Origin: Spartobacteria bacterium
Lineage (GTDB): Bacteria; Verrucomicrobiota; Kiritimatiellia; RZYC01
Assembly (NCBI GenBank): GCA_009930475.1
Contig: RZYC01000002.1
Location: 1,121-65,120 of the forward strand
Direction of reading: 5' to 3'
DNA length: 64,000 nucleotides
This document shows, piece after piece, positions 1-64,000 of the stretch. The position numbers and the translations under genes were made by a program. The notes beneath the pieces were generated by a model. The model was not told the origin of the DNA. It ran no database searches and worked only from the letters and a program-made list of their open reading frames with translations. How positions within the stretch are numbered: position 1 is the first letter of the stretch; every line of letters starts with the position of its first letter.

Positions 1-1737
1 ACCCAGGGTGCTCATGGTTCCAAAGAGAGCAATCCCGAAGACCGCACCGATCCCTAAGTAGGTGGTATTAAAAGCCTCCTCAAAGATAGAATATTCCCCC
101 ATGGTGGACGTGAACATAATACAGGCATTTTCCGCCTGCAATTTCCACATCTGTTCGGCAAAGGGATAGACTGCTGACGGGACTTCATTCAGTCCCCAGA
201 TAAAGTTCATAAAGAAGATCGATGCGATCAGAATAATGGGGAACAGCACCACCTGGGTTTTCCAGATACTGGTAAACTTGGTACCGGTCAGTTCGCACTG
301 CTTATAAAACACCACCATCTGGCCGTAATTCGCCATAGGGATGGGCAGGAACCAGCATTTCACCCCGGTATACCCACTGAGGATCAGCGATGCCTCCCGA
401 ATAAAGGGAATTTCCACCACCTGTCCGACCATGCCTTCCAGCCGTGTGGTCACATAACTGAGAATAGGCGTATAGACAAATCCAAGTAAAATCAGCACCA
501 CCATGATGCCCTTATGCCAGTCGATAAGCCAGCCCGACACCAGAATATAGGTAATGGTGACGAGGAAATAGACAAAGACCACAAACCAGGTATTGATATC
601 GCCGCGATCCTTTTTGACATCCATGGGATTCTTCGACCGTTTCTTCGTCGATTTATCCCGATTGCGGAAACTCTGATAGACCTGCCAGAAACCGGCCACG
701 GCCACGGCCACGGCAATCCCTATCTGGAAACTGAAGTAGAAATCGATGTTATTCTTATAGAGCGTAGAGATCGTTCCGTCGCCGGGCGTCCAGTGTTGCA
801 GGATACCGTAATGATAGAGCGTCGGATTCAGCACCATGGTCACGATCAGTCCAACAAAACTGCCCACCATAGCATAGAACGGCAGCACCATACCGAAGAT
901 GATATTCCCGAAATCCCAGGACATCCCTGTGGCCACGGCGCTCAGGTAATCGCCGGTGGTCTGAGTCCAGTCGGAGAACGGAATAGGCAGCACCTGGATG
1001 GTTTCTCCGGTCAGTGCGCCGGACAATGTAGGCAATAGCAGGTAGATAAAGCCGAAGCCCAATCCAATGGCTCCTCCAATGGAAAACACACGCCAGCGCC
1101 AGCGGCCCTCCTCATTTTCAATGGATTTCTCATCGGCATCTTCCGCCAGCGCACAGACACCCTGTGCACCCACTGGGGCCATGGGGAACGGCAGGCGTTC
1201 CACATCATTGGCGACACGAAACAAACCGTATCCCAGAACCGTACTGGCCAACTGACCAAAAAAGGTTCCAAAAATCATCATACCGATGACCGGCAGCCAG
1301 TCGGCATGGAAGAACGTGCGATCACCATAGGACGCCGAATCGGCGGCAGGGGCAAACCAGACCGGCAGCTGATCGGCAATACCGTGGGCAATAGCCGCAT
1401 CACTGCGTGCAAAGAACTGATTCCATATTAATCCGCCGAAAGGCGACCCCATTGCGGCGGCGGCCATAAAGAACAGCACAAAAATCTCGGGTCGTTTCAG
1501 GTTTTTGTGAGCCCGCTTGGCCACCTCAATAAAGAGAATCACCGTCACCCACTGCGAGGCGGCACCAATATTATCCACACCGGCCAGCAGTCCCATATAA
1601 ATGGCGCCCGGCACCATCAGCAGCGCGATAAACAGCGCCCCGACCAATGCCGTCCAGTTAAAGCCATCCTCGAACGTATCGGGGACTTCCATGACCTGCC
1701 GAAACTCTTCCAGTTCTTTATCTACTCTCGTTGCCAT
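1..1737 (-). CDS. Large polytopic membrane protein, family unknown. Partial: the C-terminus runs off the window start; at least 579 aa are visible.
   Basis: The ATG is the complement of 1735-1737 and translates MATRVDKELEEF... The frame is open to nt 1 and is not in the ORF track because there is no stop. Many hydrophobic helices and Gly/Pro-rich loops. The plus-strand ORF 514-1038 is antisense to it and is rejected. Confidence 0.55.
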   Translation of the reverse strand, partial: MATRVDKELEEFRQVMEVPDTFEDGFNWTALVGALFIALLMVPGAIYMGLLAGVDNIGAASQWVTVILFIEVAKRAHKNLKRPEIFVLFFMAAAAMGSPFGGLIWNQFFARSDAAIAHGIADQLPVWFAPAADSASYGDRTFFHADWLPVIGMMIFGTFFGQLASTVLGYGLFRVANDVERLPFPMAPVGAQGVCALAEDADEKSIENEEGRWRWRVFSIGGAIGLGFGFIYLLLPTLSGALTGETIQVLPIPFSDWTQTTGDYLSAVATGMSWDFGNIIFGMVLPFYAMVGSFVGLIVTMVLNPTLYHYGILQHWTPGDGTISTLYKNNIDFYFSFQIGIAVAVAVAGFWQVYQSFRNRDKSTKKRSKNPMDVKKDRGDINTWFVVFVYFLVTITYILVSGWLIDWHKGIMVVLILLGFVYTPILSYVTTRLEGMVGQVVEIPFIREASLILSGYTGVKCWFLPIPMANYGQMVVFYKQCELTGTKFTSIWKTQVVLFPIILIASIFFMNFIWGLNEVPSAVYPFAEQMWKLQAENACIMFTSTMGEYSIFEEAFNTTYLGIGAVFGIALFGTMSTLG

Positions 1738-1761
1738 ATATGCGCTCTCGTGTTGCGAAAT

Positions 1762-4700
1762 TTATTTAGATACTTTCGTCGACTTCAAATGGACCAGTGT
1801 TTCTGAACGATAATGCTCCATGGTTGCCTGCGGCAAGGAACGCCACAGCAGGAACTGCTGACGCAGATCATTCAACAACACCCGATTCAAACGTGCCCAG
1901 TCTTTCGGCTGGCCGGAAAGTCGTACAATGCGGATATTCACCTCATCGATACCCTCGATTTCGCTCTTAGCTGAGCGCAGGGCAAATTCCTGCGTGACAC
2001 CCAGATCGAAGGGAGCCAGAGCCAGCGTGGCCGACATGCCCAAGGCTCCATCCTTATAGACATCAATTTTTGCATTCTTCGACATAAACGATCCCAGTCC
2101 TGTATCGCTGAACTGGTCAAAATGCTCCTTCAGGAAACTCACCACACCGGTCAGGTCATAGGCCGACACCGTGAACGGGAAAATCAGATCAAACTCATCA
2201 TTATCCGGTTTCGGCAGTTTCCAGGAACGCAGGAGGCCGGGATTGGCACTTTTCGAGGCCTTGATAGCGGGATAAATGGCCGAAATCATAACCGTACCCA
2301 TGACAATCAGGATGGTGACAATCGCATTGGTGGAAGAATAATTCATTTCCGGCAGCTGCATCAGACCGTAGTTTGCCGCAATGCTCATCACCTTCATAGA
2401 TCCCTGAGCAATCAGATAGCCGCCCAGACCGCCCAACACACTGTACACCAGTGCTTCGGAGAAAAACAAACTGGCCACATGCGGGGGAGCGAGTCCCAGC
2501 GCACTGAAGGTGTAAATTTCTTTTTCACGGTCAGCCACAGAGCCCAGCATGGTGCCAAAAATCACCAGCCCGCCCAACAGAATCGGAAAAAATAAATCGG
2601 CGATACCACTGGCGGCAACAATCGTTCCCTGAATGTGGCGATACACCCCGTCGCGGCGCGTCCCCACAATGGGCGTTTTATCCATCATGCGCGCCATATC
2701 TTCGGCTATCGTGGTCGACTGCTGTGAATCTTCGGTATAAAGCGTAATAATATGAGGTTTTCCGCCCAAGCGACGCGCATTGCGCTCAGAGGTAATCACA
2801 ATCGAGTCAATGGGAAGGCTGGCCCAGGAACCCTGATCCGCCATGATATCATCCATGGATGACGTATCGCTCGATCCCGACTGCTTCATCTGCGCAAAAT
2901 CCACAGGAAGAATACTGCTTCCATCCATATCACGGGCGGCCGACAGCGATGAGGCACTCACAAATTCACCCACGCGCAACCGCAATCCCTTAAGAATCAC
3001 TTCCGCCCCCGGCTGCACATCCAGCAGATCCCCTACCGCATCGGTCATAAAGACCATGTCCTCGACATCTTCGGGATTTTCCAGCTTCAGCAGTTCCCGC
3101 AAATCTTCACGCTGCGAGAGTTCCGCTGCGGATAACCCGAGAATACCCTTCAAAATTACCGGATGAGTCGCATCGGAATGCGCCACTGCAAAATCCGGAT
3201 CAGAAGGAAATTCCGGACAGAGCCAGTAGCGATAAGACACCACGGAATCATCACTCCAGCGACCATTGATAATATCCAGAAAATCAGGATTAAAGGAGGT
3301 CCAGTTAGGCTGATGCAGTTCCACGCCCGTATAGGCGGGTGCCGGTGCGGTAAAGAGCTTCACAATCCCCTTCTGCGTATCAAAAGACGCAAAACCCAGA
3401 ATGGTAAAGGTCAGCAAAATAATCGTGACAGCCGTCAGCGCGGTACGCAATGGACGGCGGCGCATGGTGGAAATGCCCATATTCATGGCAGCAATCATCG
3501 TATTAATACGCGAAATATCCGACGCATGCACGGAAGTCGACATCCCCTGCATGGCTTTCAGTTCAAACTCGAACTTCTGCATAATAATCACGATCACCAG
3601 CACCGATAATACAACGATGGCGAATCCCAAGAAAATAATCACCGGCGTCTTGGCAATGGCAAAGGCCGGATGGGACATATACAGCACGAGGAACGTCAGG
3701 ACAAAGAAGAAGGTAAACCAGGCCACCTGTTTGTAAATCATGGTCGATCCCACCAGCAACCGTTCCAGTGCAAAGGCAAAAGGGACGCACAGTGCCAGCA
3801 GTACCAGCACCGCCTTCACCAGGTCATCCATGCTCGTGCGGATAATTTCATAGACCGGCTCCGACGACATATAGGCTGCACTGGACAGGGCTTCGGCGCG
3901 TACCGCATTATCGATGGTGGAGGCTTCCTCGATCATATCCTTCACACGGCCATGAGCCGCTTCCAGCGAACTGTTCATGATATCTCTGTCGCGCAGAATA
4001 TTCATGCGGCGTTCATTCAGCCGCCATAAATCACCGGCGGACCGCCTGGCATTGAGCAGCGAAAGCCAGTCGGTGGTCACCGGATAGCCTACGCCGTAAT
4101 TATCGTCCCTGCTCGTACCCACACTGGCCGGATCATTCACCAGCGCAACAATGGATCGCAAAGCAAAGGCTTTATAGCCCTTAATGGTGGAATCGGCGTA
4201 CCAATAGACCAATCCGTCCGTGGTTTCACAATAAGAACGTTCCGAACTTCCATCGGACAAAATGGCATTGGAGCGGGCATCCAGCAACTTCGCAGGTTTT
4301 GGCCAATATCCCGGAGGAAGCATCAGCACACCGCTTTCGCAGGGAAAGGTATTCAGCCGTTTCATCGCCGTGCTACGCGTGGTCATATCCGAGGCCATAG
4401 CCACCTGACCCCGCTCATCCAGTTTTGCGGCAAAGCCCACGGGTTTGGGATATTCCGATGGCAGGGCACCGGCCTCATAGGCGCCATTCTGATCGGTCAG
4501 CAAGACCCAGTAGGGTTCAAAAGCATAGGGCTTGGTATGATACCAGAAACAGGCATTCCAAGGCGTCCGCAAGCTGAGCTGCACAACAGCTCCGGCCTGA
4601 GCCGTATTGGGAATGGAGCTGCCGCGCTGGCGACCCATAACAATAGCACCGGTGGTACGCCCATTATCAAATCCCGGTACAATATACGTGGCATCCACGG

Positions 4701-6561
4701 GCATGGAGCGGCGCAGGGAAAGGCCTTCCTGATCGGCGATGGCCTCGGGTTCCGTCAGCTTCGAATCCTGACTGCCCACGGCAGTGAGAATGTGACCGAT
4801 TTCGTCCACATTGTTTTCCATCATGGTCAAATCATACTGATCTACGCGATCATCGGGCGTGCCTTCCAGCTCCAGCCGTTCAAAGACCGTACCCAGCACG
4901 ACATTATAAATGCCGTACCGTCCCGCCACTTCCCCGCCATGAATGAGATAGGGAGAAGCCCAGAGCAGACGGGGATTTCTAACCTTGCCGTCGATGGACG
5001 AAATTTCAAAATGTTCAGGACGCCCGCCCGTTTTTTCCAGCGACTGATAGGCCCGCATAAAACTGGACTGAACCTTCCCGTATAAGCCGGGACGATCCCG
5101 CTCGGCGTGCATTTCCGAATCGCCACCCACAATCAGACCCCAGCGATCGGTGCTCTGTCCCAGCATCAACGTGGAATGCAACGTAATCCACTTGTCTTTC
5201 ATCAGCATCTGCAGCGCTTCTGAACCGGCAAGAACAGCACTCAGCTGTGTCAGTTCCTTTTTACGGGCGGCCACGCTGTCGCGCAGCATCGACATGATAG
5301 CAAGAAAGTTAGGATCCTTCAGATTCTTAACATCTTTTCTACCCAGCTGTTTGCGCAGGGCATTCCACGCCTGATACTCCTTATCCAGATCGGCCACCCG
5401 TTTGGTTGCCACGGAACGGTCGCCATCTTTGGGAATAACAGCAAGGGCTTTTCTGGCATCGGCTAAATCGGCACGCACGGCATAGGACAAATCCTGAGCA
5501 TAATTACGTAAACGAAAAAGTAAATCACGCCCTTCGTCGCTGATGGTATCATCCAGCGGATTGGCCTCATTCATTTGCGCTTCTAATTTAGCAATGAAGG
5601 CGTCCTCTTCCTTGGCGGCCTTCAGACGATCGGCAATGGTTGCGCGGTTACCCTCGCCGTCCAGTGCCCAATAAAAATTAATGGTGCCGGAAAAATTGCG
5701 GGCTTCTCCGTCAAAAAAGGCAATGAGGATATGACGACGGGGACGGTTTTCCTTGATATATTCCGCCAGTTTCAGCAGACCCGCGCAATTGATCGCGGCC
5801 CGCCCGCCCGGCGATCGACGCGGCACTTCACCAAAGGAGTCATAGGGCGCGGCCAGAATAATCACCTCTTCTTTTTCTAAGTCAAAAACCGGATCGGTGC
5901 CCTTGAAAAAGGCCAGCACATTATGACCTGTCTCGCGTTTCCATTGAATGGCGCTCCTGATGGTGACCTGTGTCCCGTCAGGCAGTGCATCGCGGGAGCC
6001 GTCATAATAAAACCGGGGGAGATTGGCGTTGGCGCGGACATAATGGAAATTGCTGGCATCGGCCTTTTCACTTGAGACAAATACAACCGCTTTGGCACCC
6101 AGACGAAAGGCCCGCTGCCAATGGGTTCCGGCATTGTACTCCATAACCGCAATTTTATCGTGGGGATTGGCATTCTTAAAATCAGCATCGGTGCCATGCC
6201 CCACGTAGATCAGTTCGCCGGTCACACCTGCTTCATCTGTTACCGGAGGAATGACTACATTGGGACGCATGGGCACCAAATTGATTTTCTGGCCGTCCGG
6301 TAGCAGCATTTCGCATTCGATGACCTGGGTCTGTGCCACCGAAAAATCCTGGGTCAACAGCTCATCAGGAGCCATTTCCTCCAGACGTTTCGTAATGTAC
6401 GCGGCCGCCGCACTTCCATTCGCTGTACCAACAAGGCGATGGGGATATTTCCCGATTTCCCGGCTGTCCCGCTCAAAATCGGCCGTGACTCCATAAGACA
6501 GGGAGCATAACACCGAGGCGAGAAATGCTGTCACGCACCATTTTAAATACCGTCCATTCAT
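1762..6561 (-). CDS. Giant (1,599 aa) double-FtsX/MacB-type ABC permease with an N-terminal signal peptide, a PA domain, a catalytically degenerate M28 peptidase-like ectodomain, a coiled-coil region and a C-terminal cytoplasmic domain
   Basis: FtsX-like TM blocks: MRRRPLRTALTAVTIILLTF..., and a C-terminal ...GTMLGSVADREKEIYTFSALGLAPPHVASLFFSEALVYSVLGGLGGYLIA. N-terminal PA-like segment: KIAVMEYNAGTHWQRAFRLGAKAVVFV. M28-like motifs have their metal ligands replaced: PYDS for HxDS, GGRAAINCAG for GAxDDxSG, FFDGEAR for FxxEE. Confidence 0.6.
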   Translation of the reverse strand: MNGRYLKWCVTAFLASVLCSLSYGVTADFERDSREIGKYPHRLVGTANGSAAAAYITKRLEEMAPDELLTQDFSVAQTQVIECEMLLPDGQKINLVPMRPNVVIPPVTDEAGVTGELIYVGHGTDADFKNANPHDKIAVMEYNAGTHWQRAFRLGAKAVVFVSSEKADASNFHYVRANANLPRFYYDGSRDALPDGTQVTIRSAIQWKRETGHNVLAFFKGTDPVFDLEKEEVIILAAPYDSFGEVPRRSPGGRAAINCAGLLKLAEYIKENRPRRHILIAFFDGEARNFSGTINFYWALDGEGNRATIADRLKAAKEEDAFIAKLEAQMNEANPLDDTISDEGRDLLFRLRNYAQDLSYAVRADLADARKALAVIPKDGDRSVATKRVADLDKEYQAWNALRKQLGRKDVKNLKDPNFLAIMSMLRDSVAARKKELTQLSAVLAGSEALQMLMKDKWITLHSTLMLGQSTDRWGLIVGGDSEMHAERDRPGLYGKVQSSFMRAYQSLEKTGGRPEHFEISSIDGKVRNPRLLWASPYLIHGGEVAGRYGIYNVVLGTVFERLELEGTPDDRVDQYDLTMMENNVDEIGHILTAVGSQDSKLTEPEAIADQEGLSLRRSMPVDATYIVPGFDNGRTTGAIVMGRQRGSSIPNTAQAGAVVQLSLRTPWNACFWYHTKPYAFEPYWVLLTDQNGAYEAGALPSEYPKPVGFAAKLDERGQVAMASDMTTRSTAMKRLNTFPCESGVLMLPPGYWPKPAKLLDARSNAILSDGSSERSYCETTDGLVYWYADSTIKGYKAFALRSIVALVNDPASVGTSRDDNYGVGYPVTTDWLSLLNARRSAGDLWRLNERRMNILRDRDIMNSSLEAAHGRVKDMIEEASTIDNAVRAEALSSAAYMSSEPVYEIIRTSMDDLVKAVLVLLALCVPFAFALERLLVGSTMIYKQVAWFTFFFVLTFLVLYMSHPAFAIAKTPVIIFLGFAIVVLSVLVIVIIMQKFEFELKAMQGMSTSVHASDISRINTMIAAMNMGISTMRRRPLRTALTAVTIILLTFTILGFASFDTQKGIVKLFTAPAPAYTGVELHQPNWTSFNPDFLDIINGRWSDDSVVSYRYWLCPEFPSDPDFAVAHSDATHPVILKGILGLSAAELSQREDLRELLKLENPEDVEDMVFMTDAVGDLLDVQPGAEVILKGLRLRVGEFVSASSLSAARDMDGSSILPVDFAQMKQSGSSDTSSMDDIMADQGSWASLPIDSIVITSERNARRLGGKPHIITLYTEDSQQSTTIAEDMARMMDKTPIVGTRRDGVYRHIQGTIVAASGIADLFFPILLGGLVIFGTMLGSVADREKEIYTFSALGLAPPHVASLFFSEALVYSVLGGLGGYLIAQGSMKVMSIAANYGLMQLPEMNYSSTNAIVTILIVMGTVMISAIYPAIKASKSANPGLLRSWKLPKPDNDEFDLIFPFTVSAYDLTGVVSFLKEHFDQFSDTGLGSFMSKNAKIDVYKDGALGMSATLALAPFDLGVTQEFALRSAKSEIEGIDEVNIRIVRLSGQPKDWARLNRVLLNDLRQQFLLWRSLPQATMEHYRSETLVHLKSTKVSK

Positions 6562-6576
6562 TCGTTTGCCTTGCTC

Positions 6577-7464
6577 CTATTCAATACTGCCAAGTTCAAC
6601 TTCGACTTCATCGCGTTTTGCGATGCGTTCAATCTGTCCGTCGCGAATCCATAAAAGTCTATCGCACACATTCATCATGCGATGATCATGCGTGGCGCAA
6701 ATGATGGTGACCCCCTTCTCTTTATTCAGCTTCTGGAGAATATCTAGAATCTCCTGCCCCGTATGCTGATCCAGGTTGGCGGTGGGTTCATCACATAATA
6801 AAATGCCGGGCTGATTCGCCAGCGAACGGGCAATGGCCACACGCTGTTGCTGCCCGCCGGACATTTCGATAGGTTTATGAAACCAGCGCTGTTTCAATCC
6901 CACCAGATCCAGTAAATCCATGCCTCTGTTACGCGCCACATCGGGTTCCACACCGCCAAAAGCCATGGGTGTGGTCACATTTTCCAGTGCGGTCATATAT
7001 TGAATCAAATTGTACTGCTGGAAAATATACCCGATTTTCCGGCAACGCAGAAAAGCCAGTTCTTCCGCCGTCAGCTGAGCGACATCCACCTCATCGATAA
7101 AAACGCGGCCTTCACTGGGACTGTCCAGCGCACCAATCATATTAAAGAAGGTGCTTTTACCCGATCCCGACGGACCCATCACCACAATAAATTCTCCGGT
7201 ATAGATTTCCATATCTACCCCGCGCAGCGCATGAGTGACTTCCCCGCCTCGATTATAAATCTTTTTCATCCCGATGGATCGGATGATAACGCGAGAGGAG
7301 GCGCCCGCTGCCGGTTTCGCGTCCTCTGCCTGGGTCAGCGCCTCCGACACCGATTCTTCTTTAACGACAGGCTTTTCGCTGTCGCACTCCCTGTTCGATG
7401 TCATGTCTGCCTTTGCCGGCTTATTTTTTTTCTGAGTCTTTTTATTTTTCGCCATTTGAATCAC
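6577..7464 (-). CDS. ABC transporter ATP-binding protein of the MacB/LolD type, with a roughly 70-aa Lys/Glu-rich N-terminal extension
   Basis: Walker A GPSGSGKST, signature LSGGQQQRVAIARSL, Walker B ILLCDEPTANLD, H-loop ATHD. It lies 8 nt from the upstream FtsX gene. Confidence 0.85.
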   Translation of the reverse strand: MIQMAKNKKTQKKNKPAKADMTSNRECDSEKPVVKEESVSEALTQAEDAKPAAGASSRVIIRSIGMKKIYNRGGEVTHALRGVDMEIYTGEFIVVMGPSGSGKSTFFNMIGALDSPSEGRVFIDEVDVAQLTAEELAFLRCRKIGYIFQQYNLIQYMTALENVTTPMAFGGVEPDVARNRGMDLLDLVGLKQRWFHKPIEMSGGQQQRVAIARSLANQPGILLCDEPTANLDQHTGQEILDILQKLNKEKGVTIICATHDHRMMNVCDRLLWIRDGQIERIAKRDEVEVELGSIE

Positions 7465-7472
7465 CCTGAAAA

Positions 7473-8942
7473 TTATTCGATTCGCATCGCTTCCATCGGA
7501 GCCAGTCGCGCGGCTCTCATGGACGGATACACCGCCGACACCGCCGCCAGAACAATGCCCAGCAGCACAGATATCACACCTGAAATCAATAAGGACTCAA
7601 CCGGAATAGATTGAAACATAAGAGATTTAAATTCAAAGGCCATGCGGGACATCCCGATGATCAGGCCAATTAGCGAACCGAGCAATCCGCCCATAAGACC
7701 CAAAATCGAGGATTCAATAAGAAACACCAGCATGATAAATCCATCCAGTGCACCAAGACACTTGAGCGTAGCAATTTCGCGAAAACGTTCGGTCACCGAC
7801 ATCAGCATGGCGTTGGCAATTCCCACCGCACAAACCAGCATAGAGACAAACAGCAGCCAGCTCATCCGTTTCCCCATACCGAGGAATCCGGTGCCGGAAT
7901 CGGCGGTGGCCAATTCGGCGCGCACCAGCAGCCGCTGCTTTTTGACTCCTTCCGCCAGCGTCACCAAACGTGAGGCGCTCATCTCGGAAATGGTCACACC
8001 GGCGGCCTGCATGGCGTTCATATACCATTGGGCATGCTCTTTGGATAGAAGCAGCTTCCAGATCATTTCCACCTTTACGTCGGCGGGAAGAATGTTTTCT
8101 TTGGCGGCAATATCGCGGCGCAATGAAATATTATTGATGGTATCTTCAATAATGTGACGGTCAATCATCGCCTGCGCCTGCGAGGCCAGTGTGACCGACT
8201 CGGCCTGAGGCAGATAAAAACCCGACTGACGAATCACGTCGCCGAATGCACCGTCCGCCTGCGTTAACGCCGCCAGCATCAATTGTCCGTCCAGCTGACT
8301 CTGCACCTTTTTCAATACCAGCTGCTGGCTCTTGCGGATTTGTTTACAAAACGCATCCAGTGCCGTCCATGACGTCAAATACGGCACCAGCGCCTGAGGA
8401 TCGCCGGGAAATTCAACGGTTTTCAATTTAGCCAGATGGTCGTAAAAAGAGGCGCGATGGGTCTCATCCGCGAGATAATCGAAGATGTAGGAGCCCTCGG
8501 AACGACCTGCCAGCAACCGGCGCTTCCCGTAATCCAGCGCGTCAAAGAAATCGAGATACCCACTGGCCTGCACGGCCAGTTCGTGCATTTCCTGAGGATT
8601 GGCGTCACTACCGCTAAACTGCATCATTTCTGCAAAGACATCGGAATCTGCGGCGTTTTCCGACAAAATTTCTATGATTTCATCGCGTGATTGCGGCACC
8701 GACAGCTTGGCAATCCACTGATCCGACAAATGCATCGCATGAATCTCGTCGCGCGCGGTTTCCGCCACGGCCCGTTTGATCATGCTCTCTGATAAAATAT
8801 TCATCAGGAAAGACATCGCCACGGTGATCACCACCACGGTAACCATAGCACGAAAAAGACGGTATTTGACACCGGCCAGCGCAATGCTCACGGTTCGGCT
8901 AAGACTAAGGATGGGTTGGTCTTTTACATCAATTGTTTTCAT
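7473..8942 (-). CDS. FtsX-like ABC permease (489 aa)
   Basis: C-terminal FtsX block: ...MSVTERFREIATLKCLGALDGFIMLVFLIESSILGLMGGLLGSLIGL... It is adjacent to the ABC ATPase. Confidence 0.75.
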   Translation of the reverse strand: MKTIDVKDQPILSLSRTVSIALAGVKYRLFRAMVTVVVITVAMSFLMNILSESMIKRAVAETARDEIHAMHLSDQWIAKLSVPQSRDEIIEILSENAADSDVFAEMMQFSGSDANPQEMHELAVQASGYLDFFDALDYGKRRLLAGRSEGSYIFDYLADETHRASFYDHLAKLKTVEFPGDPQALVPYLTSWTALDAFCKQIRKSQQLVLKKVQSQLDGQLMLAALTQADGAFGDVIRQSGFYLPQAESVTLASQAQAMIDRHIIEDTINNISLRRDIAAKENILPADVKVEMIWKLLLSKEHAQWYMNAMQAAGVTISEMSASRLVTLAEGVKKQRLLVRAELATADSGTGFLGMGKRMSWLLFVSMLVCAVGIANAMLMSVTERFREIATLKCLGALDGFIMLVFLIESSILGLMGGLLGSLIGLIIGMSRMAFEFKSLMFQSIPVESLLISGVISVLLGIVLAAVSAVYPSMRAARLAPMEAMRIE

Positions 8943-8954
8943 ATCAATAAGCCC

Positions 8955-11057
8955 TTAGGATGGCATAATAATAAACGGCTTCGGCTGATCACCGGTAATC
9001 AAATAGTAAATCGCACTGATGATCATGGGCAGAACCCCGCCCAGCATCTCGCCTGCAATCAACCCGAACATCAAAGGCTTCAATTTCTGATAGAATCCGG
9101 CTCCGCCATACTTGGTCACCGCCATTTTAATCAGCCATCCAATCAGGAAGGACTGGGCAAAACACTTACCGGAATAGGTCGACCACACTAGGAACATAAC
9201 CGGATGGAAAGGCCACTTGGTAAAACGCAGACGCAGTGCAGAGAAGAGCAGCACACAGCCCGCAGCCACGCCAAAAACAATCATACCCTGTTTGTGGGGC
9301 TGAGCACCGGTATAACGAGCCAGCCCCGTTGCCGTTCCGGCGTCCTGCAGCTGGCCCTGTGCTTCGAGGCGCTGCATGTTGGCAATGGTTTCATTGAAAG
9401 GATTCTGCGACTGCTGATTCTGCCATGCCGACAAGTCAATGCCGCGATTATACTGGAAATAAAGCGTCACCGGAATCCCCACACCCAGTCCGACCACCAG
9501 TGCCAAAACAATCATGGCGGCGGAACGGCCGACTTTCACCTTGGTATCGTCAGCCAGTTTCAGGGCATTAACCACAAAAGGCATCAGGGCTTCGCGCGGG
9601 TCGTAAAACAATATGAGACAGAACATGAACATGGTCAGAATGGCCGCCGGCCCCAGTGCTTTCGGCCCCAGCACCGCCAGAATAATCGTTGCCGGCGTGC
9701 CGGCGGTCACAATAAAGAAGACGCCGGTTTCCGCGATCATTCGGCCCATTACCAGATACACCGCCATGGTACACAGACCGAACAGCACCGCAATAGACCA
9801 GGGAAGCCCCGCATAATAGGTGCTGTAAAAGGTAAACAGAATCAGGGAAAGGACAAACAGCCGGGCACCCCAGATCGAGGTCGGCGCAATCTTTTCTTTT
9901 CCGCCCATGCCAAAGGATTTGCGGAAGACCGCCAGATAGTAATAGCGACCGGTATACAACAGCACCAGCAACATGGCGAAATACGCGCCCATATTGAACA
10001 TGTTTTCACGATTGATGCCGAAGGGCCACTGTCCCTGCCACCCGGAATTGGCCACCCCGTACATGGACAGCATACCCGTCAAAGTAATCCATATAAAGGG
10101 TCCGATACCCATGGAAAACGATACGTCCGTGGGCAGGAAAAAGGCGATGGCGATCACTGTGAAGAAAATCGAATAGTACCCGGAAAGGAAGCCGACGCCC
10201 CCGCCCTGTTTAAAGGCTGGAAACAATTCACCCAGCGAACTGAAGTCCACGCCGCTGGGAATCGCCCCCATCAGATAGGATGGGAACCAGACATTGAGGT
10301 AGTTGTAGACATAAATACCGAAGACAATAAACATCGCGACCCAGAAAGAACGATCTTTGAAAACCGGGCTCTCACTGCCGTCCTCATTAGGCAGCAGCGA
10401 CTTGGTAAAAGTCACCAGCGGATAGGGTAAATGCTCGTGATCCACCCATTGCTTGTGCACCACCAGCGATAGACCGAGCAGGCCGAGCCATAGCGATAAA
10501 ATAATCGGCAGCCAGAATTTCATACTGGGCAGCCATGCCTTCCAGGGGATTTCCGAGAAGGCCACACTCTTGTTACCCTCGCCCAGTCCGCGAATAAATC
10601 CGTTCAGCACCGTATCTTCATTCTGCGGGGTCACCTCAGCCAGCATCCCGTCGGGGACCATCTCCATGACGTTCTGCTTTTCCCAGCCCGGTTCGGTTTT
10701 TTCAAAACGATGCGGCATAATCAGCGACGGCGTAAACAGTCGCAGCAGATTGGCTCCGGGAATGGCACAGGCAGGTAGCATGATCACCAGAATCGTCGCA
10801 ATTTCCGCGCGGGTCAGACAGAATCTTCTCCCGAATTTACGTAGCAGCGGATACAGCAGAATCATAAATAAAACCAGCGCCCCATAAATGGATATCGGCA
10901 TATTATTACCGATAAACATCGTCTGGCGCATGATACTATCATTAAAGTAGGTATAACTGGTGACAAATGCCACGCCAAGCAACCCAATCAACACAGCCCT
11001 GATTGACACGAATACAACCTCACTCACATACGATTTATCACCACTCTGCAAACACAC
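8955..11057 (-). CDS. Polytopic integral membrane protein (700 aa), family unknown
   Basis: Hydrophobic helices throughout; no recognisable catalytic motif. It lies 11 nt downstream of the PqqD-like gene and 12 nt upstream of the FtsX gene. The antisense ORF 9204-10430 is rejected. Confidence 0.55.
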   Translation of the reverse strand: MCLQSGDKSYVSEVVFVSIRAVLIGLLGVAFVTSYTYFNDSIMRQTMFIGNNMPISIYGALVLFMILLYPLLRKFGRRFCLTRAEIATILVIMLPACAIPGANLLRLFTPSLIMPHRFEKTEPGWEKQNVMEMVPDGMLAEVTPQNEDTVLNGFIRGLGEGNKSVAFSEIPWKAWLPSMKFWLPIILSLWLGLLGLSLVVHKQWVDHEHLPYPLVTFTKSLLPNEDGSESPVFKDRSFWVAMFIVFGIYVYNYLNVWFPSYLMGAIPSGVDFSSLGELFPAFKQGGGVGFLSGYYSIFFTVIAIAFFLPTDVSFSMGIGPFIWITLTGMLSMYGVANSGWQGQWPFGINRENMFNMGAYFAMLLVLLYTGRYYYLAVFRKSFGMGGKEKIAPTSIWGARLFVLSLILFTFYSTYYAGLPWSIAVLFGLCTMAVYLVMGRMIAETGVFFIVTAGTPATIILAVLGPKALGPAAILTMFMFCLILFYDPREALMPFVVNALKLADDTKVKVGRSAAMIVLALVVGLGVGIPVTLYFQYNRGIDLSAWQNQQSQNPFNETIANMQRLEAQGQLQDAGTATGLARYTGAQPHKQGMIVFGVAAGCVLLFSALRLRFTKWPFHPVMFLVWSTYSGKCFAQSFLIGWLIKMAVTKYGGAGFYQKLKPLMFGLIAGEMLGGVLPMIISAIYYLITGDQPKPFIIMPS

Positions 11058-11068
11058 ACCGACCCGTC

Positions 11069-11464
11069 TTAAATGATCTGAACGGCCAGTGCACCTTTTT
11101 TTACTAAAACGCTAATATAGTTTATAACGGAGATGCGTGCCTCATGGAAAGTAATAAAATACTTTTTCGAAAAAGCCTCCACAACCTCTTCTACCATAGG
11201 ACTTTCTGAACACATATCTAAAACCTCCGCGCCCAGTTTATCGATCTCCAGCACCTTTTCATCCGGTAAACGCATAATCCAGCTGATGGGCGGTATACAC
11301 CATTTCGGTTTACGGTTTTTTACCGCAATGTACAACATACCCTCCTCGTCGGGCCCTTCGACCTTGACCGCCACATTACGTATGACACGCGAACGCAGCA
11401 TGGATTCCCAGGAACTGTCCCCGACACGAAAACAGGCATCCGGCTTTTTTTTCTGTTTAGACAT
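11069..11464 (-). CDS. PqqD-like protein (RiPP recognition element fold), stand-alone
   Basis: C-terminal three-helix segment KVLEIDKLGAEVLDMCSESPMVEEVVEAFSKKYFITFHEARISVINYISVLVKKGAL is typical of PqqD/RRE, preceded by beta-strand-like VKVEGPDEEGMLYIAV. Its start codon overlaps the upstream stop (TAATG). Confidence 0.55.
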   Translation of the reverse strand: MSKQKKKPDACFRVGDSSWESMLRSRVIRNVAVKVEGPDEEGMLYIAVKNRKPKWCIPPISWIMRLPDEKVLEIDKLGAEVLDMCSESPMVEEVVEAFSKKYFITFHEARISVINYISVLVKKGALAVQII

Positions 11465-12327
11465 TATTTGATGCCTCCGAAAGGCTGACAGCAGCTCACA
11501 TAATCAAAAGGCGCTTTTTCACACGCCGGCTTTCCCGTCGGGCGCACCACTAAAAAGCGATATATCCGCTGATCCACCGGACAGCGCCAGCACATAGACT
11601 GATAGGTTCCATTAGGATGCGCCAGCCCCTTGCGCACAAAATCCCCCGACATATCCCAGATTTTATGTCCGCCCGCCGTTCGCGTGCTTAATTCGCCGTG
11701 CACACATTGTTTATCCAGCCGGTTTACCGCCCAGTCCTCCAGCGGCACCGTCAACCAGGTGTCCACCATACCCAGGCGTTCGATCTGCCAGAAATTGTTT
11801 TTCTTTCCATAGGTATATCGCGCCAGCGCCGGCTGAATCAGGCATTCGGTCATAGGAAAACGACGGGGAACCCGCACATTTAATCCCCAGGCCCGGCGTG
11901 TAATCATCCCCTGCCCGTCTGCCGCATTGAACTGCACACTGAATAAAATGGTATTTTCCAAACGTACATCACGCTGATCCGGCCACAGAAAAACCAGTTC
12001 CACCAAAATCCCGGGCTGCTCCAGATAGATCCCGAACCGGCTGACCATGATGCCGTTCTGCATTCCGCACAGCCCGTGAAATCCAGCCCCGCCTTTCACA
12101 TTGACCGCATCCTTTAATCCGCCCCTATCTGTCAGACGATGCTGATAGTCCGACATCATGCGATCGAAGTCCGGTTCTCCCCCCACTTCTTTCCAGTCGA
12201 CTTCTAAACGAAATCGATAGCGATCCGCAAAGGCACAGCGCCCCGACACATCACTGCGTGAAAATTGCAACATCTCCCATTCATCCGGGATATCCAGCGA
12301 AATCTGATTCCAACACACGTTTTGCAT
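11464..12327 (-). CDS. Hypothetical Cys-rich cytoplasmic protein (287 aa), no recognisable family
   Basis: No TM segments. C-terminal CWRC ... CEKAPFDYVSCC resembles a zinc ribbon. Translationally coupled to the PqqD-like gene. Confidence 0.5.
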   Translation of the reverse strand: MQNVCWNQISLDIPDEWEMLQFSRSDVSGRCAFADRYRFRLEVDWKEVGGEPDFDRMMSDYQHRLTDRGGLKDAVNVKGGAGFHGLCGMQNGIMVSRFGIYLEQPGILVELVFLWPDQRDVRLENTILFSVQFNAADGQGMITRRAWGLNVRVPRRFPMTECLIQPALARYTYGKKNNFWQIERLGMVDTWLTVPLEDWAVNRLDKQCVHGELSTRTAGGHKIWDMSGDFVRKGLAHPNGTYQSMCWRCPVDQRIYRFLVVRPTGKPACEKAPFDYVSCCQPFGGIK

Positions 12328-12385
12328 AGCAGATATGCATAGTTAAACGCGCAAATCATTGCAATAAAGATATAACGAATACGAA

Positions 12386-12895
12386 TTATCGCTCAAGAAA
12401 ACGACGGAGCGTGTCGTTTACCGCGCGATGAATGGCGGTACAGGTACGGGTTGCGCCGCTCACCGCATCCACCGCGAGCGGCTGGCCGGATGCGATGTCT
12501 TTTCCCGCAAACCGGTCAAGAAAACCTTCTGATATCACCATGTCAACATAGGGCGGCGTATCACCGCTTTCTACTAAAATAACGCGCACCAGTTTCGTTC
12601 CGGACGGATCGATGTGAAGCATCAGCGATGTGGGACCGCGATAACCGACGGGCGCGGAAACATCTCCGGTTAGAACAACCCATCCGACATGAGGCGCATA
12701 GCCCCAACGGAATGGGTCGGAATGCAGCTCGAGCTCTGTCACTCCCAGCTTTGACGCAGCGATGTCACGCCATTGCGCATCAGAGACGGGGGTCAAGTCA
12801 TCATGACGGCCTTTGGCATAGCCCATCGAACCGGCCAGGCCGGTTACGATGAGAATAATACATATGTACCAACTGTTTTTCATTAGAACGTCCAC
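12386..12895 (-). CDS. Secreted FMN-binding domain protein (FMN_bind; candidate flavinylated extracytoplasmic redox protein)
   Basis: Signal peptide or N-terminal anchor WYICIILIVTGLAG. Hallmark VDAVSGATRTCTAIHRAVNDTL: in FMN_bind proteins the Thr in SGAT is the flavinylation site. Confidence 0.7.
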   Translation of the reverse strand: MDVLMKNSWYICIILIVTGLAGSMGYAKGRHDDLTPVSDAQWRDIAASKLGVTELELHSDPFRWGYAPHVGWVVLTGDVSAPVGYRGPTSLMLHIDPSGTKLVRVILVESGDTPPYVDMVISEGFLDRFAGKDIASGQPLAVDAVSGATRTCTAIHRAVNDTLRRFLER

Positions 12896-13839
12896 ATGGC
12901 AATGCAGTTGACCGTATAATCCGGTGATGCACCCGTGCGCGAAGCATAGGGAACCGTTCCCTGAAGCACGATTTTTCTTTTACTGTAATCGGTGGTCATT
13001 GGGTAGAACTGTATTCCCGCCAATACATTGTGACTGTATGTATACTGCTCCTCCGTCCCGTCCAAAATGGTGTCATCTTTCTGTGTGGACATCCATCCGC
13101 CGGCACCCAGTTTCATTTCAAACCAGCGGCCCAGCGTTTTTTCCACCACCATCTGATAGTTCACCACATCGGGTACGTCCTGACCGGAACGTTTGAACGG
13201 AAATCCCGTGACGCCATCGCTTTCAGCGGCATCGCCCCGCCATTCGTAAATAACGTGAGCGGCATATTCGACAAAATCGTCATGGATTCCACCGTGCAGC
13301 AACGCGCCCAGCTGCGCTTTATTGCATCCGGCAGAAAGTCCGGCGACCAATGCTTCATCATCGTCTACAACCCCATAACCAAAAGCCGCACCCAGGCTGA
13401 CTTTGGTATAATTGAATTCCGATTCCGGATTATGCGAGTCGATGATAAAGTATTTACCCGCCAGCCAAATTTCGGTCAGACCCGATTCGCTGAACGAGGC
13501 CGTTTTACCTGCCAAATTCTTTTTCTCGGTATCCACTGATGCATATTTCAATTCCACACCGATATCGCAGCGCGATGAAAGTCCGTACCCCAGACGCACA
13601 TTACTGCTAATCAATTCTTTTTTGGTCAAACCGGCCCCGTCGTCGATATCAACCATTTCGCCTTTCTGGGCATTCCATTTTTCGGTCATATCCGCATATG
13701 TCACACTCAATCGCGGCCAGATCGTTCCTTTCATAATCCCATTGGGACATCCCAGAATATCTGCCGCCATGGTTGGCACACTCAACGTGGTTACCCCGAT
13801 CGCAGCCACCACGGCCATCATCGTTTTCCTGTTTTTCAT
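12883..13839 (-). CDS. Outer-membrane beta-barrel protein (porin-like), with signal peptide
   Basis: MKNRKTMMAVVAAIGVTTLSVPTMAAD signal. Alternating amphipathic strands. C-terminal aromatic residue ...AMWTF, typical of BAM substrates. Confidence 0.55.
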   Translation of the reverse strand: MKNRKTMMAVVAAIGVTTLSVPTMAADILGCPNGIMKGTIWPRLSVTYADMTEKWNAQKGEMVDIDDGAGLTKKELISSNVRLGYGLSSRCDIGVELKYASVDTEKKNLAGKTASFSESGLTEIWLAGKYFIIDSHNPESEFNYTKVSLGAAFGYGVVDDDEALVAGLSAGCNKAQLGALLHGGIHDDFVEYAAHVIYEWRGDAAESDGVTGFPFKRSGQDVPDVVNYQMVVEKTLGRWFEMKLGAGGWMSTQKDDTILDGTEEQYTYSHNVLAGIQFYPMTTDYSKRKIVLQGTVPYASRTGASPDYTVNCIAMWTF

Positions 13840-13917
13840 TTGTATCCTTTTCTGTTTTTTATTGGTTACTGTTTCAAATATCAGAACGATCTGATATTTG
13901 TGATAAATACCTGCATT

Positions 13918-14082
13918 TTATAAACTTCCAATCATTGGAACTTTTTTTTGGGCGGCATTTTGCATGGGGCAGTGACGACAATGTCCTGTGCAGCCGCTGC
14001 CCCCCTTCGTTTCTTTGTGAAGGAAACGGAAAACGCTCCATCCAGCAACTGCAACGAGTGCGATAATGATCATCATTTCCAT
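13918..14082 (-). CDS. FeoB-associated Cys-rich membrane mini-protein (about 54 aa)
   Basis: MEMMIIIALVAVAGWSVFRFLHKETKGGSGCTGHCRHCP: one TM helix plus a Gly/Cys cluster, as in FeoB-associated Cys-rich proteins. Its start is 3 nt from the feoB stop. The last 9 codons (KKVPMIGSL) are contributed by a REP palindrome. The longer 114-aa ORF-track version is rejected because it overlaps feoB. Confidence 0.55.
   Translation of the reverse strand: MEMMIIIALVAVAGWSVFRFLHKETKGGSGCTGHCRHCPMQNAAQKKVPMIGSL
13921..13948. repeat. REP-like palindrome (cttccaatcattggaac plus T-run)
   Basis: Member of the dispersed GTTCCAATCATTGGAAC hairpin family. Overlaps the 3' end of the FeoC-like mini-gene. Confidence 0.7.
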
Positions 14083-14084
14083 TG

Positions 14085-16163
14085 TCAGACCCCTATTCCG
14101 GCGAGTGAACCGATTTGATAGACAGCGGTCGTGAGAACCCAGGCAAGCAGCGTCAGACCACCCAGCTGGAATAAGGCCCAGCGCCATGAATTGGACTCGC
14201 GTTTCGTTACGGCGATCGTCGCCATGCAGGGCGCACTGATGAGACAAAAGAGCATGATGCAAAATCCGGTCAGCGGATTGTAATGCTTCTGTAGCTGTTC
14301 ACGCAGCGGCTGCGAGGTCTCGTCGCTTTCCCCCACCGAATAGACAATGCCAAGCTGAGCGACAAACACTTCTTTGGCGGCAAACGCTCCGATTAATGCC
14401 GTCCCAATGCGCCAGTCAAATCCCATAGGTTTGATCACCGGCTCCATCACATGCCCGATTCTCCCGGCAAAGGTATGAGCAAGCTGTTGAGATTGTTGCA
14501 ATTCCTCGGACAGTGATGGATCCGGCGTAGATTGTGGAAAAGTCGTCAGTGCCCACAAAAGAATAGAGATTCCCAAAATCAGGGTTCCCGCTTTTTTAAG
14601 GTACAGTTTACTGCGTTCCCACACGTGAATCATGATTCCGCTGAACGTAGGCACACGATAGGGCGGCAGTTCCATCACAAAAGGTTCTGTGGGACCTTGT
14701 AAAACACTGATGCGTAAAATCTTTGCAACCACAACGGCCAGAACGAGTCCGATGATATAAATCAGCCACAGCAGCGGGGCCTGCCATGGTTTGGCAAAGA
14801 AAGCCGGAATAATCAGTGCATAAATGGGCAGACGAGCCCCGCAACTGGACAGGGGAACAACAAACATTGTGGTAAGCCGATCGCGCCGGTTATCCAGCGT
14901 ACGTGTGGCCATAATCGCCGGAACCGAACAACCGAATCCTATGAGCATCGGAATAAAACTTTTGCCATGCAGCCCGATTTTATTCATCAGGCGATCCATA
15001 AGAAAGGCGGCGCGCGCCATATAACCGGTGTCTTCGAGTACGGCAATGGCCAAAAACAACAGCAATATATTGGGAAGGAAAATGAGCACGCCGCCCACGC
15101 CGGCAATAATCCCGTCTGTCACCAGGGAATGAATCAGTTCCATTTGATCCGCCGGCCAGATGCTGTCGACCCATCCCGTCAACGCACCAAATCCCGCATC
15201 AATCCAGTCCATAGGCAACGCACCAAAAGTAAACGTCATATAAAAAACGCAATACATAAGCACGGCGAAAATAGGCAGGCCCAGCACGCGATGTGTGACA
15301 ATATGATCCACGCGATCGGACATGGAAACACGCTGTTCGACGGATGATCGTATGGATTGCTGAATGACCCCGGATATAACCCCGTAGCGCTGCTCTGCAA
15401 TAAGAATATCCGGTTCATCTCCGGTGACATGTATCAGGCGCTCTACTTCCTTGTCCACCACGGCCAGCACAGCCGGAGTCGTCGCGTCCATCATCTCATC
15501 ATCACGTTCCAGCAGTTTCACCGCAGTCCAGCGTATCTGTTCCGGGTTTTTTGAGGAATCCTCCGAAAAGAGCTGCCAACCGATCAGATCCAGACTTTTC
15601 TCAACTTCCTTTCCGTACCGTACATCCAGCGGTGCAGGTCGCGATGATGCCGTCATGACGGCTTCGATCTCCGCAGTCACATCGTCCAGCCCCCGCCCCT
15701 TTGACGCAACCACTGGAATGACTGGAACCCCCAGCAAAACCGCCATTTTCTTCAAATCAATGGCCATTCCGCGCGACTGGGCCACATCCATCATGTTCAA
15801 CACCACAATCAGAGGAACCTTCATCTCCAATAATTGAAAAGTCAGATAAAGGTTGCGTTCAATATTTGATGCATCCACCACGTTGACCACGACGTCCGGC
15901 GTCTGATGCAGCAATTCCTGACGCGCCACCCGCTCTTCCACACTATGAGCCGCCAGACTATAGGTGCCGGGCAGATCGGTGATTTCCATGCGCCATTGAC
16001 CCGACTCACGAACCCCTTCCTTTTTTTCGACGGTAACACCCGGATAATTCCCCACGTGCTGCCGTGAACCGGTCAATCGATTAAATAATGTTGTCTTGCC
16101 GGAATTGGGATTCCCGGCCAATGCAATACGTATCGTCTGCATGTATATCTCACTCCTTGTCAT
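14085..16163 (-). CDS. feoB: Ferrous iron transporter FeoB
   Basis: N-terminal G-domain IALAGNPNSGKTTLFN..., DLPGTYSL, NMMD, then a large polytopic permease domain. The true start may be the internal M at complement 16142. Confidence 0.9.
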   Translation of the reverse strand: MTRSEIYMQTIRIALAGNPNSGKTTLFNRLTGSRQHVGNYPGVTVEKKEGVRESGQWRMEITDLPGTYSLAAHSVEERVARQELLHQTPDVVVNVVDASNIERNLYLTFQLLEMKVPLIVVLNMMDVAQSRGMAIDLKKMAVLLGVPVIPVVASKGRGLDDVTAEIEAVMTASSRPAPLDVRYGKEVEKSLDLIGWQLFSEDSSKNPEQIRWTAVKLLERDDEMMDATTPAVLAVVDKEVERLIHVTGDEPDILIAEQRYGVISGVIQQSIRSSVEQRVSMSDRVDHIVTHRVLGLPIFAVLMYCVFYMTFTFGALPMDWIDAGFGALTGWVDSIWPADQMELIHSLVTDGIIAGVGGVLIFLPNILLLFLAIAVLEDTGYMARAAFLMDRLMNKIGLHGKSFIPMLIGFGCSVPAIMATRTLDNRRDRLTTMFVVPLSSCGARLPIYALIIPAFFAKPWQAPLLWLIYIIGLVLAVVVAKILRISVLQGPTEPFVMELPPYRVPTFSGIMIHVWERSKLYLKKAGTLILGISILLWALTTFPQSTPDPSLSEELQQSQQLAHTFAGRIGHVMEPVIKPMGFDWRIGTALIGAFAAKEVFVAQLGIVYSVGESDETSQPLREQLQKHYNPLTGFCIMLFCLISAPCMATIAVTKRESNSWRWALFQLGGLTLLAWVLTTAVYQIGSLAGIGV

Positions 16164-16209
16164 TAGGACTTCCTAACTTTTGGTATAAAAAAAACACAAT
16201 GAAAAATCC

Positions 16210-16443
16210 CTACGACGGGGCCACCAGAATGCCGTGCGCCATACCGCGTCCAATCGCAAAACGACTTTCCTTCATTTTGATGAGCAGCGGCCCCGGCTGA
16301 CTGCTGATCACCTCCAGAGAACAACCGGGATAAATGCCCAGCGAAGCCAGCCTCGCACAGCGATGATGTCCCCCGTTCACACTGCAAACCGTAAGCGGTG
16401 TACCACTGGGAGCCATAGTCAACGACATGCCGGACTTAATCAT
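16210..16443 (-). CDS. feoA: FeoA
   Basis: 77 aa, SH3-like FeoA pattern ...RLASLGIYPGCSLEVISSQPGPLLIKMKESRFAIGRGMAHGILV. The ORF 16163-16387 in another frame is rejected. Confidence 0.75.
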   Translation of the reverse strand: MIKSGMSLTMAPSGTPLTVCSVNGGHHRCARLASLGIYPGCSLEVISSQPGPLLIKMKESRFAIGRGMAHGILVAPS

Positions 16444-17185
16444 GATGCACCTGCACTAAAATAGCAGCGGCTTCCGTTTTTCGCAGCGAAAGATGATAGC
16501 CCCGAATTTTGAAATCAATGGGATCACCCATGGGGGCTTTGCGTACAACCTCAATCGTCACGCCCCTGGAAACGCCCATTTCCGCCAATTTCAGGCGTAA
16601 CGCCCCCGTCGCCTCAATCTTTTCGACAACACCCCGATCCCCGGCATCCATCGCTTCGGCAAGGATCGAAGTACATGTTTGCTCTCTCATTTTTTCTGCC
16701 TCCTCCAGCTGCGTCAGACACGACTCTATACAGGGACGACACTGACTTTCCTTATTCATTTCACTACACTGATAACTCAGCCCGCGAATCCATTTCAATC
16801 CGGCACGCGGACACGTCTCGATAAATTCAGTAAACTGCACCAGCCGATCAATCACCTCGCGCGACGCCGCATGTTCCAGCAGACACGCCTGTTCATCCGC
16901 AACCGCAGGATCAATACACAAAACAGACGTCAAAAAAAGCCGCAATATCTCATGCTTACGCACGACCGCTTTGGCAAGTGCCTCCCCTTCATCAGTCAAT
17001 GTAACAGCGGCATATTTCTTATAATGCACCAGCTTCTTTTCTGCCAGCGTTTGAAGCATCTCCGTCACAGAAGGTTTTCGCACGGATAAGCGGTTGGCAA
17101 TATCGGTTGTCCGCGCACCGCCTCCTTCGCGTGATAACATCCAGATCGCTTCTAAATAATCTTCAAGTGCCGCACTGATCGCCAT
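16436..17185 (-). CDS. DtxR/IdeR-family metal-dependent transcriptional repressor with a C-terminal FeoA/SH3-like domain
   Basis: N-terminal HTH MAISAALEDYLEAIWMLSREGGGARTTDIANRLSVRKPSVTEMLQTL. The C-terminal FeoA-like segment GVTIEVVRKAPMGDPIDFKIRGYHLSLRKTEAAAILV. The gene overlaps feoA by 8 nt. Confidence 0.85.
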   Translation of the reverse strand: MAISAALEDYLEAIWMLSREGGGARTTDIANRLSVRKPSVTEMLQTLAEKKLVHYKKYAAVTLTDEGEALAKAVVRKHEILRLFLTSVLCIDPAVADEQACLLEHAASREVIDRLVQFTEFIETCPRAGLKWIRGLSYQCSEMNKESQCRPCIESCLTQLEEAEKMREQTCTSILAEAMDAGDRGVVEKIEATGALRLKLAEMGVSRGVTIEVVRKAPMGDPIDFKIRGYHLSLRKTEAAAILVQVHHD

Positions 17186-17210
17186 GACAATATCCTCTCT
17201 CGTTCAATAT

Positions 17211-17224
17211 TTAGGGCAACCTAA
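17211..17224. promoter_or_regulatory. Candidate DtxR/IdeR-type operator (TTAGG-GCAA-CCTAA inverted repeat) about 26 bp upstream of dtxR
   Basis: Perfect 5+5 inverted repeat with the TTAGG/CCTAA half-site of iron boxes, in the leader of the dtxR-feoAB array. Confidence 0.4.
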
Positions 17225-17368
17225 CTACCGACTCCCTTCGTGTCAACAAGAGAATTGGCAAAAACAATCATCGTGGCACCCATGCGACGTTTAATCAATC
17301 ATATATTCTTATATAGGCTGGAGATATTTATTCAAACAGCCATAATGATCCAATAATGAACAGGTGAA

Positions 17369-18940
17369 TTACGTCCGGGCAATGAACTGACCGGCCCGCT
17401 GCCGAGTTTGTCTTCCTCCAGAAACAGCAACTCTTCCGTTGACTACAACGGTAGTGATGCCCTCCGCCAATTGATGAGGCTGCGCGTAAGTTGTGCGCGC
17501 GGCAACCTCTTGGGTAAACAAGCAAATATCGGCGACATACCCCGCTTTGAGGCGTCCTCGTTTTCCTAACTGAAAGTGGTTGGCGGGCATAGAAGTCATT
17601 TTCCTGACGGCTTCCGGCAGGGACACCGTTTTACCAGCGATGGCACTGGCGAGAAATCCTGCGGTGGAGCCATAAGCACGGGGATGCGGGTGATCTTCGG
17701 CTAAAAAGCCGGTGGTTGCACGCAATGAGGCGTCACTGCCAATCATAACCCATGGCTTTGCGAGAATCTTCCACATATTGTCTTCGGACATGCCAAAAAA
17801 GATGCCGCTGGTCTTACTACGATCTAACAGCAGCACGCGAAACAGTGTTTCGACCGGATCGAGGTTCCATATTTCCGCCAATGTGAGCAGCGGAGTTCCT
17901 TTGTACACCTGCAACGAAGGATGAAGGGTATTACCAATGAGAACGCCTTCCCAGTAATCTGCATCACGCTCCCGATTAATCTCTTCCGCCATTTTGCTGC
18001 GCATCGATGCATCATTAAGACACTCCAGTGCGGCTTGCGGCCCGTTTTTAAAAACCCATGATGGCAAAAGTACGTCCAAATCGGTACAGGACGCCGTATA
18101 GGGATAGCGATCGGATCGAATGGATACGCCTTCAGCCTGCGCAGATTCAATTTTGCCAAAGACATCGTTTAGTTTATGCCAGTTGCGTTTTCCTGCTGTT
18201 TTTAAATGGGAAATCTGTAATTTCAGTCCGGCAGAGCGAACAATATGCAGCGTTTCATCCAGCGCCTCCAGCAATGAATCGCCTTCGTTGCGCATATGTG
18301 TCGCATAGATACCATTGTATTTGGCAACGATCTTTGCCAAGTCGATCACTTCTTCTATCGGCGCAAAACAACCCGGCGGATAAAGCAATCCCGTGCTTAA
18401 TCCCAAACTCCCCTCATCCATGGCCTGTTCAAGAACTCGCTGCATGGTGCGCTGTTCGTCGTGTGACAGCGGATGATCGGCATACCCGACCACCCCGGCC
18501 CGCAGCGCATTATGCCCTGTGAACATGGCGATATTCACGGCAGGCTGCACCTGATCCAGCAAGGAGCGATACTCCCCCAGCGTCGACCATGTCCCGGGAT
18601 AAGGCAGATTTCGCCAATCCGAAGGCATTTTATATAAGGGCAGCAAGGGCGCGGCAGATGCGCCGCATTGACCGACAACCTCCGTCGTGACGCCCTGGGT
18701 GATTTTACTTTCGGCCGAGGGTTCCAAAAGAATAAACGCATCGGAATGGGAATGGACATCAATGAAACCCGGAGCCGCATAGGCCCCCTGCCCGTCAATC
18801 ACACATTCAGCGTCACAGCAGTCGTCCACTCCAGCCCCGACATCGACAATCCGATCTCCGCGAACAGCGATACCGCCTTTCACTACTGAATCACCAGATC
18901 CATCAAGCAAAAGCACATTTTTTATCAGTAAATCAATCAT
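17369..18940 (-). CDS. N-acyl-D-amino-acid deacylase (D-aminoacylase), amidohydrolase superfamily
   Basis: MIDLLIKNVLLLDGSG..., GFIDVHSHSD metal-binding motif, about 520 aa, typical of D-aminoacylases. Confidence 0.75.
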   Translation of the reverse strand: MIDLLIKNVLLLDGSGDSVVKGGIAVRGDRIVDVGAGVDDCCDAECVIDGQGAYAAPGFIDVHSHSDAFILLEPSAESKITQGVTTEVVGQCGASAAPLLPLYKMPSDWRNLPYPGTWSTLGEYRSLLDQVQPAVNIAMFTGHNALRAGVVGYADHPLSHDEQRTMQRVLEQAMDEGSLGLSTGLLYPPGCFAPIEEVIDLAKIVAKYNGIYATHMRNEGDSLLEALDETLHIVRSAGLKLQISHLKTAGKRNWHKLNDVFGKIESAQAEGVSIRSDRYPYTASCTDLDVLLPSWVFKNGPQAALECLNDASMRSKMAEEINRERDADYWEGVLIGNTLHPSLQVYKGTPLLTLAEIWNLDPVETLFRVLLLDRSKTSGIFFGMSEDNMWKILAKPWVMIGSDASLRATTGFLAEDHPHPRAYGSTAGFLASAIAGKTVSLPEAVRKMTSMPANHFQLGKRGRLKAGYVADICLFTQEVAARTTYAQPHQLAEGITTVVVNGRVAVSGGRQTRQRAGQFIART

Positions 18941-19146
18941 GGGCGAAGCATGATAAAATAGATCGGGTTTGCAAGTTTTTTAAAAAATGAGGATGGACGC
19001 ACCATCTAATTGACTAGAAATGACGCACATGGCGATGTCTATTACCTTGACCTTCCCATGGTGTTCCTGCAACGTGAACTCCTTATGAAGACAACGCTGT
19101 CGACCCCACAGTAATTCAATGACGATGTCATGTAGAGGATAACACG

Positions 19147-20961
19147 ATGCGAAGAAGAACAGAAAATAGACTGAATTACCATCGAATGCATTTTGTGCTA
19201 TTAATGGTCGTGACGCTATTCTCAGTAACTGCGGCTTTTGCAGCAAAAACTGATCAGACCGGTGCCACGGCCAACGAAGTATTTCACGACACCATGATCT
19301 GGGCCAATCTATCCAGTCCCCACAGCACTTGGCACTCCATGATTTCATTGATCGATGAATATAACAGCATCATCAAAAAAGCCGGATTTACACCAGAAAA
19401 TGTCCAGGGCTTGATGCATCTGGAAACGGAAATCGCCAACTGCATCGATTTACGGGATGTCGCCCCGTCGGTACGCGTGAGCACCGCCATGGAAACCGCT
19501 GTTTACCTGCGCGAACTTCTGGCACGGTTTGAAACCCCGCCATCCGATTTTCTGCCCGACCGCGACGAGGCTTATCAGGAAATCAAACAAGGCCAGCCTC
19601 CTATTTGGCGCATTGCCGACTCCCCTATTTCCATCACATTGATGAAAGAAGGAGAACACGCCGGCGATTTCCAATTTTCAGCCCGTACAATTACCATTGC
19701 GCAAAGTGCTTTTGAACTGCTGAAAGATCGCCCGTACGTGGATAAGTCCGTAGAAGGTCTGTTTGAAAACTATTTTCTCACACCGGGAGCCCATATTCCG
19801 CAGGCATGGATTCGTCGCCTGCCGCTATGGATGAGCTACCAGTACCTGCACAACACCGTGTGGCAATGGCTCAGCACGCTGCTTGGTCTGATCCTTATTA
19901 TCGCATTTATTTTTTTCTCGGGTCGATGGATTCACCGCATGGGACAAAAACGTCAGGTACTGAGCCGCACTATGATTCGCATAACATGGCCGCTTTTAAG
20001 CAGTCTGGTCACCATATTTGTCATCCACTTTCTGGCAAATGAAATATTCATTACCGGGCAGCTCTTATTGTCTGTGCGATTTATGCAGTATGTCATCCTC
20101 TTGGTTGCTGGCGTGGCCATGGTTATTTCTATGGGAAATCTCCTGGCCGAATGGGCTGTTCATTTAACCAGATACACGCAGAAATCCATCGACACCTATC
20201 TCATTCGACTGGGCATCCGCCTCGTCAGCATGACCATTGCTGTCATTGTGATCATCGAAGGATTGCAAAAAATGGGGTTTTCACTCGCAACGGTGCTGGC
20301 CGGCGCCGGAGTTACCGGGTTGGCCATTGCATTGGCGGCTCAGGAATCTCTGCGCAATATCTTCGGCAGCATCATGCTGTTGCTGGACAAACCCTTTACG
20401 GTCGGTCAGCGGGTATTGATTCGCGGCCATGACGGCGTCGTAGAAAATATAGGGATGCGCTCCACAAAGATCCGCCTGCTATCCGGTCATCTTTCATCCA
20501 TTCCCAATGACGATGTAGCACGTGCTGATATTGAAAATGTGGGAGAACGCCCTTATATTCGCCGCAAATTCAGTGTCACCATCACCTATGATACCCCGCT
20601 GGAAAAAATCGATGAAGCCGTTGCTATTTTGCGTGATATCCTTGCCGTAAAAGAATGCAAAGGCGGACTCAATGCACCGGAACGACAGATCAATACACCC
20701 GACCATCCACCCAGGGTGTACTTCAATGACCTTAATGCCGATTCTCTTAATATTCTGGTCATATATTGGTTTGTGCCTGCGGATTACTGGGCGGCAGTAG
20801 CCTTTGATCACCACGTCAACCGCGAGATCATACGACGTTTTAACGAGGCCGGCATTGAGTTTGCCTTCCCGACCCAGACCCTGTTTATGGCGGGGGATCC
20901 CAATCGTCCCTTGGATATCGGACTGCAACCTGACCCGGAACCGAATAAGAAGAGCGATTGA
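19147..20961 (+). CDS. Mechanosensitive ion channel, MscS family (large, multi-TM N-terminus)
   Basis: Conserved MscS core ...PFTVGQRVLIRGHDGVVENIGMRSTKIRLLSGHLSSIPNDDVARADIEN. Confidence 0.8.
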   Translation: MRRRTENRLNYHRMHFVLLMVVTLFSVTAAFAAKTDQTGATANEVFHDTMIWANLSSPHSTWHSMISLIDEYNSIIKKAGFTPENVQGLMHLETEIANCIDLRDVAPSVRVSTAMETAVYLRELLARFETPPSDFLPDRDEAYQEIKQGQPPIWRIADSPISITLMKEGEHAGDFQFSARTITIAQSAFELLKDRPYVDKSVEGLFENYFLTPGAHIPQAWIRRLPLWMSYQYLHNTVWQWLSTLLGLILIIAFIFFSGRWIHRMGQKRQVLSRTMIRITWPLLSSLVTIFVIHFLANEIFITGQLLLSVRFMQYVILLVAGVAMVISMGNLLAEWAVHLTRYTQKSIDTYLIRLGIRLVSMTIAVIVIIEGLQKMGFSLATVLAGAGVTGLAIALAAQESLRNIFGSIMLLLDKPFTVGQRVLIRGHDGVVENIGMRSTKIRLLSGHLSSIPNDDVARADIENVGERPYIRRKFSVTITYDTPLEKIDEAVAILRDILAVKECKGGLNAPERQINTPDHPPRVYFNDLNADSLNILVIYWFVPADYWAAVAFDHHVNREIIRRFNEAGIEFAFPTQTLFMAGDPNRPLDIGLQPDPEPNKKSD

Positions 20962-21064
20962 TTTGGGATTGAATTGCGCGAAAGAATGCGCATCATGTAC
21001 AACTTTTCCTGCAACCAAAATCCGGACAGTCCGGCAGAAAACAATTAACACAAAGGATACAGCG

Positions 21065-21376
21065 ATGGCGAATATGATGAAATTGATGAAACAGGCTGCC
21101 AGCATGCAGAAAAATATGGAAAAAGCGCAACGCGAACTGGCCGATAAATCCGTAGAATTCACCAGCGGCGGCGGCATGGTGACGGTGGAAGCTACAGGCG
21201 ACGGACAAATCAAATCCCTGCGCATTGATCCCAAAGCCGTCGACCCCGACGACGTGGAAATGCTGGAAGATCTTGTTTTGGCGGCCGTTCAGGGCGCACT
21301 GAATTCCGCAAAAGATATGGCCGCAGCCGAAATGTCTAAATTGACCAACGGAATGAATATCCCCGGCTTATTCTAA
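21065..21376 (+). CDS. ybaB: Nucleoid-associated protein YbaB/EbfC
   Basis: MANMMKLMKQAASMQKNMEKAQRELADKSVEFTSGGGMVTVEATGDGQIKSLRIDP... The longer 20804-21376 ORF is rejected. Confidence 0.85.
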   Translation: MANMMKLMKQAASMQKNMEKAQRELADKSVEFTSGGGMVTVEATGDGQIKSLRIDPKAVDPDDVEMLEDLVLAAVQGALNSAKDMAAAEMSKLTNGMNIPGLF

Positions 21377-21377
21377 T

Positions 21378-21977
21378 ATGATTCCCCAATTTGACCAACT
21401 GGTTCGCGTGCTGGCTCGACTGCCAGGCGTCGGACGCCGTTCCGCTGAACGCATGGCACTGCGTCTGATCCAAGATAAAGACCGATTGCTGACCGAACTT
21501 CAGCAGACACTCGCCATGGCGCAGGAAAACATTTGTTGCTGCCGCTTATGCGGCGGCATCACTTCTACCGAACGCAACCCCTGTTCACTGTGCAAAGATC
21601 CCACGCGCGAACCCGTTTTATGCGTCGTAGAATCCGCCAGCGACATCCAGCTTCTTGAAGAATCGGGCGGTTATCGCGGTTATTATCATGCCTTATCGTC
21701 TAAACTATCGCCCATAAATGGTCAGGGAACCAAAGCCCTGCGTATCGAGATCCTATTGGAACGACTGCGTGAAAATGACTTCAAGGAAGTGATTCTGGCC
21801 ATGGATACCGACGTCGAAAGCGATGCAACAGCCGCCCTCCTTGTGGAAAAACTGCGCGATACCGATGTAGCCGTCACACGCATTGCTCAGGGCATCCCCG
21901 TGGGCAGTGCCGTGGGGTACGTCGATGGTTTAACCCTATCCCGCGCCATGCGTGCCCGCTATGAATGCGGCACCTGA
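21378..21977 (+). CDS. recR: Recombination protein RecR
   Basis: HhH LARLPGVGRRSAERMALRL, C4 zinc finger CCRLCGGITSTERNPCSLC, Toprim domain. Conserved ybaB-recR order. Confidence 0.9.
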   Translation: MIPQFDQLVRVLARLPGVGRRSAERMALRLIQDKDRLLTELQQTLAMAQENICCCRLCGGITSTERNPCSLCKDPTREPVLCVVESASDIQLLEESGGYRGYYHALSSKLSPINGQGTKALRIEILLERLRENDFKEVILAMDTDVESDATAALLVEKLRDTDVAVTRIAQGIPVGSAVGYVDGLTLSRAMRARYECGT

Positions 21978-22005
21978 CCAGATCTGAGTTCCACGGCCTC
22001 ATCCT

Positions 22006-22035
22006 AAAAAGTTCCAATGAGTGGAATTTTTATTT
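22006..22035. repeat. REP-like palindrome variant (gttccaatgagtggaat) directly after recR
   Basis: aaaaagttccaatgagtggaattttt; hairpin plus T-run in a terminator position. Confidence 0.6.
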
Positions 22036-22207
22036 AGCGCAATAAATCGGCGCAAAAAAGCAGGATAACAATTCCGTGCGGAGCTATCAAACAAAAAATT
22101 ATAATTAGCCTGACTTATAATATGATATATATTTCCGTTGCATTTTTTGTTAGAGTGCATGAAGCTGGTCGTATAAAGTACACAGAACAATTTACGTGAG
22201 GTGAAAG

Positions 22208-22693
22208 ATGAAGCAGTTATGGGCTCCTTGGCGCATGGAATACATTAAGGACAATACAACGAATGGCGGTTGCTTTATGTGCGCGATTTTTGCATCGAAT
22301 GATGACCGGGAAAATCTGGTCATTCAGCGAGGCGAGCATTGTGCAATTGTTATGAACCGGTATCCCTATTCTAATGGACATCTGATGGTTGCGCCCTATC
22401 GCCACATCGCACAGATGGAAGACATGACAGTGGACGAACAGCTGGAAATGATGCAGCTGAGTACGCGCTGTGTGCAGCTATTGAAAAAAACGGTGAATCC
22501 ACAGGGGTTCAATATCGGCATTAACATCGGAGATGTGGCAGGTGCCGGATTGAAGGATCACATTCATCTGCATGTGGTTCCGCGCTGGAACGGCGACACG
22601 AATTTCATGCCGATTTTTGGTGAAACGAAGGTTATTCCGCAATCACTGCTGGAAGTACGGGATTTACTGGTCGAGGCGGGCCAGCTCGGGTAA
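22208..22693 (+). CDS. HIT-family nucleotide hydrolase/transferase
   Basis: APWRMEYI N-terminus and histidine triad HIHLHVVPRW. Confidence 0.75.
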   Translation: MKQLWAPWRMEYIKDNTTNGGCFMCAIFASNDDRENLVIQRGEHCAIVMNRYPYSNGHLMVAPYRHIAQMEDMTVDEQLEMMQLSTRCVQLLKKTVNPQGFNIGINIGDVAGAGLKDHIHLHVVPRWNGDTNFMPIFGETKVIPQSLLEVRDLLVEAGQLG

Positions 22694-22718
22694 CCAGAGG
22701 ACTCAGGGAGGTTGTATC

Positions 22719-23885
22719 ATGGCTAAGAAAAAGGTGATGATTCTATCGGTGAGCGCAGGCAGCGGTCATCTGCGTGCGGCGGAAGCACTGGAAGAGGCAT
22801 GCCGCAAAGATGACCGCGTGGAAGAGGTTCGCCACATCGATGCGCTGGCTTTTACCAATAAGGTTTTTCAGGAAATTTATTCCAAAGGGTATATTGAAGC
22901 GGTCAAAAAAGCTCCGGAACTGTGGGCGATTGCTTTTGACGAAACCGATGTACCATGGCATCGCACCAAGGCGTTGTCCGTCATGCAGCGACTCAACGCA
23001 CAGCCACTGGTGAATGAGCTGAAGCGGTTTGAGCCGGATATCTGTCTGTGTACCCATTTTATGCCGGCGGATATTATTTCACGACTGATTCAGGCCGATA
23101 AACTGCACACGAATGTCGGCGTCGTCGTGACCGATTATTACGTACATGCCACTTGGTTATGTGATATTTTCACGCGGTATTTTGTGGGAAAACAGGAGAG
23201 CAAGGTGTTTCTCGAGGCCATCGGATTGCCCACCGATCGTATCGAGGTGTCCGGCATTCCCATATCCCAGGATTTTTCACAGGTGATGGATCGCGGGGGG
23301 TTATTAAAAAAACATGGACTGCTGCCCGATCGCCCGGTGGTTCTGTTGTCCGCCGGCACCTTTGGCGTCATGCCTGCCAAGGATATTTTCCGTATTCTTG
23401 AACGTATAAAAACCCCCGCGCAGCTGGTTGTAGTCTGCGGGCATAACGACAAGTTGAAGGAGGCATTAAACGATTATGCCGACACGGCGCTTACGGACAG
23501 CAATAAACGGTACGTGATACTTGGCTACACCGACGTGATGCATGAATTGCTGGCTGTGGCGGATCTTTTCATCGGCAAGCCGGGCGGCCTGACCACCAGC
23601 GAATGTATGGCGGCCGGCGTACCTATGATTGTCTGGGATCCCATTCCCGGACAGGAATGGTTCAATGCCTGTTATTTACTGGAAAGCGGTGCGGGCATTA
23701 TTCCCGATAATGCCGTAACCATCGGCTACAAAGTGGATTCCATTCTCGGTGATGCAGAAAAACTCAAAAAAATGAGCAATGCGGCGAGGGCTATAGCCAA
23801 ACCCGATGCCGCATCACATATCGTTGATGCCATGTTGAAAAACGAGAATGAAACACCGGTAAAAGCTTTTAAAAAGAAAATGTAA
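22719..23885 (+). CDS. GT28-family glycosyltransferase (MGDG synthase / UgtP-like diacylglycerol glycosyltransferase)
   Basis: MAKKKVMILSVSAGSGHLRAAEALEEA... N-terminus typical of MGDG-synthase-like proteins, and a C-terminal GT-B domain. AGGGAGG sits about 9 nt upstream of the ATG. The longer 22572 start is rejected. Confidence 0.65.
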   Translation: MAKKKVMILSVSAGSGHLRAAEALEEACRKDDRVEEVRHIDALAFTNKVFQEIYSKGYIEAVKKAPELWAIAFDETDVPWHRTKALSVMQRLNAQPLVNELKRFEPDICLCTHFMPADIISRLIQADKLHTNVGVVVTDYYVHATWLCDIFTRYFVGKQESKVFLEAIGLPTDRIEVSGIPISQDFSQVMDRGGLLKKHGLLPDRPVVLLSAGTFGVMPAKDIFRILERIKTPAQLVVVCGHNDKLKEALNDYADTALTDSNKRYVILGYTDVMHELLAVADLFIGKPGGLTTSECMAAGVPMIVWDPIPGQEWFNACYLLESGAGIIPDNAVTIGYKVDSILGDAEKLKKMSNAARAIAKPDAASHIVDAMLKNENETPVKAFKKKM

Positions 23886-23898
23886 CGATCAAAAGCAC

Positions 23899-25377
23899 GT
23901 GTCAGGATTAACTATGGTGAATACAGTTGTTGTCGCACATAAAACACAGGCCGCCTACCCGGAAAAAGAACCTTTTCATCCGGAAGGAGGCTATCCCGAA
24001 TATCCCTTTTCACAGGAATTAACGCAGGAACGAAATGACGTTTATGCGATGGTGCGCGATGTTTTTCGCGAAATGGAACTGGATGCCGGATACTTCGGAA
24101 CACCGCAGTGGAATCCGCTGGGAACCTTTATTAAACCGGGGATGACCGTGGTGTTAAAACCCAACCTGGTGCAGGATCGACATTATCGAGGCGGCGATAT
24201 GGACTGTTTAATCACACATGGTTCTATGGTGCGTGCCGTCATGGACTATGTGTATATCGCGCTGCACGGATCGGGAAAAGTCATCATGGGCGATGCACCG
24301 GTGCTCAGCACGGTGTTTGATAAAGCGGTGGAAAAGGCCCATCTGAATGAAGTCATTGCCTTCTATAAAGAACAGAAGCTGCCGGGTTTCGAGGTCTTTG
24401 ATTTCCGCAAAGTGGTGGGACGTCTGGATGATCGGTTTCATGTGACCGGCTGGGACGAATGCAGGGGCGACCCCCATGGCACGGTGCAGTTTGACCTGGG
24501 CAGCGACAGCATGCTCGAACCCATTGCTAAGTATGCAAAACTGTTCCGTCTGCCTCATTACCGGGTGGGTGATACGGAGCAATATCACAGCAGCTCTTAT
24601 AATAAATTTGTCGTCGCCCGATCAGTTATTGATGCGCAGGTGGTCATCAATATGCCCAAAATGAAAACCCACTGCAAGGCGGGCATGACCGGTGCACTCA
24701 AAAACTTCGTGGGTATGGTGGCCGTGCGACATTGCTATACGAACTATCGCAAAGGTAGTCCGGAACATCATGGTGATGAATACCCCTACCCCAGCACCAT
24801 CAAAACCATCAGCGATGCCATCGAACGCAAGGTGGATGGATTACAGGCGGGGCCGACCCGCAGCCTGCTGACACTGGCGCACCGAGTTAATGAACGTATT
24901 CGCAACATGCTGGGCATCGATGGAATACGCGACGGAGCCTGGTCCGGAAACGATACGGTGTGGCGTGCCATTGTGGATCTGGTCCGCATTGCGCGATATG
25001 GTAAAACGGATGGAACCATGAGCAGCGACCCGCAACGGATCCTGTTTACTATCATGGACGGAATCATTGCCGGCGAGGGCGAAGGCCCGCTGGAATCGCA
25101 ATCCATACACGCCAACTGTCTGATCGCGGGAGTCGACCCCATTGCCGTTGATGCTGTGACATCGAAGCTTATGGGCTTCGACTTTCGCAAGGTTCCTGTA
25201 ATCAAAAACGGAGCAGAGTTAACCACCTGGCCGCTGCTCGACGGGAAGCTTGACGAAATAACCTGCAGAGTAAACGGCAGCGAAACCAATATAAACAACG
25301 TGAACGGCATACTGGAATGCGGCCCGTTCAAACCGGCTCGGGGCTGGATTGGACGGATCGAAGAGGAAAGGCGCTGA
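23899..25377 (+). CDS. DUF362-like domain protein (function unknown)
   Basis: Central segment ...INMPKMKTHCKAGMTGALKNFVGMV... resembles DUF362. No other assignable motif. Confidence 0.4.
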   Translation: MSGLTMVNTVVVAHKTQAAYPEKEPFHPEGGYPEYPFSQELTQERNDVYAMVRDVFREMELDAGYFGTPQWNPLGTFIKPGMTVVLKPNLVQDRHYRGGDMDCLITHGSMVRAVMDYVYIALHGSGKVIMGDAPVLSTVFDKAVEKAHLNEVIAFYKEQKLPGFEVFDFRKVVGRLDDRFHVTGWDECRGDPHGTVQFDLGSDSMLEPIAKYAKLFRLPHYRVGDTEQYHSSSYNKFVVARSVIDAQVVINMPKMKTHCKAGMTGALKNFVGMVAVRHCYTNYRKGSPEHHGDEYPYPSTIKTISDAIERKVDGLQAGPTRSLLTLAHRVNERIRNMLGIDGIRDGAWSGNDTVWRAIVDLVRIARYGKTDGTMSSDPQRILFTIMDGIIAGEGEGPLESQSIHANCLIAGVDPIAVDAVTSKLMGFDFRKVPVIKNGAELTTWPLLDGKLDEITCRVNGSETNINNVNGILECGPFKPARGWIGRIEEERR

Positions 25378-25483
25378 TGCAGCAATCCTATGGCAAACAA
25401 AGTGTTTGTTTGACGATTGTGTTTGTGCTATTCTGCCTCCGTTTTATTCTGTCTGGCTTGTCGTAAATAAGGAAGGGATTTTT

Positions 25484-25924
25484 ATGAATATACTGGTGAT
25501 ACACGGACCTAATTTAAATTTACTGGGGCTGCGCGAGCCCGATAAATACGGAATTGTCGGACTGGATGAAGTAAATCAGCTGGTGCGCGATGAGGCGGAT
25601 CTTCTCGAAATCAGCGTAGAATGCTTTCAGTCAAACATCGAAGGAAATATCGTCACGGCCATTCATAAAGCCATGGGCCGTATCAGCGGAATTATTATTA
25701 ATGCTGCGGCCTATACACATACAAGTATTGCCATCCGTGATGCCATTGCGGCAGTTCAGATACCAACGATTGAAGTGCATTTGACGCAGACTGCCGCCCG
25801 CGAATCCTTTCGTCACGTCAGCATGATTGCACCGGTTTGTATAGGAAGCATTTCCGGGTTTGGTGCCGACAGCTACGTACTGGCTCTTCGCGGAATGTAT
25901 AACTATTTAAATATAAAAGAATAA
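25484..25924 (+). CDS. aroQ: 3-dehydroquinate dehydratase, type II
   Basis: MNILVIHGPNLNLLGLREPDKYG ... INAAAYTHTSIAIRDA, classical AroQ motifs. Conserved aroQ-accB-accC synteny. Confidence 0.85.
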   Translation: MNILVIHGPNLNLLGLREPDKYGIVGLDEVNQLVRDEADLLEISVECFQSNIEGNIVTAIHKAMGRISGIIINAAAYTHTSIAIRDAIAAVQIPTIEVHLTQTAARESFRHVSMIAPVCIGSISGFGADSYVLALRGMYNYLNIKE

Positions 25925-25948
25925 GACCAGAAAGAAGAGGGATGTTGC

Positions 25949-26386
25949 ATGGAATATCGTGAAATTAAGAAACTAGTTGATCTCATTGATGAAAAAGATT
26001 TTTCTGAATTTGAACTGGAGACAGAAGCGTTTCGGGTGAGCATCAAAAAAGGTGGACAGCAGCCGACGATGATGCCAACCGCCATCGCCGCCGCTCCCGC
26101 CGCATCACTGCCCGTGGCCGAACCGGTCGAGGCCGTCGAAGAAAGCGGAGAAGTGGTAAAATGCCCCATTGTCGGAACATTTTATCGTTCCCCTTCACCA
26201 GAATCTGATGTTTTTGTAAAAGTGGGCAGTCCGGTCGAAGAAGATACCGTGGTCTGTATTGTCGAAGCGATGAAAGTAATGAATGAAATCAAAGCGGAAG
26301 TCTGCGGTGTCGTCAAAAAAATATTAGTCGACAACGCTACACCTGTGGAATACGGGCAGCCGCTGTTTCTTATTGAAACAAAATAA
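25949..26386 (+). CDS. accB: Biotin carboxyl carrier protein of acetyl-CoA carboxylase
   Basis: Pro/Ala linker and biotinyl domain with EAMKVMNEI (biotinyl-lysine motif). Confidence 0.9.
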   Translation: MEYREIKKLVDLIDEKDFSEFELETEAFRVSIKKGGQQPTMMPTAIAAAPAASLPVAEPVEAVEESGEVVKCPIVGTFYRSPSPESDVFVKVGSPVEEDTVVCIVEAMKVMNEIKAEVCGVVKKILVDNATPVEYGQPLFLIETK

Positions 26387-26421
26387 TTGCTCAATTTTGA
26401 ACAACGCGGAGAACATTTATT

Positions 26422-27786
26422 ATGTTTCAACGAATACTTATCGCGAACCGAGGCGAGATTGCGGTGCGTATTATACGTGCCTGTAAAGAATTAGGAATAA
26501 GTACCGTCGCTATTTACTCGCAGGCGGACGAACATTCGCTTCATGTACAGCTGGCCGACGATGCCATATGCGTAGGACCGGCACCGGCCGCCGAAAGCTA
26601 TCTGAAGATTTCCAATATCATCAGTGCCGCTGAAGTGGCTGACGTAGATGCCATTCACCCCGGCTACGGATTCATGTCTGAAAATGCGCACTTTGCGGAG
26701 ATCTGCGAAAACTGCAATATCACCTTTATAGGCCCCTCGCCCGACAACATCCGGCGTATGGGAGATAAGGCCATGGCGCGTGAAACCATGCGCTCCGCCG
26801 GCGTTCCTGTAACCCCCGGAAGTGAAGGAGTCGTCGCCACCAAAGATGAAGCCTTGCGGCTTGCGCAGGATATTGGGTATCCCGTCCTGGTCAAAGCCGT
26901 CTCAGGCGGCGGCGGCAAAGGCATGCGGGTGGCTCATAATGCGGTCAGCCTGGTGCAGGCATTTATGACGGCGGCAAGTGAAGCAGAACGCGCCTTCGGC
27001 GATTCGACGCTCTATTTGGAAAAATATATCGAAAGTGCACGCCACATCGAAGTGCAGCTCATCGGTGATAAACACGGTCACGCCATTCACCTGGGAGAAC
27101 GCGACTGCAGTATCCAGCGGCGACATCAGAAAATGATCGAAGAAGCGCGCTGCCCGGCCCTGAATGATGATGTGCGAGACAAAATGTTTGAAGCCGCCCT
27201 GCTGGCCGCCCATGCGGTGAAATACTCCAGTGTGGGAACGGTTGAATTTCTTTATGATGAAAACGAAAAAAACGCGTATTTCATGGAAATGAATACGCGC
27301 GTTCAAGTGGAGCACCCCGTAACGGAAGAAATCACAGGCGTTGACATCATCAAAGAGCAGATCAAAGTGGCCGCCGGTCATGAATTAAGCTTCAAACAAG
27401 AAGATATTCAATTCAACGGACATGCCATCGAGCTGCGCATCAATGCGGAAGATCCCTATAACAATTTCGCTCCGTCCCCGGGTGTGATTAACTGGATTCA
27501 CTTTCCGGGCGGGAAAGGAGTCCGGGTAGATACCCATGTATATCCCGGCTACATGGTGTCTCCCTATTATGACAGCATGATCGGCAAACTGATCGTGCAT
27601 GGCCATAACAGAGAGTCGGCCATTCAGCGTATGGCGAGTGCCATTGATGAGTTTATGATTGAAGGTGTCTGCACGACCGTGCCTCTGGCACAGACGTTGA
27701 TCGCCGACCCCCGTTTCAAACAGGGCAAATACAACACCCATTTCCTCGATAAGTTCCTTCGGGAAGGTTATTTAGTTCAACGATAA
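26422..27786 (+). CDS. accC: Biotin carboxylase subunit of acetyl-CoA carboxylase
   Basis: MFQRILIANRGEIAVRIIRAC..., ATP-grasp motifs, 454 aa. Confidence 0.95.
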   Translation: MFQRILIANRGEIAVRIIRACKELGISTVAIYSQADEHSLHVQLADDAICVGPAPAAESYLKISNIISAAEVADVDAIHPGYGFMSENAHFAEICENCNITFIGPSPDNIRRMGDKAMARETMRSAGVPVTPGSEGVVATKDEALRLAQDIGYPVLVKAVSGGGGKGMRVAHNAVSLVQAFMTAASEAERAFGDSTLYLEKYIESARHIEVQLIGDKHGHAIHLGERDCSIQRRHQKMIEEARCPALNDDVRDKMFEAALLAAHAVKYSSVGTVEFLYDENEKNAYFMEMNTRVQVEHPVTEEITGVDIIKEQIKVAAGHELSFKQEDIQFNGHAIELRINAEDPYNNFAPSPGVINWIHFPGGKGVRVDTHVYPGYMVSPYYDSMIGKLIVHGHNRESAIQRMASAIDEFMIEGVCTTVPLAQTLIADPRFKQGKYNTHFLDKFLREGYLVQR

Positions 27787-27798
27787 GGAGACATTACC

Positions 27799-28353
27799 AT
27801 GAGAGTTATACATACATTGGTTCGTTGGTTTTTTTATGCATTACTGCTGGCCGAAGCGGCTTTCGCAGTGTACGCCACGATGTTTGATCAGCCGCGGTGG
27901 AGTCAGTTATTGCAACTGGCAAAAGATGAGTGGTTTTTAGCCTTTTTTGGAGGGCTGGTTGTTCTGCTGCTCATGTTGATTTATGTACTGACCTTTACGC
28001 GCAAAAAAGTGCCGTCAAAGAATATATCCTTTGATGGCCCCAACGGCAGAGTGACCATTAGTGTCAAAGCCGTACGAGACTTCGTACAGCGCGTTTCTGC
28101 TGAATTTTCTGAACTGGTCAGCGTGCAGCCGACACTGGAATACGAAGGCAAAGGCCTGCATATCGATTTGGAAGTGCGGGTTATCGACGGAACAAGCCTG
28201 CCTGAACTGAGCCAGGCGCTTCAGGAACGGGTTATCGAGCGGCTGAACGAACAGCTGGGGCTGAAATCGGTTAAATCGGTGAAGGTCAATGTACGTGAAA
28301 TCGTAGACCGCCCGCCCGTGTATACCAAGACCGAAGGGGAAACCTCTCTTTAA
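27799..28353 (+). CDS. Membrane-anchored Asp23/Gls24-like (alkaline shock protein family) protein
   Basis: N-terminal TM helices followed by a segment resembling Asp23 family proteins. Weak assignment. Confidence 0.45.
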   Translation: MRVIHTLVRWFFYALLLAEAAFAVYATMFDQPRWSQLLQLAKDEWFLAFFGGLVVLLLMLIYVLTFTRKKVPSKNISFDGPNGRVTISVKAVRDFVQRVSAEFSELVSVQPTLEYEGKGLHIDLEVRVIDGTSLPELSQALQERVIERLNEQLGLKSVKSVKVNVREIVDRPPVYTKTEGETSL

Positions 28354-28395
28354 TATTTTTTTGCACATAATGCATAGGACAGCAGGAGTTTTTTA

Positions 28396-29310
28396 ATGAC
28401 AGAAAATGATATTCAAGTCGCAGTGGTCGGCTCTATCGGCATCGATACCGTCGAAACACCAAAAGATAAGCGAGTAGATATTCTTGGCGGATCTTCCAGC
28501 TTTGCGGCCGTAGCCGCTGCTTGGTTTGCCAATGTGGGACTGGTGGGTGTGGTCGGCACCGATTTCACAGACCAGTATATGGATATCTATCGCAACGCAG
28601 GCGTTGACCTCGCCGGATTGCAGGTAAAAGAAGGCCAGACCTTCCGCTGGTCGGGCGTATACGAAAACAATATGAACAAACGCCGCACATTGAGCACGGA
28701 ACTTAATGTATTCCAATCGTTTATGCCGGAACTGCCTGAAGCGTATAAAACCGCGCCGTTTCTGTTTTTGGGCAATATTTCACCCGATTTGCAGTTGCAC
28801 GTGCTGAATCAGATGAAAGGAGATGTGTTTTCGCTGGTGGACACCATGGATCTGTGGATCAACACCGCCCGCAAAGACCTGGATGAGGTGGTCAAACGTG
28901 TCGACATGCTCACGCTTAACGATGCCGAAGCCCGCCAATATACCGGCGAAGATAATATCATTAAGGCAGCAAAAATGATGCTGGAGCGCGGACCAGCACA
29001 CGTTCTGATCAAAAAAGGTGAACACGGCAGCATCCTGTTCTCCAAGGAAGACACCTTCCTGATGTCGGCCTTCCCCATTGAATCACTGGTCGACCCAACC
29101 GGTGCCGGAGATACATTTGCCGGCGCACTGATCGGCGCACTGGCCCGATCCGGTTCTGTTTCGCATGAAACGCTGCGCGAAGCGATTATGTATGGCAATA
29201 TTATTGCCTCTTTTGTTGTAGAGGACTTCAGTCTGAATCGGCTCATCACGCTGGATATGGATCAGATTGAAGAACGGGCAAGCCTTTTCTGCGATATGAT
29301 CTGCATTTAA
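28396..29310 (+). CDS. PfkB-family carbohydrate kinase (ribokinase-like)
   Basis: N-terminal VAVVGSIGIDTV and C-terminal DPTGAGDTFAGALIGAL anion-hole motif. Confidence 0.75.
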   Translation: MTENDIQVAVVGSIGIDTVETPKDKRVDILGGSSSFAAVAAAWFANVGLVGVVGTDFTDQYMDIYRNAGVDLAGLQVKEGQTFRWSGVYENNMNKRRTLSTELNVFQSFMPELPEAYKTAPFLFLGNISPDLQLHVLNQMKGDVFSLVDTMDLWINTARKDLDEVVKRVDMLTLNDAEARQYTGEDNIIKAAKMMLERGPAHVLIKKGEHGSILFSKEDTFLMSAFPIESLVDPTGAGDTFAGALIGALARSGSVSHETLREAIMYGNIIASFVVEDFSLNRLITLDMDQIEERASLFCDMICI

Positions 29311-29393
29311 GCGTTACCTATTGCAAAGAGCGTATCTGCTGTGTTCGCCAACGGATCGCACCCGCAATGTTGCGGGTCGCGCGCGCGCGAATA

Positions 29394-29490
29394 AAAGTTC
29401 CAATGTCTGGAAGTTTTTTCAAAAAAAGTTCCAATCATTGGAACTTTTTGTAAATCCGTCATGGGAAAAGTTCCAATCATTGGAACTTTT
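29394..29490. repeat. Cluster of three REP-like palindromes (BIME-like) between the pfkB-family gene and kdtA
   Basis: Copies at 29394-29420 (variant gttccaatgtctggaag), 29421-29450 and 29466-29490 (both perfect gttccaatcattggaac). An independent GC hairpin acccgcaatgttgcgggt lies at about 29361-29378. ORF 29321-29506 is a translation artefact of these repeats. Confidence 0.75.
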
Positions 29491-29549
29491 AAATGGTTGC
29501 CCCTGATGCGACAGGACGCTATTGTTCGTTTTTTGAATTTTGAGAGTAC

Positions 29550-30881
29550 ATGATGAATAAAACGATGCTCCGGCTGGTTTACAACACCCTTTTCCCTTTG
29601 TGTTTTTTATGTCTTGTGCCGCGCTTTCTGATGAGAATGAAACGGCGCGGCGGCTATAAAAAAGACTTCGGTCAACGCTTCGGGTTATATCGGCCTGATG
29701 TATTGCAGCACCTGACACAGCAACAGAACAGTATCTGGATTCAGGCCGTCAGTGTAGGCGAAATATTTATTGCACTTGAATTCATCGACACCTACCGGAA
29801 GGCCTGCCCTGACGCGCACTTCGTTTTATCCACGAATACATCAACAGCCTATGCCATCGGCAAAAAAAGGGTTTCTTCCCAAGATGCCATTATTTATTTT
29901 CCGCTAGATATGTCCCTGATCATACGTAAGGTTTTTCGAATCATCAGGCCGGCGGCAATCATTCTCGTTGAATGCGAATTATGGCCCAACCTTATTAATC
30001 TCGCCGCACAAAAACATATCCCCACCATGTTATTGAACGGGAGAATGTCGGATCACTCGTTCAGAGGCTACCGAAAATTGCACTGGTTTACCCGGGCTCT
30101 CCTGCAGGATGTTCAGCTCCTGCTGGTTCAGACCCGCGCCGACGCACAACGATTCATTGAACTCGGCGCATCGCCGGAACGCCTTCATATTACCGGTTCA
30201 GCTAAATACGATGTAATCAAACGGGATGTGCCGGGAGAACAGCGTACAGAATCTGCACTGAAACAGATGGGCTGGTCGCCGCAAACCCGCATACTGCTGG
30301 GCGGCTCCACGTGGGATGGCGAAGAAACGATTCTTGCAGAAATCTATGTTGAATTAAAACAAACCTATCCCGACCTGTTGCTGGTGCTCATTCCGCGTCA
30401 TGCAGAACGTCGGAACGCCGTGTGCGCGGTTCTGGATGAACTCCATTTAAAAGTGCTGCGACGTACCGATATGACCGAAACATCGACGCATGAGCGCCCT
30501 GATGTACTGCTTGTGGATACCACCGGCGAGATGAAAAACTTCTTTTCCTGCGCTGATATCATTTTTATTGGCAAGAGCTTAACGCAGAATGGCGGACAAA
30601 ATATCATTGAACCGGCGTTCTATGGAAAAACGGTTATCGTCGGACCGAATATGCAGAATTTCCCCGGTGTTATGATCGATTTCCTTGTGGCAAAAGCAGT
30701 CGTACAAGTGCAGAACAGACAGGAGCTGAAACAGCAATTTCTTCATTTTATGGAAAATCCGGAATCGGGCAAAGCACTGGGACGCAATGCGGCTGCCCTC
30801 GTGGAAAAGAAATCGGGTTCCTTGAAAAAATCTGCCGCATGTATTGCTCAACATATCACTTTGCCTACCCCCGGTGTGTAA
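29550..30881 (+). CDS. kdtA: 3-deoxy-D-manno-octulosonic acid (Kdo) transferase
   Basis: WIQAVSVGE...ILVECELWPNLI... N-terminal motifs of WaaA/KdtA, and a C-terminal GT-B domain. Confidence 0.85.
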   Translation: MMNKTMLRLVYNTLFPLCFLCLVPRFLMRMKRRGGYKKDFGQRFGLYRPDVLQHLTQQQNSIWIQAVSVGEIFIALEFIDTYRKACPDAHFVLSTNTSTAYAIGKKRVSSQDAIIYFPLDMSLIIRKVFRIIRPAAIILVECELWPNLINLAAQKHIPTMLLNGRMSDHSFRGYRKLHWFTRALLQDVQLLLVQTRADAQRFIELGASPERLHITGSAKYDVIKRDVPGEQRTESALKQMGWSPQTRILLGGSTWDGEETILAEIYVELKQTYPDLLLVLIPRHAERRNAVCAVLDELHLKVLRRTDMTETSTHERPDVLLVDTTGEMKNFFSCADIIFIGKSLTQNGGQNIIEPAFYGKTVIVGPNMQNFPGVMIDFLVAKAVVQVQNRQELKQQFLHFMENPESGKALGRNAAALVEKKSGSLKKSAACIAQHITLPTPGV

Positions 30882-32153
30882 ATGGAACGTAAAGTACGTA
30901 AAAACACGATCTCTCTCTGGGTAACGATCATGGTTGTTCTGTTTATCCTGTCGCAAATCGGGCTCGTCGCATACTTTCAAATCCTGCGCGTGGAGAGCAT
31001 AAAGCGAGCGGCGCAAATGGCTGAACAAACGCCGGAAGAATCCATTTCATTGCCAACGCAAACGCCTCCAGTCAATCCAACGGTTCCGCCGGTTGTTCCA
31101 ACACGAAAACCTGCGGCAACCAGCACGCCGCGGCAACCGACGGCTGCTGCAACGGCAACTCCCACCCCCTGGCCTACGTCAACGCCGTCCCCCACTCCTA
31201 CTCCCGCTGCAACGGCAACTCCAACCCCCTGGCCTACGTCAACGCCGTCCCCTACCCCCACAGCGACTGCTTCACCCACCCCCCGGCCCACATCAACACC
31301 TACACCACAACCCACGTCAACCCCGACACCATGGCCCACGTCAACCCCTGCACCAAAACCAACGTTGACCCCGACACCATGGCCCACATGGACTCCTGCA
31401 CCAAAACCCACATGGACGCCCACGCCGCGACCACGTCCCACAGCAACTCCCACACGTCGACCGCGCCCCACCAGAACGCCCATCCCCACGCCAACCCCTA
31501 CGCCTACGCCTACCCCCACGCCCTGGCCCACGCCAACACGTACTCCAAGACCGAGGCCGACCTATACTCCCGTCCCCACCTTGACACCCACACCACTCCC
31601 GCGACCAACCGCAACGCCACAACCAACCAGAAAACCCAGACCCAAACGAACACCCCGGATCTATCTCACTGTCACTCCGGAACCGCGACCAACCAAACGA
31701 TCTCTGCTTGATATTCTGCCCAAAGTCGTAACAGTTCGTCAGCAGCAGATACGCATCGTTTCCGCCGATGAACGACGTTTTCACCCTCAAAAAGACGCCG
31801 ACGAAACGCGTGTACTTACGCTGAAATTTGTCGTTGATCCCGATATCCAATTTATTAAAAATGAAAAAGCGCAGATAGATGTCATATTCTATGATCTGTT
31901 GGCGAACAGAGATAAACCCACCAAATCATGCCGCTTTTCGATCAAGCTCCCCTTGGCGGATGTCATCAGAAAGCAGCAGAGCTGGGTCTTTTCGGTCAAT
32001 GCAAACTATACCATTCCCAAAGGACGCCGCGCACTGGACAAGGCCAAATACGGCGTGGAACCACATTATTATGGTTATGTTGCATCCATTGAATACGGCG
32101 GCGTTATTCAGGACACCCTCTCACGTCCGGATAAGCTACGTACGCTGGAGTAA
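30882..32153 (+). CDS. Membrane-anchored protein with an approximately 250-aa Pro/Thr-rich tandem-repeat linker and a C-terminal globular domain of unknown function
   Basis: N-terminal TM anchor [21 protein letters not shown]. Repeats [16 protein letters not shown].../[11 protein letters not shown].... The ATG directly follows the kdtA TAA (gtgTAAATGgaa). The antisense G/V-rich ORFs 30977-31531 and 31341-31850 are rejected. Confidence 0.6.
31146..31265. repeat. Near-perfect 60-nt tandem duplication (2 copies, 3 mismatches) inside the Pro/Thr linker coding region. The wider region 31100-31700 is a degenerate repeat array.
   Basis: gctgcaacggcaactcccaccccctggcctacgtcaacgccgtcccccactcctactccc repeated. 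Encodes [20 protein letters not shown] twice. Confidence 0.8.
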
Positions 32154-32158
32154 ATAAA

Positions 32159-33007
32159 ATGAATCATTCCATATCGCTTATTCTTGAGGGCGGAGGATTG
32201 CGAGGCATCTATTCCGCAGGCATTCTTGAATGTCTAATGGATGCGCATATCCAGTTTCCTGCAGTTTACGGCGTGTCTATGGGCGCCTGCAATGCCGCCA
32301 ATTTTATTTCGGGGCAAGCAAAACGAAATCGCTGCGTCAGCATTGATTATGTCAATGATCCGCGCTACCTGAGCTTTCGGCGTCTGTTCTCTCACGGGGA
32401 GCTTTTCGGCATGGATTTCATTTTCGATACATTGCCTAATAAACTGAATCTTTTCGATTATGATGCTTTTTTCAAGAATCCAGCACGATTTGTTATCGGA
32501 ACCACGGACATCGTTACCGGTAAAGCCATCTATTACGAAAAAAACAATCAATCTGATATCCTTCGCATTCTACAGGCATCCAGCAGCTTACCGATGATTT
32601 CAAAACCTGTTCATCACGATGGACGCCTCCTCATGGATGGAGGGCTGGCTGATGCCATTCCCCTTGCTAAAAGCATCGAAGACGGGAATACCAAACACGT
32701 CATTATTCTCACCCGCCCCGCATCCTACCGAAAAGAAAAAACGCGCGTTGCCACTTTTATGCCGCTTCTCTACCATCGCTATCCCGGCTTATGCCACTGC
32801 CTTAAAACACGACATATACGCTACAATAAAACACTGGATGATATCGCAGCCCGCGAACAAGCCGACGAGGTATTTGTATTCCGCCCTGAAACTGCTTTAC
32901 GTCCGCGGCGAATAGAACGCAATCAAGAGCTGCTCCATGAAGCGTATGACATCGGCTATCAGCAGGCTAAAAAAGCACTCCCGCTACTACTGGAATTCCT
33001 CAAATAA
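32159..33007 (+). CDS. Patatin-like phospholipase
   Basis: Oxyanion LEGGGLRG, nucleophile elbow GVSMGA, catalytic-dyad Asp in MDGGL. Confidence 0.8.
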   Translation: MNHSISLILEGGGLRGIYSAGILECLMDAHIQFPAVYGVSMGACNAANFISGQAKRNRCVSIDYVNDPRYLSFRRLFSHGELFGMDFIFDTLPNKLNLFDYDAFFKNPARFVIGTTDIVTGKAIYYEKNNQSDILRILQASSSLPMISKPVHHDGRLLMDGGLADAIPLAKSIEDGNTKHVIILTRPASYRKEKTRVATFMPLLYHRYPGLCHCLKTRHIRYNKTLDDIAAREQADEVFVFRPETALRPRRIERNQELLHEAYDIGYQQAKKALPLLLEFLK

Positions 33008-33785
33008 ACGCCTTAACCTGCCCGATAATCTGTTCTGGCTGCTCCACAATCATCATATGAGCCGATATGATGGACACCAAACGGGCATCCGATAACCGTT
33101 CTGCCAAGGCTCTCACATATCCCGCAGGGACTAACAGATCCTTTGTCCCTGCCAATAAAAGGACCGATTGATGTACTTTTGATAACGCACTGCGCACATC
33201 ACAGTGCATTAAAGCCGCAATCTGATTTTCAAAAGCATACAAAGCCTGTACCGGTTTCTGCGACGCCGCAAACGATACCATATCATCCACCAGCGCGCGA
33301 TTTGCCAGTAGAGAATCAGAGAATAACCAAGGCATAATAATCTGAAATAACGCCCCCTGCGACAGGCCGTTCCGCCACAATTGTGCGTTGGTCTGAAAAG
33401 GAAACAAGGCACCAGCACGCAAGAAACTAAACGGATTACACAACACCAGTTTTAAAACTCGTGCAGGGTACTGTGAAGCCATTGACAAGGCCACCGCCGT
33501 TCCCATGGAATGCCCCATTAGCACAGCAGAATCAATCTCCAGTGCGTCCATAAGTCCAATGACATCTGCGGCCATCTGCTCAATGCTGTAGGGTTCTTTG
33601 GGCGACGTTGTCCTGCCAATACCGCGCGGATCAAACCGAATCAGCTGATATGCGGATCTCAATCCGGGCACCATCGCCCCCCAGACTTCATGAGTCGATG
33701 CCAGACCGGGCAGGCAAACAAGTGGAATCCCCTTCCCTTCTTTTTGATAAAACATATCAATTCCATTTACATGTACTGTACTCAT
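33000..33785 (-). CDS. Alpha/beta-fold hydrolase
   Basis: Nucleophile elbow GHSMGT and an HGxP-like N-terminus (LPGLASTHEVW). 261 aa. Confidence 0.7.
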   Translation of the reverse strand: MSTVHVNGIDMFYQKEGKGIPLVCLPGLASTHEVWGAMVPGLRSAYQLIRFDPRGIGRTTSPKEPYSIEQMAADVIGLMDALEIDSAVLMGHSMGTAVALSMASQYPARVLKLVLCNPFSFLRAGALFPFQTNAQLWRNGLSQGALFQIIMPWLFSDSLLANRALVDDMVSFAASQKPVQALYAFENQIAALMHCDVRSALSKVHQSVLLLAGTKDLLVPAGYVRALAERLSDARLVSIISAHMMIVEQPEQIIGQVKAFI

Positions 33786-33827
33786 AGAATTACCTCACAT
33801 AACTTCTCAATTATTAATCTAACCATT

Positions 33828-34787
33828 CTACCAATCAACAAGTTCCCTTACCGCATACAAATGATTCCATCCCCCTTTAAATTTCCGTGAACCGCACGTC
33901 CTTTTGGAACCAAAAGCATCCCGATTCTCCTCAAAAAACGCCTCAACAAATGCCTCGCCGCCCACAACCCGTCCATCGGTAAAATAGCGACAGCGACACA
34001 TCAACCGTTCGAAATCTGTCAGTTTTAACCGCGCTCCCAGTTTTTTTCGTAAATAATCATGATCTGTACACGCCCGTTCAGGATGTCGACGAACCTCATC
34101 ATACATCAAAATACGTTCCAAATAGAACGTAGATACATCATTCCACTCACGTAGTGCAGCTTCCATCGTCATGACCAGCTTCCGAATCCCCCGCTGTGCC
34201 GTGGCCAACCCTCTCATCGCCTCGCCAAAACCACAATACTTGTAATGCTGAGGCTCAGTCACCATACCAGCACGCACAGGATTCATCTCTATATAGGCGG
34301 ACACCACACGCAACGGCGTACCCTCTTCGACCCATACACTTTTAAAACGGTCATCCCATAAGGTTCCCTTCCGCTGATGCACCCGGTTATACCAACGAGC
34401 AAAACGCTGCTTAACCTGCTTCATAAATTCGCTGATATCGTGCATTCGGCGCACATACCGCAGCCGGTCTGCCTCAACAGATGCATCATCCCACATAGAC
34501 CACATCTCATACAATGCAGCTAACTCATCATCCGAATAAAAACACGCCATCCGACACCGAAACACGTCATCTGAAACAACTTCGTCGCGATCCGGCTCTT
34601 CCAGCAGCAAATGCACATGATTCGACATAACTGCGTACGTCAACACATGCACACCCGTAAATCCCTCCACCCGCCGAATCAATGCACGCATATGTTCTTT
34701 CTCGACCTCCCCAAACAGCAGCAACTGCCCCGCAGTTCGACTCATGCAGTGATAATACGCCTTCTCTTTTCGTTTGATTCGTTTCAT
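33828..34787 (-). CDS. IS200/IS605-family Y1 HUH transposase, RAYT-like (REP-associated tyrosine transposase), with a long C-terminal extension (319 aa)
   Basis: HUH motif NHVHLLLE. RAYT-type block GTLWDDRFKSVWVE...LRVVSAYIEMNPVRAGMV, which includes the candidate catalytic Tyr. Paralog of the 54049-55029 gene. Confidence 0.7.
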   Translation of the reverse strand: MKRIKRKEKAYYHCMSRTAGQLLLFGEVEKEHMRALIRRVEGFTGVHVLTYAVMSNHVHLLLEEPDRDEVVSDDVFRCRMACFYSDDELAALYEMWSMWDDASVEADRLRYVRRMHDISEFMKQVKQRFARWYNRVHQRKGTLWDDRFKSVWVEEGTPLRVVSAYIEMNPVRAGMVTEPQHYKYCGFGEAMRGLATAQRGIRKLVMTMEAALREWNDVSTFYLERILMYDEVRRHPERACTDHDYLRKKLGARLKLTDFERLMCRCRYFTDGRVVGGEAFVEAFFEENRDAFGSKRTCGSRKFKGGWNHLYAVRELVDW

Positions 34788-34915
34788 GCCAGGAATAATT
34801 ATTTAAATACTTCCGAATGTCAACCTGAAAATTATTATTAACCTGTTTTATATTCTTTATACCGCAAAAAAACCATGGGATATCCCATGGTTGTATATTA
34901 AATGATTATGGCTAC

Positions 34916-36697
34916 CTACGCATCTTCGCGGACACTAAATTCCAGCTTCCATTTATCGTCAGAAACAGTGCTGACGCACCAGAGTTCGAACATTCCCAGT
35001 TCAGTGATGCGCGATTCGAATGTGACGGGAACGAATTCATCATCCACTTTTTCCGATTTGGGGAGCGTGGCCTCCATCGAATCAGATTCTTCCAACTCGT
35101 TAGAATTCCAGCGGGGCAGGAGCGCGCCCGCAACATCTTCTTTGCGTGTGTTGGAGCTGAAAAACCGGAACTTCACGGGCTCTCCAACAACTAGGCCAAT
35201 GTCGCCACCGGGAACCTGACACGCCGTACCTTCTTCCATGCCACACGGTACAACGCACAACGCTTTTAGTGGACGCGGGGCTCCGGGAATGGCCAATCCT
35301 GCTGTTTCGATGCCAATATAATAGGCATGGGCTGTTCCGCCACGAATGCGAATTCCTCCACTTTGTTTGGTAAATCCGTAAAAGGCCGCTCCGCGAGCTA
35401 CCGCGTAATCGAGGTCTTTGTTACTGGTGATCTGCTGAATCTGACTATCGCTGTACCAAGACTGCAGAACAGACAACACCTTATCACGCAAGGCATTGGA
35501 TTTCAAAACGCCACCATTGAACAACACATGGGTCGGCTTGGCCGGCTGTCCACCTGCTCCATGACTGGATAAAAAAGATGCTAAGTGCCGTGTTATGGCG
35601 GCATCTGATTCGAATGGCAGTCCCAGTTCGCGAAAGCCCGAAGCCATCCTACGCGCCGGTCTATCCGAAAGAGTACATTCGGGGGCAAATCCATCAATCA
35701 ATAACTGTGTTATTTCATCGCGGTTTAAATCAACAGAAATACTACCGCCAATCAGTTTGCTGCCACGTCCGAGAACTGTCACAGGAAACGTCGTGTCGCC
35801 ACCTTCAGTCAACAGGCTTTCCTTAGCACTGCGACAGGAATGCCACAGAGCAACAGACTGCCAAGCATCAACTTCTGTTCCTTTCTCGGCAAAGGCTTCG
35901 CGGGCATAATGCGCCAGCGTCAAGTCCATGTTATCTCCGCCTACGAGAATATGATCCCCCACAGCGACGCGCTGTAACTGTAAATCACCTTCTTCGCTGG
36001 CAATCTGAACAAGGGTAAAATCAGTAGTTCCGCCACCCACATCGCAAACAAGCAGCGAATCGCCCTCATCGAGATTTTTACGCCAGTCGTCACCGACATC
36101 GGCCAGCCAGGCATAAACGGCGGCCTGCGGTTCTTCCAACAGGACAAAATCCGTCGGAAATCCTGCAGCGAGGGCTGCTTCATGGGTGAGTTCACGGGCA
36201 CTGACATCGAAGGACGCAGGAACCGTCAACACTACCTGCTGATCAGCAAAGGCCTCATCATTATGGGCATCATTCCAAGCATCCACCATATGTGACAGAT
36301 AGATACGGGTCGCATCCAGCGGAGAAATCTTCGCAATATCCTCCGGAGCATTCCACGGCAGAATCGCATCCTTACGATCTGCCTTATTGTAGCATAACCA
36401 GGATTTAGCTGCGGCCACGGTACGAATCGGATTATCTGCCGACTGTTTGCGTGCCCATGTTCCTACGACATAAGCAGGATCGGTGTCCCACGGAAGGGAA
36501 TACGTTCCTTCTGTTTTTTCATTTTCTAGCGGAATATAGAGGAACGAGGGTAGTTCATTCTTCGATTCCACGGTTCCGGGTGCCGTGATTTGAGGGATGG
36601 GCAATAACTCGACACCGGCCTCGGCATCATCCATATTGCGAAATGCAACCACACTGTTTGTTGTACCTAAGTCGATACCAATCGCGTATTTTTTCAT
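34916..36697 (-). CDS. Hsp70-family ATPase (HscC/DnaK-like, atypical substrate-binding domain)
   Basis: MKKYAIGIDLGTTNSVVAF (phosphate-1), DVGGGTTDFTLV (phosphate-2). The ATG is the complement of 36695-36697, with a GGAGG-like site upstream. The ORF-track N-terminal extension of 97 aa is rejected. Confidence 0.85.
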   Translation of the reverse strand: MKKYAIGIDLGTTNSVVAFRNMDDAEAGVELLPIPQITAPGTVESKNELPSFLYIPLENEKTEGTYSLPWDTDPAYVVGTWARKQSADNPIRTVAAAKSWLCYNKADRKDAILPWNAPEDIAKISPLDATRIYLSHMVDAWNDAHNDEAFADQQVVLTVPASFDVSARELTHEAALAAGFPTDFVLLEEPQAAVYAWLADVGDDWRKNLDEGDSLLVCDVGGGTTDFTLVQIASEEGDLQLQRVAVGDHILVGGDNMDLTLAHYAREAFAEKGTEVDAWQSVALWHSCRSAKESLLTEGGDTTFPVTVLGRGSKLIGGSISVDLNRDEITQLLIDGFAPECTLSDRPARRMASGFRELGLPFESDAAITRHLASFLSSHGAGGQPAKPTHVLFNGGVLKSNALRDKVLSVLQSWYSDSQIQQITSNKDLDYAVARGAAFYGFTKQSGGIRIRGGTAHAYYIGIETAGLAIPGAPRPLKALCVVPCGMEEGTACQVPGGDIGLVVGEPVKFRFFSSNTRKEDVAGALLPRWNSNELEESDSMEATLPKSEKVDDEFVPVTFESRITELGMFELWCVSTVSDDKWKLEFSVREDA

Positions 36698-36764
36698 GAG
36701 AAACCTCCATATAAAGGTGAGAGGATATATAAATTGAATTGAATGGGAAAACGGAAGCGTCTGC

Positions 36765-37277
36765 TTAGACTTCCACTTCCACAGGAGCCGCGACAAAGAT
36801 AGAATCTTCGCGACCAGTCCACTGAGGTAATTCACACCGGGCGGCTTTCCAACCGTGATGACACACTTTCCCTTTATAGGGCGGCTCACCGGTAACATTG
36901 CCAGTGAGATGATAGGCAGCAGGATCAAACCCGGCAGGCACTTCGATAGAAGCCCCCTCGGCCTTGTCCGATTGCGGCTGAAAATCAAAGAATCGTTTTA
37001 GTGTGGCGGCACAGCCACGATGCACATCACGCACAGCGGCACCAATCTGGGCATCATTATACTCGTCGAGCGACTCCATCATAAAGTCGATGAAACGCCC
37101 TTCACGTTGCATTGCTGACAACACCGTTAATGCATCACTGCGATGAACAGGCTCTTTTTCCGGAAGAACTTCCACTGCCGGCTCCGATTCTTTTTTCATC
37201 AGTTCCTGCACCTGCTGCGCGAACGCGGCATTGCCCAGCACCTTGAACATCGCTTTAAAAGCTAAACCTAAACTCAT
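36765..37277 (-). CDS. Hypothetical protein (possibly DUF2760), upstream partner of the Hsp70 gene
   Basis: 170 aa, no TM, conserved-looking Cys/His patch KGKVCHHGWKAARC. It ends 68 nt upstream of the Hsp70 start on the same strand. Confidence 0.4.
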   Translation of the reverse strand: MSLGLAFKAMFKVLGNAAFAQQVQELMKKESEPAVEVLPEKEPVHRSDALTVLSAMQREGRFIDFMMESLDEYNDAQIGAAVRDVHRGCAATLKRFFDFQPQSDKAEGASIEVPAGFDPAAYHLTGNVTGEPPYKGKVCHHGWKAARCELPQWTGREDSIFVAAPVEVEV

Positions 37278-37428
37278 TTTTTAAACTCCATTTTTATTAC
37301 CGTGTGTTCGGACTCCCAGTAATACGAAAATCTGCCCGAACCATCTCAAGGCCCCCAACGGTATGTAGCACCTCCATAAAATAAAGTCTCTTTTTAAAAA
37401 AAATAAAGGAAGTTACACGCATAAAATT

Positions 37429-37464
37429 CACAACCTGTTCTTAATCATCAAAAAACAGGTTGTG
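37429..37464 (-). terminator. Candidate intrinsic terminator hairpin (11-bp perfect stem CACAACCTGTT / AACAGGTTGTG, 14-nt loop) downstream of the 37503-38801 gene
   Basis: Perfect inverted repeat about 40 nt after the stop, followed on the minus strand by a T-rich tract. Confidence 0.3.
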
Positions 37465-37502
37465 TTAAAAAAGTGACTTTTAGCGTATCCGATTCCTGAT
37501 TC

Positions 37503-38801
37503 TTACTCATCCATCAAAATGAGATAGGGAACATAAGCTCCGGCAGCACCCTGCGTCACGTCCACACTATCGATTAATCCGTCAAAGAATCGGTCATAAA
37601 AACAGATCGATCCCTCACGTTTCACACTGGTATCGTTCTTAAAGACATTCATTACTAGAGACTGATCGCCCTTGAATTTATAGCCATAACCATATCCATT
37701 CTGATAGCCATATCCTAGAGAATGCCCTCTGGTTGCTTCAGAGAACGTGATCCATGAGACCATCTGTTGCGCATACCAAGTACAGGCCGAACCATAATCC
37801 ACAGAAACAGTGAAGCTTCCGCCATTTTTCGATTTCGTCACGCTTTTCGGGCTAAACTTGAATTCACATGCGGTTTGATCAACATCAAAGGTCTGATCCT
37901 TAAACAGAACACTGCCGCTGCGCTGTGAACGCGAATCATTGGCAAAGACGGACAACTCTACCGTTTGAGGTCCAGTGAAGGCATAATTATATCCGTAGCT
38001 ATAACCATAATTCGTGGATTTCATGGCCACCCAGCTCAGCGTTTTCACATACCATTCACAATTGCTACCAGCGGTGATCGTTACACCCACCGTCGATGCT
38101 TCACTTGGAGCGGCATAACTTGAGGGATTCATCGTAAACGGCACTGCAGGCTGAGTTATCGTCACTGTTTTTCCTGCAATAATGCAGGAACCAGAACGTG
38201 CAGCACATCCTTCATTACTTTCGAGATGGATCAGTAGATTGTTTACTGTTCCGGTAAAGACCGTTTGCACCGATTTTAAAGAAATCCAATCGGACACGGG
38301 AATAAACTGCCACTCGCAGGATTCATTGGATGTGCCCACCTTAATCGTCACATCCTGCGCGATCGATTTACTGCATTCAATGTTCTGAGGCGTAACCGTC
38401 GAGGTGCAGACGGCCACTTCCTGAGTCAGCGTAAATACAGCATCCTTAACCGTCACTGTTCCCACGCGATTCGACGCAGATGAATTTTCAAAAGCTATCA
38501 AATGAACGGTGCCGGAGCCTTGATATCCATATCCAGCAGTATAAGTCGCATTATCAACAGAAGAAATGGTGATCCAAGATTCAGACTCGGCTGGAATCCA
38601 ATATAGGTCAGGTGCATCAATGCCCACATTAAATGAAGGGGTTCCTCCAAAAGCATCTACAGAATCCGATGCCGGATCAAGACTGATACCAGCACGTCCA
38701 TACGCTAGAGATGACAACATCATAACGACACCCAACGACACGACAAACTTCAGCGAATTCATCCGATTCATATATCTATCTCCTATTAGTAACCATCTCA
38801 A
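37503..38801 (-). CDS. Secreted protein with three internal approximately 100-aa repeats (Gly/Tyr-rich motif, beta-rich), function unknown
   Basis: Signal peptide MNSLKFVVSLGVVMMLSSLAYG. The three-fold motif is listed in the finding on this gene. The exact start is uncertain: MNRMNSLKF is an internal start and a TTG start may be in use. Confidence 0.5.
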   Translation of the reverse strand: MRWLLIGDRYMNRMNSLKFVVSLGVVMMLSSLAYGRAGISLDPASDSVDAFGGTPSFNVGIDAPDLYWIPAESESWITISSVDNATYTAGYGYQGSGTVHLIAFENSSASNRVGTVTVKDAVFTLTQEVAVCTSTVTPQNIECSKSIAQDVTIKVGTSNESCEWQFIPVSDWISLKSVQTVFTGTVNNLLIHLESNEGCAARSGSCIIAGKTVTITQPAVPFTMNPSSYAAPSEASTVGVTITAGSNCEWYVKTLSWVAMKSTNYGYSYGYNYAFTGPQTVELSVFANDSRSQRSGSVLFKDQTFDVDQTACEFKFSPKSVTKSKNGGSFTVSVDYGSACTWYAQQMVSWITFSEATRGHSLGYGYQNGYGYGYKFKGDQSLVMNVFKNDTSVKREGSICFYDRFFDGLIDSVDVTQGAAGAYVPYLILMDE

Positions 38802-39038
38802 TGAGGAATCAGCTTCCGGTGGATAGTTAATGTAACGGTGGTTGCCCGATTATGCAACATCTAACAAACAAGACTCGGCATAGATGATCAACAAAAACGC
38901 TACATAACAATTTCCGAACTCAAACGAACCGCCGATCTGCACGAAAATATCCAAAGGGTGTCAAGAAGTAAATTATAGTTAGTCTGATTTATTATATGAT
39001 ATGCCTGTGGGTGGTATGGGCGGGCGAGAAAACATAAA

Positions 39039-40661
39039 TCAGAAGGGAGCGCCACAGGCACGCCAGAAGCGAATTTGGGCCTCGCGGGCGGCGTGACGAA
39101 AGGCTCTGGTTTCAAGGGTGATATCGGCAATTTGTCGAGATAACTGAATGTAGGCATCGGGGGTTAGCTGGCCGCCATTGTTCAATTTTTCAATGAGTCT
39201 TCTTAGGTGATCGACCTGAGGGCGTGTGTTCTGTTCAAACTGGATCTCGGCATCAATGGCCTCGTTCCACTCGCGAAAACGGATGTGGAGATCATTTTCA
39301 GCAGCAATGCGGCTTTTTTCGACTTCACTCCAAGCGGCGAGGACGGAATCTCGGGCATCGGACGAGTGATCAAACCAGTCAAATATCGGGATCGTCACAG
39401 CCGCTTCGATCGACCATTCATGATCGTCGCGGGAGTTGCTGCTTCCGCCTGTTTCGGCTTCACGGCTCCACGAGCGTTCTAGGGAAGAGCCCGTTTCGAC
39501 GCGCTGACTTCCACTGAAAAAGTCTGATACGGAGCTTTCAGAACGATTATCCAGTCCCGTGGCGGTGGTCGTTCCTGTTAACCCGCTGGTTTCATCGCGT
39601 TCCCCCTGTGCATAGGACACATCGATATGACGAATCCATGGCAACAGCCGGGCCTGACTAACACGGTAGCGCGCCTGTATTTCGCCGGCAGACCAATAGA
39701 CGACGGCCACATCGGGACGACCGGTAACGGCATGCTCCAACCATTGTGCGATCGAAGGACGGTCATTCCAGTTGGCCGACAGCCACGACCAGTCAAATAT
39801 AAAACCGGTTTGTGGAACGCGCAGTCCTGTGGCCTGTTCAATATCGGTGCGTGCATCGCGAAGATCGCGTTCACTGCGTGCGCGATCGGACTGAATATCG
39901 AGGGATCGGCGCAAGGCACCGGCGTAATCGGATGCTTTCATTTTTTGAGCGCGTTTCATTTCCTGCTGGCAGATTTCCGTTAGTTTTTCATAGACATGCT
40001 GCTCATACTGGAGCGTTTCCAGTCGAAGAAGCAGCAGTGCCGCTTCAGTCACGGTATCAATTTGCTCCACATGCAGCTTTGCTTCGGCCAGATGCAGTCG
40101 CGCCTGCATTTCACTGGATTCCGCCCGGAACTGCCATGGATTGGGTGGATAGAGTCGCAGTCCAATAGACCAGCCGGTTTGGTCGATATTCTCCCAGCCC
40201 GATCGTTCCCGGTCAGATTGACTGACTGACGTCTGATTTCGTGTACCTGACTGAGTGGAACGTGGTTCTTCGAAAGAAGGATAAACATCCTTGTCCTGGC
40301 TGGAGGATGAACGAAAAGAGGCACCTGTTTCTTCAGAGTGATTCCAGCTGGATGAGGAGCCACCGGCCTGAGACTGCTCCACACCAAAACGAATTTCCGG
40401 AGCCCGAATACGCCCGGCGAATGCGGTACGGGCGGCAGCCTGTCGCACATCAGTGAGACGCGACTGCACACGAGGATTATGTTGAAGTGCGGCATTAACC
40501 AGTTGAAGCATATTGGTTCCGGCACTACCCTCAGCGACCATTTCCAATTCGGCCAGTTCGACATAGATTTCCGGCGGAGCACTGCTTTCGGGCAGGTGCG
40601 TACAGCCGGTGAATCCCAGCAGGCCAATGATTATCCCGAATGTGGCAGGGATCCGCTTCAT
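39039..40661 (-). CDS. TolC-family outer membrane efflux lipoprotein (outer membrane factor)
   Basis: Lipobox LLGFTGC, two-fold repeated OMF helices. Its ATG overlaps the HlyD stop (ATGA). Confidence 0.8.
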   Translation of the reverse strand: MKRIPATFGIIIGLLGFTGCTHLPESSAPPEIYVELAELEMVAEGSAGTNMLQLVNAALQHNPRVQSRLTDVRQAAARTAFAGRIRAPEIRFGVEQSQAGGSSSSWNHSEETGASFRSSSSQDKDVYPSFEEPRSTQSGTRNQTSVSQSDRERSGWENIDQTGWSIGLRLYPPNPWQFRAESSEMQARLHLAEAKLHVEQIDTVTEAALLLLRLETLQYEQHVYEKLTEICQQEMKRAQKMKASDYAGALRRSLDIQSDRARSERDLRDARTDIEQATGLRVPQTGFIFDWSWLSANWNDRPSIAQWLEHAVTGRPDVAVVYWSAGEIQARYRVSQARLLPWIRHIDVSYAQGERDETSGLTGTTTATGLDNRSESSVSDFFSGSQRVETGSSLERSWSREAETGGSSNSRDDHEWSIEAAVTIPIFDWFDHSSDARDSVLAAWSEVEKSRIAAENDLHIRFREWNEAIDAEIQFEQNTRPQVDHLRRLIEKLNNGGQLTPDAYIQLSRQIADITLETRAFRHAAREAQIRFWRACGAPF

Positions 40662-41845
40662 GGAATGATCTCTGCGGAAGTGCATTTACGAATAAGAGCA
40701 CCCCAAAAAGATTTTTCGACACGAGGCAGAGTGATTTCCACCACCTCGCCCGCGATAAGCAAACTCTTTTCCGGCTGTTCCAGGCGTAATATAGCCCGAC
40801 GGGAACGCATCGGCACCATTCGTCCACCAATATTCAACAGCGCCGCCTCCACCCGCACTTCTTCAGACAAAGACTCCACGACGGCGGACAGGTTGACGCG
40901 ACCCTTTTCCCGACAATTCAACGCTCCGATCCTCACAACTTCATTTTCATGCATGCTCATACTCTGCTGCTCCGGAATCAGTGCCACAACCGTGCTCAGC
41001 GATTCGGGAACGATGCGTAAAACAGTGCGGTCAGCACGGATCACTTCCCCCTCTTCGCTACGGACTTCGGAAATAGTCCCCCGACAGGGTGAACGTAAAA
41101 CATAACTGTCTCTATATCGTTTTGTTTCCTGTTCGATGCGCTGCACCATATGCTGTACGTCATCTACGGATATACGCTCGCGATCAAATTGTTCCAGTGC
41201 CTGTTCGGACAATAGAACCTGTCGTTTCGCATCTGCAATAACCTCTTGCAGAGACTGCATGAGCTGCGCATGAATCTGCACAGATTCCTGGAGTTTAGCC
41301 CGCCGCGGCTCCAGCTCCGTTTTTTCGATTTCGTCGATCATGCCCTCGGCAAACGCGACTGAACGACGCGTCTGCTCAATAATCAGCTGCTCCAATTCTG
41401 CCTGATCAATGGCCTGGGTCATACGATACTTCGCCAGTGCCGTTTGACTGTCCGCAAGCCATTCTTTACGTTGCGACAGGTTGTTCACAAGACTGTAACG
41501 ACGGTCATAAATTGACTGCGCAGTGCGCTGCGCATCCAGCAGATCGCCGGCCAGTTCATAATCAATAGAGGCGGTATCCATTTCAACCAGCGGCTGCCCA
41601 TTCGTCACCGTTTCACCGGGAACAACCAGAATACGGCGAATTCGCGCCGTTTCCACAGGGGAAACAACAATGGTTTCCCTCCCTACAATTCCGAGAATAC
41701 GCGTACCAAGCACCCAGTCACTGTCTTTTAAAACCAGCGGTACAGCCAGCAGTGCGGCCAGCACCCACACAAAAAAAGGCCAAGAAGAGTGCAGACGTAC
41801 TTTCCAAGACAAACGAACGGGCACAGACGACCTTTTTCGATTCAT
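40658..41845 (-). CDS. HlyD-family periplasmic adaptor (membrane fusion protein)
   Basis: N-terminal TM anchor, biotinyl/lipoyl-like hairpin GQPLVEMDTASIDYEL, long coiled coil, C-terminal beta-barrel. Confidence 0.8.
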   Translation of the reverse strand: MNRKRSSVPVRLSWKVRLHSSWPFFVWVLAALLAVPLVLKDSDWVLGTRILGIVGRETIVVSPVETARIRRILVVPGETVTNGQPLVEMDTASIDYELAGDLLDAQRTAQSIYDRRYSLVNNLSQRKEWLADSQTALAKYRMTQAIDQAELEQLIIEQTRRSVAFAEGMIDEIEKTELEPRRAKLQESVQIHAQLMQSLQEVIADAKRQVLLSEQALEQFDRERISVDDVQHMVQRIEQETKRYRDSYVLRSPCRGTISEVRSEEGEVIRADRTVLRIVPESLSTVVALIPEQQSMSMHENEVVRIGALNCREKGRVNLSAVVESLSEEVRVEAALLNIGGRMVPMRSRRAILRLEQPEKSLLIAGEVVEITLPRVEKSFWGALIRKCTSAEIIP

Positions 41846-41859
41846 GGAATGTCCCTCCT

Positions 41860-42543
41860 TTATAATTCGACGGTTGTCCGATGCATCATCAACGACGCAT
41901 CCTGCACATGATCCATTTTTTTCACGGCCTCCACTAAATCCATCCGATAGCTCGGATCATACAGGCGCACGTGATACGCGAGCTCCAGCTGATGTCCCTG
42001 ACTGGTCTCGCGCATGGCTACCAAATCAAACTTTCGGCAAAAGTCTGCCAGAATCTTTTCCACCGCATCCTGCACGGCATCGGCCTCCACATTCATGGAG
42101 AAACGCAGCAGGCCCTCCATATTACGCCGCGAAGCGAAAGGCGAAAAATGAAGAAACAAGGCGGCCAGCCCGACACAGATCGCACCGACAACACCCACCA
42201 GGTACGTCGTCGCACCGCAGGCAATCCCCGAAGCGAGACAGGCAAAAAGAAAAATCATATCCCGTGGATCACGAACAGGCGTCCGAAAACGTATGACGGC
42301 CAGCGTCCCGAGAATACCCAGCCCTCTCGCCAGATTATTCCCGATCGCCATAATCAGCATGGCCGTAACCATGCCCCCCAGCACCATGGCATGGATAAAA
42401 GCGCGGGAATAAGAGAACCCCTGAAACGTCCAGCGGTAGATGGCCGCGAACCACATACATAGAACAAAGGAACACAACATGGCCGTGACAATATCCAGCG
42501 TTCCCATAATGCGAGCGGATTCAAATACGGTGGAAAAATCCAT
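41860..42543 (-). CDS. DUF4956-domain inner membrane protein
   Basis: Hallmark AVIRFRTPVRDPRDMIFLFACLASGIACGA between TM helices. It lies 14 nt upstream of the HlyD gene. Confidence 0.6.
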   Translation of the reverse strand: MDFSTVFESARIMGTLDIVTAMLCSFVLCMWFAAIYRWTFQGFSYSRAFIHAMVLGGMVTAMLIMAIGNNLARGLGILGTLAVIRFRTPVRDPRDMIFLFACLASGIACGATTYLVGVVGAICVGLAALFLHFSPFASRRNMEGLLRFSMNVEADAVQDAVEKILADFCRKFDLVAMRETSQGHQLELAYHVRLYDPSYRMDLVEAVKKMDHVQDASLMMHRTTVEL

Positions 42544-42715
42544 GCGTCATTTCCTCAATGGTTTAAAAATAAAGAACAGCGAAAAAGTAACACATCTGTG
42601 AAGAAATGCAAAAATTCATTCATAAAACAAATCGAGCGGGCGTACCGACTGAAAACAACATGAAAAAAGTTGAAAAATATACCCTCCTTGGGTAGACATA
42701 TTGTGGAGGTACAAT

Positions 42716-43774
42716 ATGAATACTACTATAAATGGAATAATCAACGTCTGGAACGCAACCTGGGAAACGGTCGTTGAGATGGCACCCTATCTGCTACTCG
42801 GGTTTGCCATAGCAGGTATTTTCAAAGTACTTATTCGGCGCGCATGGGTGATCGATCATCTGGGGGGCAAAGGCTGGCTGACGACCATCAAGGCCACACT
42901 GATAGGTGTACCCATGCCTCTGTGTTCCTGCGGGGTCATTCCAGTGGCCACCGCGCTAAAAAATCGCGGAGCTGGTAAAGGGGCCACCGCCGCGTTTTTG
43001 TCATCGACACCACAAACCGGAGTGGACAGTGTTCTCGCAACATGGGGTATGCTGGGTTGGCCGGTGGCCATCGTACGGCTGATATCAGCCTTCGCATCGG
43101 GTATTCTCTCTGGATGGCTGGTGGATCATTTTGATCACGAAAGAATTCCGCAGACCTCACCCGATCCGAAAGAAAAATCATCGGCACCGGTGGTGCATAC
43201 ATCACTACGGCAAAAGATAAAAGCAGCACTGAAATATGGCTTTTATGATTTGCCGGGCGATATCGGGGGCTCCGTAATCATCGGATTACTGATCGCAGGT
43301 GTGGTAAGTGCCGTTATTCCACAGAATGCGCTGCCCGGTTATGTGACCGGCGGCTTTACCGGACTGGTTCTCGTCACGCTGATGGCTGTTCCAGTGTACG
43401 TGTGTTCGACAGGTTCCATACCCATTGCTGTGGCACTGGTTCATGCCGGTTTTCCAGTGGGTACCGCCTTTGTTTTTCTAGTGGCGGGTCCGGCCACCAA
43501 CGCGGCGACGGTTAGTGCGTTATGGAAAGTGATGGGACGTCAGAGCGTCATGCTGTACCTGACATCAATCATTGTCGTGTCCTGGATCACGGGCGGCCTG
43601 CTGAATTTGATGAACGCACAAGTCCTCGGATATGTAACCCACAGCGGCATGGATCACAGCGGCATGAGCGAAAGCACGTGGACGGACCCCTTGGCGGGCG
43701 GGCTGCTCCTGCTCGTTCTGGTCTTTCCCATTATACGGGAAAAAATGACAAAGAACGGAAAGACAGAGAAATAA
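42716..43774 (+). CDS. DUF318/YraQ/ArsP-like permease
   Basis: Motif PMPLCSCGVIPVATAL and internally duplicated TM bundles. GGAGG sits 7 nt upstream of the MNTTING start. It is divergent from the DUF4956 gene. Confidence 0.65.
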   Translation: MNTTINGIINVWNATWETVVEMAPYLLLGFAIAGIFKVLIRRAWVIDHLGGKGWLTTIKATLIGVPMPLCSCGVIPVATALKNRGAGKGATAAFLSSTPQTGVDSVLATWGMLGWPVAIVRLISAFASGILSGWLVDHFDHERIPQTSPDPKEKSSAPVVHTSLRQKIKAALKYGFYDLPGDIGGSVIIGLLIAGVVSAVIPQNALPGYVTGGFTGLVLVTLMAVPVYVCSTGSIPIAVALVHAGFPVGTAFVFLVAGPATNAATVSALWKVMGRQSVMLYLTSIIVVSWITGGLLNLMNAQVLGYVTHSGMDHSGMSESTWTDPLAGGLLLLVLVFPIIREKMTKNGKTEK

Positions 43775-43846
43775 AGACAGCTTTCAACCGATAGATCTGC
43801 ACATTGCAAACCTCGCCCAGCCCCTCCCTCGCAAGGCATAAAAAAT

Positions 43847-43920
43847 AAAAAAGTTCCAGACATTGGAACTTTTTAACCACCGCTCCACGAAAAAGTTCCA
43901 ATCATTGGAACTTTTTTTTG
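43847..43920. repeat. Pair of REP-like palindromes between the permease and the regulator
   Basis: 43847-43875 (gttccagacattggaac variant) and 43890-43920 (perfect copy plus T8). Confidence 0.75.
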
Positions 43921-44038
43921 CGCTCCTTCAGCACACCTTCTGTCTATTTTTGTTTTTGCAAATCAGCATTTGTGTGAAAGAATGTTGAACCTTCATAGGG
44001 GTGTTTTCAGATCCACAGAGCAAAGACAGGATGTTTAT

Positions 44039-45394
44039 ATGGCAAAGGTGCTGCTATCCGATAATGATGAACAAACGCTTAAATTACTTCAGGCGCTCAT
44101 GACCAAAGAAGGACATCACGTCTACATAGGTCATACGCCGGAAATCACGGCTCATTTGATGGATACGCTAACCTATGACATATTCATCCTCGGCCTTCAG
44201 AGCAACACAGATGGCGGAATACATCTTCTGGAAAAAAGCTTATCCGCGCATCCCGGCACGCCGGTTATCCTGATGGCCGCAAAAGTTGATATCCCTACCG
44301 CATTGCTTGCGTTGAAGCGCGGTGCCTATGATTTTCTCGTCAAACCCATTTACATCAATGATTTCCTGTCGATTTTCTCCCATTGCGTAAAATGCCTGGA
44401 AATGAAAACAAACATGATCAATGGAAACGGTCTTTATAAAACCAATGAATCCTATCGTGATCTGATTGCCGAATCCGATTACATGAAGAAAATTCTCAAG
44501 AAACTTCCCCTGCTAGTCCATGGAAATATCAACTATCTCATTCACGGAGAATTTGGTACCGGACGGTCGACGATTGCATCAATCCTGAGTAAAAAAGAGC
44601 ACCTCAAACGAAAATCGAAATGCATAACCCTCTCCTGTCTGGAATACTCCACGAACATTGATGAAGCCATTATCTATGGCGGAAAATGCAATCTCAACGC
44701 ACTTAAAAACCAGGTCGAAGGCGCCATAGCCAACCTGCGTCCCGATGATGTCCTCATTATTAAAGATGCTCAGGCGATGCCCTTTGAAATCATGGACATG
44801 CTCTTGCCATTCATTGCCGGCGACCAGTTAAGCAGAGCATGGATTCAACAGCTGAAAAGCGCGACACTGCCCGAATCACGCATCAAAAAAACGGTTTGCC
44901 AAATTATTCTGATTACTTCTGACATCAGCAAAGGACATAACGCTACCAATCCTTTTCTGCGAAATTTCATCCATCTCATCCCCCATGCCCAGCTGTTTCT
45001 TCCGCCTCTGCGAGAGCGACGTGAAGCCATTCTTCCGCTGGCCTCTTTCTTTCTGGATCGCAATACCAGTGCGGGAATGCCGGCCTTCCACCTCAGCAAT
45101 GATCTTCAGCGTATTCTCGAATCCTATACCTGGCCGGGCAATATCAATGAGCTGCAGCAGGCCATCTTTTTTATGCAGACGCAGGCCTATGACAATATGC
45201 TGCGGCCGGAATATCTGCCCATGCTGATCCAGGTATCCATAGGCATACTAGCATCGGAAACACTGGCGGAATCCTATATGAGACAATTCAAAGGCCACGC
45301 ATTTCGAGCCTTTTTGGAACGCCACATGAATGAGGCATCCAAGCGATTGAAAAAAATGAAATCGTCAACCCAAACTTCGCCCGAGTCCATCTAA
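44039..45394 (+). CDS. NtrC-family-like regulator with REC domain and a degenerate sigma54-interaction AAA+ domain, no recognisable HTH
   Basis: REC: VLLSDNDE ... DIFILGL ... LVKP. AAA+: GEFGTGRST instead of GESGTGKE, no GAFTGA, Walker B IIKD, conserved C-terminal YTWPGNINEL. The tail has no Fis-type HTH. Confidence 0.55.
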   Translation: MAKVLLSDNDEQTLKLLQALMTKEGHHVYIGHTPEITAHLMDTLTYDIFILGLQSNTDGGIHLLEKSLSAHPGTPVILMAAKVDIPTALLALKRGAYDFLVKPIYINDFLSIFSHCVKCLEMKTNMINGNGLYKTNESYRDLIAESDYMKKILKKLPLLVHGNINYLIHGEFGTGRSTIASILSKKEHLKRKSKCITLSCLEYSTNIDEAIIYGGKCNLNALKNQVEGAIANLRPDDVLIIKDAQAMPFEIMDMLLPFIAGDQLSRAWIQQLKSATLPESRIKKTVCQIILITSDISKGHNATNPFLRNFIHLIPHAQLFLPPLRERREAILPLASFFLDRNTSAGMPAFHLSNDLQRILESYTWPGNINELQQAIFFMQTQAYDNMLRPEYLPMLIQVSIGILASETLAESYMRQFKGHAFRAFLERHMNEASKRLKKMKSSTQTSPESI

Positions 45395-45409
45395 CCTGTC
45401 GCATCAAGT

Positions 45410-46777
45410 TTATTTCGATGGCAGTGCTTTTGCAATCAGATCGTATTCCATAGACCCGATGACCGCCGCCTTTATGCGCTGGCCAGCCTGCCGAATGAAG
45501 GGGGATTTCGGCAGGAAGGTTACACCATCGACATCGGGAGCCTGCCCCTGTATACGTCCCTGCCAGCGGATACCATGTCGACCGATGCGACGGCTTCGCT
45601 CAATCAACACCTCCTGTGTCGTATTGCGCAGAGTCAGCAATTTGTTTTTAGAAGCCTCCTGCTGTGCCTCCATCAGCCGATCATAACGCCGCTCTTTTTC
45701 CTCGGCAGAAATAGGATCGCCCAGATGAAAGGCAGGTGTTCCCGGTTCCGGCGAATAAGTAAAAGCCCCAGCATGGACAAAATACCCCTGTTTCACAAAA
45801 TCAAGTAATTCCTCAAACTGGGCGGACGTCTCTGTGGGAAATCCCACGATAAAAGTGGTACGCAATAACGCCGAAGGGAGCAGTGTATGAATCGAATCCA
45901 GTAACGTATCGATGCTGCTGCGGGTAACCGGACGCCCCATGGACGCCAGCACCTCATCGTTAACATGCTGCAGTGGCAAGTCAAAATACGGACAGCAGCG
46001 AACATCCGATGCCATGGCACGAAGAATATCTTCCGTTAAATGTGCCGGATGACAGTACATAATCCGCAACCAGAAAGGACACTCGATCCGTAATATTTCA
46101 TATATCAGCTCAGGCAGCATGGCCTTTCCCTCTGAATCAATCCCGTACGCACTGGTATCCTGTGCAATGAGAATAATCTCCTGAACACCCGCCTCAAGCA
46201 GCTGCTGCACTTCCAAAATAATAGCAGCCATAGGCCGACTGATGTGCTCCCCTCGAATCAGCGGAATAGCACAATAATGACAACAATTCGAACACCCTTC
46301 CGATATCTTCACCGTTGCAGAAACCCCGCTCCCGGTCAGCATGCGCGGCAAATCATAAAAACGCTTATCCATTTTCCCCGTATGAACAAAAGACGGCGCA
46401 GCTTGTCCTTCAAGCAGTTCACGGCACATCTCTGGCAACGCTCTATAACGAGCAAAAGGCACCAGGGAATCCGCCTCTTGCATAAACGTCGAAAAATCAG
46501 GATGTTGCTGCAGCCGTTCAACCAAACACCCCATAGCCACAATCAACGGCCGCCCATGGCTGCGTAATGCCGCCAATTCGTTCATCACTTCAGCCGCTTC
46601 TTCCCTCGCCGATTGAATAAACCCGCATGTATTAACCAGGCAAATCGCTGCATCCCGTGGTTCGGGAGTATAAACAAATCCAGATTGTGCCATAAGCGCA
46701 AGCAATCGTTCGGAGTCCACTGTATTTTTTTCGCAACCTAAGCTAACCAGATGAAAAAGCACATGTTTAGTATTCAT
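45410..46777 (-). CDS. rimO: Ribosomal protein S12 methylthiotransferase RimO (radical SAM MTTase)
   Basis: MTTase N-domain Cys (LGCEKN..NTCGF), radical-SAM CHYC in EGCSNCCHYCAIP, C-terminal TRAM. The ATG is the complement of 46775-46777. Confidence 0.75.
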   Translation of the reverse strand: MNTKHVLFHLVSLGCEKNTVDSERLLALMAQSGFVYTPEPRDAAICLVNTCGFIQSAREEAAEVMNELAALRSHGRPLIVAMGCLVERLQQHPDFSTFMQEADSLVPFARYRALPEMCRELLEGQAAPSFVHTGKMDKRFYDLPRMLTGSGVSATVKISEGCSNCCHYCAIPLIRGEHISRPMAAIILEVQQLLEAGVQEIILIAQDTSAYGIDSEGKAMLPELIYEILRIECPFWLRIMYCHPAHLTEDILRAMASDVRCCPYFDLPLQHVNDEVLASMGRPVTRSSIDTLLDSIHTLLPSALLRTTFIVGFPTETSAQFEELLDFVKQGYFVHAGAFTYSPEPGTPAFHLGDPISAEEKERRYDRLMEAQQEASKNKLLTLRNTTQEVLIERSRRIGRHGIRWQGRIQGQAPDVDGVTFLPKSPFIRQAGQRIKAAVIGSMEYDLIAKALPSK

Positions 46778-46894
46778 AGGCCGTGAACCTATGCCATGAC
46801 ATCCCTGTATGTCAATAGTATGATTATAAATCAGACTTACTATTGATTTTCTCTTGATCATCACGGTACAAATCATAATATCAAAAGTTATGCA

Positions 46895-47473
46895 TCAATG
46901 TTTGATGAATCGATGCAGTCGGCCTATCAGCCATACAGGAAAGACAACGCATGCCACCACACCCAGTTCGCTGAAAAACGTTCTGACATGTTGCCATGAA
47001 AGAAAGCCATCCGACCAGCGAACACCGGAAAACAAAACTATGGGTGACTGATAACGCTGTGTTGATACGGGCCAAAACAACATAACGCCACGGCCAAAAC
47101 AGCAATAATCCAACATTACGTGTACCGCATAACCTGTAACGACCAATATACTCCAAGCCCGTCCCGTTCCCCTTCGCAACGTCTCTGCTGTCATACCTGC
47201 TATCAACGCAACAACACACGCGACGAGCAGACTGTGCATCCCCTGATTGTGATAATCGCGCATATTTCTGCATAGCATCCCTATGGCGGCATCTATGTCG
47301 GGCAGCATGGAAAAAAATACGCATAAAAATAACAGCGTCCATGCTGTCCCAAAATATTTTTGCAGCCGCTCCGGGTTAACAAATCGTCGTATACCCATAA
47401 ATAGTCCGCAACCAGCGGCCACATGAATGACCGGCGAGGGCATCAGGATCTCCGGCGAAAAAGCGATTGCCAA
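46895..47473 (-). CDS. Membrane-bound metal-dependent hydrolase-like protein (YdjM/DUF457-like)
   Basis: Four to five TM helices with conserved His/Asp residues typical of DUF457. Weak assignment. Confidence 0.4.
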   Translation of the reverse strand: MAIAFSPEILMPSPVIHVAAGCGLFMGIRRFVNPERLQKYFGTAWTLLFLCVFFSMLPDIDAAIGMLCRNMRDYHNQGMHSLLVACVVALIAGMTAETLRRGTGRAWSILVVTGYAVHVMLDYCCFGRGVMLFWPVSTQRYQSPIVLFSGVRWSDGFLSWQHVRTFFSELGVVACVVFPVWLIGRLHRFIKH

Positions 47474-48252
47474 AAACTGCGACGTGACGCTGCTGTTCGA
47501 TATGCAGTCATCGGCTCCAGCTGTTCAATATCTTCCCCCTCCAAAATGTGACGTGGATTGCCGTCAAAAAGCAGCGCAGCGGCTTCTTCTCCTCTGACAG
47601 CAACGACGACCGAACGCGCATTACTAAGTACGGGAGGCCGTGTTTTTGCATTATGGGTGTCGCTGGCAATGACGTGTATCCATCCCTGCTGCAACCAGTG
47701 AGACAGCATACCATGCATTCCGTTGCGTTGCTCCTCCACAAGTGAACCTGCGGTAACCTGAATGACCGCACCCTGTGCTACAGAGCGTTCGATCAACGCA
47801 TCTGACTGATCCTGCAAAAACATGCGGAGCCGCTCAGGATGGGCTAATACGGGCACGATGTCATTGAGTTGACACTGAAATATCAGGTCGCCCAAAGCAT
47901 CTGAAAATTCACCTACATGCGGAAATTCCAACAAAAAATATCTGGGTTTCGCTCCATAAAAAGGTATGACGCTGTTTCGAAGCTGCTGGATCACATCGGG
48001 TACCACACGGATCTCGCCCCCGGCGTGCAGCTGTAATGGAATATGCTGGTCATGAAGTGTGCACCTCAATGCATCCAATGCGCGTGATACATCATCCATT
48101 GACGGATTTCCTGCATCACACAGCATGTGCGGCGTCGCCACCATTTCCGTGATACCGTCCGATACAGCTATGCGTGCCATCGCGACACTCATGTCCATGT
48201 TCTTCGCACCGTCATCTATCCGAGGAAGAATATGGGCATGAATATCAATCAT
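47443..48252 (-). CDS. PHP-family protein-tyrosine phosphatase (CpsB/YwqE type)
   Basis: MIDIHAHILPRIDDGA...ATPH motifs of Mn-dependent CpsB phosphatases. Confidence 0.75.
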   Translation of the reverse strand: MIDIHAHILPRIDDGAKNMDMSVAMARIAVSDGITEMVATPHMLCDAGNPSMDDVSRALDALRCTLHDQHIPLQLHAGGEIRVVPDVIQQLRNSVIPFYGAKPRYFLLEFPHVGEFSDALGDLIFQCQLNDIVPVLAHPERLRMFLQDQSDALIERSVAQGAVIQVTAGSLVEEQRNGMHGMLSHWLQQGWIHVIASDTHNAKTRPPVLSNARSVVVAVRGEEAAALLFDGNPRHILEGEDIEQLEPMTAYRTAASRRSFWQSLFRRRS

Positions 48253-48282
48253 AATGACGCGATTTCATTCTGTGAAAGCGAG

Positions 48283-50433
48283 CTATGCTCTGTCCGCTTT
48301 TTCGTCCTCTTCATATTTGTAATATTTGCCATAATAGCGGCCATAATAGTAGCCACCGTAATAACCACGGCTTTTCGGCTCATCTATATTGTTCAGGATA
48401 ACACCAAGCAATCGGATATTTGTGGCCTGATGAATACGATCCGCGACGCTTTTTGCCGCCTGTTTTGGGGTGGAGAAACTGCGGACAACCAACATAATAC
48501 CGTCGATCATTTTGCCGATTACCATGGAATCCACTAGATTATGTGACGGGGGGGTATCAAAAACAACAAAATCAAAACGTTCTTTTACGTGAGCAACCAA
48601 ACGTGCAAATTCAGGTTTTTCAAGCAATTCCACCGGATGGGGCGGAATCGGACCGCACGGCATAAAATAGAGATTTTCCACTTCCGTCTGCATGATGACA
48701 TCATCTAGGCGTACTGAATCATCCCCGATAAGAATGTTCGATAATCCTTTTTTATTATCCATGCCAAACACCTTGTTCAATCGGGGCTTACGCATATCGG
48801 TATCCACAAGCAGTGTTCGTTTTCCTACCTGAGCCTGAGCCACAGCCAAGTTAATGGAAATAATAGATTTCCCTTCCTGCGGAAAAGTACTGGTAACGGC
48901 AACGGCGTGGAGTGCGGTAGTGGTTTCTCTGAACCCCAGCACGGTTCGTAGCGCACGAAACGCTTCGGCAAACTGACTTCGATGGTTCCCCAATGCGGAA
49001 AGATCCGCCGCCCCTTTGCCTTTCTCATCCGTTTCGGCACTGGGCACACCAACCAACAAATCCGTCTTCAACATATGACGTACGTCAAAATCGCTTTTCA
49101 CGGTCATATCCATATAATCGACGAAGAAAGCCAACCCCACAGCCATACCCATCGCCAGAACAATCGTAATCGCCAGATTTCTCATTTTTCGCGGCCATGA
49201 TGGATTTTGCGGAACCAGTGCCTTGGAAATGACGAATACATTTTCACCCTGCCGGCTCATTCTGTTCACATCAATTTCCTGAATACGTTTGATAATACGG
49301 TTGTAGGCACTTTCTATGGTCGTTCTGCTCTGTTGTAGCAGCTGATACTCTGAATTCAGTTCCGCCATGCGAAACACTTCCAGCTTATGCTCATTCAAGG
49401 CCTCTCTTGCCAGACGCTCTTCTTCTATTGCCTGATTATATTGTATGCCCAGTGACTGCAAAATAGATGATGCCTCAAAGGCAATTTTCATCTGAAGGGT
49501 TTGCATTTCATTGCGAAGGGCGGCCAGCTGCGGATGACTCTCACCCAGTCGTTCCTGCTTCTGCGAATATTCTGTTTCCAACCGCGCTAAATCAATTTTT
49601 AGCGAGCGAATAACGGGTGAATCAATAACATCAGGCAGGCTGTCGACCGACACCCCTTCTTCCACTGCGTGATCTGCCGACTGTTTTTTAGCCTGCAGCC
49701 CCATCCGCAGCGGTTCTATCTTAGTCAGATTGCGGCTCAGATCCTGAAGACGCTCGATGATAATATTCTGCGTTTTCTCAAAAGAAACCACATTATTTTT
49801 TACCATAAAATCCTGTAAAGCACGCGTTGATACATCCAGATCCTGCCGAAGCGAATCAGCCTGGCGCCGCAACTCTTCAATCCCCTCTTCTGAAATGCCC
49901 TGACGGCGTTTACGAGTTTCGTCAAGATAAGATTCAATTACGGCATTCACAATGCGGGCGGCGTACACAGGATTGGGATGACTGATCGATACATCTATAA
50001 GCGACGTTCGTCTTAAGATGCTTATTTCCAATGAGTCCGCCAGTGCTTTAACCGGATTTTTCATTTCACCGAAAACTGGATCATTGGCCAAATTCGCTTT
50101 AACAAAGGTAGCTTCCAACACAGGCTGAGACTTCAGCAGCTCCGCCTGCGTGTTCATAAATTCCGCCTGCTGCGACATGCGACCATCCTCCATCGCATCC
50201 TGCATCCCCGTCAGGTTTACCGAAGAGGCTTCAACAAGCACGCGGCTCGTCGCCTCATAAAGAGGCGTACGAGTCCACGTATAAATAATACCCAGGATAA
50301 GTATAATGCTGAATACTGCAATGACCATGGGAAGTCTGCGCAGAACAATGCCTACATAATCCCAGAGATGAATCTCTGATTCATCTCCACCTGCCTGCTG
50401 AAAATCGACATCGTCCTGATCCATCTGATTCAT
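48283..50433 (-). CDS. Polysaccharide co-polymerase / BY-kinase (Wzc-like) with a C-terminal Tyr-rich tail
   Basis: Wzz-type periplasmic coiled coil. Cytoplasmic Walker A TSTFPQEGKS. Tail YYGGYYYGRYYGKYYKYEED. Confidence 0.85.
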   Translation of the reverse strand: MNQMDQDDVDFQQAGGDESEIHLWDYVGIVLRRLPMVIAVFSIILILGIIYTWTRTPLYEATSRVLVEASSVNLTGMQDAMEDGRMSQQAEFMNTQAELLKSQPVLEATFVKANLANDPVFGEMKNPVKALADSLEISILRRTSLIDVSISHPNPVYAARIVNAVIESYLDETRKRRQGISEEGIEELRRQADSLRQDLDVSTRALQDFMVKNNVVSFEKTQNIIIERLQDLSRNLTKIEPLRMGLQAKKQSADHAVEEGVSVDSLPDVIDSPVIRSLKIDLARLETEYSQKQERLGESHPQLAALRNEMQTLQMKIAFEASSILQSLGIQYNQAIEEERLAREALNEHKLEVFRMAELNSEYQLLQQSRTTIESAYNRIIKRIQEIDVNRMSRQGENVFVISKALVPQNPSWPRKMRNLAITIVLAMGMAVGLAFFVDYMDMTVKSDFDVRHMLKTDLLVGVPSAETDEKGKGAADLSALGNHRSQFAEAFRALRTVLGFRETTTALHAVAVTSTFPQEGKSIISINLAVAQAQVGKRTLLVDTDMRKPRLNKVFGMDNKKGLSNILIGDDSVRLDDVIMQTEVENLYFMPCGPIPPHPVELLEKPEFARLVAHVKERFDFVVFDTPPSHNLVDSMVIGKMIDGIMLVVRSFSTPKQAAKSVADRIHQATNIRLLGVILNNIDEPKSRGYYGGYYYGRYYGKYYKYEEDEKADRA

Positions 50434-50490
50434 TAATTTATCCTGCTATCCTTTTAAATATTAATCACTTACAAAAGCACCAAACTGGGA

Positions 50491-51582
50491 TCAATTATCA
50501 TCCAAGCGGTAAGTAAATGTGAAGACACCTCTAAATACATCCCATGCTTCAGCCATAACGAACTTGCCACCCGACTGCGGCACATGGATAACGTCATCCT
50601 GATGAACGAAAATGTTAGGAGCTTCGCCACGTTCAATTGCTGTAATACTGACAGGTATGCGCTGTTCGTTTCCATTGTCGAAACGACGGATAATGTAACA
50701 TCCGCTTTGATCCGCATCCCACTGCAGACCGCCGGCAAGGGCCACGGCTTCAAGAATGCGCAGCGATCTTGAAATCGTATATCCGCCCGGGTTTGCGACT
50801 TTCCCATAAACAAAGAAACTCGGTGCACGAGGAATCTGAATCACGTCGCCGCCCTGCAAAATAGCATTGTATTCGTAGTTTCCTTTTTCAAGCAGGTCTT
50901 CCAAATCAATGGCAATACGCAGTTGTTTACCCTTTTCATCAGGACGCAGTACATAGGCCGCACGTCCGGCATCAGCTGACGGACCGCCCGCCAGTGTCAA
51001 CATATCCAGCAGTGTCGTCACATTCTGATGAATAGCATAGACGCCTGGAAGATTGACCGCACCAATAACAGAAATACGCAAACTGCGATATTCTTTAACC
51101 GAAACGGCGACACGGGGGTTTTGTATCAGATTACTGGACTCAAGTTCTTCCACCAGTGCCTGCTGAATTTCTTTAACGCTCTTATTAACGACATTCATCG
51201 CCCCGATAGATGGCAGAACAATGTCGCCAGTTTCTGATACGCGGAATTCCAGCGTTTCGGTTTTTTCTCCCATCTGCCATTCGAAAACGGAAATCTCCAA
51301 CACATCATCAGGCCCCACGCGATAATCTTCATCCATGATGCTTTTTAACTTTTGCGTCTGACGGATCCATTCACGACTTTGTTCATCACTGAACTGCATA
51401 GGATCATCCGATGCAGTCATCGTATACGAACTAGTCTGCAATTTACCTGGACCAGATGCGGCACAACCGGCAAACATAGCAATGCCAGCTAAAGCTAGAA
51501 TTCCAGAAAGAATTCTACATGAATTTTTTATATAACCATTATCACTCATCGGGGCTCCTTCGTTGTTTAGGAATACAGACAC
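50491..51582 (-). CDS. Outer-membrane polysaccharide export protein (Wza-like), lipoprotein
   Basis: Lipobox MFAGC, PES motif YRVGPDDVLEISVF, SLBB repeats. Confidence 0.8.
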   Translation of the reverse strand: MSVFLNNEGAPMSDNGYIKNSCRILSGILALAGIAMFAGCAASGPGKLQTSSYTMTASDDPMQFSDEQSREWIRQTQKLKSIMDEDYRVGPDDVLEISVFEWQMGEKTETLEFRVSETGDIVLPSIGAMNVVNKSVKEIQQALVEELESSNLIQNPRVAVSVKEYRSLRISVIGAVNLPGVYAIHQNVTTLLDMLTLAGGPSADAGRAAYVLRPDEKGKQLRIAIDLEDLLEKGNYEYNAILQGGDVIQIPRAPSFFVYGKVANPGGYTISRSLRILEAVALAGGLQWDADQSGCYIIRRFDNGNEQRIPVSITAIERGEAPNIFVHQDDVIHVPQSGGKFVMAEAWDVFRGVFTFTYRLDDN

Positions 51583-51631
51583 TAAAAAACGCGTCTAAAC
51601 TACACGTCCTGCGCAAATAATCAAGCGCAAA

Positions 51632-53871
<2,240 letters not shown>

Positions 53872-54048
53872 TCATAAACACGAGCCATACTCCACACCCG
53901 TCACGTCACATGGAAAACCGATGCAGAGGATGCTATTTTGAGTACGCCAAATCAAATTAAAAATGGAAATATGCCTATGCATATATTAATCTGACTTATT
54001 ATTAATTTCTCCTTGACTTACAATCACACACACGCCACATTCACAGAC

Positions 54049-55029
54049 ATGAAACAGCGAATTAAAATGAAGCCATTGGCATACTACCACTGCATGAGCC
54101 GTATTGTTGGACGTCAAATGTTGCTGGGGGATGTGGAAAAAGAGCATATGCATCGATTAATCCGGCGAATCGAGGGGTTTACAGGTGTGCGTGTTCTGAC
54201 TTACGCCATCATGACCAATCACGTACACCTGCTTCTTGAGGAGCCGGATCAGGATACGGTCATTTCGGATGATGTGTTTCGGCGGCGACTGACCTGTTTG
54301 TATTCCAAGGATGAAATCGACGAACTTTATGAGTGCTGGAGCCTTTGGGAGCTCGACGGCTGCGCCGCAGCTGTACGGGAAGATAAACAGCGATACATGA
54401 ATAGAATGCACGACATCAGTGAATTCATGAAACAATTAAAACAACGGTTTTCTCGTTGGTACAACAAACGAAATCAACGTTCCGGTGCTTTGTGGGACAC
54501 ACGATTCAAGAGTGTTTTAGTGGAAGCAGGAACCCCGCTGAGAGTTGTGGCGGCCTATATCGAAATGAATCCGGTGCGGGCGGGCATGGTTAAAGAACCT
54601 CAGCATTATCGCTTTGGCGGGTTCGGCGAAGCATTGGGCGGCGGAATGGCGGCACGTGACGGCCTTCGCAAAATTGCCGCATGGATAGAACCGAACGTAA
54701 CGACCTGGAGCGAAGTATCGTCGCACTATTTGGAGCGCATTCTGATGTACGACGAGGTGCGCACCCATCCGGAACAAGCATGTACGGATCATGATTTTCT
54801 GCGTAAAAAGCTGGGTGACCGAGCGGAACTGACCGCCCATGAACGGCTACTTTGTCGCAGCCGTTATTTCACTGATGGCAGGATTATTGGTGGAAAAGCC
54901 TTTGTTGAAGCTTTTTTTCAGGAAAATAAAGATTATTTCGGGCCTAAACGAACGAAAGGTTCGAAAAAAGTCAAAGGCGGCTGGCAGGATTTATTCGCTA
55001 TTCGTGATTTGATGGACTGGCAGTCCTGA
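54049..55029 (+). CDS. IS200/IS605-family Y1 HUH transposase, RAYT-like, second paralog
   Basis: MKQRIKMKPLAYYHCMSR..., HUH NHVHLLLE, GALWDTRFKSVLVE...AAYIEMNPVRAGMV. About 70 % identical to the 33828-34787 protein over its full length. A REP palindrome lies 15 nt after the stop. Confidence 0.7.
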   Translation: MKQRIKMKPLAYYHCMSRIVGRQMLLGDVEKEHMHRLIRRIEGFTGVRVLTYAIMTNHVHLLLEEPDQDTVISDDVFRRRLTCLYSKDEIDELYECWSLWELDGCAAAVREDKQRYMNRMHDISEFMKQLKQRFSRWYNKRNQRSGALWDTRFKSVLVEAGTPLRVVAAYIEMNPVRAGMVKEPQHYRFGGFGEALGGGMAARDGLRKIAAWIEPNVTTWSEVSSHYLERILMYDEVRTHPEQACTDHDFLRKKLGDRAELTAHERLLCRSRYFTDGRIIGGKAFVEAFFQENKDYFGPKRTKGSKKVKGGWQDLFAIRDLMDWQS

Positions 55030-55044
55030 TTTGCCCAAAATATA

Positions 55045-55067
55045 AAGTTCCAATCATTGGAACTTTC
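55045..55067. repeat. REP-like palindrome immediately downstream of RAYT paralog 2
   Basis: aaagttccaatcattggaacttt. Confidence 0.75.
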
Positions 55068-55096
55068 TAAACCCCAGGAAAAGGGATTCTACACGT

Positions 55097-56272
55097 ATGT
55101 TTGTGGGTTTAATAAGTTGCTTATTGATCATCATTTATATCTACATTGGATATCCCGCACTGATCAGTTTATGGTCAAAGCTATGTTGCAAATCAGAGCA
55201 GGATGAATGCGTTTTCAGTGGTTGTACCGTGGTTATTGCGGCGCACAATGAAGCGACGCATGCAGAACGAAAGCTACATGAACTCTTGTCGGGAGACAAC
55301 GGCCGGATGGTTCAGCGAATTGTGGTGATTTCTGACTGCTCGGATGATGGCACAACAGAACGTATTCGCTCATTAAATGACCCGCGTATCCATCTCATTG
55401 AGCAGGACATCCGATCGGGCAAGTCGGCCTGTTTAAATATTGCGAGGCAGCACATCATCAGCGATGCGGTGGTGATGATGGACATGCGGCAGCGTGTTCC
55501 CGACGGCTGTATTCGGGCATTATTAGAACGTCTTGGGCATGAGCAGGTGGGCGTGGTTTCCGGAGAGCTGCTATTTGGTCAGACCGACGGAGCTTCGGCC
55601 GCAAAACAGGGTATGGGCGTATACTGGCATTATGAAAAATGGATTCGCAGACGAGAAGCGCAAACAGCCTCTGTCCCCGGCGCAACGGGAGCCTGTTACG
55701 CTATTCGACATAATTTATGGAAAGCCATTCCAGCATCAACATTATTGGATGATGTGGCCATCCCCATGCAGGCGGTCATGCAGGGATTTCGATGCGTATT
55801 TGAAGAGCGCGCCGTTGTTTACGATTCGCCGTCACAGCATTCGGCACAGGAATCGGTTCGCAAAAGGCGTACACTGGCGGGCAATGTGCAGTTGGCCATA
55901 CTCTTCCCTGAGCTGCTGCTTCCATGGCGCAATCCCATCTGGATTCAGTACGTGTCACACAAAATCATGCGGCTGACCTCCCCTTTTGTCATTCTTACTG
56001 CATTGATTCTGACGATTTCGGGTTTGTTCCGCACGACATCCGGAATGGAGTCCTTTTTTTTTAAAGCAAGCGGCCTCGGAGAACTCGTCTTCCTCCTTTG
56101 CGGACTGACAGGCCTATACATGGAATATCAGGGCAGAAAAAACGTTCCAAAAATATTTGCGATCAGCTGGATGTTTATGATGCTCAACTGGATCACTCTG
56201 CTCGGGGTGATCGACGGACTGCGAGGGAAACACACCGCAACCTGGAACCGGGCCTATACCAATCAGAACTGA
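55097..56272 (+). CDS. Family 2 glycosyltransferase, membrane-anchored (processive-synthase-like)
   Basis: GT-A motifs ...TVVIAAHNE..., DCSDDGT, and a C-terminal TM region. Confidence 0.7.
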   Translation: MFVGLISCLLIIIYIYIGYPALISLWSKLCCKSEQDECVFSGCTVVIAAHNEATHAERKLHELLSGDNGRMVQRIVVISDCSDDGTTERIRSLNDPRIHLIEQDIRSGKSACLNIARQHIISDAVVMMDMRQRVPDGCIRALLERLGHEQVGVVSGELLFGQTDGASAAKQGMGVYWHYEKWIRRREAQTASVPGATGACYAIRHNLWKAIPASTLLDDVAIPMQAVMQGFRCVFEERAVVYDSPSQHSAQESVRKRRTLAGNVQLAILFPELLLPWRNPIWIQYVSHKIMRLTSPFVILTALILTISGLFRTTSGMESFFFKASGLGELVFLLCGLTGLYMEYQGRKNVPKIFAISWMFMMLNWITLLGVIDGLRGKHTATWNRAYTNQN

Positions 56273-56277
56273 CCTCA

Positions 56278-57414
56278 TCACCCAGCCACAAAATCTTCGG
56301 GTCGATTCAGACTGTACTGAATAATCGCCGAAATGTGAGAGGCCTCGATATTGCGCCAGAATACCCGCCATTTAGTATCATTAAAATAACCGTGAGCCTG
56401 CTTCTCATACCAGGAATTAATCGGATTAGAAATGCGTGCCCGCCAGAACAGACGGGGATGATCATGACACATTTCATGCCAAAGTTCCTGTGCGAGACCC
56501 TCTCCACGCGCCTCGGTTCCTACAGCAAACTTAGATAGATACATCCCCTCCAGCGTCTCCTCCAGCAATCCGGCACCACAATAATTTTTATCGATATAAA
56601 ACGCACGAATGCAAGATAGTGCCTGCGTTTCATCCACCAGCTTCTTGCGGAAACTATCCTCCAGAAGACACACCAGCCGCGGGACATCAACTTGATCGAC
56701 CGAATCGTATCGACAGATAACCGATCCGCGTCGAATAACGCATCCCGCACCGCGCACCGTAAAGAGCTCCTGCAGCAGATTCCAGGATGATGCAACGGAC
56801 ACATGCGCCGAAGGAACCTGCCTGAGCACCTGATCAGCGAGCGAAACGATCCATTGATCATCCGGCACCACTGGAACCTGATGAGGACGTCGGGTATAGT
56901 GGTAAGATTGTTCAACGCCGTCTCTTCCGGTGAGCATACCTTTCGGACGAATAATATGCAGGCGGCGACACAGTTCAGGAACGAGGCGCGAACAACTCTG
57001 CGGCAACGACAGATGCGCAAAAGAAACAACAGGGACAATCCCGTCGTCATGACATTGCCGGGCAAACTGCTCGACCTCCTTCACATTTATTTGCGCTGGA
57101 TCTCGAACGTCATCCATCGTCAGCAACCGAAAAGAATCAGACTCCTCGCGCATACACGTCGACATGGGCACCGCATGATCCCCACACAGCAAAATCAGCG
57201 GCGTCAGCTCCAGCCGTGTAAGCAGTTCAAGGTCAAACCGAAACACCGCAACGGCATCCTCAAACGCCTCATGATACGGACACAACAAGGCAAAAACAGG
57301 AGAAGCATTTTCATGAAATTTCCTCAAATAAAATTCGTACTCATCGCGCTGCCCGATACTATCAAGGAACAGACGAACACTTTTATTGAACAAATTAGGC
57401 ATCAGCCGCACCAA
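56278..57414 (-). CDS. N-acetylglutamate synthase-like protein of the vertebrate/fungal type (AAK-like domain plus DUF619-type NAT domain)
   Basis: C-terminal LFWRARISNPINSWYEKQAHGYFNDTKWRVFW matches the conserved LFWRSRxxNPxNxWYFxxSxG...W block of vertebrate-like NAGS NAT domains. Confidence 0.5.
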   Translation of the reverse strand: MVRLMPNLFNKSVRLFLDSIGQRDEYEFYLRKFHENASPVFALLCPYHEAFEDAVAVFRFDLELLTRLELTPLILLCGDHAVPMSTCMREESDSFRLLTMDDVRDPAQINVKEVEQFARQCHDDGIVPVVSFAHLSLPQSCSRLVPELCRRLHIIRPKGMLTGRDGVEQSYHYTRRPHQVPVVPDDQWIVSLADQVLRQVPSAHVSVASSWNLLQELFTVRGAGCVIRRGSVICRYDSVDQVDVPRLVCLLEDSFRKKLVDETQALSCIRAFYIDKNYCGAGLLEETLEGMYLSKFAVGTEARGEGLAQELWHEMCHDHPRLFWRARISNPINSWYEKQAHGYFNDTKWRVFWRNIEASHISAIIQYSLNRPEDFVAG

Positions 57415-58063
57415 CCAGCTGCTTCAAGAAAGACAGCGACAATTCACTCATCGCATCAATAACGCAGTCCGCCTCATAGAGTCTCTCGGCCGGATGGGAA
57501 TTCGTCACGGCAACCACCTTCATGCCGGCCGCCTTCCCTGCGGCAACCCCCACGGGGGCATCCTCGATGACAACACATCGCGATGGCGGCAATCCCAGCT
57601 GCTGCGCCGCAAACAAAAAGATATCAGGAGCCGGCTTTCCAGCCTGGACATCCGCCGCAGTACAAATGGCATCAAAAGCATTGGCCAAATGAGCCGCCTC
57701 CAGCGCACCTTCAATATTTTCGCGACTGGAAGACGACGCCACCGCATGTGGAATCCCCTGTTCATGAAGAAGCTGAAGCAGTTCACGAACACCTGGCAGC
57801 GGCTCGATTCCCTTGTTGCGGAGATGCTCCAGATACAGGACTTCTTTCCTTTGCGACAAACGTTCCGCCTCCTCCGCATCGCTGGTCCATTTCAGATAAT
57901 CCATAATCGTTTCACAGTTGCGCATGCCAAAACAATGCACATAAAAATCATCGTCGAGCATATAGCCATTCTCTTGCGCCATTTGCTTCCAGCTTCGGTC
58001 GTGGTACTCCCGAGAATCGACAATCACACCATCCCAGTCAAAAATCACCGCCAATGTATCCAT
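57395..58063 (-). CDS. HAD-superfamily hydrolase (beta-phosphoglucomutase-like, subfamily IA)
   Basis: Motif I VIFDWDGVIVDS, motif II VASSS, motif III K...(G)DAPVGVAAG. AGGAG sits upstream of the ATG at complement 58061-58063. Confidence 0.75.
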   Translation of the reverse strand: MDTLAVIFDWDGVIVDSREYHDRSWKQMAQENGYMLDDDFYVHCFGMRNCETIMDYLKWTSDAEEAERLSQRKEVLYLEHLRNKGIEPLPGVRELLQLLHEQGIPHAVASSSSRENIEGALEAAHLANAFDAICTAADVQAGKPAPDIFLFAAQQLGLPPSRCVVIEDAPVGVAAGKAAGMKVVAVTNSHPAERLYEADCVIDAMSELSLSFLKQLVGAADA

Positions 58064-58176
58064 AAATTCTGTTCTCCTGCTACGATCCATATCCAAATGA
58101 TTCCAATAAAAACTTTTTCACACCGCTTGACAAAACAACCATTCTGAAGGACTATGCCAACACTTTTTCATCAAGC

Positions 58177-58251
58177 GGGCGATTAACTCAGCGGAAGAGT
58201 GCTACCTTCACACGGTAGAAGTCACAGGTTCGAACCCTGTATCGCCCACCA
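58177..58251 (+). tRNA. tRNA-Val (anticodon CAC), CCA encoded
   Basis: Acceptor GGGCGAT/ATCGCCC, D-stem ACTC/GAGT, anticodon stem CTACC/GGTAG, loop TTCACAC, T-stem ACAGG/CCTGT, T-loop TTCGAAC. All stems are Watson-Crick. Confidence 0.85.
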
Positions 58252-58431
58252 TTTCCTCCTTCTTCAATTCCTCTTAAAACCCCTGTTTTTACTTGTCGAA
58301 ACGGCACTTTACCGCCCACACCGAATTGTTCTAAGATGTACTAAACGGTCTTAAATTGCAACAGCCAAACCGCTCTATTACATACAAGCTCGAAGTACTC
58401 TAAGCACCTATCGTTTCACCGATACGTGCGC

Positions 58432-61400
58432 TTATTCTGCCAACTGCACACGCACACGATAGAAGACCGTGGCATCGGCACGATTCACGGTATCCGTGTA
58501 ACTGTTCATCGCCGGATTGAGCGACGGGATATGGCCCTGAAGCACTTGCATTCCGTTCAGCAGATTGGTGCTGAAATAAATTGAATAGGAGCGGTTCGAC
58601 TGATCGGTTCCCAACCAGCGAATCACATGACCTTCATCGGTGCTGACAGAAATTAATTCGGATTTAAGCATGGAATCGGCCTGGGTGGGATCGGTTCCGG
58701 CGACATATTCCTCCCAAGCGCGCATCGTATCGTCATCGCTGTCACACCACGCGACATCTTCATAATCACTGTTGGTGGGATAATAAGTATGAATCCATTC
58801 TTCCGGCACAGGAACGGGCGTATTGGTGGTCACCATCGCGGCAAAGCTTGCGTTCAGGGTGCCATCACCGGAGACGTTCAGCCACTTATACTCGTAGGAA
58901 ACAGCGGTGTTATCAAAGGCAACACCAATACTGCTTCCATTGGTACACACATCAGCAATACGATATCGGCCGGCGGCTGTGATCGTGAATAACTGATCCT
59001 CACCATCGACAACGGTCACTTCGCCATCCGGGCTGACAGCTCCATGCTCCCCGGCGGTGACTGAAATGGTATGATTCGGCGCATCAACTTCGACGATGCG
59101 CAGGTACTGAACCAGAGCGCCGTCCGATGTAATCGAGCGATCATCTCCGGTACCGGCATCCAGACTGACCCAGATCCCGTCATCATAGAGTTCTTGACCG
59201 AGTTTCGGGGTGTCCCAGAGGAGCACAAAGGCATCACTGGAGGCCAAGTTCTGCACATTGTAATACTTGGTGACATCCAAACCCAGCGTGTTCCAGGGGC
59301 CCTGCAGGTCATACGTGTCACTTGCGGCGGTATGCGGATCGCCCAGAATCAACGCAAAGGCCAACACGACATCATTGGCAGCAGGTCCGGCACCGGCCGT
59401 TTCATATTTGGCGGTGGCCAGAATTTTCGGGTTGTCATTGCCATCGGCCTTGCGACTGAGAAAATAGCGATTCATGCTGCGCAAAGCCGGGCTGTTCAGA
59501 CGCGCCCAGTTGACCCGACCATACCACTGATCCAATCCATCGGAATATTGTGGCGGGTTTTCCCAGAAGGTCGCCTTGTTCCACTGCTTAAAGTTGACGA
59601 TATATTTACCGAAATTCAGCTCATAGAGCGCAAATCCCTGATCTCGCCCGCCCACTTCACCGGTGGCGGGAATAATGCCCTTTTCCTGACCGTAGAACAT
59701 CATGGGAATCCCGTCGATCATGGCGTTGCAGCCATAGCGCGAAGCCGTCATCCAGCAGTCATCTTCCGGCATCACTTCATCGTGACCGGTCAGATTCAGC
59801 AGCACAGAACCGCCATTATACGCGTTGCGTCGATCTTCATAAGCGTCCTTAAACTGATAGGTCTCGCTGATATGCGCCTGCGTAAATTTAAAGACGATAT
59901 CCTCATTCAGCACATCGAAATGACGATTGGAACGATATCCCGGAATCCCGCCATCCAATGTTTCTGCCATAAAGATGAAGTTCCATTTTTTACTGCGCGT
60001 ATGATTGATGAAATATTCCCAGAACTGCGGAGGCAAACCCTGACCGAAATCACAGCGCAGCCCGTCGATTCCTCGATTATCCTGGCTGTTCACGTAGCTG
60101 TTGGTGCCTGAGTGACCCGTTTTTTCCAGCCAGTAATCAATATAGTAGCCGAAATATTTCCAGAGATCCTTGGTATCCGTGCCCATGCCCGGGAAGTCAT
60201 ACCAGTCGCCTTCATTCAGATAATTAGCATTGTCGGCGGGGTTATTCCTGACCAGCGCAGCGTAATTTCCGAAGAATAATTCCGCCACATCGTCCCATTT
60301 ACCAAAGTCGCCACGATCCGGAGCCGTCGCACAGTCATTGCTGTATACACCGGAATAATAGGTGGCGGGCTGACCATAATCCGTCCAGAGCGAATACCAG
60401 CCCGGCTTGCCCCCGCCGATGCGATCGTCCTTATTGGTGCAGAATCCCAGATCCACGCCGGCCTGTCCAAATTCGGCGTCCCATGCGGTATGATTGAATA
60501 CGCCATCGAGCATGATGTTTATGGTGCCTACGGTACCGGTATAACTGTCGCAGAGTGCCACAAAATTGGTGAATTCGTTCATGGCATCGTCTTCGGTGCC
60601 TTCATCACCAAACCATTTCGATACGGCGAAATAATCGCGCGTCGCATAGGGACTGCCCGGCGTATAGCCCGACGGATCACCGCGCGTGGTATCGGCACTG
60701 GGATGAATGGGCTGGAACCACAGGCAGTTGGCCTGCAGGTAATCCATATGGTTCAAATTAAACTTCCCGTTATCGGGATCGGTTAAACTGCCAAAGGTGC
60801 TGCGCCCCGCCTCGCTGGATTCGGCTGCATTTACCGTCAGTGCGTTCAGCTCGTACATCGTCAGGTCATGCACCTTTTTCGGAGAAACCACGACGGCATG
60901 ATCGCGCAGGCCGTCGCTGCTGTACCAGGTCCAGTTGGTTCCGCTTTGTTCTGTCGTCTGGAAGCGGGCCGTCAAACGATAGGCCCCGCAGCGGCTGACC
61001 CTTCCCGTCCAATAGTAGTCATCCGGTCCACCGGTCATGGCAAAGGCCGTGAAATACGCGCCCACATCGTTGGTGGTCAGCAAATTGCCGTCGGGCGGAC
61101 AAATCCCGTCGGCATAACCATCCGGAGTGATATGCTCATTAGAATAATCCACATCCACATATTCACGACGTCCGACATTGGAAAAGATTTCCACATTTTT
61201 CGCCGTGTCATCGCCGGGATTATAATGCACCTGAATGTCCACCGAATCGCCATTGATTTCATCAATAAAGGCCTTGGAGGTGGTATAATCCGCATTTTGC
61301 CAGCTATTGCCGCCGTCAATGGACACCTGAAGTCCCGACGCACCGGGGGTATACAGGGAAACAATGAACAGGTGGTCAGGATCGGCACTGTATTCGGCAA

Positions 61401-63210
61401 AGCGTTCCACATTATTGCCTTCGCTGTTCCATGCACCGACTTTATAACGAATGGATGATCCCGCATCAACGGGGAGTCCATTGACGGATCCCTGCCACCA
61501 CATGGCATCACCGCCTTCGAATTCATCTTCCTCCACATGATCAAAGACACATTCCAGCACCAACGTATCGGCGTTACCAGCCACACCAAGACCGGTGATC
61601 ACCGGATCGGTACCATTGGTGGTGTAATAAACGACCACATGATCAGCCCAGCGATTGGTGCCCGATCCCTGCGCGTAGCCCACTTTGGTCCAAAACTGCA
61701 ATCCGTCAGCCCCCGTCTTCACCACATTGGTTCCATGATAAATGAATCCCGGTTCATCGCCGGAAGCTCCCGCATACGTGAAATGGAAAGGCTGCGACTG
61801 TGCTCCAGTGGCCGAAGCAAACAAGGTATTATCCATACCAATATAGGTGGTATCGCGATTCTCATAGGTCACCTCCATATAATATTCAACTTCGTTGGTG
61901 GCCACAAACGTATCGGCATCGATTTTCGTCTTCCAATATTTGTTATTATCGACCTCCGAATCAAACCCGAGTCCGGCAGTTTGCCAGCTTTCGGCTCCGA
62001 CCAGGCGGTAGAAGACGGATCCGCCATTCTGATCACCGGCCGTTTCGTCATTCTGAAAACAGTTTCCCGTGTAAAGATAGACATCGCTATCGGCATAAGG
62101 GATCAGCGGATTACGCATAAACGTTCCCTGCGGCTCATAATTGGCAGGGATATGCCAGCAGTTGCCGAGATGGGTAATATGCGCAGCGGTTGTCACACAT
62201 TGCGTGAAAGAATTACCGCTTGTTCCCCCTGCTTTTTTAGCGCGAACACGATAATAATAGGTGGTTTCAGAGATCAGCCCCGTTACCAGACAGGTCGTGA
62301 CACTGTCCGCACTGACATCTTCATATCCAGCAACAAACTTCATAAAATCATTGGTATCACTGACATCCACCCGATATTCCGATGCTCCTGTGCTGGATTC
62401 CCATGCGGCCGTAAAATCAAACTCATTCGTTACAGAAGCGGGCAAAACAGCCGGAGCATCCGGCACCGCAGGCGACGGATCGTGCACCACATAGAAGTAG
62501 TTCGACCCATCATTATTACCACGTAAAGTGCAGAAATCCGTATACTGTTCCACCATCTGCTGCGGGAATGTGGAGGACAGCACATAAAACCGAACTTCCG
62601 TTCCATCCACCTGGTCGGGAATTTCCGCTGTCATCGTAGAGGTATCACCTGTAGCAGCAACAAAAGAAGAACTGCTCCAGTCATTTACCGAATAACGGAC
62701 ATAGACTGTTTCTTCAAATGATTTCATTCGATCCAGCCCGATCGTAACCGTCACCGGATCAAGACCAGCCGTTTCCGCATCGTTCGTCACCGTAGCGATC
62801 GTGGCCGGCCATGCGGTGGTTTCCATAACGAGGAATGGACGATCCCACCAGGTCGAATCCCCCCCCAGACGAAATGTTAAAACGTGATCAGCGGTGAAAC
62901 TGCTGTTCATGTTACCCGCACCAAAACCAATCCGTGCCTGACCAAGCGTTGCATTTGCTGTGGCATTCTGCGAATCCGTTCCCGCCCCCCACTTCGGGTC
63001 GTAATTCCCCTTCTGATCAAAAATAAACCCACAGCTCCCATCTACAGTATTCGTGAGACTCACCGCCCAATAATTACCAAAAGCAATATCCTGAGCCATC
63101 CACGACGGCTCCCATCCGTTCATATCCCCGCGTACCGACTCCGCATCCGCCACACCCGCCCCCAGCAGACAGCAGAAAAACACAGCAAACAGCGCGCGAA
63201 TACCTCCCAT
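58432..63210 (-). CDS. Giant secreted multidomain glycoside hydrolase family 13 (alpha-amylase superfamily) protein, about 1,592 aa
   Basis: Signal peptide MGGIRALFAVFFCCLLGAGVADA. GH13 regions I (VFNHTA), II (GIDGLRCDFGQ), III (FIFMAETLDG) and IV (LTGHDEV). The ORF-track start at 63561 runs through the REP cluster and is rejected. Confidence 0.75.
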   Translation of the reverse strand: MGGIRALFAVFFCCLLGAGVADAESVRGDMNGWEPSWMAQDIAFGNYWAVSLTNTVDGSCGFIFDQKGNYDPKWGAGTDSQNATANATLGQARIGFGAGNMNSSFTADHVLTFRLGGDSTWWDRPFLVMETTAWPATIATVTNDAETAGLDPVTVTIGLDRMKSFEETVYVRYSVNDWSSSSFVAATGDTSTMTAEIPDQVDGTEVRFYVLSSTFPQQMVEQYTDFCTLRGNNDGSNYFYVVHDPSPAVPDAPAVLPASVTNEFDFTAAWESSTGASEYRVDVSDTNDFMKFVAGYEDVSADSVTTCLVTGLISETTYYYRVRAKKAGGTSGNSFTQCVTTAAHITHLGNCWHIPANYEPQGTFMRNPLIPYADSDVYLYTGNCFQNDETAGDQNGGSVFYRLVGAESWQTAGLGFDSEVDNNKYWKTKIDADTFVATNEVEYYMEVTYENRDTTYIGMDNTLFASATGAQSQPFHFTYAGASGDEPGFIYHGTNVVKTGADGLQFWTKVGYAQGSGTNRWADHVVVYYTTNGTDPVITGLGVAGNADTLVLECVFDHVEEDEFEGGDAMWWQGSVNGLPVDAGSSIRYKVGAWNSEGNNVERFAEYSADPDHLFIVSLYTPGASGLQVSIDGGNSWQNADYTTSKAFIDEINGDSVDIQVHYNPGDDTAKNVEIFSNVGRREYVDVDYSNEHITPDGYADGICPPDGNLLTTNDVGAYFTAFAMTGGPDDYYWTGRVSRCGAYRLTARFQTTEQSGTNWTWYSSDGLRDHAVVVSPKKVHDLTMYELNALTVNAAESSEAGRSTFGSLTDPDNGKFNLNHMDYLQANCLWFQPIHPSADTTRGDPSGYTPGSPYATRDYFAVSKWFGDEGTEDDAMNEFTNFVALCDSYTGTVGTINIMLDGVFNHTAWDAEFGQAGVDLGFCTNKDDRIGGGKPGWYSLWTDYGQPATYYSGVYSNDCATAPDRGDFGKWDDVAELFFGNYAALVRNNPADNANYLNEGDWYDFPGMGTDTKDLWKYFGYYIDYWLEKTGHSGTNSYVNSQDNRGIDGLRCDFGQGLPPQFWEYFINHTRSKKWNFIFMAETLDGGIPGYRSNRHFDVLNEDIVFKFTQAHISETYQFKDAYEDRRNAYNGGSVLLNLTGHDEVMPEDDCWMTASRYGCNAMIDGIPMMFYGQEKGIIPATGEVGGRDQGFALYELNFGKYIVNFKQWNKATFWENPPQYSDGLDQWYGRVNWARLNSPALRSMNRYFLSRKADGNDNPKILATAKYETAGAGPAANDVVLAFALILGDPHTAASDTYDLQGPWNTLGLDVTKYYNVQNLASSDAFVLLWDTPKLGQELYDDGIWVSLDAGTGDDRSITSDGALVQYLRIVEVDAPNHTISVTAGEHGAVSPDGEVTVVDGEDQLFTITAAGRYRIADVCTNGSSIGVAFDNTAVSYEYKWLNVSGDGTLNASFAAMVTTNTPVPVPEEWIHTYYPTNSDYEDVAWCDSDDDTMRAWEEYVAGTDPTQADSMLKSELISVSTDEGHVIRWLGTDQSNRSYSIYFSTNLLNGMQVLQGHIPSLNPAMNSYTDTVNRADATVFYRVRVQLAE

Positions 63211-63221
63211 ACGGTCGTTTT

Positions 63222-63339
63222 GAAAAATTCCAATGATTGGAACTTTTTCAGACAAGACTTCCAATGAGTGGAACTTTTTATGGAAATACTTCCAATCATT
63301 GGAACTTTTTTCAGAACGTTTTCCAATCATTGGAAAACG
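63222..63339. repeat. Cluster of four REP-like palindromes (BIME-like) immediately upstream of the GH13 gene start
   Basis: Copies at 63222-63249, 63258-63283, 63289-63312 and 63319-63339. ORFs 63120-63326 and 63233-63544 are translation artefacts (…KVPIIGKSF…). Confidence 0.8.
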
Positions 63340-63600
63340 CATTCGACGCCAAATATCACGCTTTAATAAAACGCTTATACACGCGGATAAAAAACCATTC
63401 CTCATAAATCCACCTTTCGGAAAACGCCTACCACAACCAGAGCAACTGCGGACAAAAAACACACAAATAGAAAGCACACAAATAATAGAAAGCAGGGTAA
63501 AAATGACACGATCCTGGAAAGAAAGCAAAAAGAAAAATGAATGAGCCATCCACTCAACCAAATGAGACTTATCGCATAGAAATGGACGCAGGTCTAGGGA

Positions 63601-63690
63601 ATATTTATTATTTACCTGTCACTATTTACCTGTCACTATTTAGACATAGATATAGATATAGACATAGGACATAGAGACATAGGGGTAATA
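63601..63690. repeat. Non-coding direct-repeat tract: TACCTGTCACTATT x2 followed by ATAGAY hexamer repeats
   Basis: tttacctgtcactatttacctgtcactatttagacatagatatagatatagacataggacatagagacatagg. A further imperfect repeat CACACAAATAGAAAG x2 lies at about 63471-63505. Confidence 0.6.
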
Positions 63691-63700
63691 TACAGGGCCA

Positions 63701-64000
63701 TTATGTAATTCGACCGGGTCGCCTGACGTACAACGCCATCGATGCGGCGCAGAAGACAACACTGACAATCAGGGCAACGCCACTTTTAACAACACCAGGC
63801 GTCGGCCCGAACAACCGCGGATAAATATCAGTCACGCGTTCATCAAACAGAAAATCACCTGCACGCATAGCCCACACCCAGCCGGCATGGAGTCCGATAC
63901 AGAGATACACACTCCCGTAGCGGGCGTATAAAAAACACATGGTCAGGCCCATAAAGAAGAGCAGATAAATTTTGTAACCTTCATAGGGCCAATAAAAATC
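63701..64000 (-). CDS. CPBP-family (CAAX-protease/Abi-like) intramembrane protein, C-terminal part. The gene probably continues beyond the window end.
   Basis: ...GLHAGWVWAM... resembles CPBP motif 3 (His in a TM helix). Hydrophobic throughout. Confidence 0.4.
   Translation of the reverse strand, partial: DFYWPYEGYKIYLLFFMGLTMCFLYARYGSVYLCIGLHAGWVWAMRAGDFLFDERVTDIYPRLFGPTPGVVKSGVALIVSVVFCAASMALYVRRPGRIT

Follow-up and report, generated by a model that had tools for sequence, protein, structure and literature searches.

Within the 64-kb window, the whole stretch of DNA analysed here, we found three tightly coupled genes on the minus strand, whose products are a membrane protein of the DUF4956 family, a membrane-fusion protein (MFP) of the EmrA type and a lipoprotein channel of the TolC family (OMF). 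The genes, their internal features and the adjoining intergenic DNA are as follows, with domain scores in bits against the cut-off.

39039-40661, minus strand: OMF gene, 540 aa from the MKRIP start; OEP 57.2 bits vs 22
40658-41845, minus strand: MFP gene, 395 aa; HlyD_3 38.8 vs 22.2, HlyD_D23 33.4 vs 30
40796-40813, minus strand: conserved basic motif in the beta-barrel region of the MFP; window P-M-R-S-R-R, family consensus R-G-R-R
41846-41859, minus strand: DUF4956-MFP spacer of 14 nt, aggagggacattcc, read from the sequence and containing an AGGAGGG ribosome-binding site
41860-42543, minus strand: DUF4956 gene, 227 aa; PF16316 46.6 bits vs 30.6
41884-42117, minus strand: ACT-like domain (ferredoxin fold) at the C-terminus of DUF4956, residues 143-220, from AF2 secondary structure and Foldseek
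42259-42291, minus strand: hallmark loop R85-F-R-T-P-V-R-D-P-R-D95 between TM3 and TM4 of DUF4956
42544-42715, no strand: A+T-rich intergenic region of 172 bp between DUF4956 and a divergent SO_0444-type permease gene; presumed promoter region of the operon

The first-pass annotation had described a contiguous minus-strand trio with a 14-nt gap and an ATGA overlap, and open reading frames, Pfam matches and direct reading of the sequence all bear this out, the ATGA serving as both MFP stop and OMF start (the longest OMF open reading frame starts at 40685). Its view of DUF4956 as the only polytopic inner-membrane protein encoded with the MFP-OMF pair also holds, and no ABC, RND or MFS pump adjoins the trio in the window. 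A sigma-70 consensus scan of the 172-bp intergenic region gave no score above shuffle expectation, and the promoter was not located. The same arrangement is found on three independent Logan contigs (L092-L094), of which L092 is 100% identical to window positions 37771-43871 and L093 carries an MFP 98% identical to that of the window. Its recurrence on independent contigs rules out an assembly artefact. About 4 kb from the operon is an IS200-like transposase ORF.

The divergent gene (42716-43774) belongs to ArsP_1 (DUF318), with a narrower match to the SO_0444 Cu/Zn efflux family (NF033936, 316.6 bits vs a cut-off of 300). It does share the 172-bp region with the operon, as had been pointed out, but a functional link is unsupported, because none of 80 species-representative loci has an SO_0444 homologue next to the module.

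Conservation of the module in relatives

Surveying the gene neighbourhoods of these 80 species-representative PVC genomes, we found that a fourth gene, which the first-pass annotation had missed, encodes a VTC-type polyphosphate polymerase directly upstream of DUF4956 in 78/79 relatives. An MFP gene lies directly downstream of DUF4956 in 67 of the 73 PVC loci with room for one, or 68/73 counting a locus (L056) with the MFP and OMF genes upstream of VTC-DUF4956, and the gap between DUF4956 and MFP has a median of 9.5 nt (36 loci). The OMF gene was found in 52/64 loci and not detected in 12/64, four loci carry VTC-DUF4956 alone, and one (L039) has the rotated order CotH-MFP-OMF-VTC-DUF4956. Of the 80 PVC loci, 23 include a giant secreted CotH-LTD protein. 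Apart from this the flanks vary, and Pfam tallies of 196 flanking genes show no recurring ABC, RND, MFS or MacB family. A classical pump beside homologous operons, which had been named as a refutation of the original idea, thus does not recur. The conserved module of the PVC superphylum is VTC-DUF4956-MFP-OMF, and the giant CotH-LTD protein is often encoded close to it.

The association extends to more distant sequences. A search from the MFP side retrieved four metagenome loci, with DUF4956 upstream in all three that have room and OMF downstream in 4/4, and divergent 50%-cluster representatives carry VTC-DUF4956-MFP with OMF either present or absent. Two Bacteroidota plasmids place DUF4956 beside HlyD or TolC genes with no VTC on the plasmid, as DUF4956-HlyD-416 aa in Chondrinema litorale and as an MFP-like gene, DUF4956 and TolC in Hymenobacter volaticus. 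The DUF4956-MFP adjacency is far beyond chance. The original idea was to fall if no other genome showed this adjacency, but it proved conserved in PVC genomes, divergent representatives and both plasmids. In monoderm plasmid or chromid matches, VTC adjoins DUF4956 in 4/4. DUF4956 is not tied to VTC everywhere, however, since the Bacteroidota plasmids are free of VTC and other members adjoin a caspase-like gene (in Sinorhizobium) or an M28 peptidase gene.

These patterns revise the earlier picture. The association of DUF4956 with VTC and CotH genes is real, but it does not contrast with the MFP-OMF context, as in relatives both belong to one module, to which CotH is sometimes added. With VTC present in 78/79 loci, DUF4956 on its own is no substitute for an energising transporter; energy and substrate are likely supplied by the ATP-consuming VTC.

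The encoded proteins and a candidate detached VTC gene

Judged by identity to relatives (50-78% for DUF4956, 24-52% for MFP and 22-38% for OMF), DUF4956 is the most conserved and most constrained component of the module, and the window protein retains 48/48 family-invariant residues. It is predicted to span the membrane with five TM helices (residues 15-39, 47-66, 70-87, 93-110 and 114-133) in an N-out orientation (AF2 model, pLDDT 83.6), with only about 3 residues in each periplasmic loop, and to end in a cytoplasmic ACT-like domain of beta-alpha-beta-beta-alpha-beta secondary structure. Foldseek matched this domain to ACT, NikR and S6 folds, with PDB matches including 3ibw (ACT domain of RelA), the NikR C-terminal domain and IlvN. 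The RFRTxxxDPRD hallmark is present between TM helices as had been noted, and eight of its residues (R85, F86, R87, T88, R91, D92, R94 and D95) are invariant across 31 DUF4956 homologues; IRFR is kept in Bacteroidota and Sinorhizobium members too. For this loop, a cytoplasmic location is predicted from the positive-inside rule and from the position of the ACT domain on that side. Of 6363 cluster representatives, the best 150 include no VTC-DUF4956 or DUF4956-MFP fusion proteins.

Many DUF4956 homologues are named YhiD by JGI, and DUF4956 resembles MgtC/SapB/YhiD (PF02308) in its layout, with a small polytopic N-terminal part ahead of an ACT-like domain in the cytoplasm, and in a weak collinear sequence match. 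However, this match falls below the Pfam threshold (14 bits vs 31.4, E 0.066) and hhalign gives an E of 0.023 at a probability of only 2%; MgtC, moreover, is known for regulating other membrane proteins, not as a channel, and has no known MFP-OMF partnership.

The MFP consists of a basic cytoplasmic tail, a WPFxVW motif with a TM helix (residues 22-38), a lipoyl domain, an alpha-hairpin of about 75 residues and a beta-barrel, and it has no membrane-proximal domain. The tail, WPFxVW and RGRR are conserved across the family, with R347 invariant and R349 and R350 nearly invariant among 38 MFPs. EmrA is the best PDB match of the family profile (4tko, E 8e-24) and, together with EmrAB-TolC (8zar/8zal), the top Foldseek match of the AF2 model (4tko, 2.6e-17). 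EmrA represents the adaptor type that is paired with an inner-membrane partner without a periplasmic domain. The OMF is a lipoprotein with the signal peptide MKRIPATFGIIIGLLGFTG-C20, in which Cys20 is nearly invariant in the family. OEP is matched by all 29 family members, and the family profile finds VceC (1yc9, 8e-18), followed by SilC, OprJ, MtrE, CusC, OprM and TolC. Two long Ser/Thr/Asp/Glu-rich inserts probably lie at the expected extracellular loops, as judged from the sequence.

The VTC profile matches the catalytic domain of yeast Vtc4 (3g3q) over its full length (E 7e-10), and K200, R264, R266, K281 and E426 of Vtc4 align with the invariant K15, R76, R78, K93 and E213 of the VTC partner, which from these residues looks catalytically competent. 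The R264A/R266A/E426N triple mutant of VTC is catalytically inactive. A structure of the VTC complex carrying these substitutions has been reported, and the same work shows that the yeast complex has a channel lined by basic residues, with translocation through it coupled to synthesis (PMC9911596).

Among the PVC loci surveyed, only the window has no adjacent VTC; none is encoded within its 64 kb, and no NCBI-sourced VTC is assignable to its MAG. A candidate detached VTC is found on another contig (L095) from a sequencing run that also yields a contig 100% identical to the window. The L095 GC content equals that of the window (0.50), and its tetranucleotide correlation with the window (r = 0.884) compares with 0.876-0.955 for the window's own 6.2-kb chunks and <=0.825 for other organisms. 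The gene upstream of the L095 VTC shares a domain with the protein preceding VTC in a relative (L014). It is plausible that the VTC gene is separated from the operon in this genome, and we tentatively assign the L095 candidate to the same organism.

Proposed polyphosphate export and competing readings

We propose, with about even confidence, that the module carries out synthase-coupled, envelope-spanning polyphosphate export, with VTC as the engine, DUF4956 as the inner-membrane translocon, and MFP and OMF as the duct. The soluble VTC-type triphosphate-tunnel polymerase would convert ATP to polyphosphate on the cytoplasmic side of the inner membrane and pass the growing chain to a DUF4956 oligomer acting as translocon, whose invariant basic/acidic loop (RFRTxxRDxRD) and ACT-like domain are predicted to face the cytoplasm. 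The polymer would then cross the periplasm and the outer membrane via the EmrA-like MFP, held by its one-TM anchor, and the lipoprotein TolC-family channel. Energy would come from polymerisation by the ATP-consuming VTC, with no ABC, RND or MFS pump, in parallel with the yeast VTC complex, and the window would hold only the DUF4956-MFP-OMF half, the VTC gene lying elsewhere in the genome. If this is true, one machine makes polyphosphate and moves the polymer out across both membranes. Gene content, conservation, folds and the conservation of the VTC catalytic residues are observed; we infer the physical coupling, the polyphosphate substrate and the direction of transport. TolC-type ducts are mostly cation-selective, and their fit to a polyanion is not obvious. 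The searched literature holds no experiment on any bacterial VTC or DUF4956 protein and no comparable system joining a polyphosphate polymerase to an envelope duct.

Parts of the proposed machine are familiar from other systems. One of these is the yeast VTC complex (Vtc4/Vtc3/Vtc1; 3g3q, 7ytj, 8i6v): the polymerase of the relatives is homologous to the Vtc4 TTM domain, its catalytic Lys, Arg and Glu are invariant, and its gene adjoins that of a small polytopic membrane protein. The module departs from yeast in that DUF4956 takes the place of the 3-TM Vtc1-type domain as membrane partner, SPX is missing, the polymerase and its membrane partner are made as two polypeptides, and a two-membrane envelope is served by an additional MFP-OMF duct; in the window, the VTC gene is not adjacent. 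EmrAB-TolC, an MFS-type pump, shares the N-terminal TM anchor, lipoyl domain, long hairpin and beta-barrel of the window MFP, the missing membrane-proximal domain, the TolC-family partner and an inner-membrane component with almost no periplasmic mass. The module, in contrast, has the 227-aa DUF4956 (5 TM plus ACT-like domain) in place of an MFS, ABC or RND transporter, and in relatives its conserved unit includes a cytoplasmic VTC polymerase.

Gram-positive Pel loci carry a CotH-polyphosphate polymerase-DUF4956 accessory set (bioRxiv 10.1101/768473; mBio 2025, PMC12345266: SIR_1592 to SIR_1594). VTC and DUF4956 are paired there as in the module, with DUF4956 reported as an MgtC TM domain joined to an ACT domain, and a secreted CotH-type protein is encoded nearby, but their hosts are monoderm, no MFP or OMF is present, and the set is linked to Pel polysaccharide genes. 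Synthase-dependent exopolysaccharide secretion (cellulose Bcs, alginate, Pel; review PMC8277102) likewise makes or energises a polymer at the inner membrane and gives it a dedicated envelope-spanning exit. That exit consists of TPR or beta-barrel porins and not an MFP-OMF pair. Type I secretion (HlyBD-TolC), which follows the same concept, combines a TM-anchored MFP with a TolC-type channel but requires an ABC transporter. The presumed cargo of the module is an inorganic polyanion.

The architecture of DUF4956 also fits a different role, in which, like MgtC, it would be an accessory or a regulator in the membrane, for example one that anchors or gates VTC or senses a ligand through its ACT domain, while MFP-OMF would serve a conventional pump whose gene lies elsewhere in the genome. 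The genes of a tripartite pump can indeed be unlinked, as with tolC in E. coli, OMF was undetected in 12/64 loci, and DUF4956 has no recognisable energy-coupling motif. MgtC, which has the same 5-TM plus ACT architecture as YhiD, works by binding membrane proteins (F1Fo ATP synthase, PhoR) (PMC12345266). We nevertheless consider this role unlikely: MFP adjoins DUF4956 in 67/73 genomes at a median gap of 9.5 nt and does so again in Bacteroidota, the 196 flanking genes contain no recurring pump family, and DUF4956 is more conserved than MFP or OMF. An EmrA-type MFP gene, moreover, usually stands beside its transporter gene.

DUF4956-MFP-OMF could instead be a self-sufficient exporter or channel whose cargo is not polyphosphate made by VTC, with VTC a frequent but optional neighbour; metal cations, complexes of metal and phosphate, orthophosphate, oligophosphate or a different anion are candidate cargoes. 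The trios or pairs without VTC in the window, C. litorale and H. volaticus are consistent with this, as are the Cu/Zn efflux permease next to the window operon and the caspase-like and M28 peptidase contexts. We regard it as rather improbable, since VTC is adjacent in 78/79 loci of the window protein's own clade, a candidate detached VTC exists in the same sample, the SO_0444 neighbour recurs in 0/80 relatives, and sequence comparison finds no transporter-family similarity in DUF4956. The Bacteroidota examples number only two, and in them the absence of VTC refers to the plasmid.

The exceptional absence of an adjacent VTC, together with the IS200-like transposase ORF, might suggest that the operon of this genome is a decaying remnant without current function that lost VTC by rearrangement. 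This is very improbable given that none of the three ORFs is disrupted, the genes are still coupled through the ribosome-binding site and the ATGA, DUF4956 keeps every family-invariant residue, the arrangement is repeated in three independent assemblies (L092 at 100% nucleotide identity, L093 MFP at 98%), and a plausible VTC exists elsewhere in the sample. Finally, although the SO_0444/DUF318 permease is a bona fide inner-membrane efflux protein (NF033936, 316.6 bits) with an intergenic region in common with the operon, it is hardly credible as the transporter of a Cu/Zn tripartite exporter in which DUF4956 is incidental, as it has no homologue beside the module in the 80 loci and is transcribed in the opposite direction, and MFP-OMF is translationally coupled to DUF4956 instead.

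The operon in the window and its three proteins

On the minus strand of the window, genes for DUF4956, a membrane-fusion protein (MFP) and a TolC-family outer-membrane factor (OMF) follow one another, and a permease gene diverges from DUF4956 across a 172-bp spacer:

41860-42543, minus strand: DUF4956, 227 aa (PF16316, 46.6 bits against a cut-off of 30.6, E 4e-12)
40658-41845, minus strand: MFP of the HlyD type, 395 aa (HlyD_3, 38.8 against 22.2; HlyD_D23, 33.4 against 30)
39039-40661, minus strand: OMF of the OEP/TolC family, 540 aa from the MKRIP start (OEP, 57.2 bits against 22)
42716-43774, plus strand: SO_0444 Cu/Zn efflux permease (NF033936 equivalog, 316.6 bits against a cut-off of 300; also ArsP_1)

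The three minus-strand open reading frames (ORFs) described in the first-pass annotation are present, each above its Pfam cut-off, and the junctions that it reported were found when the sequence was read: 14 nt carrying AGGAGGG separate the DUF4956 stop codon from the MFP start codon, and the OMF start overlaps the MFP stop as ATGA. The gene it had called DUF318 is ArsP_1 (DUF318) and divergent, and the RFRTxxxDPRD hallmark that it had placed between transmembrane (TM) helices of DUF4956 is there, eight residues of positions 85-95 (R85, F86, R87, T88, R91, D92, R94 and D95, in the loop IRFRT..RD.RD) being invariant in 31 sequences. The same arrangement recurs on three independent Logan contigs, one of them 100% identical to window 37771-43871, which rules out misassembly. 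A consensus scan for promoters and terminators gave results at shuffle level.

The AF2 model of DUF4956 (pLDDT 83.6) has five TM helices with periplasmic loops of ~3 residues, followed by a beta-alpha-beta-beta-alpha-beta domain whose fold resembles ACT, NikR and S6 domains in a Foldseek search of the PDB. Only this ACT-like domain was matched in that search, which returned no template for the TM part, and a sequence-profile search of the PDB with DUF4956 gave no match. The positive-inside rule, with a cytoplasmic ACT domain, would place the invariant RFRTxxRDxRD loop on the cytoplasmic side.

EmrA is the nearest solved relative of the MFP in a profile search (4tko, E 8e-24) and also in a Foldseek fold search (E 2.6e-17), where EmrAB-TolC comes next. 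The AF2 model of the MFP comprises a TM anchor, a lipoyl domain, a hairpin of ~75 residues and a beta-barrel, with no membrane-proximal domain. An EmrA-type adaptor serves an inner-membrane partner that has no periplasmic domain. Conserved positions are few in the MFP; among them are a basic RGRR motif and the two Trp of WPFxVW, where the TM helix meets the cytoplasm. In the MFP family alignment, RGRR is nearly invariant in the beta-barrel region (the window form is MRSRR, 40796-40813, minus strand) and the cytoplasmic tail HPR..RR..WPFxVW is conserved; conservation of either kind is unusual in an adaptor. A word-index search with the window MFP returned 8 proteins.

The OEP model matches all 29 members of the OMF family, and the family profile, over positions 56-508, matches VceC (8e-18), SilC, OprJ, CusC, OprM and TolC in the PDB; the family profile was needed for this, a single-sequence PDB search with the window OMF giving no match. 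The OMF carries a lipoprotein signal with a lipobox Cys, as in the NodT/OprM subclass (N-terminus MKRIPATFGIIIGLLGFTG-C20), and Cys20 is nearly invariant in the 29 sequences. Long Ser/Thr/acid-rich inserts lie at the expected extracellular loops, their placement being read from the sequence.

Gene neighborhood of DUF4956 in relatives

Kiritimatiellia, Lentisphaerota/Victivallales and Verrucomicrobiota have abundant DUF4956 homologues (215-232 aa, 55-78% identity). A scan with a DUF4956 alignment, in which each GTDB species was represented by a single genome, yielded 80 loci, labelled by NCBI mostly as PVC-group MAGs with a few as "bacterium", Omnitrophota or Pseudomonadota, and these were scored with HMMs built from the first examples. 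Long contigs, even those of the closest relatives (71-78% identity), carry a four-gene unit in which VTC, a TTM-type polyphosphate polymerase (PF09359), precedes DUF4956, MFP and OMF. VTC lies directly upstream of DUF4956 in 78 of the 79 loci with room for it, a count that includes one locus (L078) where VTC overlaps the longest DUF4956 ORF. In the neighborhood survey that the first-pass annotation had proposed, MFP directly follows DUF4956 in 67/73 species-level loci, with a median gap of 9.5 nt, and 68/73 have an MFP once a locus with MFP and OMF upstream of VTC-DUF4956 (L056) is counted; another (L039) has the rotated order CotH-MFP-OMF-VTC-DUF4956. OMF is present in 52 of 64 loci, and VTC-DUF4956 stands alone in four. 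Identity to the window protein falls from DUF4956 (50-78%) through MFP (24-52%) to OMF (22-38%).

Searches from other directions gave the same picture. A metagenome scan from the MFP side, with a narrower MFP alignment, found only 4 loci, all with the module order unchanged. An exhaustive search of 50%-identity clusters gave 6363 DUF4956 representatives at E 1e-3 or better, and the more divergent ones again showed VTC-DUF4956-MFP, with or without OMF. Among the best 150 of the 6363, DUF4956 is a standalone protein of at most 315 aa, and no fusion with VTC or MFP was seen.

No ABC, RND, MFS or MacB family recurs among the 105 upstream and 91 downstream flanking genes of the 80 loci (Pfam), and the other flanking genes are heterogeneous and of housekeeping type. 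Therefore, the module is self-contained and pump-less. The absence of a classical pump, noted in the first-pass annotation, thus extends from the window, where none is adjacent, to its relatives, where none is recurrent in the 196 flanking genes. Its proposal that DUF4956 replaces the energizing transporter holds insofar as the module contains no ABC, RND or MFS protein, but has to be modified, since DUF4956 of the relatives is accompanied by VTC (78/79).

A giant CotH protein occurs in 23/80 loci. One relative's locus (L008), on a long contig, has a 1902-aa protein with CotH kinase and Lamin-Tail domains (CotH-LTD) and a 241-aa protein just upstream of the unit. These proteins, such as that at 2700-8474 of another relative's locus (L014), are 1500-2600 aa long, have a CotH kinase domain together with several Lamin-Tail domains, and vary in position and orientation around the module. 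By eye, many of them have signal-peptide-like N-termini.

The VTC partner and a candidate export mechanism

The VTC proteins of the relatives match the catalytic domain of Vtc4 end to end (E 7e-10). Counted along the alignment, the bacterial counterparts of Vtc4 K200, R264, R266, K281 and E426 are invariant in 30 sequences, and R264A/R266A/E426N are the substitutions of a mutant VTC complex whose structure has been reported (PMC9911596). Since the catalytic residues are invariant, the VTC proteins of the relatives are, judging from sequence, probably active polymerases. The R264A/R266A/E426N mutant is reportedly catalytically inactive. Bacterial VTC proteins are soluble TTM domains, almost always encoded beside DUF4956, and in monoderms VTC adjoins DUF4956 in 4/4 plasmid or chromid matches. 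PADLOC returned 0 matches for the three window proteins, and none for the VTC and p241 proteins of L014.

In yeast, VTC makes polyphosphate in the cytosol and threads it during synthesis through a channel lined with basic residues (PMC9911596). By analogy, VTC of the module would be the ATP-driven engine that makes polyphosphate, DUF4956 would be the inner-membrane translocon, and MFP and OMF would form a duct across the rest of the envelope. Such synthase-coupled export is the simplest reading, because in diderm PVC bacteria the VTC-DUF4956 pair is followed by an adaptor and a channel and by no pump; we consider the case for it evenly balanced. Irrespective of the cargo, DUF4956 is likely to be the inner-membrane partner dedicated to this MFP-OMF pair. 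We propose only tentatively, and below an even chance, that the module represents a fourth kind of tripartite system, in which VTC and DUF4956 would act as a polymerase-coupled translocon that drives secretion of polyphosphate to the PVC cell surface, DUF4956 would be the missing bacterial polyphosphate channel, including that of Gram-positive VTC-DUF4956-CotH loci, and CotH-LTD kinases might use polyphosphate as an extracellular phosphoryl donor. That the CotH-LTD proteins act on, or use, the exported polymer is speculation.

The inner-membrane engines of tripartite systems, as given in a review (PMC8277102), are of the ABC, RND and MFS types. Compared to a canonical tripartite pump or T1SS, the module has the MFP and OMF but lacks an energized transporter; its adaptor resembles that of EmrAB-TolC, and its enzyme, in relatives, resembles that of the yeast VTC complex. 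Compared to VTC polymerase systems, the window lacks an adjacent TTM gene, whereas the relatives have one (78/79, with invariant catalytic residues). The module also extends the VTC-DUF4956-CotH gene set described for monoderm (Gram-positive) Pel loci (bioRxiv 10.1101/768473; PMC12345266). In the literature searched, we found nothing that connects VTC or DUF4956 with an MFP-OMF pair, no paper mentioning DUF4956 that concerns this module, and no experimental report on bacterial VTC or DUF4956.

The module is a widely conserved version of the MFP-OMF pair without ABC, RND or MFS protein; their place is taken by DUF4956 (227 aa), joined in relatives by a polyphosphate polymerase. Polyphosphate has been reported outside bacterial cells, and we know of no bacterial polyphosphate exporter. 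If true, the export reading would provide a function for the large DUF4956 family, which has 6363 representatives of 50%-identity clusters, and for bacterial VTC proteins, would be the first candidate route of bacterial polyphosphate export, and would suggest why secreted CotH kinases travel with the module genes. Were polyphosphate export shown, the module would rank as a secretion system of a new class.

The window is the exception in having the last three genes of the module only. Tblastn with five VTC proteins found no VTC in its 64 kb, no VTC remnant was found in the 172-bp spacer, and the closest relative's VTC, used as a query, retrieved no NCBI-sourced VTC attributable to the window MAG. 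A Logan-only VTC (P0126), 59% identical to that of the closest relative, lies on a contig (L095) from run SRR8327731, which also holds a contig identical to the window. GC content is 0.50 in both L095 and the window, and their tetranucleotide correlation is 0.884, compared to 0.876-0.955 for the window's own 6.2-kb chunks and at most 0.825 for other organisms. Residues 27-202 of a 1132-aa protein on L095 share 49% identity (176 residues compared) with the 241-aa protein encoded between CotH and VTC in L014. Because L095 shares the run, the GC content, the tetranucleotide profile and, with L014, this domain of the upstream gene, it is fairly probable, on circumstantial grounds, that the module of the window organism is split and that its VTC half lies elsewhere. 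At 1896-6129 of L095, an orphan VTC gene comes after the gene for the 1132-aa protein, which is secreted. The contig was assembled twice, and in each assembly it stops 70 nt past VTC, no frame offering a DUF4956 start.

Competing readings and other genes near the operon

One rival holds that DUF4956 is an MgtC-like regulator and that the MFP-OMF pair borrows a pump encoded elsewhere. This is favored by architecture, since DUF4956 has the layout of MgtC/SapB/YhiD proteins, with a polytopic N-terminus and then a cytoplasmic ACT-like domain (AF2 model and fold match), and a published analysis of a Streptococcus DUF4956 homologue likewise gives it the MgtC/YhiD architecture (PMC12345266). The MgtC/SapB/YhiD HMM (PF02308), however, scores DUF4956 at 14 bits against a cut-off of 31.4 (E 0.066), and an hhalign comparison with Escherichia coli YhiD is collinear yet insignificant (E 0.023, probability 2%). 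With sequence similarity below threshold, we do not file DUF4956 under the MgtC family. We regard the regulator with a borrowed pump as unlikely.

A second rival keeps DUF4956, MFP and OMF together but assigns them a cargo other than VTC-made polyphosphate. VTC-less versions of the module speak for it, as does the Cu/Zn exporter adjoining the window operon. On a plasmid of Chondrinema litorale (L102, 6938-9878), a bacteriophytochrome kinase and a response regulator are encoded upstream of DUF4956, HlyD and a 416-aa gene, and on a plasmid of Hymenobacter volaticus (L103, 5772-9012) a 359-aa MFP-like gene is followed by DUF4956 and then TolC; neither plasmid has VTC, and both carriers are cultured strains. 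The 416-aa gene 3' of HlyD, considered as a candidate OMF, gave no significant match (hhalign E 0.26, no Pfam match). DUF4956 also occurs in other settings: on Sinorhizobium meliloti pSymA (L104, 5269-7639) it directly follows a caspase-like Peptidase_C14 gene (538 aa), and another member lies directly 5' of an M28 peptidase. The Sinorhizobium context may hint that in other systems DUF4956 works as a channel or membrane effector. The VTC-less Bacteroidota cases strengthen the pairing of DUF4956 with MFP or OMF and, together with these other contexts, weaken the case for VTC-made polyphosphate as the obligatory cargo. We think a different cargo improbable. Since polyphosphate binds metals, the SO_0444 permease might conceivably be linked to the module, but this is unsupported.

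That the window operon is a decaying remnant is very unlikely: its DUF4956 keeps 48/48 family-invariant residues, on which sequence evidence the operon is not decayed. It is hardly credible that the MFP-OMF pair partners the SO_0444 permease, which adjoins the module in the window lineage alone and in none of the 80 relatives' loci.

A candidate CotH match on the minus strand of the window (58432-63561) was rejected: this 1709-aa protein has Pfam fn3 and no CotH domain, and shares only its C-terminal ~215 residues (33% identity) with residues 1687-1892 of the L014 CotH-LTD protein. The shared domain is probably a PVC sorting or anchoring domain rather than a CotH kinase.

Several other genes lie near the operon. 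A gene ~240 nt past the end of OMF, likewise on the minus strand (37503-38801), encodes a 432-aa protein that has a BACON domain, a signal peptide and several repeat units rich in GYGY; it is not conserved beside the module in relatives. It is followed by a Hsp70-like ATPase ORF overlapping that of a DUF2760 protein (E 2e-44), both within 34916-37277 on the minus strand, a recurrent and poorly understood gene pair. A 319-aa ORF ~4 kb downstream of the operon (33828-34787, minus strand) resembles, by eye and from sequence only, IS200/REP-associated tyrosine transposases and is a possible agent of a rearrangement separating VTC. On the other side, just past the SO_0444 permease, a gene at 43970-45394 (plus strand) encodes a response-regulator receiver fused to a sigma-54 activator AAA+ domain (weak match) and lid.
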